Below, piece after piece: positions 1-64,000 of a DNA stretch of 64,000 nucleotides. Every line of letters begins with the position of its first letter. Within the stretch, counting starts at the first letter, position 1. The notes below the pieces were generated by a model, which worked only from the letters and a program-made list of their open reading frames with translations, ran no database searches and had not been told where the DNA came from. The DNA comes from an uncultured Clostridia bacterium. GTDB lineage: Bacteria > Bacillota > Clostridia > TANB77 > CAG-508. The stretch covers positions 6,799-70,798 of the forward strand of contig CALXKE010000004.1 of assembly GCA_944388805.1 (NCBI GenBank). Direction: 5' to 3'. The position numbers and the translations under genes were made by a program.

Positions 1-240
1 ATCATCTATTTCAGATTGTGCAGAGGAAATTTGCATAATTAAATCTTCGACTTGTTGCAGTGTTTCTGACTTTTCTGTATTGATATTTTCTAATTCTTCT
101 TTTGCTTCCTCTATTTTTTTGTCTGTTTCATTACTACTTGCATTTAATTCTGATTTTGTCGCAGCTAATACCACATTAAATTGCAATAAGATAACTGCTA
201 TTACAATCATTCCTACAATTTTGAGTCCTGTTTTTTTCAT
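1..240 (-). CDS. Secreted/anchored coiled-coil protein, N-terminal part only (gene runs off the left window edge)
   Basis: Minus-strand ATG at 238-240 behind AAGGAG. Reads MKKTGLKIVGMIVIAVILLQFNVVLAATKSELNASSNETDKKIEEAKEELENI.., a signal/anchor then E/K/Q-rich heptads like the N-terminus of the adjacent M23 peptidase. Plus ORF 80-283 is its antisense shadow. Confidence 0.5.
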   Translation of the reverse strand, partial: MKKTGLKIVGMIVIAVILLQFNVVLAATKSELNASSNETDKKIEEAKEELENINTEKSETLQQVEDLIMQISSAQSEIDD

Positions 241-303
241 TTTGTTTTTCTCCTTTTCCTCTCACATTTGTTTTTTAATATAACATTGAACTTATGAACA
301 ATT

Positions 304-1530
304 TTAATATTGTGCTGTCATGTCTGTTTCTTCTTGTGAATCGTCTTCTGTCTGTGTACCTGGAACAAGCCCAGTTGTGATATATGGTAATGGATCTGTT
401 ACAACTCCATTTATTCTGACTTCAAAATGAGCATGTGGTCCTGTTGAATATCCTGTTGAACCTACTTTCAAAATAGGATCGTTCTTTTTAACAGTTTGTC
501 CAACCTGTACCAAAATTTCTGATCCATGTGCATATAATGTAGAAATTCCCCCTCCATGATCTATCAGTACCATCTTTCCATATGCTGTATTATATTCTGC
601 TTTTGTAACAATACCATCATTTGCCGCTACAAATTCAGCACCCATTGGTGCACCAATATCCACACCTGTATGCAATTTATATTGACCTGTAATAGGATGT
701 ACTCTCATTCCATAATTTGAGGTAATTTTGTTATATCCTGGTACTGGCCAAGCAAGTTCTCCCCCTATATATACTGAATCTAAACCTTGGACTGCAAGTT
801 CTAATATTTGATTATTGACATCTTCATATTGCTGTGTCATTTCATCAATTTGTGCCTGTTTCGCCTTCTCCTCATCTGATAACCTAGATATATAATTTTC
901 TCGTAATGCTTTGGTATTTTGTAGTACTGTTGCTGTTTTCGTTTGTGCTTGTAATGCTGTTGCCAATGATTCTTGGTTCTTTTCTAATTCTTGTTTTGCT
1001 AACTCAATTTCTTTTTTCTCTGATTCCACTTCATCTAACAAATCTTTATCCACTGATGCAATTTCTGTAATCAAATAATAATTTGACAAAAAATCTGAAA
1101 TGTTACTTGAGTTTAAAAGTACATCTAGATATTTTGTATCACCTGCTTCATAAATGGCTACTAGTCGCTTTTCCATGATGTCTTTTTGTTTTTCATAATT
1201 TTTCTCTGCTACATCTAATTGTGATTGAATATTTGCTATTTCTTCTTGTAATTCGTTTACTTGTGTATTTAGTTCTTCTATTTCATTTTCTGATTCTCTA
1301 ATTTTTTCATCTAATTTTTCTATTTGTTGCAAGTTTTCTGATAGTTGGCTTTGCACTTCTTCTAATTCTTCATGAGATTGTTCTATTTGGTCTTGTAAAT
1401 CTTGCTGTTGTGTTTGTAAATCTGTTAAATTACTATTGGTGTTATTGGTTGTGTTTTCTTCTGCATATACCACAGTTATATATGTACAAATGATGATAAA
1501 AGCTAAAACAATACATAAAAATTTACGCAT
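304..1530 (-). CDS. M23/LytM family peptidoglycan metalloendopeptidase with long N-terminal coiled coil (EnvC/PcsB-like partner of FtsEX)
   Basis: 408-aa ORF with signal/anchor and about 230 aa of E/Q/K heptads. C-terminal LytM motifs HTGVDIGAPMG and GPHAHFEV. Lies immediately downstream of ftsEX. Confidence 0.85.
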   Translation of the reverse strand: MRKFLCIVLAFIIICTYITVVYAEENTTNNTNSNLTDLQTQQQDLQDQIEQSHEELEEVQSQLSENLQQIEKLDEKIRESENEIEELNTQVNELQEEIANIQSQLDVAEKNYEKQKDIMEKRLVAIYEAGDTKYLDVLLNSSNISDFLSNYYLITEIASVDKDLLDEVESEKKEIELAKQELEKNQESLATALQAQTKTATVLQNTKALRENYISRLSDEEKAKQAQIDEMTQQYEDVNNQILELAVQGLDSVYIGGELAWPVPGYNKITSNYGMRVHPITGQYKLHTGVDIGAPMGAEFVAANDGIVTKAEYNTAYGKMVLIDHGGGISTLYAHGSEILVQVGQTVKKNDPILKVGSTGYSTGPHAHFEVRINGVVTDPLPYITTGLVPGTQTEDDSQEETDMTAQY

Positions 1531-1541
1531 GCTCTACTCCT

Positions 1542-2444
1542 TTATACTTTTAAATATTTTCTCATAGAAATAATACTTCCTATGGCTCCTATTCCAATTC
1601 CTAGTAACATATATATAAATATGATTGAACTAAACATATCTGAGAATCCTACTAAGCTTACACCTACTGTTCTCATAAATTGTGAATTTACCATTTGTTC
1701 TGCTATAAAATTATATGCAACTGCTACAATAACAATTGAAATAGCACTTGCAATGATTCCAATAATCATACCTTCTACAATAAAAGGCCATCTGATAAAT
1801 CCATTTGTCGCACCCACATATTTCATAATAGAAATTTCTTTTCTTCTTGCATGTACAGTTAATTTAATTGTATTTGCAATAATAAATATAGAGATAATAA
1901 CTAATAATGCTAAAATAACACCTGTTACAATTTTGATTCCATTTGCTAAATCGATTAAAGTTGATACAGTTTCATTAGAGCTTGTAATCTTTTTTACATT
2001 AGCCAACTGAGATATTTCATCTTGTACTTGCTGACTTAATGTTAAATCTGTTAAAGTTACAATATATGAAGCTGTGAAAATGTTATTTTCTCCATCATAC
2101 CCTTCTAATAAATCTTCATTTTCTGCAAATCTCTCTTTCATTTGGCTTAAGGCTTCTTCTTTTGATACATATTCTATTGTATTAACACCATTTATTTTAT
2201 TAATCTCTTCTCCTAATTGTTGAATTTGTTCATCTGTTGCCTCATCTGTTGCAAATACTTGTATTCCTTGTGCTTCCTCAACTTCTTGTACAAAATGGTT
2301 AATATTTTCACTTAAGATTAAGAAAACACCAAATATAATCATAGTTGCACACATAATCATGAGTGACGCACCTGTTGATTTTTTATTCTTAAATACGTTA
2401 CTAAATCCTTCTCCAATTAAATATCCTAATATATTATATTTCAC
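1542..2444 (-). CDS. ftsX: Cell division ABC transporter permease-like protein FtsX
   Basis: 300 aa: one N-terminal TM, a large extracytoplasmic loop and three C-terminal TMs. Its start overlaps the ftsE stop by 4 nt. Confidence 0.88.
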   Translation of the reverse strand: MKYNILGYLIGEGFSNVFKNKKSTGASLMIMCATMIIFGVFLILSENINHFVQEVEEAQGIQVFATDEATDEQIQQLGEEINKINGVNTIEYVSKEEALSQMKERFAENEDLLEGYDGENNIFTASYIVTLTDLTLSQQVQDEISQLANVKKITSSNETVSTLIDLANGIKIVTGVILALLVIISIFIIANTIKLTVHARRKEISIMKYVGATNGFIRWPFIVEGMIIGIIASAISIVIVAVAYNFIAEQMVNSQFMRTVGVSLVGFSDMFSSIIFIYMLLGIGIGAIGSIISMRKYLKV

Positions 2445-3121
2445 AGTTCATACCCACCTTTTTTATCGTCTTTTATGATTTCACCTTTTCTAATATGAAT
2501 AACCCTTTTTTTCATCTTGTCTACAATATCTTTCGCATGTGTTGCAACAACAACGGTTGTTCCTCTCATGTTAATATCATTTAATAATGTCATAATATCC
2601 CATGCTGTATCTGGGTCCAAGTTTCCTGTTGGCTCATCTGCAATTAGCATAGATGGATTGTTTACCAAAGCTCTAGCTAAAGCCACTCTTTGTTGTTCTC
2701 CTCCTGACAATTCATTTGGATACATTTTCGCTTTTCCACTTAAACCAACTAATGAAAGTACCATTGGAACTTGTCTTCTAATATGTCTTGGTGTTGCTCT
2801 TACAATATACATGGCATAAGCAACATTGTCATATACAGTTTTGTCTGGTAATAGTCTGAAATCTTGAAATACAACTCCCATACTTCTTCTTAAATATGGA
2901 ACTCTATTTGGTTTTAAAAATGTAGTATCTTTTCCATTGATGATAATATTTCCTGAAGTTGGTTCTTCTTCTTTTAAAATTAATTTGATTAGAGTTGATT
3001 TTCCACTTCCTGAAGATCCAACTAAAAAAGCAAATTCCCCTTTATCGATTCTAAAATTGGCGTTTTTTACTGCTTTTGTACCTGTATCATATGTCTTTGT
3101 GACATTTCTAAATTCAATCAT
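2441..3121 (-). CDS. ftsE: Cell division ATP-binding protein FtsE
   Basis: Walker A GSSGSGKST, ABC signature LSGGEQQR, Walker B LIADEPTGNLD. 226 aa, followed by ftsX. Confidence 0.93.
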   Translation of the reverse strand: MIEFRNVTKTYDTGTKAVKNANFRIDKGEFAFLVGSSGSGKSTLIKLILKEEEPTSGNIIINGKDTTFLKPNRVPYLRRSMGVVFQDFRLLPDKTVYDNVAYAMYIVRATPRHIRRQVPMVLSLVGLSGKAKMYPNELSGGEQQRVALARALVNNPSMLIADEPTGNLDPDTAWDIMTLLNDINMRGTTVVVATHAKDIVDKMKKRVIHIRKGEIIKDDKKGGYEL

Positions 3122-3222
3122 CTTTTGCTCTCCTTATATATTTTTTCGCATAATATTCTATTATATAATTTATTCTATCTAATCATAACAATAAAGAACA
3201 AAATTTGCAATAGTTTTTACCT

Positions 3223-3270
3223 AAAAAAACAATAGAAAATGTTGACTTTTTTGCATTTTCTATCGTTTTT
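3223..3270 (-). terminator. Terminator downstream of the transketolase subunit gene
   Basis: caatagaaaatg / cattttctatcg 12-bp stem flanked by A7 and T5. Confidence 0.55.
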
Positions 3271-3336
3271 CTCCATTTTTCTTTATTTCAAAAAATTCAC
3301 ACAAAATTTACATTTAAGAGGTTTCATGGACAGATT

Positions 3337-3373
3337 GAGGGATTTTTTGTAGCAGGCTCATTTTTCCCTTTTT
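3337..3373. repeat. Solo, degenerate half-copy of PE1
   Basis: gagggattttttgtagcaggctcatttttcccttttt is the outer plus inner module of one arm only. Its inner end abuts the transketolase stop codon (3372-3374). Confidence 0.6.
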
Positions 3374-4301
3374 ACAATTTCTTAACTTGTTCCATAATAG
3401 CGTCACTTGTTAATCCAAAATATTTTAGCAACTCTACTGCATTTCCAGATTTTCCAAAAGTATCATGAATTCCCATTCGTGTTAATTTGCAAGGGTATTC
3501 TTCTGTTAGCACTTCACTAATGGCACTTCCTAATCCGCCAATGACACTATGGTCTTCTATAGAAATTAGTTTTTTTGTTTCTTTTGCTGATTTGACAATT
3601 ATTTCTTTGTCAATTGGTTTAATGGTATGCATATCCACAACTCTAATATGCATGCCTTCTTCTTCAAGAAGTTCTTTTGCTTTTATCGCTTCAGCTACAA
3701 CCACACCTGTTGCAAAAACTGTTGCATCTGTTCCTTCTCCTATTTGAACTGCCTTTCCAATTTCAAATGTTTGATTTTTTTCATAAATTTCTGGTGTTGC
3801 CAATCTTGCTAATCTTACATATACAGGCCCTTTTATTTTTGAAATTTGCTCTATTAAATATTTTGTCTCTACATCATCAGATGGACATAACACTGTCATA
3901 TTTGGTAAAGCTCTCATTAAAGCTAAATCTTCTAACATTTGATGTGTTGCCCCATCTTCTCCTACGGTAATTCCAGCATGAGTTGCACATATTTTTACAT
4001 TTAAATTTGGATAACAAATGCTTGAACGTATTTGGTCATAGGCACGTCCTGCTGCAAAAGCTGCAAACGTACTAACATATGGTATCTTTCCACAAGATGC
4101 CATACCTGCTGCAACTCCCATCATATTTGCTTCTGCAATTCCCATATCAAAAAATCTGTCTGGAAATTTTTTTGCAAAGATACTGGTTTTGGTTGCTGCA
4201 GATAAATCTGCGTCTAAGACTATTATATTTTGATTTTCCTCTCCTAATTTTTCTAAAATTTCTCCATAACTTTGCCTAGTTGCTTTCTTCTCTTCTTTCA
4301 T
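3372..4301 (-). CDS. Transketolase, C-terminal (pyrimidine-binding plus C-terminal domain) subunit
   Basis: Strong family look (..DADLSAATKT..FFDMGIAEANMMGVAAG..THAGITVGEDGATHQ..). Start placed at MKEEKK (ATG 4301) behind AAAGGAGAGAG; the longer ORF to 4346 runs into a palindromic repeat. Confidence 0.85.
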   Translation of the reverse strand: MKEEKKATRQSYGEILEKLGEENQNIIVLDADLSAATKTSIFAKKFPDRFFDMGIAEANMMGVAAGMASCGKIPYVSTFAAFAAGRAYDQIRSSICYPNLNVKICATHAGITVGEDGATHQMLEDLALMRALPNMTVLCPSDDVETKYLIEQISKIKGPVYVRLARLATPEIYEKNQTFEIGKAVQIGEGTDATVFATGVVVAEAIKAKELLEEEGMHIRVVDMHTIKPIDKEIIVKSAKETKKLISIEDHSVIGGLGSAISEVLTEEYPCKLTRMGIHDTFGKSGNAVELLKYFGLTSDAIMEQVKKL

Positions 4302-4341
4302 GATACTCTCTCCTTTCATTTTTCCGTTCCGTACTCCATTC

Positions 4342-4494
4342 CTCAAAGGTATATATATTATATTTTAAACGGGCTTCGTGGGGACCGACACACTACATAC
4401 TCTTAATAAATCAGCAACAGTCCCGTGGGAGCTGATTTAGTTAGAGTATGTAAAGTGTTGGGATAGCGAAAAATATAATATATATACCTTTGAG
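4342..4494. repeat. 153-bp imperfect palindrome upstream of the transketolase C-subunit gene
   Basis: Outer arms ctcaaaggtatatatattatatttt / aaaatataatatatatacctttgag. Inner arms acactacatactcttaataaatcagc / gctgatttagttagagtatgtaaagtgt. Contains ggggaccgac. Confidence 0.8.
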
Positions 4495-4520
4495 CAATGG
4501 ACTATGGAACAAAGCTCTTC

Positions 4521-5423
4521 TTATAAAGTTGCTCCAATCATACCTGCATCATTATCTAATATAGCTGTCTGGATATTAATTTCTTTTCTCTCATTAAATA
4601 ATAAATTATCCTTTAATAATTTTGTTTTTAATTTTTCTAAGAAAATCTCTTCATAAAACACAAAACTTCCACCGATTCCAATTGCTTCCGGTTCAAAAAT
4701 ATTTACTAAATTGGATATTCCTATACTTAAATATTCTATATATTGCTCTATTAGTCTATTCGTCTGAATATATTTCGGATTGTTTTTCTCCATTTTTCTC
4801 AATATATCCAATAATTCTTTTCCACTAGTTCTTTCATCTAAATCTAAAATTTTTCTTAAATTATCTTTAAATGCTTTCATAGAAGCATATGTTTCCCAAC
4901 AACCTTTTTTACCACACTTACATAGCTTTCCGTTTTTTTCTATTAGCATATGTCCAAATTCACATCCAGGTAATTCTCCTGTATCTAATAATTCATTATG
5001 AATAACAACCGCTCCTCCGATTCCTGTTCCTAAGGTTAAGAATATACTTCTATCATACGATTTTAAGGCACCATATGTATTTTCAGCCAAAGCTGCACAT
5101 TTGGCATCATTTCTAATTTTTATTGGCAATTGTACTTTTTCTTGCAAATTTTTCACAATTTCATAATTTTTTAGTCCCAAATTAACAGATTTTACAACTG
5201 TTTCTTTTTTTACTGTTCCTGGTATAGCAATTCCCATTTCTGTAATTTTATATTGTTCCAAAAAATTTGCTGTTTTTTCAATAATATATTCTTCTATTAC
5301 TTTTTTGATTATGTTTTTTTCAGCTTTTGTAATTCGTTTTTCAACCTTTTCCAATATTTTACCTTGATTATCCACAACGCCTATTGCAATATGACTACCA
5401 CCTAAATCTATTCCTATCTTCAT
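4521..5423 (-). CDS. ROK family glucokinase
   Basis: N-terminal MKIGIDLGGSHIAIGVV ATPase motif and ROK zinc motif CKCGKKGCWETYAS. 300 aa. Confidence 0.85.
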   Translation of the reverse strand: MKIGIDLGGSHIAIGVVDNQGKILEKVEKRITKAEKNIIKKVIEEYIIEKTANFLEQYKITEMGIAIPGTVKKETVVKSVNLGLKNYEIVKNLQEKVQLPIKIRNDAKCAALAENTYGALKSYDRSIFLTLGTGIGGAVVIHNELLDTGELPGCEFGHMLIEKNGKLCKCGKKGCWETYASMKAFKDNLRKILDLDERTSGKELLDILRKMEKNNPKYIQTNRLIEQYIEYLSIGISNLVNIFEPEAIGIGGSFVFYEEIFLEKLKTKLLKDNLLFNERKEINIQTAILDNDAGMIGATL

Positions 5424-5501
5424 TTTAGGCTCACCACTTTCTTAAATTTACTTCATGTACCAATTTTATTTAATTAAAATTGTGTACAATAATTTCTTAT
5501 T

Positions 5502-6317
5502 TTAAACAAAAAACTTATACCAGGCTAATACAAATATTAGATTTAAAATATTGGATATCCCTAAAATAAATCCATAATTTATATTTTTACCATAATCCTT
5601 CTTTTCTGTTCTAATTCTTTTTCGTATATTTTCTATCTTATGCATTAATAATTTAATCGCTACTACAAGTGCTGTCATAATAATAGTATTAATTACAACA
5701 TATTCTCCGGTAAAAATAACCATTGTTAAAACAGCTAATATAACCCCATGAACATAACTATTTTTTGCATATCTTTTTAGTGTAACTGTATCTAAAATTA
5801 AAATAATGACATAAAATACTAGATATATAATATATCTATATATACTCTCTTTTTCTACTACACATAGATATATTATATATGCAATAGATAATAAAATCCC
5901 ATACATAGATATTGATTTTTCAATTTTTCGATTTTCAGAATCAATTCCTGCCATAATGAAAACGAAACACAAATAAAGAACCATAAATCCCCCTTCTGCA
6001 AGTAAGATTGGGTTTAGGTTATTTACACTGATATTCATTAAATATGCTATTATTACAAATGTGAATCCTGATAAAATCTCTAATATAAAATATCTAGGTC
6101 TAATTTTTTCTTTACAATATCTACATTTTCCTAATAAAAAGATATAACTAAATACAGGTATTAAATCTAAAAAATGTAATTTATGGTTACAATTAGGACA
6201 GTATGAAGGTGTATGTGTAATATCCTGTCTTTTGGGTATTCTGCTTATTGCTAATGTAAAAAAACTCCCAAATACAGTCCCCATTATTAATATTAATATA
6301 TATAGTAGAATATCCAT
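5502..6317 (-). CDS. Prepilin (type IV/A24) leader peptidase
   Basis: Polytopic membrane protein with paired Cys motifs YCPNCNHKL..GKCRYCKEKI typical of A24 peptidases. Start set at MDILLY (ATG 6317), 5 nt after AAGGAG; the track start at 6338 is a TTG. Confidence 0.8.
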   Translation of the reverse strand: MDILLYILILIMGTVFGSFFTLAISRIPKRQDITHTPSYCPNCNHKLHFLDLIPVFSYIFLLGKCRYCKEKIRPRYFILEILSGFTFVIIAYLMNISVNNLNPILLAEGGFMVLYLCFVFIMAGIDSENRKIEKSISMYGILLSIAYIIYLCVVEKESIYRYIIYLVFYVIILILDTVTLKRYAKNSYVHGVILAVLTMVIFTGEYVVINTIIMTALVVAIKLLMHKIENIRKRIRTEKKDYGKNINYGFILGISNILNLIFVLAWYKFFV

Positions 6318-6423
6318 TTCTTCTCCTTTTTTCTTCAAATTGTTTATTTTTATCGATTCTTTTGTTTTTCTTTATTTCTATTTGTAGTGGAAAGAGTTGC
6401 TTTAGCCATCACGTTTTTTAATT

Positions 6424-6460
6424 TATAAACCATACACACCTATGTGTGCGTATGGTTTAT
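6424..6460 (-). terminator. Terminator after the pilin-like gene
   Basis: ataaaccatacacac-ctat-gtgtgcgtatggtttat. Confidence 0.55.
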
Positions 6461-6475
6461 AATAATCTTATAATT

Positions 6476-6958
6476 TTATCCATTGTCTTGAGATTGTTCT
6501 GTTACAATTTGTCCAGTAGTAGGTAAAACATAAATATCTTGTCCATTAGTAAAATCTACTTTGATTACTGAAATTTCTTCTTCTGAATCATCTTCAGCAA
6601 TATTTAAAAATTCATCTGTAACATCACTTATATCTGCATCTGAAGTAGTTCTATAAATTGCATCTTTTAATTCATTTTTATTTATTTCTAATGTACTTGG
6701 TGTGTTATTCGTATTTGTAATATTGTTTGCTATCGCACCTCCTGCATGATATTCTGTTAATAAATCTTCTATTGCCAATTTAACAATATCTTCATTACTT
6801 TTTTGCATGGTTGTCGTTTGAGCATCTGTTGGTTCTGTTGGTTTTGTAAGAAATCCATCATCTCCTACTAGCATAGCTATTGAAACCACTGCTAAAATTA
6901 GTAAAACAATAATTGTGATTACTAAAGCTAATAAAGTAATACCTCTCTCATTTCTCAT
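6476..6958 (-). CDS. Prepilin-type N-terminal cleavage domain protein (pilin/pseudopilin-like)
   Basis: MRNERG/ITLLALVITIIVLLILAVVSIAML is a short basic leader ending in G plus about 22 hydrophobic residues (class III signal). Adjacent to the prepilin peptidase; AAAGGAGG lies upstream of ATG 6958. Confidence 0.7.
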   Translation of the reverse strand: MRNERGITLLALVITIIVLLILAVVSIAMLVGDDGFLTKPTEPTDAQTTTMQKSNEDIVKLAIEDLLTEYHAGGAIANNITNTNNTPSTLEINKNELKDAIYRTTSDADISDVTDEFLNIAEDDSEEEISVIKVDFTNGQDIYVLPTTGQIVTEQSQDNG

Positions 6959-7157
6959 TTTTTGTGTTTCCTCCTTTTCTTTCAAAATAAATCTATTTTA
7001 AAATAAACATAACATTAATGACTATTTATTTGCTTCTGTCAAAATAAATTTCTAGTTATAGGTAAGTATGTATATTAATTCTATTTTATTTTATCATCCC
7101 ATATATAAAAATCAATACATTTTATCAGATTTTAATGCAATTGTAATTGAAGTGTAT

Positions 7158-8501
7158 TCAAATTGTAATATTTATTTTTTGTAATTTACATATAAAAAAG
7201 CCGTCTGTTTCATCATTTTGATATAATTGGATTTTATTTAAATTTTCTGTAATTTTATTTTGATCTGGTATTTCCATTTTTGCATATGTAAAGTCTGGAT
7301 TTTTTTGTAAAAATTTATCTATAATTTTGTCATTCTCCTCACTAAAAATACTGCATGTTGAATAAACAAGGTATCCATTTGGTTTTAAATACTTAGAACA
7401 AGTTTCTAATATTTTTTGTTGAATTTGTGTAATTTCTTCAACGTCTTCTGGCTTTCGTTTCCATTTAATATCTGGTTTTCTTTTTAAAACTCCCATTCCT
7501 AAACATGGTACATCCAATAAGATTTTATCAAATTTTTCCTTATATTTTTCTTTATAAACCATTGCATCTTGACATTCTGTTTTTATAATATGAATGCCTA
7601 ATCGTTTTGCAGTTGCTTCTACTAGTTTTACTCTATGAGCATATAAATCCCATGCAATAATTTCTCCTTCATCTCCCATCAATTCTGACATATAACTTGT
7701 CTTTCCTCCAGGGCTACTACAAGCATCCAATATAACTTCTTTTGGTTTTGGATCAACAATTTTAGCAATTAATCCTGCTCCTTCATCTTGAATAGTAAAA
7801 TATCCTTGTTTAAATAAATCTAATCGTTCTATATTTTTTACTTTTTCTAGTATTAAAAAGTCTTTCAACTTTCCTGCTTGAAATATTATTCCTCTTTCTT
7901 TCAATAAGTTTTCCAATTTTTGTTTATCTGTTTTTAAATGATTGATTCTAATTGCTACTTTAGGTTTTATATTAGAAGCTTTACAAATTTCTTCTACTTT
8001 TTCAATATCATTTTCTTTTAATAGTTCTTCTATTATCCAAATCGGCATAGAAGTTGTCTTGGAAATTCTTTCAATTGGATTTTCGATTTGAAAAAACGTT
8101 TCATAATCTTTCTTCTCTACTTTTCTTAAAATAGCGTTTACAAAATTACGACTTCCTTTATGCCCATATCGTTTTGCCAAATTAACACTTTCATTCACTG
8201 CCGCTGATTTAGGAACTTTATCTAAAAAAACAATTTGATAAATTCCCATTCTCAATATATTTAATATCCATGGGGAAATTTTTTTTAGTCTAATATTAGA
8301 ATATCTTTTTATAATTTCATCTATGGTCAATTTCCATGAAGTAACACCATATACAATTTCTGAAATAAATCCAATGTCTCTATCATCTAACCTATTTCTA
8401 TTTTCCTTGATAGTTTCATCTAAAACAATATTAGAATATGCTTCTTCTTTATCAATTTTGTATAAAATTTTTAATGCTACTTCTCTTACAATATCCATCA
8501 T
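7158..8501 (-). CDS. rsmB: 16S rRNA (cytosine967-C5)-methyltransferase RsmB
   Basis: N-terminal NusB-like domain. SAM motif DACSSPGGKTS and catalytic PCLGMGV / YSTCS motifs. 447 aa. Confidence 0.88.
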   Translation of the reverse strand: MMDIVREVALKILYKIDKEEAYSNIVLDETIKENRNRLDDRDIGFISEIVYGVTSWKLTIDEIIKRYSNIRLKKISPWILNILRMGIYQIVFLDKVPKSAAVNESVNLAKRYGHKGSRNFVNAILRKVEKKDYETFFQIENPIERISKTTSMPIWIIEELLKENDIEKVEEICKASNIKPKVAIRINHLKTDKQKLENLLKERGIIFQAGKLKDFLILEKVKNIERLDLFKQGYFTIQDEGAGLIAKIVDPKPKEVILDACSSPGGKTSYMSELMGDEGEIIAWDLYAHRVKLVEATAKRLGIHIIKTECQDAMVYKEKYKEKFDKILLDVPCLGMGVLKRKPDIKWKRKPEDVEEITQIQQKILETCSKYLKPNGYLVYSTCSIFSEENDKIIDKFLQKNPDFTYAKMEIPDQNKITENLNKIQLYQNDETDGFFICKLQKINITI

Positions 8502-8673
8502 TTTCTCCTTTTTTTATGTTTCATTATCAACTTATTTGTTAACTTCTTGATTTTTTTAATTTTTCTTTATTCTTCTAAATTATATACTTTAATTTATATT
8601 TTTTCTACCAATTTTGTATATTTTTTATTTTTTGGGAAAACATATTTTTAAAAGATTTTGGAGGTTTTTATAT

Positions 8674-8901
8674 ATGGAAATTAAAAAACATTTAATCATT
8701 ACTGGTAATTCAACTGTATCATGGAAAGATGCGATTGTAAAAGCAGTTGCAGAAGCTTCTAAGACAATTGATTACCTTTCTGATGTCAAAATTTTAGAAC
8801 AAAGAGCAAGCATTAGTGGAGATAAGATTTCTGAATATTTTGTTGACTTAGATATCTCATTTTCTATTGATTTAAATAGAAAAGATAACAAAAATGCTTA
8901 A
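8674..8901 (+). CDS. Dodecin-family small flavin-binding protein (tentative)
   Basis: 75 aa, MEIKKHLIITGNSTVSWKDAIVKAVAEASKTIDYLSDVKILEQ.., resembles the dodecin fold signature. ATG 8674 sits behind GGAGG; the longer track ORF from 8614 lacks an RBS. Confidence 0.5.
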   Translation: MEIKKHLIITGNSTVSWKDAIVKAVAEASKTIDYLSDVKILEQRASISGDKISEYFVDLDISFSIDLNRKDNKNA

Positions 8902-8925
8902 TTTTTTTGAAAGGAATTATGTATA

Positions 8926-9393
8926 ATGGAAAATCCAACAGAAACAAAAAAAACATATCAAGATTATGTAGATAAAAAATCTCCCAACTCACCAATTTTA
9001 AAAAATTGTTTTAATGCCTTTTGGGTAGGAGGTCTTATTTGTACAATTGGACAAATTATTCTTAATATTTGCAAAGATAGAGGCTTTGATACGCAAATTT
9101 CTGGGACAATTGTTTCCATTTTATTAATCGGCTTATCCGCTTTTCTTACTGGATTAAATATATTTAATAAAATTGGAAAATTTGCAGGGGCAGGTTCTCT
9201 AATTCCAATTACTGGATTTGCAAATTCTATTGTTTCTCCTGCCATGGAGTACAAATCAGAAGGTTATGTCATGGGTGTTGGTGGAAAAATGTTTACCGTT
9301 GCAGGACCTGTTTTAGTATTTGGTATATCTACTTCTATATTAATCGGTATTATATACTTAATTTTTAATACACAAAGCATTACTTTAGTTTAA
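8926..9393 (+). CDS. spoVAC: Stage V sporulation protein AC
   Basis: 155 aa, 4 TM. Conserved ..FWVGGLICTIGQ.. and ..IPITGFANSIVSPAME.. motifs. First gene of a spoVAC-AD-AE cluster. Confidence 0.9.
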   Translation: MENPTETKKTYQDYVDKKSPNSPILKNCFNAFWVGGLICTIGQIILNICKDRGFDTQISGTIVSILLIGLSAFLTGLNIFNKIGKFAGAGSLIPITGFANSIVSPAMEYKSEGYVMGVGGKMFTVAGPVLVFGISTSILIGIIYLIFNTQSITLV

Positions 9394-9508
9394 AGGTTGC
9401 CAAAGGGGACGGGCCATTTTGGCAACTTATTACCGACTTTTGATTTATCCTATATATAGTTATAGTGTTAAAAGTTGCCAAAATAGCCCGTCCCCTTTGG
9501 CAACCTTT
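9392..9508. repeat. Palindromic element (PE1-related, type H) inside the spoVAC-spoVAD intergenic gap
   Basis: 36-nt arms aaaggttgccaaaGGGGACGGgccattttggcaact / agttgccaaaatagcccgtcccctttggcaaccttt. The left end overlaps the spoVAC TAA and the right end abuts the spoVAD SD. Confidence 0.88.
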
Positions 9509-9526
9509 CGAAAGGAGTTGAATATT

Positions 9527-10532
9527 TTGGAAAGATTAGGAAAACAAACTATTAAGTTTAACACACCTCCTTCTATTTTAGAATGCGCTTCTATTGTTGG
9601 TCCCAAAGAAGCTGAAGGTCCTTTGGCTAAATATTTTGATCAAACATTAGACGATGAGTTCTGGGGAGAAAAAACATGGGAAAAAGCAGAAAGTAAAATT
9701 ATAAAAGAAACTGTAAATATGGTTATTCGTAAAGCACGGTATTTCAGCCAGTGACATTGATTGTATGTTTGCAGGAGATTTACTTAATCAATGTATCTCT
9801 TCAAGTTTTGGATTAAGAGATTTAAATATTCCCTTTTTTGGCGTATTTGGTGCTTGTTCTACTTTTGTCGAATCTTTAACTTTAGGTGCCATTTGTGCAG
9901 AAAGTTTTGCAAATTATGTTTTATGCGCCACTTCTAGTCACTTTTGTAGTGCTGAAAAACAATTTCGATTTCCTTTGGAATTAGGAAATCAACGACCACA
10001 AACCAGCCAGTGGACAGTTACAGGTTCAGGCAGTAGTATCATTGCCAAAAATGGATCTGGACCATATATTACACATATTACCCCTGGAAAAATTATTGAT
10101 ATGGGCATAAAAGATGGAAATAACATGGGTGCTGCCATGGCGCCAAGTTTTGCAGATACACTAACAACACATTTTCTAGATACCGGAAGAAGTCCTAATT
10201 ACTACGATGCTATCATAAGTGGAGACTTAGGATATGTTGGCAAAGATATTGCTATCGACTTATTGAAAGCAAATGGGTATAACATAAAAAATAATTATAA
10301 TGATTGTGGCGTTTTAATTTTTGATAAAGAAAATCAAGATACTCATAGTGGTGGTAGTGGTTGTGCCTGCTGCGGAACTGTATTTTCTGGATATTTTTTC
10401 AAACAGTTAAAAGAAAGAAAAATGAAAAGAATCTTATTAATTGCTACTGGTGCTTTGATGAATTCTACTAGTTCACAACAAGGTGAATCTATTCCAGGAA
10501 TTGCCCATGCCATTAGTATTGAAAATCTATAA
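9527..10532 (+). CDS. spoVAD: Stage V sporulation protein AD, reading frame broken by one extra nucleotide at about 9735-9737
   Basis: Track ORFs 9419-9754 and 9765-10532 are the two halves. ..GKQTIKFNTPPSILECASIVGPKEAEGPL.. joins ..GISASDIDCMFAGDLLNQ.. only after a +1 shift. Total length is 1006 nt (3n+1). TTG start at 9527 follows GAAAGGAG. Confidence 0.85.
9735..9737 (+). other. Frame-break site: in-frame CGG (GCA CGG TAT); the downstream frame resumes at GGT
   Basis: Zero frame AAA GCA CGG TAT TTC AGC CAG TGA. The +1 frame after GCA reads GGT ATT TCA GCC AGT GAC ATT GAT TGT ATG TTT GCA GGA GAT. Confidence 0.8.
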
Positions 10533-10630
10533 ATTAGATAATTATTTTATTGTTAAAATATGATAAATAAAATATAACTTTATGCAAAAAATCTATTTTA
10601 TTTTTAATTTGCGAAAGGAATGAAGTTTTT

Positions 10631-11027
10631 ATGAGTGAAATTGATTGGGGTACTGTTTTTGAATGGTCTTCACTTCTAAAATGTTTTATTGTTGGTGGTT
10701 TGATTTGTGTTATTGGTCAAATTTTAATTGATAAAACCAAATTAACCCCTGCTAGGATTTTAGTTATTTTTGTAACTTTAGGTGCTATTTTAGGTGGATT
10801 AGGAATCTATCAATATTTAGTAGATTTTGCAGGTGCCGGTGCCACTGTTCCTTTAACAGGATTTGGTTATAACCTAGCTAAAGGGGCTATTGAAGAAGTA
10901 AAAAATATAGGATTTATTGGTGCTTTTACAGGTGGTGTGAAAGCTGCTGCTGGACGGAATTGCTGCTGCCATTTTCTTTGGTTATTTAGCTGCTCTAATT
11001 TCAAAACCAAAAATGAAAAAGCAATAA
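10631..11027 (+). CDS. spoVAE: Stage V sporulation protein AE, reading frame broken by one extra nucleotide at about 10964-10966
   Basis: N-terminal 110 aa are typical SpoVAE (..VGGLICVIGQILID..VPLTGFGYNLAKGA..). After GCT GGA the zero frame gives RNCCCHFLW..; the +1 frame gives GIAAAIFFGYLAALISKPKMKKQ* (stop 11025-11027). Length is 397 nt (3n+1). Confidence 0.82.
10964..10966 (+). other. Frame-break site: in-frame CGG (GGA CGG AAT); the downstream frame resumes at GGA
   Basis: Sequence gctgctggaCGGaattgctgctgcc; see the spoVAE entry. Confidence 0.8.
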
Positions 11028-11049
11028 TTATTTTCATATAATATGTATA

Positions 11050-11077
11050 AAATGAGAGAATAGAACTCTCATTTTTC
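11050..11077 (+). terminator. Intrinsic terminator after the spoVA cluster
   Basis: atgagag-aatagaa-ctctcat stem-loop followed by TTTTTC. Confidence 0.6.
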
Positions 11078-11220
11078 TTTTATCTATAATTTCATATCTA
11101 TCATATACAAAACCTTGAAATGCAATTATTAAAGTTTTACATTTTTCTAATTTTTTGTCAAATTTTATAGCAAAAAAATAAAGTTACTTTATTTTCATAA
11201 AATAACTCCATTCTTTCTAT

Positions 11221-11571
11221 CTATGCTTTTTTTGCAATTTCAGCAATTTCTGTAAAAGCTTTTGGATCTGTTATAGCAATGTCTGCTAACATTTTTCTAT
11301 TAATTGTTACATTTGCCTTTTTTAATCCTGCAATTAATCTGCTATATGTTGTTCCATTCATTCTTGCTGCTGCATTGATTCTTGCTATCCATAATTTTCT
11401 AAAATTACTCTTTTTATCTTTTCTTCCAACATATGCATATGCTAAAGATTTCATAACTGCTTGATTTGCATTTCTAAATCTATAATGTTTTGCTCCAAAA
11501 TATCCTTTGGCTTGTTTTAATATTTTTTTATGTCTTGCTCTTGTTGTTCTTGCTGTTTTTACTCTTGCCAT
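11221..11571 (-). CDS. rplT: 50S ribosomal protein L20
   Basis: [28 protein letters not shown].. is the canonical L20 N-terminus. Last gene of infC-rpmI-rplT. Confidence 0.95.
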
Positions 11572-11589
11572 ATCTATCTCTCCTTTCTT

Positions 11590-11793
11590 TTAATTATTAT
11601 ATGGTAATAGCTTTTTGATTGTATTCATACATGTTTTATCTGCATAAGCATTTTGAATTTTTCCTGATTTTTTTTGTCTTTTTGTTTTATTTGCTAATAA
11701 GTGTCTTCTGTTTGATTTTGTTCTTTTTACTTTTCCTGTTGCTGTTAAAGAATATCTTTTCTTTGCAGCTTTATTTGTTTTTAATTTTGGCAT
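11590..11793 (-). CDS. rpmI: 50S ribosomal protein L35
   Basis: MPKLKTNKAAKKRY..; 67 aa and basic, between infC and rplT. Confidence 0.9.
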   Translation of the reverse strand: MPKLKTNKAAKKRYSLTATGKVKRTKSNRRHLLANKTKRQKKSGKIQNAYADKTCMNTIKKLLPYNN

Positions 11794-11815
11794 AAGTCAT
11801 TCTCCTTCCTATTTT

Positions 11816-12331
11816 TTATTTTTCAGTTTTTTTAGCAAGAATGGTAAACATATTTCTTCCTTCAAGTTTTGGTGCTTTTTCTACTACTGCAATATCACTC
11901 ATATCTTCTATGAATTTATTTAGCACCACTTCACCTGCTTTGGAATTGTTTACTTCTCTTCCTCTAAATCTAACTGTTATTTTTACTTTGTTTCCATCTT
12001 GTATAAATTTTTTTGCATTTTTAGATTTAAAACTAAAGTCATGTTCTTCAATATTAGGAGTCACTCTTATTTCTTTAATTTCAAAACTTTTTTGTTTTTT
12101 CTTAGCTTCTTTTTCTTTTTTTGCTTGCTCAAATTTATATTTTCCATAGTTCATGATTTTACAAACTGGTGGATTTGCATTTGGAGCAACTAAAACTAAA
12201 TCTAAGTTTTTTTCTTCTGCTCTTTCTAAAGCTTCATTTAAAGAAATAACACCCACTTTTTCTCCATTATCTCCTATTAATTGAACTTCTTTTGCTCTTA
12301 TTTGACCATTAATTGGTAATTCTTGTTTTAT
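11816..12331 (-). CDS. infC: Translation initiation factor IF-3 (probable non-canonical ATA start)
   Basis: ..INGQIRAKEVQLIGDNGEKVGV..NPPVCKIMNYGKYKFE.. The TTG used by the ORF track lies inside the SD GGAGGTG. The first codon at proper spacing is ATA (12329-12331), consistent with the known unusual infC start codons. Confidence 0.85.
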   Translation of the reverse strand: MKQELPINGQIRAKEVQLIGDNGEKVGVISLNEALERAEEKNLDLVLVAPNANPPVCKIMNYGKYKFEQAKKEKEAKKKQKSFEIKEIRVTPNIEEHDFSFKSKNAKKFIQDGNKVKITVRFRGREVNNSKAGEVVLNKFIEDMSDIAVVEKAPKLEGRNMFTILAKKTEK

Positions 12332-12352
12332 ACAAAACACCTCCAATACTCT

Positions 12353-12523
12353 GACAAATTTCGCTTTGAGAGAATTTTACTTTATATTTTCTAAATATAA
12401 CTATATTTATTTAAATTCTCGAGAAGCGTAAAAATTTGTCGACGCGAAAAATTGCTTTGCAATTTTTCTGTGCAATATATTTTTTTATATTATAGGAAAT
12501 ACAATTTTCTATAATATAAAAAA
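12353..12523. repeat. Three-hairpin intergenic element, family PE2, copy a
   Basis: The segment ttctcgagaagcgtaaaaatttgtcgacgcgaaaaattgc-ttt-gcaatttttctgtgcaa is near-identical to 16127-16200. It is flanked by a long imperfect hairpin (gacaaatttcgc../..gcgtaaaaatttgtc) and an A/T-capped hairpin around tataggaaa. Confidence 0.8.
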
Positions 12524-12648
12524 ATTTGACTTTTGTTACAAGTCAAATTCAAAATAAAACTAGCATTATTGTAAATGCTAAAATTATTCAATTTCTAACC
12601 TTTTTCCTCAGTTGGATAAGGTGAGAAGTTTGACTTCTTCTTGTAACG
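12517..12648 (-). promoter_or_regulatory. Leader/attenuator of the infC-rpmI-rplT operon (L20-leader-like; identity not proven)
   Basis: On the minus strand GTTACAAG..GTCAAA (near 12640) can pair with TTTGACTTGTAAC about 100 nt downstream. That segment alternatively forms the terminator TTTGACTT-GTAACAA-AAGTCAAA plus T7 (12517-12550). Confidence 0.4.
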
Positions 12649-12654
12649 TTAAAT

Positions 12655-12683
12655 ATAATATCATATTTGTTGCTAGTTGTCAA
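12655..12683 (-). promoter_or_regulatory. Sigma-A-type promoter for the infC operon
   Basis: Minus strand TTGACA (12678-12683), 17-nt spacer, TATTAT (12655-12660). Confidence 0.5.
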
Positions 12684-12826
12684 TGCATTTAGCAATTTTT
12701 TTTATCTTTTGAAGTAATTTTATTACCGTAAACTGTATGAATTGAATTTTTGTCAGTATATAAAGCAAAAAAACTTCATACTATCCTTCTCCTTTTTTTG
12801 TTAGTTAACGGTTAACGGGTCACAAC

Positions 12827-14068
12827 TTACACAAACTCTTCCCATACCAAATTTGCCAAATCTAATCCTTTATTTGTCAGTTTTATATAATCTCCATCTA
12901 TCATAACCAATTTTTCCTCTACTAGTTTTTCTAATTCTTTTCTATATAAAAATATAGGATTATCAATATATTTTTCTTTAAATTTTGAGATAGATACGCC
13001 TTCTATTGTTCTTAAACCCAAAAGCATATATTCTTTTTTTCTGTCTTCTACATCTTGTACTTCTTCTATTTCATAAACTGTTTCTATATTCTTTTCATGT
13101 TCTTCTAGACTTGTTTTTTCCTTATGATTAGATAATTCTAAAATATCATTTACAATTTGTCTATTTAAATGAATCATTCGCGTAATATATTGGTTCATTT
13201 CTGAAGTATTGGTATATCTAACATAATTTAAATAGGAATGTGCAGCTAACCCAATTCCAATATATTCTTTTTGTCTCCAACAATTTAGATTATGCTTTGA
13301 TTCTTTTCCTTCTTTTGCAAAATTAGAAATTTCATAATGTGTATATCCATTTAATTCTAATGTATTTTTTACATACCAATACATATTTCGTTCAAGTTCT
13401 TCATCCATTTCTTGTAACTGATTATTTTGTATTTTTTTTGCTATTACTGTTCCTTCTTCTACAATTAAAGAATATACACTAATATGTGTTGGATTTAACT
13501 GTATAACTTCATTTAAGCTTGTTTTTATATCTTCTATTGTTTGGTTTGGTAATCCTATCATCAAGTCTACATTTATATTGTCAAAACCAACCTGTTTTGC
13601 CATTTGATAAGTTTCTAAAAATTGTTCATATGTATGGATTCTTCCTATTTCCTTTAATATCTTATTATTTGTACTTTGAAGTCCTATACTTAATCGATTA
13701 ATTTTGGCTTTTTTATACTGTTCTAATTTTTCTTTATTGACTGTTCCCGGATTTACTTCTATGGTAATTTCCATATCTTCAAATTTCACTTTGTTCTGTT
13801 TTAAGTTTTTTTCTAATACTTCCATTATTTCACAGATATATTTACTATCAATATAGGATGGTGTTCCTCCACCAATATATATCGTGGTTACTGTATATGT
13901 CTCTAAAAACGTTTTATCTTTAAAATAATTGTAGATTTCCTTTTTTACAGCTTCAACATAGTTTTCTATAAAATCTTGTTTATTTGAAAATGAAATAAAA
14001 TCACAATAATCACATTTATGCTGACAAAATGGTATATGTATATAAATTCCTAATTCTCTATTTTCCAT
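12827..14068 (-). CDS. hemW: Radical SAM heme chaperone HemW (HemN-like, oxygen-independent coproporphyrinogen oxidase family)
   Basis: CQHKCDYCDF radical-SAM cluster motif near the N-terminus, GGGTPS motif, HemN C-terminal-like domain. 413 aa. Confidence 0.85.
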   Translation of the reverse strand: MENRELGIYIHIPFCQHKCDYCDFISFSNKQDFIENYVEAVKKEIYNYFKDKTFLETYTVTTIYIGGGTPSYIDSKYICEIMEVLEKNLKQNKVKFEDMEITIEVNPGTVNKEKLEQYKKAKINRLSIGLQSTNNKILKEIGRIHTYEQFLETYQMAKQVGFDNINVDLMIGLPNQTIEDIKTSLNEVIQLNPTHISVYSLIVEEGTVIAKKIQNNQLQEMDEELERNMYWYVKNTLELNGYTHYEISNFAKEGKESKHNLNCWRQKEYIGIGLAAHSYLNYVRYTNTSEMNQYITRMIHLNRQIVNDILELSNHKEKTSLEEHEKNIETVYEIEEVQDVEDRKKEYMLLGLRTIEGVSISKFKEKYIDNPIFLYRKELEKLVEEKLVMIDGDYIKLTNKGLDLANLVWEEFV

Positions 14069-14946
14069 TTGCTATCTCCATGATTTTCTTTAATCTATAA
14101 TTAACACCAGATTTTCCTACTGGCTCTTTTAACAATTTTCCCAATTCTACTAATGACATATCTGGATTTTCTATTCTTAAAATGGCAATTTCTTTTAAAT
14201 TATCATCTAATTTATTGAATCTACCTTCTTCTTGCAATTTTTTAATAGCTGCTATTTGATCAATTGCTGCATTAATCGTTTTATTTAAATTGGCTGTTTC
14301 ACAATTTACAATTCGATTTACTTTGCCTCTCATCTCTTTTTGTATTCGAATATCTTCAAATTGTAATACTGCTTTATTCGCTCCAATTAATGCTAATAAC
14401 CTTGAAATTTCCTCTCCATCTTTTATATAAACAGAATATCGATTCTTCGTTATCAATTCTTTTGCATGAATATCAAAATCACTCAATATTTCTTGTAGTA
14501 CTTTTAAATTATTTTTATTAGATAACACAATTTCTAAATGATATGAATTTTCTGGGTTGTTTATAGAACCTGCTCCTAAAAAACTTCCTCTAATAAATGC
14601 TTTTTTCTTATCTTCAGCATTTGTCTCTTTTATATTCTCTTTGACACATATCTCATTATCTTTTATTTCTAAATATTCTAGCTTGTGAATATCAAATGCT
14701 TTTGTTACAATATGAAATGTTTTTCCATTAACATCTATATCATGATTAATTTCTAAATTGGATAATAATTTTGAAAATCGATTGATATTATAGTCACTCT
14801 CTGTTGAAAATCGAATGTTTTTCCCTTTTATTAAATCTGTATTTCCAGAAATACAATAACCGAATTAATTCAAATTTTACATTTTCTTTATTTACTAAAC
14901 TATTTGTTTTATTTAGTTCTTGTTTTATATCTGATGAAAAAGACAT
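14058..14946 (-). CDS. whiA: Sporulation/cell-division regulator WhiA, reading frame broken by one extra nucleotide at about 14860-14862
   Basis: ATG 14946 behind AAGGAGG gives MSFSSDIKQELNKTNSLVNKENVKFELI, then CGG and a stop about 20 codons on. The +1 frame continues GYCISGNTDLIKGKNIRFSTESDYN.. without stops into track ORF 14058-14528 (HTH-containing C-terminus). Length is 889 nt (3n+1). Confidence 0.85.
14860..14862 (-). other. Frame-break site: in-frame CGG (ATT CGG TTA); the downstream frame resumes at GGT
   Basis: Minus strand gaattaattCGGttattgtatttctgg; see the whiA entry. Confidence 0.8.
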
Positions 14947-14972
14947 CTCTTTTCCTCCTTTTTGATTACCAA

Positions 14973-15123
14973 GAGGGATTTTGGGGACGGACGAAAAGGG
15001 AAATCGGGGACGGACTCATTTTTCCCTTTTTACAAAATTTAATATATTTTAAAGTTGTTTTGGAGAAAAAGGGAAAAATGAGTCCGCCCCGATTTCCCTT
15101 TTCGTCCGTCCCCAAAATCCCTC
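14973..15123. repeat. Palindromic element PE1 (GGGGACGG-module family), full copy A
   Basis: Arms gagggattttGGGGACGGacgaaaagggaaatcGGGGACGGactcatttttcccttttt and their near-perfect reverse complement, around a 34-nt AT loop (acaaaatttaatatatttt..). Lies between the whiA start and the prmC stop. Confidence 0.9.
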
Positions 15124-15133
15124 TCGATTCAGT

Positions 15134-15979
15134 TTATCCTAATTTTGTTACAATTACTCGATCATTATCATATAAATCTTTTTTACAATATGTCCCAATA
15201 TATTGTTTTTTATCTTTTATAATTTGCATAACTTCTTCTTTTTGATCATATCCGATTTCTAAACACATATATCCTCCATATTTTAAATATTCATATCCTC
15301 TATCTATAATTTCTTTATAAAAGTCTAGCCCATCTTCTCCCCCATCTAATGCTAACCTTGGCTCTTTTCTAACTTCTCTATCTAATGTTTCCAAGTCTTT
15401 TCTTCTAATATATGGTGGATTAGAAACAATCATATCATATTTTTCTTGTCCTAAATTTTGAAATAAATCTGATTCCACAAATGTAATTCTATCTTGCACA
15501 TGATTATTTTTTGCATTTGCTATTGCAATATCTAATGCCTTTCCACTGATATCTAAAGCTGTTAATTGTACATTTTCTAAATATTTTGCTAAAGATACTG
15601 CAATTGCTCCACTTCCTGTACATAAATCTAGTATTTTTTTTGCTCCCATTTTTTTAGCTATCTTCATAACTTCTTCAACCAATACCTCTGTATCTTGTCT
15701 TGGTATCAACACATTTTCATCTACATAAAAATTCAATTTCATAAATTCTTTTTGGTGTGTAATATGTTCTATCGGCTCTCCTTGTGTTAATAATTCTACA
15801 TATTTTAAGTATTCTTGTTCTTCTTTATCTGTTAATTGTTGATTATCATACACAATTAAGTATTGTCTTGGCTTTTTTAGTACATATTGCAATAATAATC
15901 TTGCTTTTAATTTTGGCGTAGAAATTTTTTCTAATTTTAATACCGTAACAGCTTTTATCAATGCTTGTTTAATCGTCAT
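15134..15979 (-). CDS. prmC: Release-factor glutamine N5-methyltransferase PrmC
   Basis: SAM motif ILDLCTGSGAI and catalytic VSNPPYI. Start set at MTIKQAL (ATG 15979), 6 nt after GAAGGTG. Confidence 0.88.
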   Translation of the reverse strand: MTIKQALIKAVTVLKLEKISTPKLKARLLLQYVLKKPRQYLIVYDNQQLTDKEEQEYLKYVELLTQGEPIEHITHQKEFMKLNFYVDENVLIPRQDTEVLVEEVMKIAKKMGAKKILDLCTGSGAIAVSLAKYLENVQLTALDISGKALDIAIANAKNNHVQDRITFVESDLFQNLGQEKYDMIVSNPPYIRRKDLETLDREVRKEPRLALDGGEDGLDFYKEIIDRGYEYLKYGGYMCLEIGYDQKEEVMQIIKDKKQYIGTYCKKDLYDNDRVIVTKLG

Positions 15980-16064
15980 ATGCCACACCTTCTTTCTTTT
16001 TGAACTTTAGGAACAAGCTTTTCGTTTTTATTTATTTTATAATATCTACATAAAAATAGCAAGG

Positions 16065-16237
16065 GACAAATCTCGCTTCTCGAGAACTTTTCTCTACTTT
16101 TCTAACTTAACTTTATATATTTAAGTTCTCGAAGAAGCGTAAAGATTTGTCGACGCGAAAAATTGCGTAGCAATTTTTCTGTGCAACGTTTTTTTGTGGT
16201 ATAGGAAAAAGTCATTTTTCCTATACCACAAAAAAAA
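16065..16237. repeat. Three-hairpin intergenic element, family PE2, copy b
   Basis: Same architecture and about 60 nt of near-identity with copy a. The third hairpin tttttttgtggtatagg..cctataccacaaaaaaa directly follows the 6S RNA 3' end. Confidence 0.8.
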
Positions 16238-16441
16238 GCCCCGCCTTAGCCGTCAGCTTTTTAATTTTTAAGGACCTGCTCCTAAAAACAGGTGGGTGCC
16301 TACCTAAATACTTATGGGCTTCTCACTATATACTGTGAGCATGCACGCCATATTCGAGAGATCAGCCCCTCTTATAATTTGTTGGTTCTAAAAATTATGC
16401 TCTTACGTACTACGCAGGGATTTTTGTAATCCTTATTAGAT
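16230..16441 (-). ncRNA. ssrS: 6S RNA (SsrS)
   Basis: Minus strand ..GCGUGCAUGCUCACAGUAUAUAGUGAGAAGCCCAUAAG.. parallels the E. coli 6S central segment GAGCAUGCUCGGUCCGUCCGAGAAGCCUUAAAAC (recalled from memory). The 5' CCCUGC-UAG-CGU-AGC-UAAUUUUUAG pairs with the 3' CUUAAAAAUUA-GCU-ACG-CUA-GCGGGG to form a long closing helix. The RNA ends in U8, is GC-richer than the flanks, has no ORF and is about 200 nt. Confidence 0.65.
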
Positions 16442-16448
16442 TATCTAT

Positions 16449-16477
16449 ATATTAACACATTTAAATTTGTTTTACAA
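16449..16477 (-). promoter_or_regulatory. Candidate sigma-A promoter of the 6S RNA
   Basis: Minus strand TTGTAA (16472-16477), 17-nt spacer, TAATAT (16449-16454). Confidence 0.4.
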
Positions 16478-16623
16478 ATGTTTTTTTCTTTTTAAAATAT
16501 ATCTTTTCTTTGTTTATATTATTTTATCTCATTTTTTCGTTTATATTCTCTTTTTCTTTCATTTTCCTTCACTTGATTTTTTACTATTTTTATGATAAAA
16601 TAAATGTATATTTATGAGTGTCT

Positions 16624-16648
16624 GAAGGTCTTAAGACCTTCTTTTTTT
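16624..16648. terminator. Perfect hairpin gaaggtcttaagaccttc plus T7, between trhA and the 6S locus
   Basis: 9-bp perfect palindrome. The T-run is on the plus strand and an A-run precedes it, so it looks plus-oriented or bidirectional although the neighbouring genes are on the minus strand. Confidence 0.45.
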
Positions 16649-16722
16649 ATTGTATAGGAAAAATCCACTTTTATTTTTACCACATAATACAATTTTTCAG
16701 TTACATGAATTCTATCCTATTT

Positions 16723-17397
16723 TTACATGACAAATAATAATATGCAGAAAAATTGTAAAATGCTACCTAATAAAATAAACATGTGAAAAATAGAATGCAT
16801 CCATTTGTGTTTTTTTCCAACACCATATAAAATGGCTCCTATGGAATAAGCAATTCCACCTGCTAATAATAAGCTAAATCCTGCTATTCCTAATAATTGT
16901 GGTAATAAATTAATTTTTACAACAATACACCATCCCATAACTAAATAGCATATCATTGAAAACTTTTTAAATTTCTTTATATCAATTGAATTTAATACAA
17001 TTCCTAATATTGCCATAGCCCATATGATACCAAATATCGTCCAACCAGTCGCTGTACTATATTCTCTTAATGTACATAGTGCAAATGGTGTATAAGAACC
17101 TGCAATTAATAAAAATATAGAACAATGGTCTAAGACTTGAAAAACTCTTTTAGAATATCTTTTGGGACTTAACCCATGATAAATACTAGACATGGTATAT
17201 AATATAATCATGGTCACACCATAAATGGAACCACTCACAACTCCATATCCATTTCCATGAATCGCTGCAAATACAACACACAAAACAGTTGCTACAATTC
17301 CCAAAACAGCTCCTACAATATGTGAAGTCATATTAAATATTTCTTCTCCCTTTGTATATTGGGGCAATATTCTATCTTTTAATTTTACTCTTGTCAT
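16723..17397 (-). CDS. Hemolysin III / PAQR family membrane protein
   Basis: 224 aa, 7 TM. Conserved ..SSIYHG.. and ..DHCSIFLLIAGSYTP.. and C-terminal HSIFH motifs. Confidence 0.85.
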   Translation of the reverse strand: MTRVKLKDRILPQYTKGEEIFNMTSHIVGAVLGIVATVLCVVFAAIHGNGYGVVSGSIYGVTMIILYTMSSIYHGLSPKRYSKRVFQVLDHCSIFLLIAGSYTPFALCTLREYSTATGWTIFGIIWAMAILGIVLNSIDIKKFKKFSMICYLVMGWCIVVKINLLPQLLGIAGFSLLLAGGIAYSIGAILYGVGKKHKWMHSIFHMFILLGSILQFFCILLFVM

Positions 17398-17599
17398 AAT
17401 TACATTCCTTCCTAAAGGATAATCATTTTTTTATTTCAGCAAAACTTTATAAACTTTTTTATATTTTATACTTTTTGTTTTTGACATTATATCATTTTCA
17501 ATATGATAAGTAAATAAATAATTTGTGAATTTTGGTTGAATTATTTATCCATTGATTACTGCTCAGAACCAAATGCCGAAAAGGTTAGATTTATATTAT

Positions 17600-18487
17600 T
17601 TATATTTCAATATCCTTATAAGTTGTTACCATTTGTGCCCCTTGTTTAATTAGATCATTTGTTCCTACAGAATTCATTTCATCGATATTTCCTGGTACTA
17701 CATACACATCTCTTCCCTGTTCTAGTGCAAAATCAACAGTTATTAATGTCCCACTTTTCTTTTTAGCTTCAATAACGATAATTCCTTTGCTCATTCCACT
17801 AATTATCCTATTTCTTGCAGGAAAATTCATTTTTTCAGGTTTCGTTCCTAAAGGATATTCTGATATAATAGCACCATTTTCTTTTATGATTTTGTCATAT
17901 AAATATTGATTTTCTTTGGGATACACCATATCCAATCCACTTCCAATAACCCCTATTGTAATTCCTTTTGCTTTTATGGCACCAATATGAGATTGACTAT
18001 CAATCCCTTTTGCTAAACCACTAATAATGTTAATACTCTTTTTTGCTAAATTGTATGCAAAGTATTGTGCCACTCTTTCTCCATAAGAACTACATTTTCT
18101 ACATCCTACAATTCCAATTGCTGGTATATTTAATATATTTTCATTTCCTTTTACATATATGCTAACTGGATAATCATATATTGTTTTTAAAAGTTTAGGA
18201 TATTTTTCATCTTCTATGGTAATAATTTTCACATTTTCTTTGTGTAAGAATTCTATCTGTTTTTCTATATTTTCTTTGTTTTCTTTACAAATGATATTTT
18301 CTGCCAGTATTTCATTAAATCCTTTGATTTGTATAATTTCTTCTTTTTTTAAAGTATATATTTTTTCAGGTGTTTTATACCTATTTAATAATATTTGTTT
18401 TCGTATACTTCCTATTCCCTTTATACAAGATAACCATATCCAATATTTTTTCTTTTCTAATTCTTCTATTATGATACCTCCTTGCAA
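17600..18487 (-). CDS. dprA: DNA processing protein DprA
   Basis: Rossmann-like DprA core (..IVGCRKCSSYG..SGLAKGIDSQSH..VVPGNID..). The exact start is unclear: the track TTG precedes the SD CAAGGAGG and no ATG follows it. Confidence 0.85.
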   Translation of the reverse strand: MQGGIIIEELEKKKYWIWLSCIKGIGSIRKQILLNRYKTPEKIYTLKKEEIIQIKGFNEILAENIICKENKENIEKQIEFLHKENVKIITIEDEKYPKLLKTIYDYPVSIYVKGNENILNIPAIGIVGCRKCSSYGERVAQYFAYNLAKKSINIISGLAKGIDSQSHIGAIKAKGITIGVIGSGLDMVYPKENQYLYDKIIKENGAIISEYPLGTKPEKMNFPARNRIISGMSKGIIVIEAKKKSGTLITVDFALEQGRDVYVVPGNIDEMNSVGTNDLIKQGAQMVTTYKDIEI

Positions 18488-18707
18488 TATTTTATACTTT
18501 TTAGCAGAACAATAGTGAACTTTTTTAAACGTTTTATCTGTTTATTCCATTTCAAAGCTTACATCATTCCTCTGTATAACTTTTCTTTTGAAAAAATATT
18601 AAATTTTTATTTTCTCTTTGAGCCTAATTAACTTAAAGTTTCATATTGTTCCTATTCATCAAAAAAGACACTTTAAAACTAAGTGCCCCTTTAATATTCA
18701 TTTTTTC

Positions 18708-19559
18708 TTATATATTATTTTGATTTTTTGTTGCTTTGATAACATTATTCATAAGCATTGCTACTGTCATTGGTCCTACTCCCCCTGGAACTGGTGTAAT
18801 ATAGCTTGCTTTTTCTTTTACATTTTCGAAATCAACATCTCCCGTTATTTTCTTATCTTTTCCTCTATTGATTCCTACATCAATAACCACTGCTCCATCT
18901 TTTACCATATCTGCTGTTACATAATTTGGTTTTCCAATTGCTGCCACTAATATATCTGCATTTCTTGTTTTTTCTTTTAATTCTTTTGTTCTTGAATGAC
19001 AAATGGTTACTGTTGCATGTTTATTTAAACAACATGCCATTAGTGGTTTTCCTACAATATTACTTCTTCCTATAATAACTAGATTTTTGCCTTCTAAATC
19101 TATATGATATTCTTCAAACATTTTCATAATTCCAAATGGTGTACAAGATATAAATGTATCTTGATTCAATAATAGTTTTCCAACATTGATTGGATTAAAA
19201 CCATCTACATCTTTTTCATGAGATATTTCTCTAAATGCTTCATCTATATCTAAATGTTTTGGAATTGGACTTTGTAATAATATTCCATTGACAGCTTTAT
19301 CTTCATTTAATTTATGAATTAAGTCTATTAATTCTGTTTGTGTGATACTAGCATCTAATATATGTTCTTCATATTCTACCCCAATTTCATCACATGCTTT
19401 ACTTTTATTTCTAACATATACCTTTGAAGCTGGATCATCTCCTACCATAATGACTGCAAATTTAGGTATAATTCCTCTTTCCTTTAATTTCTCACATTCT
19501 ATTTTTAAATTACTTCTTACTTTTTTTGCTAATTCTTTTCCATCAATAATTACTGCCAT
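18708..19559 (-). CDS. folD: Bifunctional methylenetetrahydrofolate dehydrogenase/cyclohydrolase FolD
   Basis: MAVIIDGKELAKKVR..VGDDPASKVYVRNK..GRSNIVGKP..TPVPGGVGPMT; 283 aa. Confidence 0.92.
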   Translation of the reverse strand: MAVIIDGKELAKKVRSNLKIECEKLKERGIIPKFAVIMVGDDPASKVYVRNKSKACDEIGVEYEEHILDASITQTELIDLIHKLNEDKAVNGILLQSPIPKHLDIDEAFREISHEKDVDGFNPINVGKLLLNQDTFISCTPFGIMKMFEEYHIDLEGKNLVIIGRSNIVGKPLMACCLNKHATVTICHSRTKELKEKTRNADILVAAIGKPNYVTADMVKDGAVVIDVGINRGKDKKITGDVDFENVKEKASYITPVPGGVGPMTVAMLMNNVIKATKNQNNI

Positions 19560-19729
19560 TTTTCTATTTTATAGAGCACATGGACTCTATATCTCCTTTC
19601 TTTCTTTCTCAACTGATTATATACTAACACATTTATTTTTGCAATAACAAATCTTGCTTTTAAAAAATTTCTTTATACATTTTTTTATTAACTGTTTACT
19701 TTAATTTTGAATATATATAAATATATAAT

Positions 19730-19769
19730 AAGCTATCCTGTTTTTTTATATTTTTTAACAGAATAGCTT
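19730..19769 (-). terminator. Stem-loop downstream of the HAD hydrolase gene
   Basis: aagctatcctgtt / aacagaatagctt 12-13 bp stem with an A/T loop. The T-tract is weak. Confidence 0.4.
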
Positions 19770-19916
19770 TTGAAAAAAAGGGGATGTTTATGATTATAAA
19801 TATACTATTTGTATATGTATAGTTTTTGCAAGAAATGTGAATTATATGTGAAATTCATCACCCTTTTCTATTTTTCTCCCCTTTATATATTCTTCTTTTA
19901 CTTTCTCTCTTTATTT

Positions 19917-20537
19917 CTAAACTCTAATTTTGTATTCTTTTAATAATGCTAAAATATCTTGGCTATCATTTGGTTTTACTCTTCTTCCCAATATTCCTAA
20001 TTTATTTGCTGTTTCTAAACTCTTCCCTGTGTCATCATCATCAATAAATAAACATTCTTCCGGACTTAAATGATATCTATCTAGCAAAGTCATGAATATC
20101 TTTTCATCAGGTTTTACTAAGTGTTCATAAGCTGAAATCATAATTCCATCACATATTTTAAAGAAATGTATCTCTTTAAAATATGTATAAGTAAATTCTG
20201 ACATATTTGATAAAACATATATATGATATCCTTTTTCCTTTAAGTCTTTTGCAATTTTCACAGTTTCTTCATTGACTGTAAAATACTGACATCTATTATT
20301 CATTACCTCTTCAATTAACTCGCTATACTCCTTCGGAGCTTTTCGTTGCATTTCTTTTATCGCTTGTTCATGGCTAATATTTCCTAAATCTAATAAATTC
20401 CACTCTTCTGTTTTATAAATGTATTTTTGTAAATCTTCTGCTTTATTAACATCATTTGTAAAATTCATTAATGTTTTTATATTAGAATCTTTTTTTATAA
20501 TCACATTCATTAAATCAAATATAATATTTTTTATCAT
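19917..20537 (-). CDS. HAD-superfamily hydrolase
   Basis: N-terminal IIFDLMNVI (motif I variant), SNMS (motif II), FIDDD (motif IV). 206 aa. Confidence 0.7.
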   Translation of the reverse strand: MIKNIIFDLMNVIIKKDSNIKTLMNFTNDVNKAEDLQKYIYKTEEWNLLDLGNISHEQAIKEMQRKAPKEYSELIEEVMNNRCQYFTVNEETVKIAKDLKEKGYHIYVLSNMSEFTYTYFKEIHFFKICDGIMISAYEHLVKPDEKIFMTLLDRYHLSPEECLFIDDDDTGKSLETANKLGILGRRVKPNDSQDILALLKEYKIRV

Positions 20538-20572
20538 TTTTTCTTTTCCTTTACATATTTTAATTATGTTCT

Positions 20573-20827
20573 TTATTCCTCTTCATCCATGATTCCAATA
20601 CGATATTCAATATTTTCCATATGTGGAAACATTTCCTTTACTCTTTTTAGTGTCAGCATTGTCATTTTAGGTTGTGGGTTTTTAGGATTTTTAGATAATA
20701 ATTTTTGTGTATAACAATTTGATGCTGTTTTAAACAATAAATAGCGATTTCTTACATAGGTATAATAAATCTGATATCCATCATCTAAATCCTCCCACAT
20801 CATTTCAAATGTATAGTTTTTGTCCAT
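20573..20827 (-). CDS. Small hypothetical protein
   Basis: ATG 20827 (MDKNYTFEMMWEDLDDGYQIYY..) is 7 nt after AAAGGAGG. The upstream part of track ORF 20573-20884 runs through a palindromic repeat. Confidence 0.55.
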   Translation of the reverse strand: MDKNYTFEMMWEDLDDGYQIYYTYVRNRYLLFKTASNCYTQKLLSKNPKNPQPKMTMLTLKRVKEMFPHMENIEYRIGIMDEEE

Positions 20828-20841
20828 TTTTTCCTCCTTTT

Positions 20842-20872
20842 GTCTCATAGAGTTCGTTTGTCTATGCGACAT
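20842..20872. repeat. Short palindromic repeat P3 (gtc-catagag-ttcgttt-gtctatgcgac), copy 1
   Basis: gtctcatagagttcgtttgtctatgcgacat is the reverse complement (1 mismatch) of 58458-58490. Confidence 0.75.
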
Positions 20873-20915
20873 TTTTTGTCCCATTAGGACCGTTTCTGTT
20901 TGCGATATTTTGAAC

Positions 20916-23084
<2,169 letters not shown>

Positions 23085-23172
23085 TTGTAATTTTATTTTC
23101 TTTCCTATTATATACAATTCGAGTAAAAAAATAAAGGAATTTTAAAAAATTCCTTATTTAAATCAAATGAAT

Positions 23173-23844
23173 TTATCTATCTTGTTTTTCCACAATTTCA
23201 TTCTTATTCTTATAAATACTATTTTCTGGAACCACACCTCTTACAGAAGATAATGGATAAATATTTGAATTTCTTCCAATAACTGTTCCTGGATTTAATA
23301 CAGAACCACACCCAACTTCTACATTATCTCCAAGCATAGCTCCCACTTTTTTTCTCTTAGTTTCCATGGTTTCTTTACCATTTTTTATGATAACTAATTG
23401 TTTATCTGATTTTACATTAGATGTAATAGAACCTGCTCCCATATGTGCTTTATATCCTAAAATAGAGTCTCCTACATAGTTATAATGTGGAACTTGCACT
23501 TTATTAAATAAAATAACATTTTTTAATTCAGTCGAATTTCCAACAACTGCCCCTTCTCCTACAATCGCATTTCCTCTAATAAATGCACAATGTCTTACTT
23601 CTGCGTCTTTTCCAATAATGGCAGGACCATTAATATATGCTGTTGGTGCTACTTTTGCACTTTTTGCAATCCACACATTTTCTCCTACTTTTTCATATTC
23701 GTTTTTATCTAATGTTTCTCCTAATTCTAAAATATAGTCTCCTATATTAGGCAATACTTCCCAAGGATATGTACTTTTTTCTAATAACGTTTTTGCAATT
23801 GTTTCTTCTAAATTATATAAATTTTTAATTTTACATTCTTCCAT
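23173..23844 (-). CDS. Left-handed beta-helix (hexapeptide-repeat) transferase, GlmU C-terminal-domain-like
   Basis: Repeated [LIV]-G-x4 hexapeptides (..IGKDAEVRHCAFIRGNAIVGEGAVVGNSTELKNVILF..). Start placed at MEECKIK (ATG 23844) behind AAAGGA; the track ORF start at 23910 lies inside repeat C. Confidence 0.7.
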   Translation of the reverse strand: MEECKIKNLYNLEETIAKTLLEKSTYPWEVLPNIGDYILELGETLDKNEYEKVGENVWIAKSAKVAPTAYINGPAIIGKDAEVRHCAFIRGNAIVGEGAVVGNSTELKNVILFNKVQVPHYNYVGDSILGYKAHMGAGSITSNVKSDKQLVIIKNGKETMETKRKKVGAMLGDNVEVGCGSVLNPGTVIGRNSNIYPLSSVRGVVPENSIYKNKNEIVEKQDR

Positions 23845-23866
23845 TATTCTCATTCCTTTCTCAAAT

Positions 23867-24012
23867 GTGATTTGGGGACGGACGAAAAGGGAAATCGGGG
23901 ACGGACTCATTTTTCCCTTTTTGCTTAAATAACTAAAAAAATATATTAAATTTTATAAAAAGGGAAAAATGAGTCCGTCCCCGATTTCCCTTTTCGTCCG
24001 TCCCCAAATCCC
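23867..24012. repeat. Palindromic element PE1, full copy C (inverted relative to B)
   Basis: Arm sequence as in copy A. Its right terminus ..ccccaaatccc directly abuts the TAA stop (24013-24015) of the pyrophosphorylase gene. Confidence 0.9.
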
Positions 24013-25257
24013 TTAATTTCTGTTCCAAAATTTTTCATATAATTCCTTTGCTGTTTTTGGACTATCTACTCCTTCTTTGTTTTTCACAGGTGCAAAGTCA
24101 TCTTCTCTTTTTCCTCTTAAAATGGCAATATCATCAAATAATTCAAAAGCATCAAATATGAAGGATTCAAATTTATATGAATTTTCTTCTTGCGGAATTA
24201 CTTCTTTTCCATTTTCATCTATATATGAATTTTTCTTAAAAGCACTGTGATATATTAATGTTTCTTTACTTATCTTTTCAATAGCTTCTATTGTATATAA
24301 ATTACACATAATATGGGCTTCTCCATATTTTAGTTCCCCATCTTCATCTACTTCTTCTGCCATTTTATCTGGCATTTCTGAATATTCAATAACTTTAGGG
24401 TGTCCATTCATTTTGGCAAATACGCCAACACGTTCATGTGGATTTGCTTTAACAATTGATTTTGACGCAATTTGTACTTTTTTATCAATTGCCATTCCTA
24501 ACAAAATGGTATCTGCCATTTTTAGTAAGGCATTATCGACTCCTCCAATAAATACCCATTTGATTCCTTTTTCTTTCATTTCTGCTAAACATCCACTTGC
24601 TCTTAGAGAAGAATATGTACCACCATTTCCATCAGATGCTTCCTTTATTTTCATATCTTTTCCTACTAGTAATTTTCCATTTACATCTACTAAAGGCAAT
24701 TCACTTTGTGCAAAAAATCTTACGGAATCTTTGTCATATCCAAAATAGTTATGTTTTTCCATAAATTCAATTGTTTCATCATTATTTTGTTTACTTGTCA
24801 TGATATACCATGGAATCACTCTACCATATTTTTGATTGGCTTCTTTTAAATTTTCTGCTAATATTTCAAATAAATATTTTCCTTTTCCATAAACATCTAA
24901 TTTAAAAGTTCCTTTTGGACCTGAATGTCCTAACCTTGTTCCTTGACCACCTGCCATGGTTACCACAGCATATTCACCTTTTTCTAGGATGGCATCTCCC
25001 AATCTTTGAAATTTTTCTTTTTGCTCTTCTGATAATTTTTTCTTATCTAAATATGGTAATGGCTCTATTTTATTTTCTTTTATTTCTATTTCTTTTTTTG
25101 TATTGTCATATAATTCTTTTAATTGGTGAAAATCAATCTTGCTAATTTGTTCTACCAATGCTTGTTTTTTATCTTCATCTAATTTTTCTATCAATTTTAT
25201 AATATGTTCTTGATTATACATTTTTAATATGTCTATTGTGTCCTGTACCTTATCCAT
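24013..25257 (-). CDS. UDPGP-family UDP-sugar (UDP-N-acetylhexosamine-type) pyrophosphorylase
   Basis: VTMAGGQGTRLGHSGPKGTF nucleotide-binding loop and ..DGNGG.. motifs typical of UAP/UGP type-1 family enzymes. 414 aa. Confidence 0.8.
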   Translation of the reverse strand: MDKVQDTIDILKMYNQEHIIKLIEKLDEDKKQALVEQISKIDFHQLKELYDNTKKEIEIKENKIEPLPYLDKKKLSEEQKEKFQRLGDAILEKGEYAVVTMAGGQGTRLGHSGPKGTFKLDVYGKGKYLFEILAENLKEANQKYGRVIPWYIMTSKQNNDETIEFMEKHNYFGYDKDSVRFFAQSELPLVDVNGKLLVGKDMKIKEASDGNGGTYSSLRASGCLAEMKEKGIKWVFIGGVDNALLKMADTILLGMAIDKKVQIASKSIVKANPHERVGVFAKMNGHPKVIEYSEMPDKMAEEVDEDGELKYGEAHIMCNLYTIEAIEKISKETLIYHSAFKKNSYIDENGKEVIPQEENSYKFESFIFDAFELFDDIAILRGKREDDFAPVKNKEGVDSPKTAKELYEKFWNRN

Positions 25258-25407
25258 TTTGTTTCGCTCCTTTTAGCTAATATAGTATAGTATATGTTTT
25301 CATTTTAATATTGACATTTTATCATACTCCAATATTTTTATCAAGTTTTTTAAAAAACTTGTCATAAACCTAGAAAAATTCCAATATACATTAAGTAAAG
25401 TAATTTA

Positions 25408-25543
25408 GAACAAAAGCGACATGATTAGAAACTTTGTCCTTTTAGTTAAATTACATGTCGCGTCTTTGTTCGTGCACCAATTTTATGTAAGTAAAATTGT
25501 GTGCAACGATTTTACTTTTAGAAAATCACATTTTCTAAAAGTA
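25408..25543. repeat. Three-hairpin element, family PE2, diverged copy c
   Basis: Same order as copies a and b: long hairpin (gaacaaaagcgacatg../..catgtcgcgtctttgttc), then gtgcac-caatttta-tgtaag-taaaattg-tgtgcaac, then acttttagaaaat-cac-attttctaaaagt. Stems differ from a/b but stay paired, and the flanking gtgca/tgtgcaac is conserved. Confidence 0.6.
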
Positions 25544-25581
25544 TGCAAACATTTTGAAAGTGATTAAAAGGAGGTATATAG

Positions 25582-27060
25582 ATGGAAAATACAAGATTGT
25601 ATCAAGACATCGCAAAAAGGACTGATGGAGATATTTATGTAGGAGTCGTTGGTCCTGTACGAACTGGTAAATCCACTTTTATTAAAAGATTTATGGATTT
25701 ATTAGTCATTCCCAACATTGATAATGAATACAAAAAAGAAAGGGCTAAAGATGAATTACCACAAAGTGCTGGTGGTAGAACTATCATGACAACAGAACCA
25801 AAATTCGTTCCTAATGAAGCAATTGAAATCACCTTAAATGACAATTTAAAATTCAAAGCAAGATTAGTAGATTGTGTTGGATATTTAGTAGATAATGCGA
25901 TTGGCTATTTAGAAGATGACATGCCTAGAATGGTAAAAACACCTTGGTCTGAGGAAGAAATTCCTTTTGAAACAGCCGCTGAAATTGGGACAAAAAAGGT
26001 AATTGAAGAACATTCTACGATTGGTGTTTTAGTTACAACTGATGGAACTATCACAGATATTCCAAGGGAAGATTATGTAAAAGCTGAAGAAAGAGTTGTT
26101 AATGAATTAAAAGCTTTAAATAAGCCATTTATTATTTTATTAAATTCAAATGACCCTGATTCAGAATATACAAAAGAGCTTGCAGAAGAACTAAGCGAAA
26201 AATACAATACATCTGTTATGCCTCTTAATTGTGAATATTTAACGATTGAAAATATTAATACGATGTTTTCAAAAGTATTATATGAATTTCCTGTTGACCA
26301 AATCTGCATCAAATTTCCTAGATGGATTGATGGATTAGATATGTCACACCCTTTAAAAACAGAATTATATAAAGAAATTAAAGATGCTTTTTCTAATGTA
26401 AATGTCCTAAAAGAAATCTCAGGCTGTGCAGATACCATTAAACAAACAGAAATCATTTCAAAAACTTCTATAACAGATATCCAGTTAGGTACTGGAAAAG
26501 TAAATGTAGAAATCACCTTAAAAGAAGAATTATTCTACCAAGTGCTTACAGAAATTACAGGTATTCCAGTTTCTAATGAAGGAGATTTGTTTAGTATTAT
26601 TTCTGAATTAGCTGATGTGAAAAAGAAATATGATAAAATCGCTTATGCCTTAGATGAAGTTAATAGAAAAGGTTATGGAATTGTAACACCTTCAATGGAT
26701 GAATTAATCTTAGAAGAACCAGAAATGGTAAAACAAGGATCAAAATTTGGCGTAAAATTAAAAGCCATGGCTCCTTCTATTCACCTTATTAAAACCAATG
26801 TTGCAACAGAAGTATGCCCAATTGTTGGTTCTGAAAAACAATCAGAAGAATTAGTCAATTACTTACTTTCAGGATTTGAAAGTGATCCTCAAAAAATCTG
26901 GGAATCAAATATCTTTGGAAAAAGTCTACATGAATTGGTAAATGAAGGCTTACAAACCAAACTGGCCAAAATGCCTGAAGAAGCACAAATTAAATTACAA
27001 GAAACATTAGAAAGAATTGTTAATGAAGGTAGTGGTGGATTGATTTGTATTATTCTTTAA
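25582..27060 (+). CDS. spoIVA: Stage IV sporulation protein A (spore coat morphogenetic ATPase)
   Basis: YVGVVGPVRTGKSTFIKRFM Walker A and full-length 492 aa with a conserved C-terminus ..GSGGLICIIL. Strong SD AAAGGAGG. Confidence 0.93.
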   Translation: MENTRLYQDIAKRTDGDIYVGVVGPVRTGKSTFIKRFMDLLVIPNIDNEYKKERAKDELPQSAGGRTIMTTEPKFVPNEAIEITLNDNLKFKARLVDCVGYLVDNAIGYLEDDMPRMVKTPWSEEEIPFETAAEIGTKKVIEEHSTIGVLVTTDGTITDIPREDYVKAEERVVNELKALNKPFIILLNSNDPDSEYTKELAEELSEKYNTSVMPLNCEYLTIENINTMFSKVLYEFPVDQICIKFPRWIDGLDMSHPLKTELYKEIKDAFSNVNVLKEISGCADTIKQTEIISKTSITDIQLGTGKVNVEITLKEELFYQVLTEITGIPVSNEGDLFSIISELADVKKKYDKIAYALDEVNRKGYGIVTPSMDELILEEPEMVKQGSKFGVKLKAMAPSIHLIKTNVATEVCPIVGSEKQSEELVNYLLSGFESDPQKIWESNIFGKSLHELVNEGLQTKLAKMPEEAQIKLQETLERIVNEGSGGLICIIL

Positions 27061-27098
27061 AGTAGACCTTTAGGAACGTACCCAATCGTTTCAAAATT

Positions 27099-27136
27099 GA
27101 AAACGGGCCTAGAAATTTTCATTCTAGACTCGTTTT
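27099..27136. terminator. Bidirectional terminator between convergent spoIVA and the phosphatase gene
   Basis: aaaacgggcctagaa-attttca-ttctagactcgttttt, an imperfect stem with flanking A and T runs. Confidence 0.55.
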
Positions 27137-27149
27137 TCTTAATTCTCAT

Positions 27150-27680
27150 TTATGCTTCTCTCTTTAAGAAAAAGTATTCTAAGTTGCCTGACATCATTTT
27201 TTCATTCTTGATGTCATAGATTCTCTTAATTATTCTCATAATTCCGTTGCTTGTACATACCAGAATTACAGAATCATCTGGATAAGTTGCAAGAATTGTT
27301 TCAATCGCTTTTCTTACTCTTGCTTCTACATCTTGATGTCTTTCACCATGAGGTGGTACATAATCTCCTTGTTGAAAGGATTTTCGAAGTTTCTGATTAA
27401 CATCCTCTTTCTTCAATCCTTCCCAATCTCCAAGACTGATTTCTGTAAAGCCATCCTCTTCAATGAATTCCCGGTTTAGGAAAATAGCTTGTAATGTGTG
27501 TTTTGTTCTTTTAAGAGGTGAACAATATATCGCATCAAAATGATATGTTTTAAAAGTTTCTTTCATTTTTTCTGCTTTTTTCCTTCCCTCTTCTGTAATA
27601 TCTGTATCTATTCTTCCACAAAACCTTCCCTCTTTGTTAAACTTAGTTTCTGCATGTCTCAAAAAAATGATTTGTTTCAT
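27150..27680 (-). CDS. Histidine phosphatase (PGAM-like) family protein, short form
   Basis: IIFLRHAETKFN (RHG-type catalytic motif) and ..SPLKRTKHT.. Start at MKQIIF (ATG 27680), 7 nt after AAGGAG. Contains an in-frame CGG (27471-27473). Confidence 0.8.
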   Translation of the reverse strand: MKQIIFLRHAETKFNKEGRFCGRIDTDITEEGRKKAEKMKETFKTYHFDAIYCSPLKRTKHTLQAIFLNREFIEEDGFTEISLGDWEGLKKEDVNQKLRKSFQQGDYVPPHGERHQDVEARVRKAIETILATYPDDSVILVCTSNGIMRIIKRIYDIKNEKMMSGNLEYFFLKREA

Positions 27681-27702
27681 ATGCACTCTCCTTATATGTT
27701 AT

Positions 27703-28236
27703 TTAAAACTGAAAACTTTTTACCTCACAGTTTTTAATACATAACGGTAAACATGCTCCACTTTCAGGTATTTCATTGAAATAACAATTAACAGCTATAC
27801 TAACACCTCCATGAGTTACTAATAAAATATTCTTATCTTTATACTTCTTTTTTATCTCGTCTAAAAATAAAAATATTCTATTAAAGAAAACTCTTATATT
27901 TTCAGCTTTTTCATAAGTTACATTTTTCTTGTAATTCCAAAACTCCTGAAAATCAAAATCATCTTTAGACATTCCTTCCATTTCTCCGAAATCTCTCTCA
28001 GAGATTCTTTCATCAAAGATAATAGAAATATTCTTCTCAGAATTAATGATTTCAGCCGTCTGTCTTGCTCTTTTTAATGGTGAACAAATAATGAAATCAA
28101 TGTTTTCTTCTTTTAGCTTTTCCATTGTTTCTTTTGCCTGTTCTATTCCCTTAGCATTTAACTCAATATCTGCTTTTCCTTGTACTTTACCATACAAGTT
28201 CCAGTCTGTTTCTCCATGCCTTGTTACATATAACAT
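27703..28236 (-). CDS. Histidine phosphatase (PGAM-like) family protein, short form
   Basis: MLYVTRHGETDWN.., SPLKRARQT, LLVTHGGV. 177 aa; 3-nt gap to the upstream gene. Confidence 0.8.
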   Translation of the reverse strand: MLYVTRHGETDWNLYGKVQGKADIELNAKGIEQAKETMEKLKEENIDFIICSPLKRARQTAEIINSEKNISIIFDERISERDFGEMEGMSKDDFDFQEFWNYKKNVTYEKAENIRVFFNRIFLFLDEIKKKYKDKNILLVTHGGVSIAVNCYFNEIPESGACLPLCIKNCEVKSFQF

Positions 28237-28239
28237 ATT

Positions 28240-29322
28240 TTACCTCCATACTTGAAATCCTTTTGCAGAAAATGAACAAATCTGTTTTAATTCTGCACAA
28301 ATCCCTACTTCATTAATCTGTGCTATTTTTCTAACATAATTTCTCAGCTCGTTATCCTTTTCAGGAAATCCATGCCGATTAACCGCATCTTCTCCAATGG
28401 TAATACTACCATCGGAAAAGTTCATTTCACCTATTTGTATACCATTTTCACAATAGGTAAAATTACTATTTTCTGGTAATTCCAATCCGAAACCATGAGG
28501 AATATAGTGATTTTTAGATTTTTCTTCCTTTTTCACTATATATATAGGCTTCCCCGGACTTGTGAGCAATGTTGCAAGTCCTTCAGTTTTTTGAACACCA
28601 ATCAATACTTCATGTATTGTAGGCATTCCGTAATGAGAAACATTTAAAATTTCCTTTCCCATTTTTCCTGCTAAAACTTGCTTACAGAAAAAATAATTCC
28701 TTTTTCTATTAAAGGATTCCAGCATTTCTGCCATTTGATAAAACCTTTCTGCCGTCTTTCCTGTTATAAATCTCAGATACCGGTACTCTCCTAACCTTTC
28801 TGTTAAGATACTATTATAGTACCAGTTTCCTATAACAGGATACAGCTGTTCCTTATACTCACATGCTGAAGCATGAACAAGCATGTAGTAACCTTTCTTC
28901 ATTCCTATGCGATTCTCATCATTCTCCAGATGACACAAAGAAATAAAATGATTACCTCTAGCAAAATTCCAATCATACTTTGATGTGTCTGCCAAAGCTT
29001 TCTCACATCTCTCTTTGAATTCTGTTATACTTATATCAGAACTTATTTTATACAAAGCTGTACCACAGACATTAATTGTAGCATCTACTGGAATGAATGG
29101 AGTATCTGCTTGCTTCCAGAGATATGCAGCACCTGTAAAGAAACCGCCCCGCATTCTTGTAACATTATGTGCAATCCCTAAATCAGACATTGCATAAATA
29201 TCACAAGTTTTCTGTGTTGATGAAAGTTTTGTTGCAACTTTTGAAATCAACTTTTCTGTTGTTTCTAACTCCCGAAGCACTTTCCTCTGTGTTCTATCAT
29301 TTAATGTCAGATTATAAATCAT
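28240..29322 (-). CDS. Hypothetical protein with divergent RtcB (RNA 3'-phosphate ligase)-like active-site motifs
   Basis: Motif-level resemblance to RtcB, recalled from memory: PVDATINVCG (D..CG metal site), ARGNHFISL (GNHF), MLVHASA (LHSGSRG position), VSHYG (CHHN position), IPHGFG (SHGAGR position). 25/60 G+C at 28741-28800; five in-frame CGG Arg codons. Confidence 0.45.
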   Translation of the reverse strand: MIYNLTLNDRTQRKVLRELETTEKLISKVATKLSSTQKTCDIYAMSDLGIAHNVTRMRGGFFTGAAYLWKQADTPFIPVDATINVCGTALYKISSDISITEFKERCEKALADTSKYDWNFARGNHFISLCHLENDENRIGMKKGYYMLVHASACEYKEQLYPVIGNWYYNSILTERLGEYRYLRFITGKTAERFYQMAEMLESFNRKRNYFFCKQVLAGKMGKEILNVSHYGMPTIHEVLIGVQKTEGLATLLTSPGKPIYIVKKEEKSKNHYIPHGFGLELPENSNFTYCENGIQIGEMNFSDGSITIGEDAVNRHGFPEKDNELRNYVRKIAQINEVGICAELKQICSFSAKGFQVWR

Positions 29323-29482
29323 ATTGTCTCCTCCTTTATTTTTACATTAAATGTTTTTTGTTACAAATCCTTTATTAAAGAATTTAAGTTTAGCATTTCA
29401 AGCATTTAATTTCTTGCTTAATATATGCCCATTTTATTTTATGTTAATCTCATTCTCTAAAGTTTTCAAAATACAGTTTTTT

Positions 29483-29509
29483 AAAATTGATAAAAAAATT
29501 ATCAATTTT
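29483..29509. promoter_or_regulatory. Perfect palindrome, candidate operator in the divergent promoter region
   Basis: aaaattgata-aaaaaaa-tatcaatttt between the RtcB-like gene start (29322) and the STAND gene start (29604). Confidence 0.35.
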
Positions 29510-29541
29510 TATTTTCTTTATGGCGATATTCCCTTCTATCC

Positions 29542-29571
29542 TTGTACTTTTATGTAAAATAATGGTATAAT
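29542..29571 (+). promoter_or_regulatory. Candidate extended -10 promoter of the STAND-type gene
   Basis: TTGTAC (29542-29547), 18-nt spacer, TGgTATAAT (-10 hexamer at 29566-29571). Confidence 0.4.
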
Positions 29572-29603
29572 AAAAATAGATTTTGTTATTGATGGAGGAA
29601 CCT

Positions 29604-31895
29604 ATGGAACAAGATATCGTAAAAACAAACAGAGCAAAACTATTATCTGATTTTATTAATGAAATGAAAGTATCTATAAAAAAACATAATATAAAAGGAG
29701 AATTACCTAGCAAAACATATATCTATACCAGAATTGCAGATTATACCCATTATGCAGAAGTGAGTATCCGAAAATTTTTGACTGGTAGTATTCCAAAAGA
29801 CATTCCTAGTTTTTTGCAAGGAATCCTAGAATATGCAAAATTGGTACAAGTGGATGATTCTAAGATTGATACATTTGCCAAAAATTATTTATCTGCTACC
29901 AATACAGTTGTTTTTCAGGATACAACTATCCAAACCAAAAATAATTTAATTCCTCAAGACTTAAGCAAAATTATTCGTTCTCAAAAACTAACTTCATTTT
30001 TAGATGATTTTATCAATCATCCTATTAATATTGCTTATATTTATGGATATAAATTAGGTGGAAAATCAAAATCTGTTATGGCATATATGTATGATTTGAG
30101 CTTAAAAAATAAATTTGAAAATATGATTTGGATCAATCTAAAAAGGGAAAATCAATTATCTACTATTTTAGATACTATTTTGCTTTTCAATTTAGAAAAT
30201 AAAGCAGAAATCAAACCTGAAGAAAAACAAGATGCCTGTCTAGAGTTTATAAAAAGCAGTAAATCTATCCTTATATTCGATTTTGATGATGACATTATCC
30301 AAGATGAAACCATTACCTTTATAAAAAACTTTTCTAAAATTTCAAAAATAGTAATGATTACTTCTATTCCTTATCATCAATATGAAAATTCCTTAGATAC
30401 CTATTGTTCTAGTTTTTGTATTAACGACTTCATTTCTAAGGAAGAGCTAAAAGCTATGCTTCATACAACAGAAGACTTCAAAAAAATTATAGATATGCAA
30501 CCTTCATTAGTCGATACATTATATTCCATTACTGGTGGCATTCCATTTGCCTCTATCTATTTAATGAAAAAAATTGTCAATGCCAATAAGCTTGGAATTT
30601 CTTTAGAAAAAGCTATTTCTAAATATACAAAAACAAATGAAGATTATAAACTCATGTCAGAAAAAATCATTCATGATATATGGAAAGAATTAAGTCCAAT
30701 CGCAAAAAAAATCGTCATTATTTGTGCAAATTTTAAGTATACCATATCAATTGAACTTGTTTCCTACATATTGCATTTAGATATATTATCAACTGAGTGG
30801 CAAGAAGCTATTACAGAATGTTATACAAATGATTTATTAATCCCGATTATTCAAAATAATCCTAGATTAGATATGCACAATTTAATCAAAACACTTGTCT
30901 TAGTAAATGCTTCTGAAGAAGATTTTGATAAAGAAACATTTTTGAAACAATTGGCAAAATTTTATATGGATAAATCTGCCTATGTAGGTGAATGTTATAA
31001 TGACATTTCTAAATTAAAATTATTTGATGAATTAGACGAATGGAACATTACAAAACAAGTTTTAAATATGTTAGAAGAAAATATATTATATAAAGAATAT
31101 ATTACCATTATTAGAAATTTAAAATACTATATTTATGTTAGAGGTATGTGGAATAAAGGTGAAGATTCCCCACATTTAAAAAGAGCGAAAATGGCAAATA
31201 TGATTCAAGATAAAAATGAGGAATTAGAAGCTTTATGTGATTATATTAATATCATGTCTAAATCACAAAACCAAGAAGAAGCAGAGAAATATTTAGATAT
31301 TGCTTCAAAAATTGTTGATAAAGGAAAAGATTCTTTAGAAAAACGTATTGTTTGCTTATTTTATCATGTAAAAGCTTTATATACTTGTAACTGTCTGAAA
31401 AATTACAAAGAAAGTTATGACATATGGATGAATATTAAAGAAAACTATTTTCCTTATATTAACGAATATCGAAAATTGGTAACAGATTTATGGATTACCA
31501 GATGTTATTTAAAAATCGAAAATGCTTTTGATTTAAAATATAACATGTTAATTGAACGTCTAGAAGAAGCCAAACTTGCCAATTTCACTCGTGGGCAAGC
31601 AGATTATCGCCTTTTATTAATTTCTTTGCTATTAGAAAATTATGTAACTAGTAAAGACACGAATCTTTTGAAAAAAGCAAATACGCAATTAAAAGCTTGC
31701 GAAAAATTTCTAAAAGACAATGATTTAGATGATATTCGAAACGAAGCTCTATATTATCGATTACAAACCATATACTCTGTTTATACAAATGACTTTGAAA
31801 AAGCTGAAGAATTTTGTCAAAAAGCTATTAAAGACTATGAAATGATGAATTGCAAAAAAGATATTGAGAGTTTGCTTGAAATTTTGAATCATTAG
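29604..31895 (+). CDS. STAND-type signal-transduction NTPase: N-terminal HTH-like region, P-loop NTPase, C-terminal TPR-like helical repeats
   Basis: Walker A GYKLGGKSKS and Walker B-like SILIFDFDDD. The N-terminal ~70 aa are HTH-like (..YTRIADYTHYAEVSIRKFLTG..). The C-terminal ~330 aa are helical and repeat-like. ATG 29604 is 5 nt after GGAGG. AT-rich, with no CGG. Confidence 0.65.
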   Translation: MEQDIVKTNRAKLLSDFINEMKVSIKKHNIKGELPSKTYIYTRIADYTHYAEVSIRKFLTGSIPKDIPSFLQGILEYAKLVQVDDSKIDTFAKNYLSATNTVVFQDTTIQTKNNLIPQDLSKIIRSQKLTSFLDDFINHPINIAYIYGYKLGGKSKSVMAYMYDLSLKNKFENMIWINLKRENQLSTILDTILLFNLENKAEIKPEEKQDACLEFIKSSKSILIFDFDDDIIQDETITFIKNFSKISKIVMITSIPYHQYENSLDTYCSSFCINDFISKEELKAMLHTTEDFKKIIDMQPSLVDTLYSITGGIPFASIYLMKKIVNANKLGISLEKAISKYTKTNEDYKLMSEKIIHDIWKELSPIAKKIVIICANFKYTISIELVSYILHLDILSTEWQEAITECYTNDLLIPIIQNNPRLDMHNLIKTLVLVNASEEDFDKETFLKQLAKFYMDKSAYVGECYNDISKLKLFDELDEWNITKQVLNMLEENILYKEYITIIRNLKYYIYVRGMWNKGEDSPHLKRAKMANMIQDKNEELEALCDYINIMSKSQNQEEAEKYLDIASKIVDKGKDSLEKRIVCLFYHVKALYTCNCLKNYKESYDIWMNIKENYFPYINEYRKLVTDLWITRCYLKIENAFDLKYNMLIERLEEAKLANFTRGQADYRLLLISLLLENYVTSKDTNLLKKANTQLKACEKFLKDNDLDDIRNEALYYRLQTIYSVYTNDFEKAEEFCQKAIKDYEMMNCKKDIESLLEILNH

Positions 31896-32019
31896 GGACG
31901 TGTCAAATTGGACATTTTTCGTTTAAAAGGGACAGATTAGGTCTGTCCCTTTTGTTTCATTTTGGAACATTGGGGACAGGTTAAATCGTTTCAAAATGAA
32001 ACGATTTGGCACGTCCCTA
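31893..32019. repeat. Compound palindromic element (GGGAC family) filling the gap between two convergent genes
   Basis: Termini TAGGGACGTGTCAAAT / ATTTGGCACGTCCCTA (1 mismatch). Inner hairpins are aaaagggacag-atta-ggtctgtccctttt and aatcgtttca-aaa-tgaaacgatt. Both flanking stop codons (TAG 31893-31895 plus strand, TAG at 32017-32019 minus strand) lie inside the terminal repeats. Confidence 0.85.
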
Positions 32020-33042
32020 TCGTTTCAGATTTTTTCTTCTTAATTGCCCACATGCTGCATCTATGTCTGATCCTAGTTCTCTTCTAATGGTTGCCACAAT
32101 CCCATGGTCATTCAAGTAATCTCTAAATTTCATGATATTTTCATTTGAACTTTTTGTATATGCTCCATTTTCAATTTTATTAATGGGAATTAAATTCACA
32201 TGGCAAAGCATCCCTTTTAACAATTTTACTAATCGTTTGGCATCTTCTAAGTTATCATTATTTTCTTTTGCTAATGCATACTCAAATGAGATTCTTCTAT
32301 GTGTTTTTTCAATATAGTCCTTACATGCTTGTAGTAATTCTTCTATATGATATCTATTGTTTACTGGCATCATTTCACTTCTTTGTTCATCTGTTGTTGC
32401 ATGTAAAGAAATGGATAAGGTACATTGTATATTTTCTTCTGCCAATTGATATATTTTTGGTACTAAACCACTTGTTGATATACTAATATGTCTTGCTCCT
32501 ATATTTAATCCTTTTGGATGGTTGATAATTCTAATTGCTTTTACGACATTATCATAATTATCTAATGGTTCTCCGATTCCCATAAAGACAATATTTGAGA
32601 TTCTAACATTGGCATCTCTTTCTACAGCCATAATTTGTTCAATAATTTCTCCACTACTTAAATTTCTTGCAAATGGAATTCCTGTTGATGCACAAAATTT
32701 ACATCCCATTTTACAACCAATTTGAGATGATACACAGATGCTATATCCATAATGATATTGCATCAATACAGTTTCAATGGCATTTCCGTCTAAAACATCA
32801 AATAAATATTTTCTTGTTCCATCTGATGCTACTTGTTTTTTTAATATTTTAAATTCTTTTATTTCATAGATTTGTTTTAATTTTTCTCTTAATTCTAATG
32901 ATAAATTGGTCATTTCATCAAACTCAGAAACTCTTGCTTCATAAAGCCATTTATATATTTGTTCTGCTCGAAATGGCTTTTCTCCGATTTCTTTTAGTTC
33001 TTCTTTTAATTCATCTAATGTATAGTCTTTAATATTTTTCAT
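32017..33042 (-). CDS. rlmN: 23S rRNA/tRNA adenine-C2 methyltransferase RlmN (radical SAM)
   Basis: CKMGCKFCAS radical-SAM motif, ..GMGEPL.., ..SLHA.. Start set at MKNIKDY (ATG 33042) behind AGAGAGG. Confidence 0.9.
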   Translation of the reverse strand: MKNIKDYTLDELKEELKEIGEKPFRAEQIYKWLYEARVSEFDEMTNLSLELREKLKQIYEIKEFKILKKQVASDGTRKYLFDVLDGNAIETVLMQYHYGYSICVSSQIGCKMGCKFCASTGIPFARNLSSGEIIEQIMAVERDANVRISNIVFMGIGEPLDNYDNVVKAIRIINHPKGLNIGARHISISTSGLVPKIYQLAEENIQCTLSISLHATTDEQRSEMMPVNNRYHIEELLQACKDYIEKTHRRISFEYALAKENNDNLEDAKRLVKLLKGMLCHVNLIPINKIENGAYTKSSNENIMKFRDYLNDHGIVATIRRELGSDIDAACGQLRRKNLKR

Positions 33043-33191
33043 TTTCTTTCCTCTCTTATTTTTTATATCCATGATATTCGTTAATCATTACTGTTCTATT
33101 ATACCATGTTTTCCTAGTTTTTTCATCATTACAAGGAAAAAAGATGTATTTGTTTTATTTTTTATTGCCTATTTAATTCTATATACAAAAT

Positions 33192-33229
33192 GAAAGTATT
33201 ACTAAATGATTTCATTTAATAATACTTTC
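33192..33229 (-). terminator. Terminator after the choloylglycine hydrolase gene
   Basis: gaaagtatta / taatactttc 10-bp perfect stem, followed on the minus strand by ATTTTGT. Confidence 0.5.
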
Positions 33230-33265
33230 ACCTTATATAGAGCTTTAAGTATACCCTTTTCTTAT

Positions 33266-34240
33266 TTAATTCAAATATTGTATATGTTGTTTTCTTGGTA
33301 ATTCATATGTTTCCAACTTATCTCCATTCTTGTTTTTTTCATTTAATGAAACTGCATTGATTTGATTATTATAATAAGTTTTAAAATAATATATACCTTT
33401 ACTTGCATTCATACAAGAAGAATAAGTTGTCATATCATAATGGTTTTCTTTTGTTATAACACTTCCCTTTATCATAGAAACAGAATCTAAGATATGAAAA
33501 ACTTGGGAAATGGAACTTTCCTCATCTTCATCTGTAATAGAGTTAAATTTATAAAATGCGGTTCTAACAAATCTAGAAGTTGGTGTGACATCTCCTGGTA
33601 ATCCCATCATTCCCATTCCTTGTCCATATGGTTTCAAAGGAATTTCTTCTGAAAACATATTGGTCGGAAATTTAGCTGATACATGCATATAATTATTCAT
33701 ATGAATCTCATGATAATTAAATGGTGGATTATTGGTTAAAACACCATAGGGATTATCATAAATTTGTAATCCATTTTTGGTTTGTTCTAACACAATACAT
33801 TCTTTTTTATCACTAATCATCCAATGTAAATCCACGACTGGTATATTTTCATGAAATCTTTGATTGGTTATATTGAGTTTATTTAACTCCTCTCTTAATT
33901 CTGCTATACTTGAAAAGTTTCCTAAACACCATGGAATTAGTTCAAATGAAGTTATATTTATATATCCGTCTTTTTCTTTATCATATACTGCATTTTCTGG
34001 AAAATATAATCCTGCCATGCATAATCCTTTTTCATTCCCACTATCTGCATATAATGGATAATCATCTACTACTGTTCCCATTCCTATCATGGCATATTTT
34101 GTTTTCATTTTTTCATGATTTCTTAAAGTAAATTCATAATTTCTGGGGGTTACTATCACTTTTTCTCCAAAAGTAGATTCTAAATCTAAATTTCTTCCAA
34201 AATAGTAATCTTTTGTTTTGAATGTCATACAAGTACACAT
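33266..34240 (-). CDS. Choloylglycine hydrolase family (bile salt hydrolase / linear amide C-N hydrolase, Ntn type)
   Basis: MCTCMTFKTKDYYFGRNLDLE: the nucleophile Cys2 follows the initiator Met, and the R/N/D residues of the family are conserved. 324 aa. Confidence 0.85.
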   Translation of the reverse strand: MCTCMTFKTKDYYFGRNLDLESTFGEKVIVTPRNYEFTLRNHEKMKTKYAMIGMGTVVDDYPLYADSGNEKGLCMAGLYFPENAVYDKEKDGYINITSFELIPWCLGNFSSIAELREELNKLNITNQRFHENIPVVDLHWMISDKKECIVLEQTKNGLQIYDNPYGVLTNNPPFNYHEIHMNNYMHVSAKFPTNMFSEEIPLKPYGQGMGMMGLPGDVTPTSRFVRTAFYKFNSITDEDEESSISQVFHILDSVSMIKGSVITKENHYDMTTYSSCMNASKGIYYFKTYYNNQINAVSLNEKNKNGDKLETYELPRKQHIQYLN

Positions 34241-34262
34241 ATTCTCACCTTTTTTATTTATT

Positions 34263-34448
34263 TTAAAGGTCTTTGATTTCTTTTGGAATAATGATATTTT
34301 GGGGTCTATTTACTTTTATTAATTGTTGGTAATTTTCAAATATTTTATAATCTTTTCCATAAAAAAACATCAACAAACCTCTTCTTATTTTATCAAATTT
34401 TGTTTGTTTTATTACAATTAATCCTGTTTCCATTTTTTTATGTAACAT
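34263..34448 (-). CDS. Small hypothetical protein (weak call)
   Basis: 61-65 aa ORF directly upstream of and co-oriented with the hydrolase gene. No recognisable motif. Confidence 0.3.
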   Translation of the reverse strand: MLHKKMETGLIVIKQTKFDKIRRGLLMFFYGKDYKIFENYQQLIKVNRPQNIIIPKEIKDL

Positions 34449-34481
34449 AAATATCACCAACCTTTATTTTTCATTCGATTT

Positions 34482-34686
34482 GAGGGATTTTGGGGACGGA
34501 CTCATTTTTCCCTTTTTATGGATAATCCCCAAATCATAAATCATTATATATAGTTTTATGTATAAGCAAATTACTTTTCTGAATTGAAATTCAGATATGA
34601 AAGCATAATAGTTCTTTTTTATCATTTATATTTTTATAAGTTATAGTTTAAAAAAGGGAAAAATGAGTCCGTCCCCAAAATCCCTC
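34482..34686. repeat. Palindromic element PE1, copy D (short arms, long loop)
   Basis: The arms gagggattttGGGGACGGactcatttttcccttttt lack the middle module of copies A and C. The ~130-nt loop contains an inverted partial terminus (atccccaaat) and a small hairpin tctgaatt-gaa-aattcaga. Confidence 0.88.
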
Positions 34687-34774
34687 AACTCGAACATTTT
34701 TGCTTCAATATCATTATATCATTACCATTTATTATACACAAGAAAAAATTTTTTAAATTTTTTTTAATTTACTA

Positions 34775-34803
34775 TTACATCAATTTTCCAAATATGGTAT
34801 AAT
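34775..34803 (+). promoter_or_regulatory. Candidate extended -10 promoter upstream of the membrane protein gene
   Basis: TTACAT (34775-34780), 17-nt spacer, TGgTATAAT (-10 hexamer at 34798-34803). Confidence 0.45.
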
Positions 34804-34956
34804 ATATAAGTACGTAAACGTGTAGCTTTAATGGCGTAAATCCAGTTTAGTTACACATTATTTTTTTGCCTGCAAAGAACAACGATACTACTCGACACCA
34901 AACTTTAAAATATAGTTCTTGCAAAGCAACATAATTACATGAAAGGAGGAATTTTT

Positions 34957-35457
34957 ATGCCAACAAATAAAAAAGAAGGACTTATTTTTGGAATTAGTAT
35001 GTGTTTCATCATGGTATTTTTTATGGGACTTTTAAATATTTCTATTCATTTAGGTGGATTTAATGTAAATTCTATAAAAACCGCTATTATTGCTTTTCCT
35101 GTAACATTTATCATTGCCTTTATTTTAGAGAATGTAGTTATTGGGAAAATTAATCATATGTTATTAGAAAAGTTTGTTGATAAATCTGATAGTAAAAATG
35201 CATACATTCTTTTTAATTGTTTCTTTATTGTTACCTTAATGTCTTTAGTTATGACAATTATTGGTGGTTTTTTAGGTGGAGATAATGCTCAAACAATCTT
35301 TAGTGAATTCTTTATTAGATGGCCTAGAAACTTCTGTGCAGCATTTTTCTTAAATATTTTAGTTGCTGGTCCTATTAGTAGAGCAATTTTAAGAGCAATT
35401 CAATCTAAAAATGACGCAGTAGATGATTCTGTTTTAGCTAATCAAAATAATGATTAG
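34957..35457 (+). CDS. Small integral membrane protein (4 TM, internal duplication; possibly DUF2798-like)
   Basis: MPTNKKEGLIFGISMCFIMVFFMGLLN.. Two similar halves of 2 TM each. ATG 34957 is 6 nt after AAAGGAGGA. Confidence 0.55.
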   Translation: MPTNKKEGLIFGISMCFIMVFFMGLLNISIHLGGFNVNSIKTAIIAFPVTFIIAFILENVVIGKINHMLLEKFVDKSDSKNAYILFNCFFIVTLMSLVMTIIGGFLGGDNAQTIFSEFFIRWPRNFCAAFFLNILVAGPISRAILRAIQSKNDAVDDSVLANQNND

Positions 35458-35625
35458 TATTCTATATTTCAAAAAAATGACGATTTGAAAATTTGTTCCT
35501 TTGTGGAATTCTCCAAATCGTCATTTTGGTCTTAACTTATTTTTATAATAACAACAATTTCATTTATATATTTTTCGTCATTATATTTCATTTTTGTTTT
35601 ATGAAACGTGCCCAATGGGACATCA

Positions 35626-36798
35626 TTAAAATGTTCCCAAAAGGACATCTGCCATTTCTTCCATTTGTGATATATTTTCATCACTCATTGTTGATTTTAT
35701 AGTTATTATAGGTTCTATAATATGGATATTTTTCATTTCTTCTAAAGTTCCCTTCATACATTTTCCAGCTGAAGGCGCCCATGAACCATTTTCTATAATT
35801 CCTACAGTCCTGTTTTGATAATTTCTTTCTTTTAAATGATCTAAAAATTGTTTCATTGGTGGAAATAGTCCTGCATTATAGCTAGAAGACGCAACAATTA
35901 AATGGGAATATCTAAATGCATCTTCAATAGCTTCTGCCCAATCTTCTTTTGTTAAATCTGCTAATACCACTTTTTTTGCACCTTTTTCTTTTAAGATTTC
36001 AGCTAATTTTTGAGCAGCTTTTAAGGTATTTCCATAGATAGAACTACAAGCAATATAGATTCCTTCTTCTTCTGGCTTGTAACTACTCCATGTATTATAT
36101 TTATCAATGTAATATCCTAAATTTTCTTTTAAGATTGGTCCATGTAAAGGACAAATCATTTGAATATCTAGTGTTGCTGCCTTTTTTAATAAGGCTTGTA
36201 CTTGCATTCCATATTTTCCGACAATTCCAAAATAATATCTTCTTGCTTCACAATCCCATTCTTCATCTGCATCCAATGCTCCAAATTTTCCAAAACCATC
36301 TGCTGAAAATAAGATTTTTTCTGTTTGCTCGTAAGTCACCATAACTTCTGGCCAATGTACCATTGGTGCCATAAAGAATTGTAATTTATGTTTTCCAATG
36401 TCTAATACATCACCTTCCATAACAACAAATTTTCTATTAGAAAAATCAATTTCTTTAAAGAAATTAGCAAGCATATTAAAGGTAAGCTGATTTCCAACAA
36501 TTTTCATTTCTGGATATTTTTTTGCTAATTTTCCTATATTATATGCATGATCTGGCTCCATATGAGAAACTATTAAATAATCTGGTTTTTCATCTTCTAA
36601 AGCTTTTTCTAAATTTTTGAACCATTCATCTGTTAATTTTTCATCAATTGTATCTAAAACGACATTTTTTTCATCTTTTATTAAGTAAGAATTGTAACTC
36701 ATTCCATTCTCTAATACATATTGGCTTTCAAATATTTTTATACTTTTATCACTTGCTCCAATATGGATAATATCCTTTGAAATTGTCATATCACTCAT
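35626..36798 (-). CDS. FprA-type flavoprotein (metallo-beta-lactamase-like domain plus flavodoxin-like domain)
   Basis: Di-iron/MBL motif SHMEPDHA and a C-terminal flavodoxin-like segment (IYIACSSIYGNT..). 390 aa. Confidence 0.8.
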   Translation of the reverse strand: MSDMTISKDIIHIGASDKSIKIFESQYVLENGMSYNSYLIKDEKNVVLDTIDEKLTDEWFKNLEKALEDEKPDYLIVSHMEPDHAYNIGKLAKKYPEMKIVGNQLTFNMLANFFKEIDFSNRKFVVMEGDVLDIGKHKLQFFMAPMVHWPEVMVTYEQTEKILFSADGFGKFGALDADEEWDCEARRYYFGIVGKYGMQVQALLKKAATLDIQMICPLHGPILKENLGYYIDKYNTWSSYKPEEEGIYIACSSIYGNTLKAAQKLAEILKEKGAKKVVLADLTKEDWAEAIEDAFRYSHLIVASSSYNAGLFPPMKQFLDHLKERNYQNRTVGIIENGSWAPSAGKCMKGTLEEMKNIHIIEPIITIKSTMSDENISQMEEMADVLLGTF

Positions 36799-36860
36799 AA
36801 AAACGCTCCTTTTCTTAATTTCTTTAAATTCTATTATGTTTTTATAACTGTCCCATCCTA

Positions 36861-38579
36861 TTATTGTTCTGTAATCATAATTCCACTAACTAATCCTTCT
36901 GTATATTGCAACTCTACGTTATATGTTGAACCAGTATTGATTTCATCTGTTGGTGCTTCTGTAGCATCTTTTGCCATAGTTACAACTCCACTAACTTCTA
37001 CTTTTCTATCATCATACAATTCTGATATATTGTTTGTAGTAACAACTTGTAACAAAGTTCTAACAGAAGTTCCTCTTTGTACTCCCTCATATTGTTCAAA
37101 TTTTGCATTAAATGCAGCATTTTCTACTTCACTCATAGAATTTTCATCAATAACATCTGCTGCTTGATTATAGGTCAATAGACCAATTGATGTTAGTGGG
37201 AAAGCATACAAAATTGGATTTCCAGCTTCTTCATCAAATCCGATATCTTGCATTTGTTCTGAATTTACTTCACCAATTCTTTCTACTATATTCATTAATA
37301 ATGTTATCATTTCCTCTGCACTATAGTCATTTAATACTTGTATTTCATCATCTTTAAAGTCTTCGATTGTAAGTCCATCATTAAAAGTATCCGTACAATT
37401 TAATGTATATATCATTTTTTGTTCTTCGCCATCTATGTTTCCAACAATTCCAAATTGATAATTTTCATTTACACTTGCTAATTCTTCTAATCCTTGATAA
37501 CTAGCTATAAAGAAATATCTTGCATTTTCTTGTGTTTCATTATCTGTTGCATTCATTTCTATTCCATATGTTAGATTTCCTGAGTCATTTGTTTTGCTTA
37601 TTGTAAATTCTACTGTTGTTGATGTATCATGTATAGTTAATGCTAGTGCTGATAATTTTCTATTGGTTTGTGATACAGTTATCGTATTTGTTCCTTCTTC
37701 TATATCTGCATCATTCATATCATCAATTATTGTTTGAATTAAACTTTGTACAGTCATGTCTTCATCAGATGCTTGATTCATTGTATCTAATGCCTCTTTA
37801 AACATTTCCTCCATTTTTGGCATCAAAATAGAATCATTTTTTAATGTTTCTAATATAGTAAGAATTAAATCCTTTATTTCTTGATTTGTAACTGATACAG
37901 AATAACTTGTTACATCATTTTCTTTTGTTTTGGTAAATTCTTTTTGTCCTAATTTTTCTTCAAATATAGGTAGATATGTATCAATTATTTGTTGCCTTTC
38001 ATCTTCTGTTAAATTCATAGTTTCTTGATTTGTAAAATCGTTGAAGAAATCAATTGTGTCTGGAAACTCTGATGTATCTTCTACTCCAAATTTTTCTGCA
38101 ATTTCTTTTAGATTGCTATTTTCTATACCAATATATTTACTTGAAACATAATCTGTTTGTAAACCTACTGTGTCGTTTGCATATTTGTATTTAAATGGAA
38201 AATTTACATCATCTGAATAATTTAATGTAATATTTTGTTCATTTTTTCTTTCTGTATTATCTACTTTTCCAGAATATGTAATATTAAAATCATTTACCGC
38301 TTTTGATGTTCCATAATCCATGCCATTCATAGCAATTTCTGCTGAAAATGTTCCACTATCCTCATATTTTCCAGTATATTTTTTCTTTGAATATTCCGTT
38401 AGTTGACTATCAATAAATCCATCCTGCACATCAAGTACTTGTCCTAAATATTTGAAAAATAGTTGCCCATTTGATTTTAATAAATCAGTACCAAAATATA
38501 AATAGGCAAAAATCCCTCCTAAAATTAAAATTAGCACAATTATGATTGTTACCATTCTTCCTATTACTTTTGTTTTCAT
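36861..38579 (-). CDS. Membrane-anchored extracytoplasmic protein, unknown function
   Basis: 572 aa with a single N-terminal TM (MVTIIIVLILILGGIFAYLYF). The acidic D/E/N/T-rich body has no recognisable catalytic motif. Confidence 0.5.
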   Translation of the reverse strand: MKTKVIGRMVTIIIVLILILGGIFAYLYFGTDLLKSNGQLFFKYLGQVLDVQDGFIDSQLTEYSKKKYTGKYEDSGTFSAEIAMNGMDYGTSKAVNDFNITYSGKVDNTERKNEQNITLNYSDDVNFPFKYKYANDTVGLQTDYVSSKYIGIENSNLKEIAEKFGVEDTSEFPDTIDFFNDFTNQETMNLTEDERQQIIDTYLPIFEEKLGQKEFTKTKENDVTSYSVSVTNQEIKDLILTILETLKNDSILMPKMEEMFKEALDTMNQASDEDMTVQSLIQTIIDDMNDADIEEGTNTITVSQTNRKLSALALTIHDTSTTVEFTISKTNDSGNLTYGIEMNATDNETQENARYFFIASYQGLEELASVNENYQFGIVGNIDGEEQKMIYTLNCTDTFNDGLTIEDFKDDEIQVLNDYSAEEMITLLMNIVERIGEVNSEQMQDIGFDEEAGNPILYAFPLTSIGLLTYNQAADVIDENSMSEVENAAFNAKFEQYEGVQRGTSVRTLLQVVTTNNISELYDDRKVEVSGVVTMAKDATEAPTDEINTGSTYNVELQYTEGLVSGIMITEQ

Positions 38580-38728
38580 TTGTTTTCCCCCTTTTTATTT
38601 AGGCATTTTTTATTACTGTTATTTTTTTTATTGCCTTTTTTTCTTTTTAGATTTTATCACAATAATTTATTTTTGTATAGCTTATAAAAAATAAATTATT
38701 ATTTTTTTATTTTATAAAATAATTATTA

Positions 38729-38778
38729 AAAGAACCACCCCATCGACTCTCATTGAAAGTCGGTGGGGTGGTTCTTTT
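38729..38778 (-). terminator. Strong GC-rich terminator after the ABC-exporter operon / small TM gene
   Basis: aaaagaaccaccccatcgac..gtcggtggggtggttctttt, about 18 bp of stem with T-runs on both strands. Confidence 0.75.
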
Positions 38779-38788
38779 ATTCGTCTTT

Positions 38789-39154
38789 TTACGCTTCTAA
38801 TTTCCTTCGAATGTATCGAATGAAAATCCATAAGCGATGGCAGACAATTCTCCACCAAGTAGGAATGAAACCTACTGTGCTCACACTAGCTAACATCCAG
38901 AACAAAAATACTTCTCCGATTCCACTATGTTCACACTCGGTTGTCATCCCTACGATAAGGGTCACAATCCCCATTATCCAGATAAAAGGAATCAGAAGGA
39001 TGGACCGCCTAAGGGCGACGGAATCATCTCTCTCATCATCGAAATTCTCCAATCTAACCCAGATTGGCATTGCTTCCTCCTCCTTCCACTTGGGTAACTG
39101 TTTGCTGAGAAATTTCTCAAATTTCTTCAGCATGATGATAATCTTTTTCTTCAT
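38789..39154 (-). CDS. Small membrane protein, unknown function, in a GC-richer islet
   Basis: 121 aa with 2 predicted TMs (ILLIPFIWIMGIVTLIVGM, VFLFWMLASVSTVGFIPTWW). ATG 39154 follows GAGGG. 25/60 G+C at 38941-39000 and one in-frame CGG (39005-39007). Confidence 0.45.
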   Translation of the reverse strand: MKKKIIIMLKKFEKFLSKQLPKWKEEEAMPIWVRLENFDDERDDSVALRRSILLIPFIWIMGIVTLIVGMTTECEHSGIGEVFLFWMLASVSTVGFIPTWWRIVCHRLWIFIRYIRRKLEA

Positions 39155-39218
39155 TTTTCCCTCTTTTCTTTACTCCTGTGTTTACAGTTACACTTATATT
39201 ACACCACATTTTACATAA

Positions 39219-41081
39219 TTAATCAATTTCGATTGCACCTGTATATAATCCATAATAGGTTCCTTTTTGTGCAATTAATTCTTTATGATTTCCTCTTTCA
39301 ATAATTCTTCCATGGTCTAATACCATGATTAAATCAGAGTTTTTAATTGTTGAAAGTCTATGTGCAATAACAAATACAGTTCTTCCTTTCATTAATTTAT
39401 CCATTCCCTCTTGAACAATTTTTTCTGTTCTTGTATCAATACTTGATGTTGCTTCATCTAAGATTAATACTGGTGGATTATTTAATGCTGCTCTTGCAAT
39501 TGATAATAATTGTCTTTGTCCTTGTGATAAGCCTTCTCCATTTCCAGTAATCATCGTATCATATCCATGTGGTAAATGTTTAATAAATTTATCTGCATTT
39601 GATAATTTTGCTGCTGCCTCAACCTCTTCATCAGTTGCATCTAGTTTTCCATAACGGATATTGTCTCTGATAGTTCCTGTAAATAGACTTGTATCTTGAA
39701 GCACCATTCCTAAAGATCTTCTTAAATCATCTTTCTTAATTTTTCTGATGTTAATTCTATCATAACGAATCTTTCCATCTTGGATATCATAAAATCTGTT
39801 GATTAAGTTTGTAATGGTTGTTTTTCCTGCTCCTGTTGCTCCAACAAATGATACTTTTTGTCCTTCCTTAGCTACAAGACTAATATCATGTAAAATTCGT
39901 TTCTTTGGTTCATATCCAAATTGTACATTTTCAAATTCTACTTGACCACGAAGTCTTGTATAAGTAATTCTTCCATCTTTATGAGGATGTTTCCATGCCC
40001 ACATTCCTGTTCTTTCTTCAGATTCCACAATTTTTCCATCTTCCAATTTTGCATTAACTAATGTTACATATCCTTCGTCAAGTTCTTCTTCTTGATCAAT
40101 TAAATCAAATATTCTTTCAGCACCAGCTAGTGCCATAATGATAGAGTTCATTTGTTGTGATACTTGACCTAATGGATTTGTAAATGCTTTTACATATTGT
40201 AAAAAGGCTGCAATACTACCAATTGTCAAAATTCCATTAACAGATAAGATACCACCAATAACGGCAACTAATACATATCCTAAATTTCCTATATTCATAA
40301 TACAAGGCATTAAAATATTGGCATACATATTGGCTTTTGTCATACTGTCGCATAAATCTTCATTTAATTCATCAAATCTTGCTTTTGAATCTTCTTCATA
40401 ATTAAATACTTTGACAACTTTTTGTCCTTCCATCATTTCTTCAATATATCCATTTACTTTTCCGATATCTTCTTGTTGTTTAACGAAAAATCTTGAACTG
40501 TTTCCTCCCAGATATCTTGACACAAATACCATTAAAATTACCATCGCTAATACAACAAGTGTTAAATAAATATTGGTTGCAAGCATTGCAGCTAATACGG
40601 CTACCATTGTAACACATGATGAAAATACTTGAGGAATACTTTGACTTAACATTTGTCTTAAAGTATCCACATCATTTGTATAAGTACTCATAATTTCTCC
40701 ATGTGTTCTGCTATCAAAATATCTGATTGGTAATTTTTGCATATGATTAAACATTTGTGTACGAATTTTGTTTAAAACACCTTGTGAGATATTAACCATT
40801 AATCGGTTATATGTGAATGTACAAACCACACCTACTAAATAGATAACTGCCATGATCATAATCACATTTAATAGTCTTGAATAATCTGGAGACTGACTTC
40901 CTAAAAGTGGTGTGATGAAATCATCAATTAAGTATTTAATAAATTGTGTACCAAGTACACCAACTAAAGCACTAATAATGATACTTACTAAAACGACTGC
41001 TAATTGTAATTTATAATTTTCTGTTACATATTTTAATAATCTTTTAATTGTCTTTCTTTTCTTGCCCTTCACTTTCTGCAT
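39219..41081 (-). CDS. ABC exporter, fused permease/ATP-binding subunit (heterodimer partner 2)
   Basis: 6-TM exporter domain plus NBD with GATGAGKTT, LSQGQRQLL and LILDEATS. SD GGAGGAG. Overlaps the upstream partner. Confidence 0.88.
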   Translation of the reverse strand: MQKVKGKKRKTIKRLLKYVTENYKLQLAVVLVSIIISALVGVLGTQFIKYLIDDFITPLLGSQSPDYSRLLNVIMIMAVIYLVGVVCTFTYNRLMVNISQGVLNKIRTQMFNHMQKLPIRYFDSRTHGEIMSTYTNDVDTLRQMLSQSIPQVFSSCVTMVAVLAAMLATNIYLTLVVLAMVILMVFVSRYLGGNSSRFFVKQQEDIGKVNGYIEEMMEGQKVVKVFNYEEDSKARFDELNEDLCDSMTKANMYANILMPCIMNIGNLGYVLVAVIGGILSVNGILTIGSIAAFLQYVKAFTNPLGQVSQQMNSIIMALAGAERIFDLIDQEEELDEGYVTLVNAKLEDGKIVESEERTGMWAWKHPHKDGRITYTRLRGQVEFENVQFGYEPKKRILHDISLVAKEGQKVSFVGATGAGKTTITNLINRFYDIQDGKIRYDRINIRKIKKDDLRRSLGMVLQDTSLFTGTIRDNIRYGKLDATDEEVEAAAKLSNADKFIKHLPHGYDTMITGNGEGLSQGQRQLLSIARAALNNPPVLILDEATSSIDTRTEKIVQEGMDKLMKGRTVFVIAHRLSTIKNSDLIMVLDHGRIIERGNHKELIAQKGTYYGLYTGAIEID

Positions 41082-42813
41082 CTTCGTCTCCTCCTTTCAT
41101 CTGTGATTCATATACTTCTCTATAAATGGCATTTGTTTTTAATAATTCTTCTGATGTTCCAATGCCATCGATTTTTCCTTCATTTAAAACAATGATTTTA
41201 TCTGCATCTTCTACTGAAGAAACCCTTTGTGCGATAATGATTTTAGTTGTATTTGGGATTTCTTCTCTAAATGCTTTTCGAATTAATGCATCTGTTTTGG
41301 TATCAACTGCACTTGTTGAATCATCTAGAATTAATATTTTTGGTTTCTTTAACATAGCTCTTGCAATACAAATTCTTTGTTTTTGTCCTCCTGAAACATT
41401 AGTACCTCCTTGGTCTAGTACAGTTTCATATTTACTTGGGAATTCTTTGATAAATCCATCTGCTTGCGCTAACTTACAAGCTTCTTCTAAGTCTTCTTGA
41501 TCTGCTTCTTTATCTCCCCATCTTAAATTTTCTGCAATGGTTCCAGAAAATAAGACATTTTTTTGTAACACCATAGCTACGGCATCTCTTAGTCTATGTA
41601 TATCATAATCTTTAACATCAACGCCCCCTACTTTGATACTTCCTTTTGTGACATCATATAGTCTTGGAATTAATTGTACGAGTGTTGATTTTGAACTTCC
41701 TGTTCCACCAATAATTCCTACGGTTTCCCCTGCTTTAATATCTAAATTAATATTTTCCAGTGCAAATTTGTCATCTTCTTGCTCATCACTGTATTGGAAA
41801 CTAACATTTTCAAATTTAATAGATCCATCTTTTACTTCTGTTACTGGATTTTCCTTATCTTTTATGGTTGGCTCTTCATCAATAACTTCAATAATTCTTT
41901 CTGCTGATGATTGTGCCATAATAATCATAACAAATACAAATGACAACATCATTAAGCTTGCAAGAATTTGCCATGCATATGTAATAATACTTGATAATTG
42001 TCCTGTTTGCATTTCTCCACCAACAATTAGTTGTGTACCAATCCATGAAATTAATAAAATACATGTATAAATGGTAAATTGCATAACTGGCCCATTAAAT
42101 GCAACAATTTTTTCTGCTTTTTTGAAATTTTCATATACTTCATCATTGACTTCTTTAAATTTCTTTTCTTCGAAAGATTCTCTAACATATGCCTTTACTA
42201 CTCTAATAGCAGATACATTTTCTTGAACAACTCTGTTCAATTTATCATATTTTTTAAATACTCTTTCAAAGTTAGGGTGTGCTTTTATCGCTATATAGAA
42301 TAGGATAACACCTAAAACTGGTATTGCTACAAAAAAGACAGCTGATAATTTCAAACTGATAGACATAACCATTAATAAAGCAAATATCATCATAATTGGT
42401 CCTCTAACCAAAATTCTGATAATCATTTGGAAAGCCATTTGCACATTGGTAACATCTGTTGTCATACGCGTTACTAAACTTGAGGTTGAAAATTTATCTA
42501 TATTTTCAAAAGAATAGTCTTGGACTTTATGAAACATTGCTTTTCTCAAGTTTTTTGCATACCCTGCTGAAGCTTTTGCCGCAAATCTTCCTGATAACAT
42601 TCCAAAGGTCAAAGATAATATGGCTGAAACAATTAATAAAACGCCCATTTCTAAAATATAGCGTACATCTCCATTTTGGATTCCTACATCTATAATTCTA
42701 GCCATTAGTAAAGGAATAACAACCTCCATAACAACTTCTAAAACAACAAAAATCGGTGTTAATATGGTATCTTTTTTGTATTCTTTAATATAACTTGCTA
42801 ATTTTTTTAACAT
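41044..42813 (-). CDS. ABC exporter, fused permease/ATP-binding subunit (heterodimer partner 1)
   Basis: 6-TM domain plus NBD with GGTGSSKST, VSGGQKQRI and LILDDSTSAVD. Overlaps the marR stop. Confidence 0.88.
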   Translation of the reverse strand: MLKKLASYIKEYKKDTILTPIFVVLEVVMEVVIPLLMARIIDVGIQNGDVRYILEMGVLLIVSAILSLTFGMLSGRFAAKASAGYAKNLRKAMFHKVQDYSFENIDKFSTSSLVTRMTTDVTNVQMAFQMIIRILVRGPIMMIFALLMVMSISLKLSAVFFVAIPVLGVILFYIAIKAHPNFERVFKKYDKLNRVVQENVSAIRVVKAYVRESFEEKKFKEVNDEVYENFKKAEKIVAFNGPVMQFTIYTCILLISWIGTQLIVGGEMQTGQLSSIITYAWQILASLMMLSFVFVMIIMAQSSAERIIEVIDEEPTIKDKENPVTEVKDGSIKFENVSFQYSDEQEDDKFALENINLDIKAGETVGIIGGTGSSKSTLVQLIPRLYDVTKGSIKVGGVDVKDYDIHRLRDAVAMVLQKNVLFSGTIAENLRWGDKEADQEDLEEACKLAQADGFIKEFPSKYETVLDQGGTNVSGGQKQRICIARAMLKKPKILILDDSTSAVDTKTDALIRKAFREEIPNTTKIIIAQRVSSVEDADKIIVLNEGKIDGIGTSEELLKTNAIYREVYESQMKGGDEDAESEGQEKKDN

Positions 42814-43280
42814 ATTTCTCTCCTTTCTTTATTATTATATTTTTCTTTTTTACAATTTTCTAGATTACTTGATGCTTTTTTTAGCATCTCTAAAAATTGC
42901 TTTTGTTCTTCTTTGGTCATTTCACTTACAATATTCTTTTCTTCTATGTCTATTTGCTTTTTTACAACTGTTTTTATTTCTAATGCTTTTGGTGTTAATA
43001 CAATGCTTTTTAATCGGCTGTCACCTTCTTTAGCCTTTCTTTCAATCAATCCATTTGTCTCCAATAGTTGAATAATTCCGGTGACTGTTGCTTTTCTCAT
43101 ATCAAATTCTTCTTCAATGTCTTTTGCAAATACTTCTCCTTTTTTGGATTTTTTATAAATATATCCTATGACCATAGATTGTACACCTGTAACATTATAT
43201 TTGCTTAATGTTTCGTCCATATTTCTTTTTAATTGTCTTGAAACAATTTGAATGTATTTTCCAATTTCATGTTTTTCCAT
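42807..43280 (-). CDS. MarR family transcriptional regulator
   Basis: Winged-helix core ..VTGVQSMVIGYIY..DIEEEFDMRKATVTGIIQLLETNGLIERK.. Start set at MEKHEIG (ATG 43280) behind AGAGGTG. Confidence 0.85.
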   Translation of the reverse strand: MEKHEIGKYIQIVSRQLKRNMDETLSKYNVTGVQSMVIGYIYKKSKKGEVFAKDIEEEFDMRKATVTGIIQLLETNGLIERKAKEGDSRLKSIVLTPKALEIKTVVKKQIDIEEKNIVSEMTKEEQKQFLEMLKKASSNLENCKKEKYNNKERREIC

Positions 43281-43494
43281 ATTCACACCTCTTTTAGTTC
43301 GTGGCCTAACTATTTTAATGCTATATTTTTGATTTGTCAAGAGCTTATATAAAAAAAGAATACATTCCATCTTATAATTTTTTCAAGTTTCCATTTTTTT
43401 ATTTATTCTAGTTATCATATTTTTATTTTATGCGGAAATACTAATAGTTAATAGAAATTTGAATTTTGCAAGAAATGAAAGGAATGTAATCTAT

Positions 43495-44187
43495 ATGAAT
43501 CAAATTATCAATACTGATTTAAATAAACATATTGACCACTCAAAAGATTCTAACAATGGAAACGTAAACACTTCTAAAAAACATTCTTATAAAAAAATAT
43601 TTAATATTCAATTTTTCCTATCTATTATCGCTATCTTGGTAATCACTTCCTTATTTGCCTATTATAAAATTTCTTTAAATCATAAAGAAGATTTTTCTAA
43701 TTTATTAATCAATAATTATAGTATTACCCAATTATATTCTAACAATACTAATGATAGTAGCAATCGTAACCCTCAACTTGAACCCAATAGTATTATTGGT
43801 ATCATTGAGATTCCTGTTTTGAATATTTCCTATCCTATTTTTAATGAATTAACTGACGAATTATTAAAAACTTCTCCTTGCAGATTCTTTGGAAATTTCC
43901 CTTATCCCAACTCTATAGATGATAATTTATGTATTGCAGGACATAATTATGATAATGATAAATTTTTTAGTAAAATTAAAGATTTAAATATAGATGATAA
44001 AATATATATATATGATACGTCTGATAAGCAATATATATATTCTGTTATAAAAAATTATGAAGTAAAATCTGATGATTTGTCTCCTGTATACCATACTATT
44101 ACAGATACTTTTGAATTAACTTTAGTTACTTGCAATAATTTTAATGGTAATCGTATTATTATAAAAGCAAAAATTGAAGATGATTAA
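43495..44187 (+). CDS. Sortase (cysteine transpeptidase)
   Basis: N-terminal TM anchor, catalytic His (CIAGHNY) and Cys motif ELTLVTC. ATG 43495 (MNQIINT). Confidence 0.85.
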   Translation: MNQIINTDLNKHIDHSKDSNNGNVNTSKKHSYKKIFNIQFFLSIIAILVITSLFAYYKISLNHKEDFSNLLINNYSITQLYSNNTNDSSNRNPQLEPNSIIGIIEIPVLNISYPIFNELTDELLKTSPCRFFGNFPYPNSIDDNLCIAGHNYDNDKFFSKIKDLNIDDKIYIYDTSDKQYIYSVIKNYEVKSDDLSPVYHTITDTFELTLVTCNNFNGNRIIIKAKIEDD

Positions 44188-44208
44188 CCATCTTCAATTT
44201 CTTTATTA

Positions 44209-44595
44209 CTAATCAATATTTCTATAATCTTTAATTTTCTTATATGCATAAACTGCTGAAATTGCAAATACAACAACTAATAATACTGTTGGTAAAGAGT
44301 CTTCTATTCCCGTATTTGGTAAAGAGTTTGTAGTATTAACTCCCTTAGTTGCATTTCTTAATGCATTTAAGTTTTGAACATTACTTGAATTTGTATTTGC
44401 TGAATTTGTATTTGTGTTTGCTGTATTTGAATTTGTATTTCCTGAATTTGTATTTCCTGTATTTGTACTAGTATTGTCACCTAAAATATCTTCAAATCCT
44501 TCATCTGTTGCTGCATATACTGGTGTTATTGCAAATGTAAGCATTGCACACATCAAAATTACTAAAAAACTTTTTAAAATAATTGATTTTTTCAT
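44209..44595 (-). CDS. Small LPXTG-anchored surface protein with an N/T/S-rich low-complexity body
   Basis: Signal peptide MKKSIILKSFLVILMCAMLTFAITPVYA and (N-T-N-S-G/A)n repeats. LPNTG is followed by a hydrophobic stretch and a KKIKDYR tail. SD AAGGAGAGG. Convergent with the sortase gene. Confidence 0.8.
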   Translation of the reverse strand: MKKSIILKSFLVILMCAMLTFAITPVYAATDEGFEDILGDNTSTNTGNTNSGNTNSNTANTNTNSANTNSSNVQNLNALRNATKGVNTTNSLPNTGIEDSLPTVLLVVVFAISAVYAYKKIKDYRNID

Positions 44596-44822
44596 ATTAC
44601 CTCTCCTTACTTCAAATAGTATATTTTTTTCGATTACTCTATAAACAATTATTATTATAGCACATTCTTTTAATAATTGCAAGTCCACAAACACACTATT
44701 GTCTATCTTTTGTTTACATTATCATTATAATATACTTATTTTATTTTTTCGTCAATACATTTTTTTGATTTTTATATTACATTTTTGTTACAAGAAAATG
44801 ACCTGTATTATTAATTTAATTC

Positions 44823-45914
44823 TTATACATTAAATTTAAATAAAACAATATCTCCATCTTGCATAACGTAATCTTTTCCTTCTGACCTAACCAATCCTTT
44901 TTCTCTCGCAGCAACCATTGAACCTTGTTCTACTAAATCTTTAAAAGATACCACTTCTGCTTTTATAAATCCTCTTTCAATATCTGAATGTATCTTTCCT
45001 GCCGCTTGTGGAGCTTTTGTTCCTTTTTTGATTGTCCATGCTCTTACCTCTGGTTCCCCAGCTGTTAAGAATGACATCAAACCTAATAAATCATAACTTT
45101 TTTTGATAACTTTATCTAATCCTGATTCTTCTAATCCTAGCATTTCTAGCATTTCCTTTTTATCATTATCATCTAACCCTGATAGTTCTTCTTCTACTTT
45201 CACACATAATGGTATCACTTCTGCTTTTTCTTTTGCAGCATATTCTTTTACTCTTTTGACCATTGGGTCATTTTCTGCATCACTTAATTGGTCTTCAGAT
45301 ACATTTGCAATATATAATATTGGTTTGGTTGTTAATAAAAACATATCTTTTACTAAAGATTGTTCATCTTCATTAAAGTCAATAGCTCTTGCTGATATTC
45401 CATTTTCTAAATTTTCTTTTATTTTTTCTAACAAATCAATTTCTTCTTGATATTTTTTATCTGCTTTTAGGTTTTTCTTTGCTTTATCTAATCTCTTATT
45501 AACAGTTTCTATATCTGCAAATATTAATTCTAAGTTAATGGTTTCAATATCTCTTACTGGATCTATACTTCCATCCACATGTACAATATTAGAATCCTCA
45601 AAACATCTTACTACTTCACATATAGCATCTGTTTCACGGATATGTGATAAAAATTTATTTCCAAGCCCTTCTCCTTTACTCGCACCTTTTACTAATCCTG
45701 CTATATCTACAAACTCAATCACTGCATGTGTCGTTTTTTGTGGATGATACATATTAGTTAATACATCTAATCTCTCATCTGGAACAGGTACTACTCCCAC
45801 ATTTGGTTCTATTGTGCAAAATGGATAATTTGCACATTCTGCTCCTGCTTTTGTTATACTATTAAATAATGTACTTTTTCCTACATTTGGTAGTCCAACA
45901 ATTCCTAACTTCAT
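44823..45914 (-). CDS. ychF: Ribosome-binding ATPase YchF
   Basis: MKLGIVGLPNVGKSTLFN and a C-terminal TGS-like ..FIKAEV..; 363 aa. Confidence 0.93.
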   Translation of the reverse strand: MKLGIVGLPNVGKSTLFNSITKAGAECANYPFCTIEPNVGVVPVPDERLDVLTNMYHPQKTTHAVIEFVDIAGLVKGASKGEGLGNKFLSHIRETDAICEVVRCFEDSNIVHVDGSIDPVRDIETINLELIFADIETVNKRLDKAKKNLKADKKYQEEIDLLEKIKENLENGISARAIDFNEDEQSLVKDMFLLTTKPILYIANVSEDQLSDAENDPMVKRVKEYAAKEKAEVIPLCVKVEEELSGLDDNDKKEMLEMLGLEESGLDKVIKKSYDLLGLMSFLTAGEPEVRAWTIKKGTKAPQAAGKIHSDIERGFIKAEVVSFKDLVEQGSMVAAREKGLVRSEGKDYVMQDGDIVLFKFNV

Positions 45915-46108
45915 TTTTTCATTCCTTCTTCTATATTTATTTAAGTAGTTAAACCTACTTACTAGCGTATTTTATCATACATATTTTACTTCGTCAATTG
46001 CTAAAAATATCGAAATTTAAGTTGTTGTATTCAAGTTTGATATTATACGAGTTCTTGCATATTTATTTTTCATAAATTTAGAAATTTTATACAACGGAAT
46101 AGTTACAG

Positions 46109-46924
46109 TTATTTTATATAAATTGAAGGATCTACTGCAATAGAATCTTTTAGTATTTCAAAATGTAAATGTGGTTCGTCTGCAATTTCAAATACAGCAC
46201 TATTTCCAACCGTTCCTATAGATTGTCCTTTTTCTACTGTTTCTCCCTCTACCACAAATTCAGAAGTCAATAAATTAGAATATACAGTTTGATACGTATC
46301 ATCATGTTCAATCACAATTGTTAAACCATATCTAGGATCATTTTTTATAGATTTTACTACACCTGCTTCTGCTGCTTTTACAACCGTTGTTTTATCTGCT
46401 TTTATATCAATTCCATTATGCGTAACCCACTCATCTAAGGTTTCTGAATATACTAAATTATCTTGTGCAAATTCTCTGACAATTTCCCCTTCTACTGGTC
46501 TTTGAAATGTTAGTTCTTTTACTTCTTGTGTTTCCTGTTTCTCTTCAGTTGTTGTATTCTGTGTTGTATTTTTACTTACATTACTGCTTTGTACACTCTC
46601 ATTATTACTTGTATTTTGCATAGTCTCATTCTCTACAATTTCTTTTTTTTGCTCAACTTCTTCCTTACTTTCTTCAACTGTTTTTCCAATTTCTGTACTT
46701 GCACTTTCTGTTTCTGCATCATTTTCAGTTGTTTCTCCCATCATATCTGTCATTTGGTCTAACTTCATTGTTTCATCTTTTACATCATTATTTATTTTTT
46801 GACTATACAATAGAAGAGAAATAATAATAATCGCAACAATAATTACTCCCATAACTATATAAGAAATTATTTTGTCATTTATATTTTTTTCTCTTATATT
46901 TTTTAAATGAATATCTCTTTTCAT
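46109..46924 (-). CDS. SpoIIQ-like membrane-anchored M23/LytM-domain protein
   Basis: N-terminal TM, an acidic linker, and a LytM domain with HNGIDIKA and EPHLHFEI. Lies directly downstream of spoIID, as spoIIQ does in some Clostridia. ATG 46924 follows AAGGAGG. Confidence 0.6.
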   Translation of the reverse strand: MKRDIHLKNIREKNINDKIISYIVMGVIIVAIIIISLLLYSQKINNDVKDETMKLDQMTDMMGETTENDAETESASTEIGKTVEESKEEVEQKKEIVENETMQNTSNNESVQSSNVSKNTTQNTTTEEKQETQEVKELTFQRPVEGEIVREFAQDNLVYSETLDEWVTHNGIDIKADKTTVVKAAEAGVVKSIKNDPRYGLTIVIEHDDTYQTVYSNLLTSEFVVEGETVEKGQSIGTVGNSAVFEIADEPHLHFEILKDSIAVDPSIYIK

Positions 46925-47053
46925 ATAATCCTCCTTAAATACTTTATTATTACAAGTATTTCCTTTTTTTAGAAGATTATACATTTTTAAATAATTTTTT
47001 GAAAAAAGAAAGACCATATGATTAACTTGTTACATTCATAATCTATTTGCTAT

Positions 47054-64000: not shown

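Follow-up and report, generated by a model that had tools for sequence, protein, structure and literature searches.

REP/BIME and REPIN-RAYT systems, which have been studied almost wholly in Proteobacteria, consist in E. coli and Pseudomonas of short intergenic hairpins, whose inverted doublets fold into long structures, and of a single-copy transposase gene that is flanked by repeats (the REPtron) and keeps a stable chromosomal position; several repeat families may share a genome, each with its own Y1 gene, and the repeats prefer the 3' ends of genes (PMC3333891, PMC3479197, PMC3116915). In the TIRtrons, TIRYT genes are flanked by inverted repeats carrying GGGGWSAS (Di Nocera et al., 2013; PMC3733652, PMC6006769). 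TIRYTs are the equivalent of the TnpA-Y1 subclass 2.1 of Quentin et al. (2018; PMC6006769) and of the RAYT group 1 of Bertels et al. (2017; PMC5581495). Published accounts of this group, the largest among the RAYTs, mention no partner structure of the REP kind, and describe repeats beside its genes as rare: a survey of subclass 2.1 genes reported no adjoining REP-like secondary structure (PMC6006769), and the 16-mers flanking group 1 genes are rare, at about 12 per replicon (PMC5581495). Neither the subclass 2.1 nor the group 1 paper describes a comparable family in Clostridia (PMC6006769, PMC5581495).

IS200/IS605 elements and their palindrome-associated derivatives, PATEs, resemble the system proposed below in their Y1/HUH chemistry, in the recognition of DNA hairpins and in leaving no target duplication; unlike the enzyme considered here, however, IS200 TnpA measures about 130-150 aa, exists in multiple copies and travels with ends of its own, and the hairpins at IS200/IS605 ends are direct, not inverted. 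Small repeats known from Gram-positive bacteria include pneumococcal BOX and RUP, Enterococcus EFAR and Bacillus bcr1 (listed in PMC3733652). Like the repeats analysed here, these are modular, intergenic and hairpin-forming, and occur in Firmicutes. In RUP and bcr1 the TIRs are defined and the target is duplicated. We know of no sequence relationship between any of the four and the present family, and of none among them that is tied to a Y1 gene.

The repeat family PE1 was found in a window of 64,000 nt, the whole stretch of DNA that was analysed, from an uncultured Clostridia bacterium (TANB77; CAG-508; GCA_944388805.1, contig CALXKE010000004.1, positions 6,799-70,798), one of a clade of spore-forming gut Clostridia that are low in GC and uncultured. 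In relatives, a RAYT-type single-strand transposase gene is flanked by related units; PE1 is therefore no new kind of element but a Gram-positive equivalent of what REP/REPIN elements are in E. coli and Pseudomonas; the system as a whole is REP/REPIN-like or TIRtron-like. We consider it probable that PE1 is the T1/T2 branch of a superfamily of REP-like hairpins whose partner is a Y1 transposase of the RAYT/TIRYT type. The preliminary description had not recognized the family, and Rfam does lack it: with Rfam 15 at the gathering score, 6S RNA alone matched in the whole window, and a relaxed scan of copy E gave only sub-threshold microRNA-precursor matches, which are typical of any long hairpin. 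A very similar class had, however, already been described in the TIRtrons/TIRYTs with their GGGGWSAS motif (PMC3733652).

Hairpin units in the window

In the window we counted 13 occurrences of the core GGGGACGG, where chance predicts 0.03, and 14 of GGGGACG, where it predicts 0.25. On re-reading the sequence we recovered all seven copies of the preliminary description (Table 1), together with its module strings M1, M2 and M3, the loop a(c/t)aaaatttaatatatttt shared by copies A, B and C, the module junctions right after GGGGACG(G), and the flanking genes it had named (UDPGP/LbH/LigA and SpoVAC). The longest inverted-repeat pairs returned for the window by an inverted-repeat finder are these same copies. 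For the T1 and T2 unit types the earlier list was complete for the window; four degenerate relatives, at 20877-20907, 27072-27105, 31879-32033 and 35603-35648, were absent from it. The supposed solo arm at 3337-3373 is indeed a solo unit, but its core has mutated to GAGGGATTTTTTGTAGCAGGCTCATTTTTCCCTTTTT.

Table 1. Repeat units in the window, with inverted-repeat pairs (length, identity) and folding (kcal/mol, z-score)
Feature	Position	Strand	Structure	Site	Inverted-repeat pair	Folding
Copy A	14973-15123		inverted T1 doublet; spacer 34 nt; arm GAGGGATTTT-GGGGACGG plus full T1 hairpin (ACGAAAAGGGAAATC-GGGGACGG-ACTCATTTTTCCCTTTTT)	stop (15134) of PrmC-like methyltransferase gene on one side, RBS of 50-aa ORF on the other	38 nt, 100%	-74.5, z -16.4 (single-stranded DNA)
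Copy B	22937-23084		doublet; outer layer the 5' half of a T2 unit (AAGTTGCCAAA-GGGGACG), stacked on AAATCGGGACATC-GGGGACGG-ACTCATTTTTCCC; left outer core mutated (GGAGAT)	between LbH transferase gene and ligA	59 nt, 93%	-60.6
Copy C	23867-24012		perfect doublet (54/54); arms as in A; spacer the reverse complement of that of B (33/34 identical)	right end abuts TAA stop (24013-24015) of UDPGP gene	54 nt, 100%	-69.9
Copy D	34482-34686		doublet of single units, GAGGGATTTT-GGGGACGG-ACTCATTTTTCCCTTTTT; 133-nt spacer	downstream of choloylglycine hydrolase gene	44 nt, 98%	-47.5, z -10.9
Copy E	49817-50290		doublet with decayed cores (GGGGCCAACCC); three further palindromes nested inside	between Spore_YtfJ and STAS genes; right end abuts TAA stop at 50291	32 nt, 91%	-119.1, z -19.8
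Copy E, outermost nested arms	about 49864-49885/50225-50244					
Copy E, middle nested arms	about 49921-49943/50167-50189 and 49951-49987/50119-50155					
Copy E, innermost nested arms	about 50011-50038/50065-50092					
T2 doublet	9392-9508		two inverted hairpin units, GTTGCCAAA-GGGGACGGGCCAT-TTTGGCAAC	begins at last base of SpoVAC stop codon	42 nt, 93%	-42.5 (unit -10.2, z -4.7)
Solo T1 unit	3337-3373	+	core destroyed, TTGTAGCAGG replacing GGGGACGGA			
Cluster of degenerate related units	31879-32033		TTAGGGACGTGTCAAAT..., GAAACGAT-AGGGACGTGCCAAAT-CGTTTCA; surrounds terminator-like hairpin	between convergent genes		
Degenerate T3-type unit	20877-20907	+	TGTCCCATTAGGACCGTTTCTGTTTGCGATA			
Two degenerate T3-type remnants	35603-35648	-	ATGTCCCATTGGGCACGTTTC, ATGTCCTTTTGGGAACAT (minus strand)			
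Degenerate unit of GAAACG-stem type	27072-27105	-	GAAACGATTGGGTACGTTCC (minus strand)			

Although the module strings are present, the natural unit is a hairpin of about 35 nt, with (TT)GGGGACG(G/T) at the 5' side of its loop, and the modules M1, M2 and M3 are such units, stacked or truncated. One loop motif is common to at least five stem types, and in T1, T2 and T3 an identical core directly follows the 5' stem. The two flanks of the core base-pair and show covariation: among about 450 cores, collected with scan patterns that left the 5' flank free, the type of the 5' flank predicts that of the 3' flank (182 cores of class b-1, 199 of class c-3, made up of 191 c and 8 c2, and 12 of class a-2), and stacked junctions are rare exceptions to this pairing, about 15 in number. 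The GTAG (GT[AG]G) foot at the 5' side, a hallmark of canonical REPs, is absent from the units, in which the conserved motif is (TT)GGGGACG and lies in the loop.

The units occur alone, as tandem stacks (such as M1+M2), as inverted doublets that recall REPINs and BIMEs (copies A-E and the 9392 element), and as doublets enclosing other palindromes; in addition, T3 units may form an outer layer fused to T1 arms. Each palindrome of the earlier list is such an inverted doublet, in some cases with further units stacked on it. Folded as single-stranded DNA, the doublets of the window reach -42 to -119 kcal/mol (z -11 to -20), and canonical units have folding z-scores of -3 to -4.7; a D-type arm from the window, taken by itself, forms no significant local hairpin (-1.6 kcal/mol, z -0.1).

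Spread and turnover among related genomes

Outside the window, the motif was recovered in at least 93 and at least 120 stretches from many MAG species of gut Clostridia, and one MAG alone holds at least 66 cores. Orthologous sites vary between doublet, solo unit and no unit, and one has its interior inverted. At the site of copy A, the inner stacked unit is missing from both arms in one relative (L084). Copy B is present in L010 (145/148 identical) and L026, is represented by a short T3-like remnant alone in L076 and L081, is replaced in L055 by unrelated sequence without a unit, and is missing from one metagenome DNA contig; no clean empty-site junctions were obtained for this element, the intergenic DNA of the relatives that lack it being too diverged. 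The large insertions at the same site in L076 and L081 were considered as candidate transposases and rejected, as they are prepilin-like genes. At site C, five relatives (L076, L055, L026, L010 and L081, the last with a different stem type) carry only a solo unit. Copy E has orthologues in L073 and L011 whose GGGGACGG cores are still intact, the interior being inverted in L011, and the unit type of the cluster at 31879-32033 likewise has an intact core in relatives.

A Y1 transposase gene between inverted units

As the preliminary description had it, no transposase is near: tblastn gave no gene for a Y1 transposase in the window (E > 2), and radA does not lie there either. In related genomes the search for a RAYT/IS200-like transposase with matching ends was successful. 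Scanning for T3 units and then for inverted units 0.6-3.5 kb apart revealed an ORF for a 257-aa Y1/HUH transposase between inverted GGGGACG units (L145, L157, L172, L182 and L185); a crude HUH/Tyr regular expression applied to all ORFs of the first 93 loci had given no match. The circular 1.57-Mb HiFi MAG OZ007016.1 likewise has the gene (L326). The gene is immediately followed by radA in 68 of 80 loci, and in about 60 of the 80 inverted TTGGGGACG(T/G)TTC units stand beside it on one side or both. The stems of these units co-vary genome by genome, with compensating pairs such as ATGTCCCA/TGGGACAT, ATGTCTCA/TGAGACAT, ATGTCGCA/TGCGACAT, ATGTGAAA/TTTCACAT and TGTCAGTT/AACTGACA. Covariation was measured by comparing constrained MFEs with those of swapped halves, a count of contiguous stems being too strict for the purpose and MAFFT aligning the 3' stems in either of two registers. 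For 126 flanking units the MFE averaged -4.97, as against -3.26 (SD 0.16) once halves were exchanged. Every unit seen beside the gene was T3-like, intact T3 units among them, and none was T1 or T2.

The protein scores 58-64 bits with Pfam Y1_Tnp (cut-off 23) and 61.5 bits with NCBIfam REP_Tyr_transpos, under the equivalog cut-off of 80, and its homologues are annotated at source as 'REP element-mobilizing transposase RayT'. Identity with IS200/IS605 was ruled out, the NCBIfam IS200 score being 22.6 bits against a cut-off of 55 and the gene keeping one fixed site by radA. A single-sequence phmmer search of the PDB gave no match; in a profile search the E. coli REP-associated transposase 4ER8 was the sole significant match, with the HUH and Y..NP motifs aligned. 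Residues H61, H63, Y120 and N124 are invariant and P125 nearly so, and these residues align to EHMHC and YIYINP of 4ER8, which is also the top Foldseek match (E 5.8e-7) to the AlphaFold model (pLDDT 92.8). Residues from about 150 to 256 are all-helical in this confident model, and with the C-terminal 120 aa, where TIRYTs bear an extension of helix-turn-helix type (like Bac_DnaA_C, HTH_23 or HTH_28), no Pfam family reached significance. The gene between inverted GGGGACG hairpins and the match to 4ER8 bear out the REP-like side of the 'MITE/REP-like' behaviour that had first been attributed to PE1.

Protein identities among the radA-linked transposases drop to about 40%, identical duplicates of the gene do not occur, and a genome has at most two divergent paralogues; inheritance of the gene is housekeeping-like and, judged from these sequences, looks vertical. 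A paralogous transposase has its own, different repeat, which likewise occurs in the window. Between T1 arms, no other transposase-like ORF was found in 1.4 Mb of T1-rich loci. The nearest relative of the window genome, CALXFG (about 94-95% DNA identity), has deleted the radA-linked gene and retains only a decayed left unit; the copies of the window lineage may, because of this deletion in its closest relative, now be orphans.

The system resembles the TIRYTs in several respects. The protein is a long RAYT-like Y1 enzyme (about 257 aa, against 165 in E. coli) with an extra helical region at the C-terminus, and its gene, present in few copies per genome and seemingly inherited vertically, is bracketed by inverted repeats with a GGGG-A-C motif, which are also met in other parts of the genome, singly, in dimers or grouped. 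GGGGACAC, the inner repeat adjoining the gene in at least 11 loci (L218, L223, L230, L233, L239, L248, L264, L266, L271, L273 and L274), fits the published GGGGWSAS. The present family differs from TIRtrons in that both the dispersed units and the outer flanking ones form clear hairpins whose stems co-vary, in that the core is GGGGACG(G/T) (GGGGACGT/G), with G and not A at position 7, and in its hosts, which are Firmicutes. With the REP/REPIN systems it shares, besides the properties listed at the outset, the best match in sequence and fold (4ER8); it departs from them in the missing 5' GTAG foot and the placing of the conserved motif within the loop, in the C-terminal extension of the protein, and in doublets with stacked units and large nested palindromes.

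Proposed mobilization and alternative explanations

In the units the stem sequence is free to vary, while the loop starts with a fixed (TT)GGGGACG(G/T). This anatomy, the covariation of stems, the distribution and polymorphism of the repeats and the presence of units around the transposase gene are observed. Our current working hypothesis is that the partner enzyme is a RAYT/TIRYT-type Y1 (HUH) single-strand DNA transposase, whose gene, in one or two copies, is fixed just upstream of radA between inverted GGGGACG hairpins. By analogy with E. coli TnpA-REP and IS608 TnpA (PMC3333891, PMC3479197), the enzyme may recognize the folded hairpin and the conserved motif where DNA is single-stranded at the replication fork, and may then cut beside the motif and rejoin, which would let units and doublets spread to the intergenic spacers at gene 3' ends without target duplication, and rejoining at a cut beside the core would, in this proposal, be the reason why module junctions fall right after GGGGACG(G). 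Local remodelling could follow, with the interior flipped by arm-to-arm recombination, the arms kept symmetric, and deletion down to solo units. That the radA-linked enzyme mobilizes the T1 and T2 copies of the window we infer from the shared core and its position in the loop, on which the link between PE1 and the transposase rests. The cut site of the enzyme, any effect of the units on transcripts, and the nesting at a fixed target and transcription within operons that the preliminary description had proposed are put forward in the same provisional sense; RNA runs, in which 5-7% of the query words were found, on fragmentary contigs of related strains, are silent on read-through and processing.

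It might be argued instead that the units are structures selected by the host, such as terminators, stabilizers of mRNA 3' ends or a protein-binding site, spread and homogenized by recombination or gene conversion, with the Y1 gene merely nearby. The units sit nearly always at gene 3' ends and in convergent spacers, many are followed by a T-run and some abut a stop codon, one spacer may hold different unit types in different species, and copies persist in a lineage without the radA-linked transposase. Solo units also favour the sense strand 2:1 (66:33), a preference in which gene direction and replication strand are fully confounded, so that effects at the level of the DNA strand and of the transcript are inseparable. 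This explanation nevertheless seems to us unlikely, since in about 60 of 80 genomes inverted units bracket the Y1 gene and their stems co-vary with the genome, an arrangement diagnostic of REPtrons, and since non-palindromic spacers of 34-400 nt are common to unrelated loci. As to terminators in particular, copies A to C lie inside tightly spaced operons, just before an RBS and with no T-run after the long hairpin, and such a position suits a terminator badly. Mobilization by a RAYT/TIRYT-type enzyme would still allow the units an exapted structural role. Similarly unlikely is that T1 and T2 have a partner of their own that was not sampled (a Y1 paralogue, an IS110-type or another enzyme) and share GGGGACG by common descent only. 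The radA-linked gene is flanked by T3-like units only, every paralogue examined has its own repeat type, T1 copies are intact in the window whereas the T3-type units there are all decayed, and the perfect doublet at site C was gained after the split from the relative without the radA-linked gene; yet the 1.4 Mb of T1-rich loci yielded no further transposase-like ORF between T1 arms, and both the identity of the core after the 5' stem in all three types and the fusion of T3 units to T1 arms tie the types together.

The long terminal inverted repeats, the intergenic location and the discrete size classes (82-93, 136-195, 267-291 and 458-462 nt between the cores of a doublet) would suit a classical MITE, that is, an internally deleted DDE-type IS with fixed TIRs that moves by cut-and-paste with target-site duplication. 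We regard this origin as very unlikely: no target-site duplication was detected, the distribution of TSD lengths at the 59 T1 doublets in our loci being that of a shuffled control, the outer ends of doublets are ragged, extending 0-49 nt past the core, solo arms are common among the loci, and a DDE transposase between matching ends was not found. It is hardly credible, finally, that GGGGACG is some other genome-wide signal (an uptake sequence, a Chi site or an FtsK/SpoIIIE-type polarity motif) lying in hairpins by chance, even though it is a short, strongly over-represented G-rich oligomer and the uptake sequences of Neisseria also come in inverted pairs at the ends of genes. In the window GGGGACGG stands seven times on the plus and six times on the minus strand, a near balance that leaves no replication polarity; the motif, unlike Chi or KOPS, is virtually missing from coding DNA (nine of 268 cores inside ORFs, with seven in divergent spacers, in the first 93 loci and the window); and the repeated unit includes the surrounding stems and spacers.

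On the reading of PE1 as a REP-like family with a RAYT/TIRYT-type partner, this clade has, besides a large population of dispersed repeats, an enzyme gene like those of group 1/subclass 2.1 that stands between true hairpins, and the covariation of their stems extends across dozens of species. It is possible, though we hold the combined claim with considerable doubt, that this is the first abundant hairpin REPIN-like population with a group-1/subclass-2.1 Y1 transposase and the first in Firmicutes, that the core is the cut-and-rejoin point, and that stacking and Russian-doll palindromes, with separate inner palindromic elements preferring doublet centres, arise from it; units would then insert or recombine at each other's cores. 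With the loop fixed and the stem free, the units provide a natural alignment for deducing what determines recognition, and sister lineages in which the gene was kept or deleted offer a natural experiment on the decay of repeats without their transposase. The near-perfect palindromes of 150-470 nt lie in operons of gut Clostridia known only from metagenomes, where they are likely to break assemblies, mark strain differences and alter the expression of flanking genes. The inner palindromic element found within doublets carries ATATAGAATATAAA at its ends.

Hairpin units, doublets and their occurrence in the window

The natural unit of PE1, the family of palindromic repeats under study, is a hairpin. 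When all GGGGACG motifs were listed with their flanks, the 5' flank of this core paired with sequence a few bases 3' of it, and the same loop motif was carried by at least five different stems (see table). The patterns used for scanning other contigs specified the core with its 3' flank and left the 5' flank free, and the 5' flank nevertheless agreed with the 3' flank in 182 of 191 T1 units and 199 of 204 T3 units; 'stacked' cores, which run into the 5' half of a further unit, made up about 15 of about 450. Canonical units folded significantly as DNA (z-scores -3 to -4.7); the local stem of D-type arms (GAGGGATTTT...) is weak (z -0.1), and arm-to-arm pairing alone keeps them together. The strings M1, M2 and M3, from which the preliminary description assembled the arms, are present but are not the basic units: M2 and M3 together form a whole T1 hairpin, on the outside of which M1 is stacked as an additional 5' half-unit. 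The outer layer of copy B is likewise a half-unit, of type T2, and the 9392 element consists simply of two inverted T2 units (a doublet).

The sequence at every copy, at the solo arm and at the 9392 element matches what had been described, and the neighbouring genes agree as well. In the window (64 kb, about 28% G+C) GGGGACGG occurs 13 times against 0.03 expected and GGGGACG 14 times against 0.25. The copies listed are the longest pairs from an inverted-repeat finder, with arms of 32–59 nt that are 91–100% complementary, and as single strands they fold at -42 to -119 kcal/mol (z-scores -11 to -20). Arm-string searches of the window gave no further T1 or T2 copies, and looser searches added decayed relatives absent from the earlier list. 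No T3-type unit in the window has escaped decay, cores have been lost from copy E and the solo arm, and copies A–D are intact.

Core-to-core distances in 59 T1 doublets fall into four classes, of 82–93, 136–195, 267–291 and 458–462 nt. Doublets of the short class have in common a 34-nt non-palindromic spacer, found in unrelated loci and different species and in either orientation, which window copies A, B and C carry as well. The longer classes hold a second palindrome with ends AAAAATATAGAATATAAA, inside which the two longest classes, including copy E as a member of the 460-nt class, carry more palindromes. With one mismatch allowed, these ends gave 146 matches, 102 of them with a T1 arm no more than 70 nt away; the other 44 include many AT-rich matches due to chance and a few free copies that lack T1 arms, so that the inner palindrome may be a separate, independent element favouring the centres of T1 doublets. 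The extra outer layer on many doublets is a complete or partial T3 unit.

Repeat elements, hairpin types and other features of the window and of loci from other MAG contigs (L-numbers)
Feature	Position	Sequence	Context
Copy A	14973-15123		between PrmC-like methyltransferase gene and 50-aa ORF
Copy B	22937-23084		between LbH gene and ligA
Copy C	23867-24012		between UDPGP and LbH genes
Copy D	34482-34686		3' of choloylglycine hydrolase gene
Copy E	49817-50290		between Spore_YtfJ and STAS genes
9392 element	9392-9508		immediately 3' of SpoVAC
Solo arm	3337-3373		
Decayed relatives	20877-20907; 27072-27105; 31879-32033; 35603-35648		
Second hairpin family	20841-20872 (+); 58457-58489 (-)	(A)TGTCGCATAGA-GTTCGTTTG-TCTATGCGACAT	
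T1 unit		AAAAGGGAAAtt, GGGGACGGACTCat, TTTCCCTTTT	
T2 unit		GTTGCCAAA, GGGGACGGGCCAT, TTTGGCAAC	
T3 unit		ATGTCCCA, TTGGGGACGTTTCTGTT, TGGGACAT	
Fourth stem type		GAAACG/CGTTTC	
Fifth stem type		TGATGATTTT/AAAATCATCA	
Free palindromes	L058 ~2587-2640 (match 2592); L148 ~5460-5560 (match 5466); L183	AAAAATATAGAATATAAA ends	no GGGGACG arms
Inverted repeat near Y1 genes	L277 ~1440-1500; L280 ~2430-2480; L278 ~2430-2480; L215	AAAGTATAGCAAAAT..ATATGCTATACT	in L215, upstream of ORF
Extra genes	L076 4954-6102; L081 2845-4902	GITLIALVITIIVLLILAGVTIATL (prepilin-type N-terminus)	LbH-ligA spacer
6S RNA	16234-16423 (-)		
Nested inverted repeat	4326-4510; inner hairpin 4385-4461		upstream of ORF 3372-4346 (-)
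ORF-free stretch	58040-58456		

Distribution among relatives and polymorphism of sites

The motif is not confined to the window. Two scans of contigs, with one genome per species, found it in at least 93 stretches (pattern GGGGACGGACTCATTTTTCCCTTTTT) and at least 120 stretches (pattern GGGGACGTTTCTGTTTGGGACA) of other MAGs, and the matches listed all come from MAGs of uncultured Clostridia of the gut (chicken, mouse, rabbit, goat and human). Among 268 cores from the first 93 loci and the window, nine lie inside long ORFs and seven in divergent, promoter-side spacers, the remainder occupying spacers between co-directional or convergent genes. Solo units (196 loci and the window) favour the sense strand by 66:33, a bias that does not discriminate between a transcript and a replication-strand effect since gene direction and GC skew are fully confounded; the hairpins may have a structural role in transcripts.

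Orthologous sites vary among relatives that share 82–95% identity with the window in coding DNA. At site A, locus L084 is missing the stacked inner unit from both arms. The element at site B is also present in L010 and L026; a short T3 remnant takes its place in L076 and L081, unrelated sequence without any unit in L055, and it is missing from one metagenome contig. Site C holds only a solo unit, adjoining the stop codon, in five relatives (with a T2 stem in one of them, L081), and by parsimony the perfect 54/54 doublet of the window is a recent gain. At site E the interior of about 400 nt is inverted in L011 relative to the window and L073, with arms and flanks unmoved, as expected of recombination between inverted arms. 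Target-site duplications were not found at the doublets, whose palindromes end at variable points 0–49 nt past the core. The LbH-ligA spacer is a variable spot, with extra genes in L076 and L081 (see table); the window holds element B alone there.

A Y1 transposase gene bracketed by related units

The preliminary description proposed a search for a RAYT/IS200-like transposase with matching ends, and such a gene was found in relatives among inverted cores spaced 0.6–3.5 kb apart. Five loci have an ORF of 257–267 aa between two T3 units, the frame being open for only 197 aa in L185. The protein matches Pfam Y1_Tnp at 58–64 bits (cut-off 23), NCBIfam REP_Tyr_transpos at 61.5 bits, below the cut-off of 80, and IS200 at only 22.6 bits. 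A 49-sequence profile had Escherichia coli TnpA-REP (4ER8) as its sole significant match in the PDB, with NHVHL aligned over EHMHC and RYIHQNP over DYIYINP. For the AlphaFold model (pLDDT 92.8), Foldseek likewise ranked 4ER8 first (E 5.8e-7), with the IS608, ISDra2 and IS200 transposases next. From about residue 150 on there is an all-helical extension, which matched no Pfam family. The protein collection holds 4849 homologues, the few named ones as 'transposase' or 'REP element-mobilizing transposase RayT'.

A protein-alignment scan gave 161 relatives, the best 80 of which (L197–L276) all belong to this MAG group, including Clostridium sp. CAG:575. Inverted units with an invariant loop, TTGGGGACG(T/G)TTC, bracket the ORF in about 60 of these 80 loci, and their stems vary by genome with compensation (ATGTCCCA/TGGGACAT, ATGTCTCA/TGAGACAT, ATGTCGCA/TGCGACAT, ATGTGAAA/TTTCACAT and TGTCAGTT/AACTGACA). 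With the core kept unpaired, 126 distinct flanking units had a mean MFE of -4.97 kcal/mol, against -3.26 (sd 0.16) when 5' and 3' halves were swapped between units, and the stem encloses the core in 108 of them. An inner repeat, ...TTTGGGGACACATCT, lies between hairpin and gene on one or both sides in at least 11 loci. No T1 or T2 unit was seen adjoining the gene in the loci examined. The position is conserved: radA starts 60–200 nt downstream on the same strand in 68 of the 80 loci, which argues that the gene is a fixed, vertically inherited resident and no hopping insertion sequence. Hairpins of another family, whose loop reads GAGTTCG or GAGATCG, bracket a second group of paralogues (L214–L216), and those of a third family bracket the L213 paralogue; RAYTs have likewise been described with one repeat family per paralogue. 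Copies of the second family stand alongside PE1 in the window, which thus holds at least two REP-like families.

In several genomes (L260–L267, L206 and L272; further examples L291, L347 and L350) the Y1 frame is interrupted or shortened to 177–203 aa with the rest in another frame, suggesting decay of the gene in certain lineages. An inverted repeat, AAAGTATAGCAAAAT..ATATGCTATACT followed by TTTTTTGTTTTAGGGG, is conserved upstream of Y1 genes of both paralogue groups and is kept ahead of radA in genomes that have lost the gene there; a role as promoter or leader element is possible.

Proposed mobilization, known systems and the lineage of the window

The repeats are real and, in relatives, related units bracket a Y1 gene, which bears out the earlier 'REP-like' reading; we consider PE1 likely to be a REP/REPIN-like family of the Y1-associated superfamily. 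We lean slightly towards the radA-linked enzyme as its mobilizer. By analogy with E. coli TnpA-REP and IS608 (PMC3333891, PMC3479197), the enzyme would recognize the folded hairpin and loop motif in single-stranded DNA and cut next to the core, and the cut ends could then be rejoined into doublets, stacked arms and chimeras with junctions right after GGGGACG(G). T1 and T2 would be served by the same enzyme as T3.

The literature on this kind of system is thin. Di Nocera et al. (PMC3733652) named RAYT-like genes between long inverted repeats 'TIRtrons' and 'TIRYTs'; many of the TIRtron repeats contain GGGGWSAS and some can pair with themselves, and a few make up moderately abundant families (singles, dimers and groups), Firmicutes being unmentioned. 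TIRYTs were placed in TnpA-Y1 subclass 2.1, whose members are long and carry an HTH-type extension at the C-terminus; REP-like structures were sought beside their genes by automatic and by manual means, and none was found (Quentin et al., PMC6006769). RAYT group 1 corresponds to this subclass and has Clostridia among its hosts; flanking 16-mers are abundant for groups 2 and 3 only (Bertels et al., PMC5581495). Going by these descriptions, our system resembles TIRYTs in protein length, GGGG-A-C motif and inverted flanks, yet its clearly structured, co-varying hairpins and its large dispersed repeat population in a Gram-positive clade set it apart from the TIRYTs described there. It appears to work as REP/REPIN-RAYT systems do but has no GTAG foot, the defining mark of canonical REPs. 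For specialists the system is of moderate interest, on account of a motif located in the loop, an enzyme of group-1 type, the nesting of palindromes and the existence of natural knock-outs of the gene.

As had been noted, no transposase is nearby: the window encodes no Y1 protein, and radA lies outside it. A RadA scan gave 80 radA loci, 25 with a Y1 gene upstream. The closest relative of the window, CALXFG (94–95% DNA identity over 20354–27102), has no Y1 gene at radA and retains T1 and T3 units and the second paralogue. Upstream of its radA are a decayed left unit (ATGTCCTTTTGGGAACGTTTTTGTGTGGGACAT) and the Y1 gene's upstream region fused to radA, which points to secondary deletion of the gene. 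Decayed T3 units, coreless copy E and solo arm, and intact copies A–D match the expectation for repeats whose enzyme has been, or is being, lost; the doublet gained recently at site C, however, argues that change has not ended.

Other features of the window include a 6S RNA (Rfam RF00013, 90.2 bits), the only family at gathering score over the whole window. Also present is a 41-nt inverted repeat, 93% complementary, with a second hairpin of 31 nt inside; it matches no Rfam entry and bears no relation to the GGGGACG family. A stretch of about 420 nt without an ORF has very low G+C and many short A/T repeats, and ends at a hairpin of the second family.

Follow-up and report, generated by a model that had tools for sequence, protein, structure and literature searches.

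The locus lies in a gut Clostridia genome, within a stretch of 64,000 nucleotides (the window), and consists of a cassette of about 5 kb with four genes (Table 1). Three of these are minus-strand reading frames separated by gaps of 3 and 16 nt, the tight packing that the initial annotation had described, and a Shine-Dalgarno sequence precedes each of them. They encode an RtcB-like protein followed by two histidine phosphatases, designated HP1 and HP2; the fourth gene, divergently transcribed, encodes a STAND NTPase.

Table 1. Genes and other features of the cassette, with their positions in the window.
Feature	Position	Strand	Basis or remark
Inserted segment, 4.96 kb	27062..32022		Between convergent spoIVA and rlmN; empty sites in relatives
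Left border repeat, TTTAGGAACGTACCCAATCGTTTCAAAATTGAA	27069..27101	+	Resembles reverse complement of 31989-32021
HP2, His_Phos_1 paralogue, 176 aa	27150..27680	-	PF00300, E 3e-41
HP1, canonical His_Phos_1 phosphatase, 177 aa	27703..28236	-	PF00300, E 2e-46
RtcB-like protein, 360 aa, first gene of operon	28240..29322	-	AF2/Foldseek, motif conservation
Divergent control region, G+C 0.22	29323..29603		Between STAND gene and operon
Operon promoter, predicted	TTAACA 29447-29442 with TATATT 29425-29420, or TAAAAT 29436-29431	-	Consensus matches only
Putative operator, perfect palindrome AAAATTGATAA-N5-TTATCAATTTT	29483..29509		Conserved in STAND loci
STAND promoter, predicted	-35 TTGTAC 29542-29547; TGgTATAAT 29563-29571	+	Consensus matches only
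STAND NTPase, 763 aa	29604..31895	+	ATG 29604 with RBS GGAGGA; ORF opens at TTG 29583
Terminator-like hairpin after STAND gene	31924..31954	+	14-bp stem, then T-run
Right border repeat	31989..32021	-	Within longer palindrome beside rlmN stop

Horizontal acquisition between spoIVA and rlmN had been proposed at the outset and is upheld by empty sites in sister species, although the acquired unit proved larger than first delimited (27062-32022) and takes in the divergent STAND gene, which belongs to the cassette. In the relatives L195 and L199, whose SpoIVA proteins are 95-97% identical, spoIVA and rlmN are only about 120-160 bp apart, and the same short spacing is found in many further relatives with SpoIVA identities of 82-85%. 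Homology of the empty-site relatives to the window ends at 27061 and restarts at 32023-32029. With spoIVA and rlmN separated by 120-160 bp in sister species, the intervening DNA of the window is therefore a 4.96-kb insertion, and the segment is a horizontally inserted one. The core motif of the border repeats occurs in the window solely at the two insertion borders. In 18 related species the cassette stably occupies a single chromosomal site. Rfam and tRNA scans of the cassette region gave no matches.

The three minus-strand genes had been set apart from their flanks by composition, and for these genes the distinction holds, with a G+C content of 0.326 in 27150-29322, the 99th percentile, as compared with 0.282 for the window on average (sd 0.021 in windows of equal size); the insert as a whole, however, has a G+C content of 0.293, equal to that of the flanks. 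The RtcB-like gene (0.344) and the gene for the last phosphatase (0.330) carry the shift; nothing is unusual in the G+C content of the middle phosphatase gene (0.288) or of the STAND gene (0.263). GC3 of the three genes is 0.23-0.26, as compared with about 0.16 elsewhere. The local counts given earlier (25 G+C in 60 at 28741-28800, 13 in 60 at 30001-30060) are exact, and of the six in-frame CGG codons reported, five are present (27471, 28375, 28780, 29149 and 29272), along with one in-frame CGC at 28909. These five are among only seven CGG codons in the 59 long ORFs of the window. Composition alone would not have revealed the acquisition of the segment.

The 360-residue product of the first gene matched nothing in Pfam, NCBIfam or PADLOC. 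The RtcB models of Pfam (PF01139) and NCBIfam found nothing at E <= 1 in this protein and had no match among 23 long relatives, and PDB sequences searched by phmmer and with the family profile likewise gave no match. The AlphaFold (AF2) model of the protein is of high predicted quality (pLDDT 92, pTM 0.90), and when it was compared with known structures by Foldseek, as the initial annotation had suggested, the significant matches in the PDB (E <= 1e-3) were RtcB structures only: nine RtcB chains with E-values from 5e-6 to 1e-4 and query TM-scores (TMq) of 0.40-0.51, followed by a next match at E 0.13. Among viral structures (BFVD) the sole significant match was a phage RtcB (E 3.6e-8, TM 0.54). 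Identity to the RtcB structures is 9-14%, with TM-scores of 0.4-0.54, and the protein, as estimated earlier, is shorter by about 50 aa than RtcB of E. coli (408 aa).

The RtcB active-site motifs recognized in the initial annotation (D..CG, GNHF, a His now placed in VHASA, SHY and PHGFG) are all present, and they are invariant in an alignment of 25 family members. By hhalign, G123-N-H-F and H150 align with G-N167-H168-F and H185 of E. coli RtcB (E 1.5e-4), and a second, collinear segment places H276 of PHGFG on H337, the GMP-histidine of E. coli SHGAGR (E 0.067). Alignment against a single RtcB sequence was weak (probability 4%), and a profile of 93 sequences against an alignment of 15 RtcB sequences reached a probability of only 52%, on the GNHF/His segment. 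In the 93 sequences, each the representative of a cluster at 50% identity, D47, D80, N84, C86, N124, H125, H150, H230 and H276 are nearly invariant, and Asp, another metal ligand, is the sole replacement for Cys at position 86. D80, N84, C86 and H230 are conserved in the order expected of RtcB, with a D-to-C spacing of 6 as against 3 in RtcB; the matching of D80..C86 and H230 to RtcB D75/C78/H281 rests on this motif order, outside the statistically supported alignment. Together, the modelled fold and the conserved residues indicate that the protein represents a new family within the RtcB superfamily, remote in sequence, that keeps the metal-site motifs (Asp, Cys and three His) and the GMP-histidine motif. 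Its members are rare: 1.84 billion representatives yielded 334 clusters.

Both phosphatases, which had been annotated as PGAM-type enzymes, indeed match His_Phos_1, but HP2 lacks one catalytic histidine. The catalytic set of HP1 is complete (R6-H7-G8, R56, E87, H142). HP2, 27% identical to HP1, keeps the RH, Arg and Glu residues and carries Ser at the position of the second catalytic His (TSNG); this Ser-Asn is common to all orthologues of the window's clade, whereas orthologues in other clades have His-Asn. The ATG at 27680 (176 aa) is a likelier start for HP2 than the GTG at 27686, where the ORF opens (178 aa). HP2 represents the partner lineage (RHAE...HN) that is found with RtcB-like genes of distant clades and with fusion proteins, and HP1 belongs to the other of the two partner lineages. 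The nearest NCBIfam model for both is alpha-ribazole phosphatase CobC (TIGR03162), whose cut-off of 162.9 is not reached by either protein (125.0 and 103.6 bits), and both also score below every NCBIfam equivalog cut-off. Each aligns full-length with CobC, PhoE and PspA, and HP1 shares their whole RHG/R/E/H set; HP2 differs from them in its Ser for the second catalytic His, and the genomic partner of HP1 and HP2 is an RtcB-like gene.

The STAND protein has a weak Pfam match to NB-ARC (0.0039) and a Walker A motif, GYKLGGKS. Its AF2 model (pLDDT 84) is most similar by Foldseek to the STAND-TPR protein PH0952 (6mfv, E 1e-9) and next to plant NLRs, CED-4 and Apaf-1, which confirms, at the level of the model, a STAND architecture: a P-loop NTPase of the NB-ARC type with a helical/TPR sensor after it. 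The N-terminal 100 aa contain an invariant stretch, EVSIRKFLTGxxPKD; against HTH families this domain had no significant match, with weak ones to the phi29 p4 activator, DUF4368 and Penicillinase_R. The family is narrow (53 matches, all at least 43% identical) and appears to be dedicated to the cassette.

Between the STAND gene and the operon, the palindrome listed in Table 1 is the single occurrence of that sequence in the whole window. It was found in all 31 loci that have the STAND gene, some of them with proteins only 42-50% identical, in the intergenic region between the STAND and RtcB-like genes; 29 loci have a single exact copy there, and the other two a copy with one mismatch. It is absent from the corresponding place in LysR-type loci, and no locus without a STAND gene carries it. 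The TATAAT of the predicted STAND promoter is invariant in 10 aligned loci.

The neighbourhoods of RtcB-like genes, whose survey had been proposed for both phosphatase and STAND partners, revealed linkage to each. In 59 of the 74 species loci that could be evaluated (about 80%), the next gene downstream is a His_Phos_1 gene, which often overlaps the RtcB-like gene, and the STAND partner lies upstream in 31 loci. A His_Phos_1 gene also follows the TIR, metallophosphoesterase and STAND fusions described below, a mobile-element copy, and the genes of a distant stand-alone clade; all distant architectures that were examined had such a partner. In loci lacking the STAND gene, the position directly upstream is taken by a LysR regulator (LysR accounts for 20 of 150 neighbouring ORFs), and in two distant clades by a HIT protein. 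A PHP protein, a His_Phos-GDPD fusion and an N-terminal Metallophos domain are further recurrent partners; like the phosphatases, these and the HIT protein are hydrolases of phosphoesters or nucleotides. RtcA, archease, PrfH and RtcR were found neither in the window cassette nor in the surveyed loci of relatives, and none is among the 25 commonest of the 113 Pfam families matched by the 150 neighbouring ORFs.

Longer relatives have an N-terminal effector-type domain, a conserved middle domain of 270 aa, and then the RtcB-like domain. In 9 of the 23 long forms the N-terminal domain is a TIR domain that matches the PADLOC CBASS 'TIR-TM' model (7e-38), and other long forms begin with a metallophosphoesterase, for which the PADLOC models 'Effector Endonuclease' and PDC-S60 N-terminus gave matches. 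The middle domain has neither a Walker A motif nor a Pfam or PDB match, and no counterpart of it was found in the window or in 80 genome loci. PADLOC matches in the family are limited to these N-terminal effector domains of distant fusion proteins; with PADLOC-DB 2.0, none of the four window proteins matched a defence-system model. In one relative, P0148, a STAND NTPase is fused to the RtcB-like domain. Because its STAND part is only marginally similar to that of the window (E 0.007), P0148 was not accepted as a true Rosetta-stone fusion. The full-text literature searched, including papers on conflict and defence systems, describes no module of an RtcB-like protein with a histidine phosphatase.

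RtcB is the one enzyme family known to seal ends bearing 3'-phosphate and 5'-OH, and what it does in bacteria is still debated. In its modelled fold the RtcB-like protein agrees with E. coli RtcB, and the order of motifs (MPD, D..CG, GNHF, H, H, and the His-Gly nucleophile motif) is the same. The layout of the cassette also matches that of E. coli rtcR/rtcBA, with a divergent, dedicated NTPase-type regulator, a ligase, and then an end-modifying enzyme. However, the partner here is a PGAM-type phosphatase in place of the cyclase RtcA, archease or PrfH. RtcR belongs to the sigma-54 activators and has a CARF domain, whereas a STAND protein with TPR repeats is the regulator in the cassette. A further difference is that relatives of the RtcB-like protein carry fused domains of TIR or nuclease type. 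Bacterial Pnkp/Hen1 and phage T4 Pnkp/Rnl1 carry out heal-and-seal RNA repair, with phosphoesterase and ligase in one operon or polypeptide, and the Metallophos-RtcB-like fusions recall the phosphatase-ligase arrangement of bacterial Pnkp. Ligases of the Pnkp/Rnl1 type are ATP-dependent, join a 5'-phosphate to a 3'-OH and need a kinase, an end polarity opposite to that of RtcB, and the cassette is linked to neither a kinase nor a Hen1 methyltransferase. Among regulators, MalT and GutR are STAND transcription regulators with TPR sensors; like these and PH0952, the window protein appears to combine an NB-ARC-type NTPase with a helical/TPR sensor, and it adjoins its presumed target operon, with the palindrome between. 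It differs from MalT and GutR in an N-terminal 100 aa that match no known HTH family and in the narrowness of its family.

Given about an even chance of being correct, the preferred reading of these findings is an inducible, self-regulated cassette in which the RtcB-type enzyme would join an activated phosphate to a hydroxyl, the PGAM-type phosphatase would trim a phosphate on substrate or product, and the STAND protein would regulate. A module for healing and sealing RNA or nucleotide ends, or one that processes signalling nucleotides, had been suggested by the initial annotation. The RtcB-like enzyme would use RtcB chemistry, charging itself with an NMP on His276 and passing this NMP on to a phosphomonoester; the likeliest candidate is a broken RNA that ends in a 3'-phosphate or 2',3'-cyclic phosphate, and a nucleotide-like molecule is the alternative. 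A hydroxyl would then attack the activated phosphate to give a phosphodiester. The co-translated phosphatase would be the obligate second enzyme of the module, removing a phosphate either from the substrate, to yield a joinable end, or from the product, to keep the reaction from running backwards. The STAND NTPase, by way of its N-terminal DNA-binding-like domain and TPR sensor, would most likely turn the operon on upon sensing a ligand, by binding to the conserved palindrome that separates the promoters. Since canonical RtcB needs no phosphatase, and a 3'-phosphatase would destroy its substrate, simple RNA repair does not explain the partner. A second, sequence-invisible branch of the RtcB fold would widen the uses of RtcB chemistry, and the phosphatase linkage, together with repeated TIR and nuclease-type fusions on mobile elements, suggests either an RNA-damage response not described before or an immune sensor of a new kind. 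With four genes and a defined operator, the cassette is small and offers obvious biochemical read-outs, so the question can be tested directly.

The fusions to TIR and nuclease-type effectors fit the logic of an immune sensor or effector better than that of repair. It is conceivable, if rather doubtful, that the RtcB-like/phosphatase pair forms the core of an anti-phage or anti-mobile-element conflict system and has no part in repair. In a formulation held with the same reserve, the pair would be the conserved core of unrecognised mobile immune or conflict systems in which an RtcB-fold enzyme, instead of a cyclase or TIR protein, senses or generates the signal, by reacting with broken RNA ends or by joining or cyclising phosphorylated nucleotides. 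It would control TIR, nuclease or STAND modules, and the window cassette would be a STAND-regulated, effector-less variant. In the first formulation the signal sensed or made by the RtcB-like domain would be a nucleotide or an RNA end (for example broken RNA with 2',3'-cyclic phosphates, or a joined or cyclised nucleotide), and the domain would drive an effector, TIR or nuclease in the fusions and some other one in the window cassette, while the phosphatase would set the threshold by removing the signal or background substrate. The STAND protein may then act as a second sensor in addition to its regulatory role. Defence-type N-terminal domains (TIR, metallophosphoesterase) precede the RtcB-like domain of long relatives, much as a TIR or nuclease domain is fused to a ligand-sensing domain in CBASS, Pycsar and Thoeris-type effectors, and the fusion in P0148 is of the same tenor. 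Neighbours of relatives include a ThsB-like TIR protein, a caspase, integrases, relaxases, ArdA, HicB and IS elements, and the window cassette is itself an insertion. However, the commonest neighbours elsewhere are LysR or STAND regulators and not defence genes, and the cassette is stable at its one site in 18 species. The window version contains no recognisable effector domain, cyclase or ThsB-type signal maker and no protein matching PADLOC. The C-terminal module of the long relatives is RtcB-like and not a SAVED, STING or SLOG sensor; its active-site residues are conserved, as for an enzyme rather than a mere binding domain.

Improbable, in our estimation, is a role of the pair in making or recycling a small metabolite with a phosphodiester link, by ligation and then dephosphorylation, with the STAND or LysR protein sensing the metabolite. 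In this scheme the RtcB-like enzyme would use GMP to activate a phosphomonoester, link the latter to a hydroxyl, and leave removal of the remaining phosphate to the CobC-like phosphatase. CobU and CobS build the nucleotide loop of cobamides in this manner, by GMP activation of a phosphomonoester and joining to a hydroxyl, and LysR regulators typically sense small molecules. CobC as the best NCBIfam model for both phosphatases, solved phosphatase relatives that include CobC, PhoE and glucosyl-3-phosphoglycerate phosphatase, the LysR regulators that take the place of the STAND gene in many loci, the His_Phos-GDPD fusion as one partner, and a distant locus adjoining a glycerate kinase and an aminotransferase are all consistent with such a role. 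Against it are the CobC scores, which fall under the family cut-off, the rarity of the family, and the TIR/nuclease fusions and mobile-element contexts, which sit badly with a metabolic role; no genes for the biosynthesis of cobamides or of other compounds are linked. Very improbable indeed is that the likeness to RtcB is a distant relic of the fold devoid of related chemistry, the protein having a structural or binding role and being linked to the phosphatase with no shared mechanism. Such divergence would account for the low identity and TM-scores and for the failure of RtcB sequence models to match, but the RtcB metal-ligand and nucleotidyl-histidine positions are kept in some 93 diverse sequences, the common change of Cys to Asp keeps metal binding, and the partners are consistently hydrolases acting on phosphoesters or nucleotides.

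The initial annotation had taken the 360-aa product of the first operon gene for a diverged RtcB-like protein, a reading that structure prediction has borne out. The protein has no match in Pfam, NCBIfam, PADLOC or PDB sequences, its family profile included, and of the 156 relatives found among 5.8 billion proteins, none has an assigned Pfam domain and none is named more specifically in its source than 'hypothetical protein'. An alignment of 25 sequences showed invariant D47 (AMxDLG), D80xTxNxCG87, G123-N-H-F, V-H150-A-S-A-x-E-x-K, H230-Y-G-M-P and P-H276-G-x-G. The confident AlphaFold2 model built on this alignment (pLDDT 92.3, pTM 0.90) gave nine Foldseek matches in the PDB at E <= 1e-3, every one an RtcB (human RTCB and Pyrococcus horikoshii RtcB), the tenth match having E 0.13; the one significant match among predicted viral structures was a phage '3'-phosphate/5'-hydroxy nucleic acid ligase' (E 3.6e-8, TM 0.54).

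Comparison with an RtcB profile, assembled from E. coli rtcB (NC_000913) and partial Thermus, Pyrococcus and eukaryotic sequences rebuilt from PDB alignments, aligned GNHF and VHAS with N167/H168 and H185 of E. coli RtcB (E 1.5e-4). A second, collinear segment placed PHGFG on SHGAGR, whose His337 is the guanylylated residue of the E. coli enzyme. Among 93 representatives of 50%-identity clusters, the nucleophile and the putative metal ligands show almost no variation, and Asp, in 15 sequences, is the sole replacement for Cys86. Together these data show an RtcB fold with a conserved, putative RtcB-type active site. By its sequence the protein falls outside the RtcB family of the curated models, and we conclude that it represents a distinct family within the RtcB superfamily, with a predicted intact catalytic site.

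The proposed coupling to histidine phosphatases likewise held in a neighborhood survey. With each species represented by a single genome, the scan found relatives of the RtcB-like gene in 116 species, all uncultured gut Clostridia or Bacilli, and in 59 of the 74 loci with enough downstream sequence a His_Phos_1 gene lies directly 3' of it, often overlapping. The pairing recurs in several distant architectures: behind a TIR fusion adjoining a ThsB-like TIR and a caspase, behind a metallophosphoesterase fusion adjoining an integrase, behind a STAND-RtcB-like fusion, behind an 856-aa long form with relaxase-like and ParB-like neighbors (from ORF translations of an unannotated record), and on a Mob_Pre/ArdA/IS66 element from a distant stand-alone clade. 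The phosphatase is an obligate partner of the RtcB-like protein. Further recurrent partners likewise hydrolyze phosphoesters or nucleotides, namely a HIT protein, a PHP protein and a fusion of His_Phos to a glycerophosphodiester phosphodiesterase (GDPD) domain. In two distant clades the gene for the small HIT-domain protein immediately precedes the RtcB-like gene; enzymes of the HIT type hydrolyze nucleotidyl-phosphate or phosphoramidate adducts, and such a partner fits nucleotidyl-transfer chemistry.

About 37 long relatives share a layout of variable N-terminal domain, conserved 270-aa middle domain and RtcB-like domain, the first being TIR in 9 of 23 and, in others, a metallophosphoesterase that matches PADLOC effector models. 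Searches of Pfam and of PDB sequences returned no match for the middle domain, which also lacks a Walker A motif; its consensus, ..IIAGxSLxEAF..IFLTDP..IYFLPLLQIDHVVITDDFLLLRSTKLW.., lies just ahead of the RtcB-like domain.

Features of the operon region and of related loci (L, locus; P, relative protein)
Feature	Location	Strand	Remarks
RtcB-like ORF	28240-29322	-	360 aa
HP1 phosphatase ORF	27703-28236	-	177 aa
HP2 phosphatase ORF	27150-27686	-	opens at GTG 27686; ATG 27680 gives 176 aa
Perfect palindrome AAAATTGATAA-N5-TTATCAATTTT	29483-29509		midway between STAND and RtcB-like start codons
HIT-domain gene	L181 1668-2102; L180 2551-2982		HxHxH motif
Phosphatase-GDPD fusion	L170 3265-5022; L171 4697-6454		585 aa; downstream of RtcB-like gene
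Long relatives with 270-aa middle domain	P0174-P0244 (e.g. P0181 residues about 200-475); L179 3133-5703

The three minus-strand ORFs were confirmed, with spacings of 3 and 16 nt and a Shine-Dalgarno sequence ahead of each; for HP2 the ATG is preferred over the GTG because of its better RBS fit, and 176 aa is the length found in homologues. HP1 and HP2, described as short PGAM-type phosphatases, are both His_Phos_1 members, are 27% identical, and represent two partner lineages. The HP1 lineage (RHG...HG) has the canonical catalytic set and is the only partner in some clades; the HP2 lineage (RHA...HN) is the only partner in others, and its HN motif recurs in phosphatases behind the TIR, metallophosphoesterase and STAND fusion proteins. 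Both are usually present in the window's clade, where HP2 has Ser for the second catalytic His of the ancestral partner phosphatase at residues about 147-148 (TSNG vs SHN). In most members of this clade HP1 is a second, canonical phosphatase gained between the RtcB-like gene and HP2. Only the Ser form is present in four relatives.

The divergent gene, most likely starting at ATG 29604, encodes a 763-aa STAND NTPase whose model (pLDDT 84) best matches the STAND-TPR protein PH0952, with further matches to plant NLRs, CED-4 and Apaf-1. The family is narrow (53 matches, each at least 43% identical over full length), and its N-terminal 100 residues include an invariant stretch, YxRxxDxTxYxEVSIRKFLTGxxPKD, for which comparison with HTH families gave no assignment. 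The palindrome, single in the window, occurs once per locus in 29 loci, every time in the STAND/RtcB-like intergenic region; two more loci have it with a single mismatch. This covers 31 of 31 loci with the STAND gene, some with proteins only 42-50% identical; the predicted -10 hexamer of the STAND gene is invariant in aligned intergenic regions. Loci without the STAND gene lack the palindrome at the corresponding position and have a LysR-type regulator directly upstream, LysR being the most frequent neighbor family (20 of 150 neighboring ORFs), followed by Mob_Pre relaxases (8) and serine recombinases (5). The STAND gene appears dedicated to the cassette and the palindrome is co-inherited with it; the unit includes both this gene and the putative operator.

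Horizontal acquisition between spoIVA and rlmN was upheld, for a unit larger than the three genes first proposed. The cassette occupies the same site in eighteen related species. Convergent spoIVA and rlmN lie about 120-160 bp apart in species with SpoIVA 95-97% identical (loci L195 and L199), and equally close in many with SpoIVA 82-85% identical. Homology of these empty-site species to the window ends at 27061 and restarts at 32023-32029, and the horizontal insertion is therefore 27062-32022, STAND gene included. A roughly 30-nt sequence (TAGGrACGTrCCmAATCGTTTCA...) is inverted at its borders (27069-27101 and 31989-32021); its core motif is found nowhere else in the 64-kb window, and the right copy lies within a longer palindrome that adjoins the rlmN stop codon. 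An ancestral bidirectional terminator, now split, could account for these repeats; alternatively, they could be the element's terminal repeats. One related species (L109, CALXZX010000036.1, 1532-5326) has only the RtcB-like gene between rlmN and spoIVA and lacks the STAND gene, both phosphatase genes and the control region; this looks like a decayed copy of the cassette.

The whole insertion has the G+C of its flanks (0.293). The distinct composition claimed for the three-gene block was reproduced: its G+C of 0.326 vs a window mean of 0.282 is at the 99th percentile of equal-size segments across the window (sd 0.021), its GC3 is 0.23-0.26 vs about 0.16, and the base counts originally given (25/60 and 13/60) were exact. 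The shift is carried only by the first and third genes (RtcB-like and HP2). Five CGG codons were found at the listed coordinates, not six, among seven in the window's 59 long ORFs.

No description of an RtcB-like/phosphatase module was found in the literature searched. By NMP-histidine chemistry, the RtcB-like enzyme would activate a phosphomonoester and form a phosphodiester, with the phosphatase having a trimming role and the STAND protein controlling transcription of the operon, a regulator-operon layout that parallels rtcR and rtcBA. Simple RNA repair would leave unexplained both the need for a phosphatase and the fusion of relatives to TIR and nuclease-type effectors. Metabolite synthesis would suit LysR regulators and a CobC-like phosphatase but does not fit those fusions. 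A conflict system leaves unexplained the effector-less, regulator-linked and chromosomally stable form in the window.

Elsewhere in the window, a 151-aa ORF at 38763-39218 (+), amid minus-strand genes, stands out by its G+C of 0.40 and GC3 of 0.48 (vs about 0.16) and matches no Pfam family; the ORF may be spurious, or this may be some other kind of GC-richer sequence. The window yielded no tRNA genes, and an Rfam scan at the gathering threshold returned nothing besides a 6S RNA gene at 16234-16423 (-) (RF00013, 90 bits).
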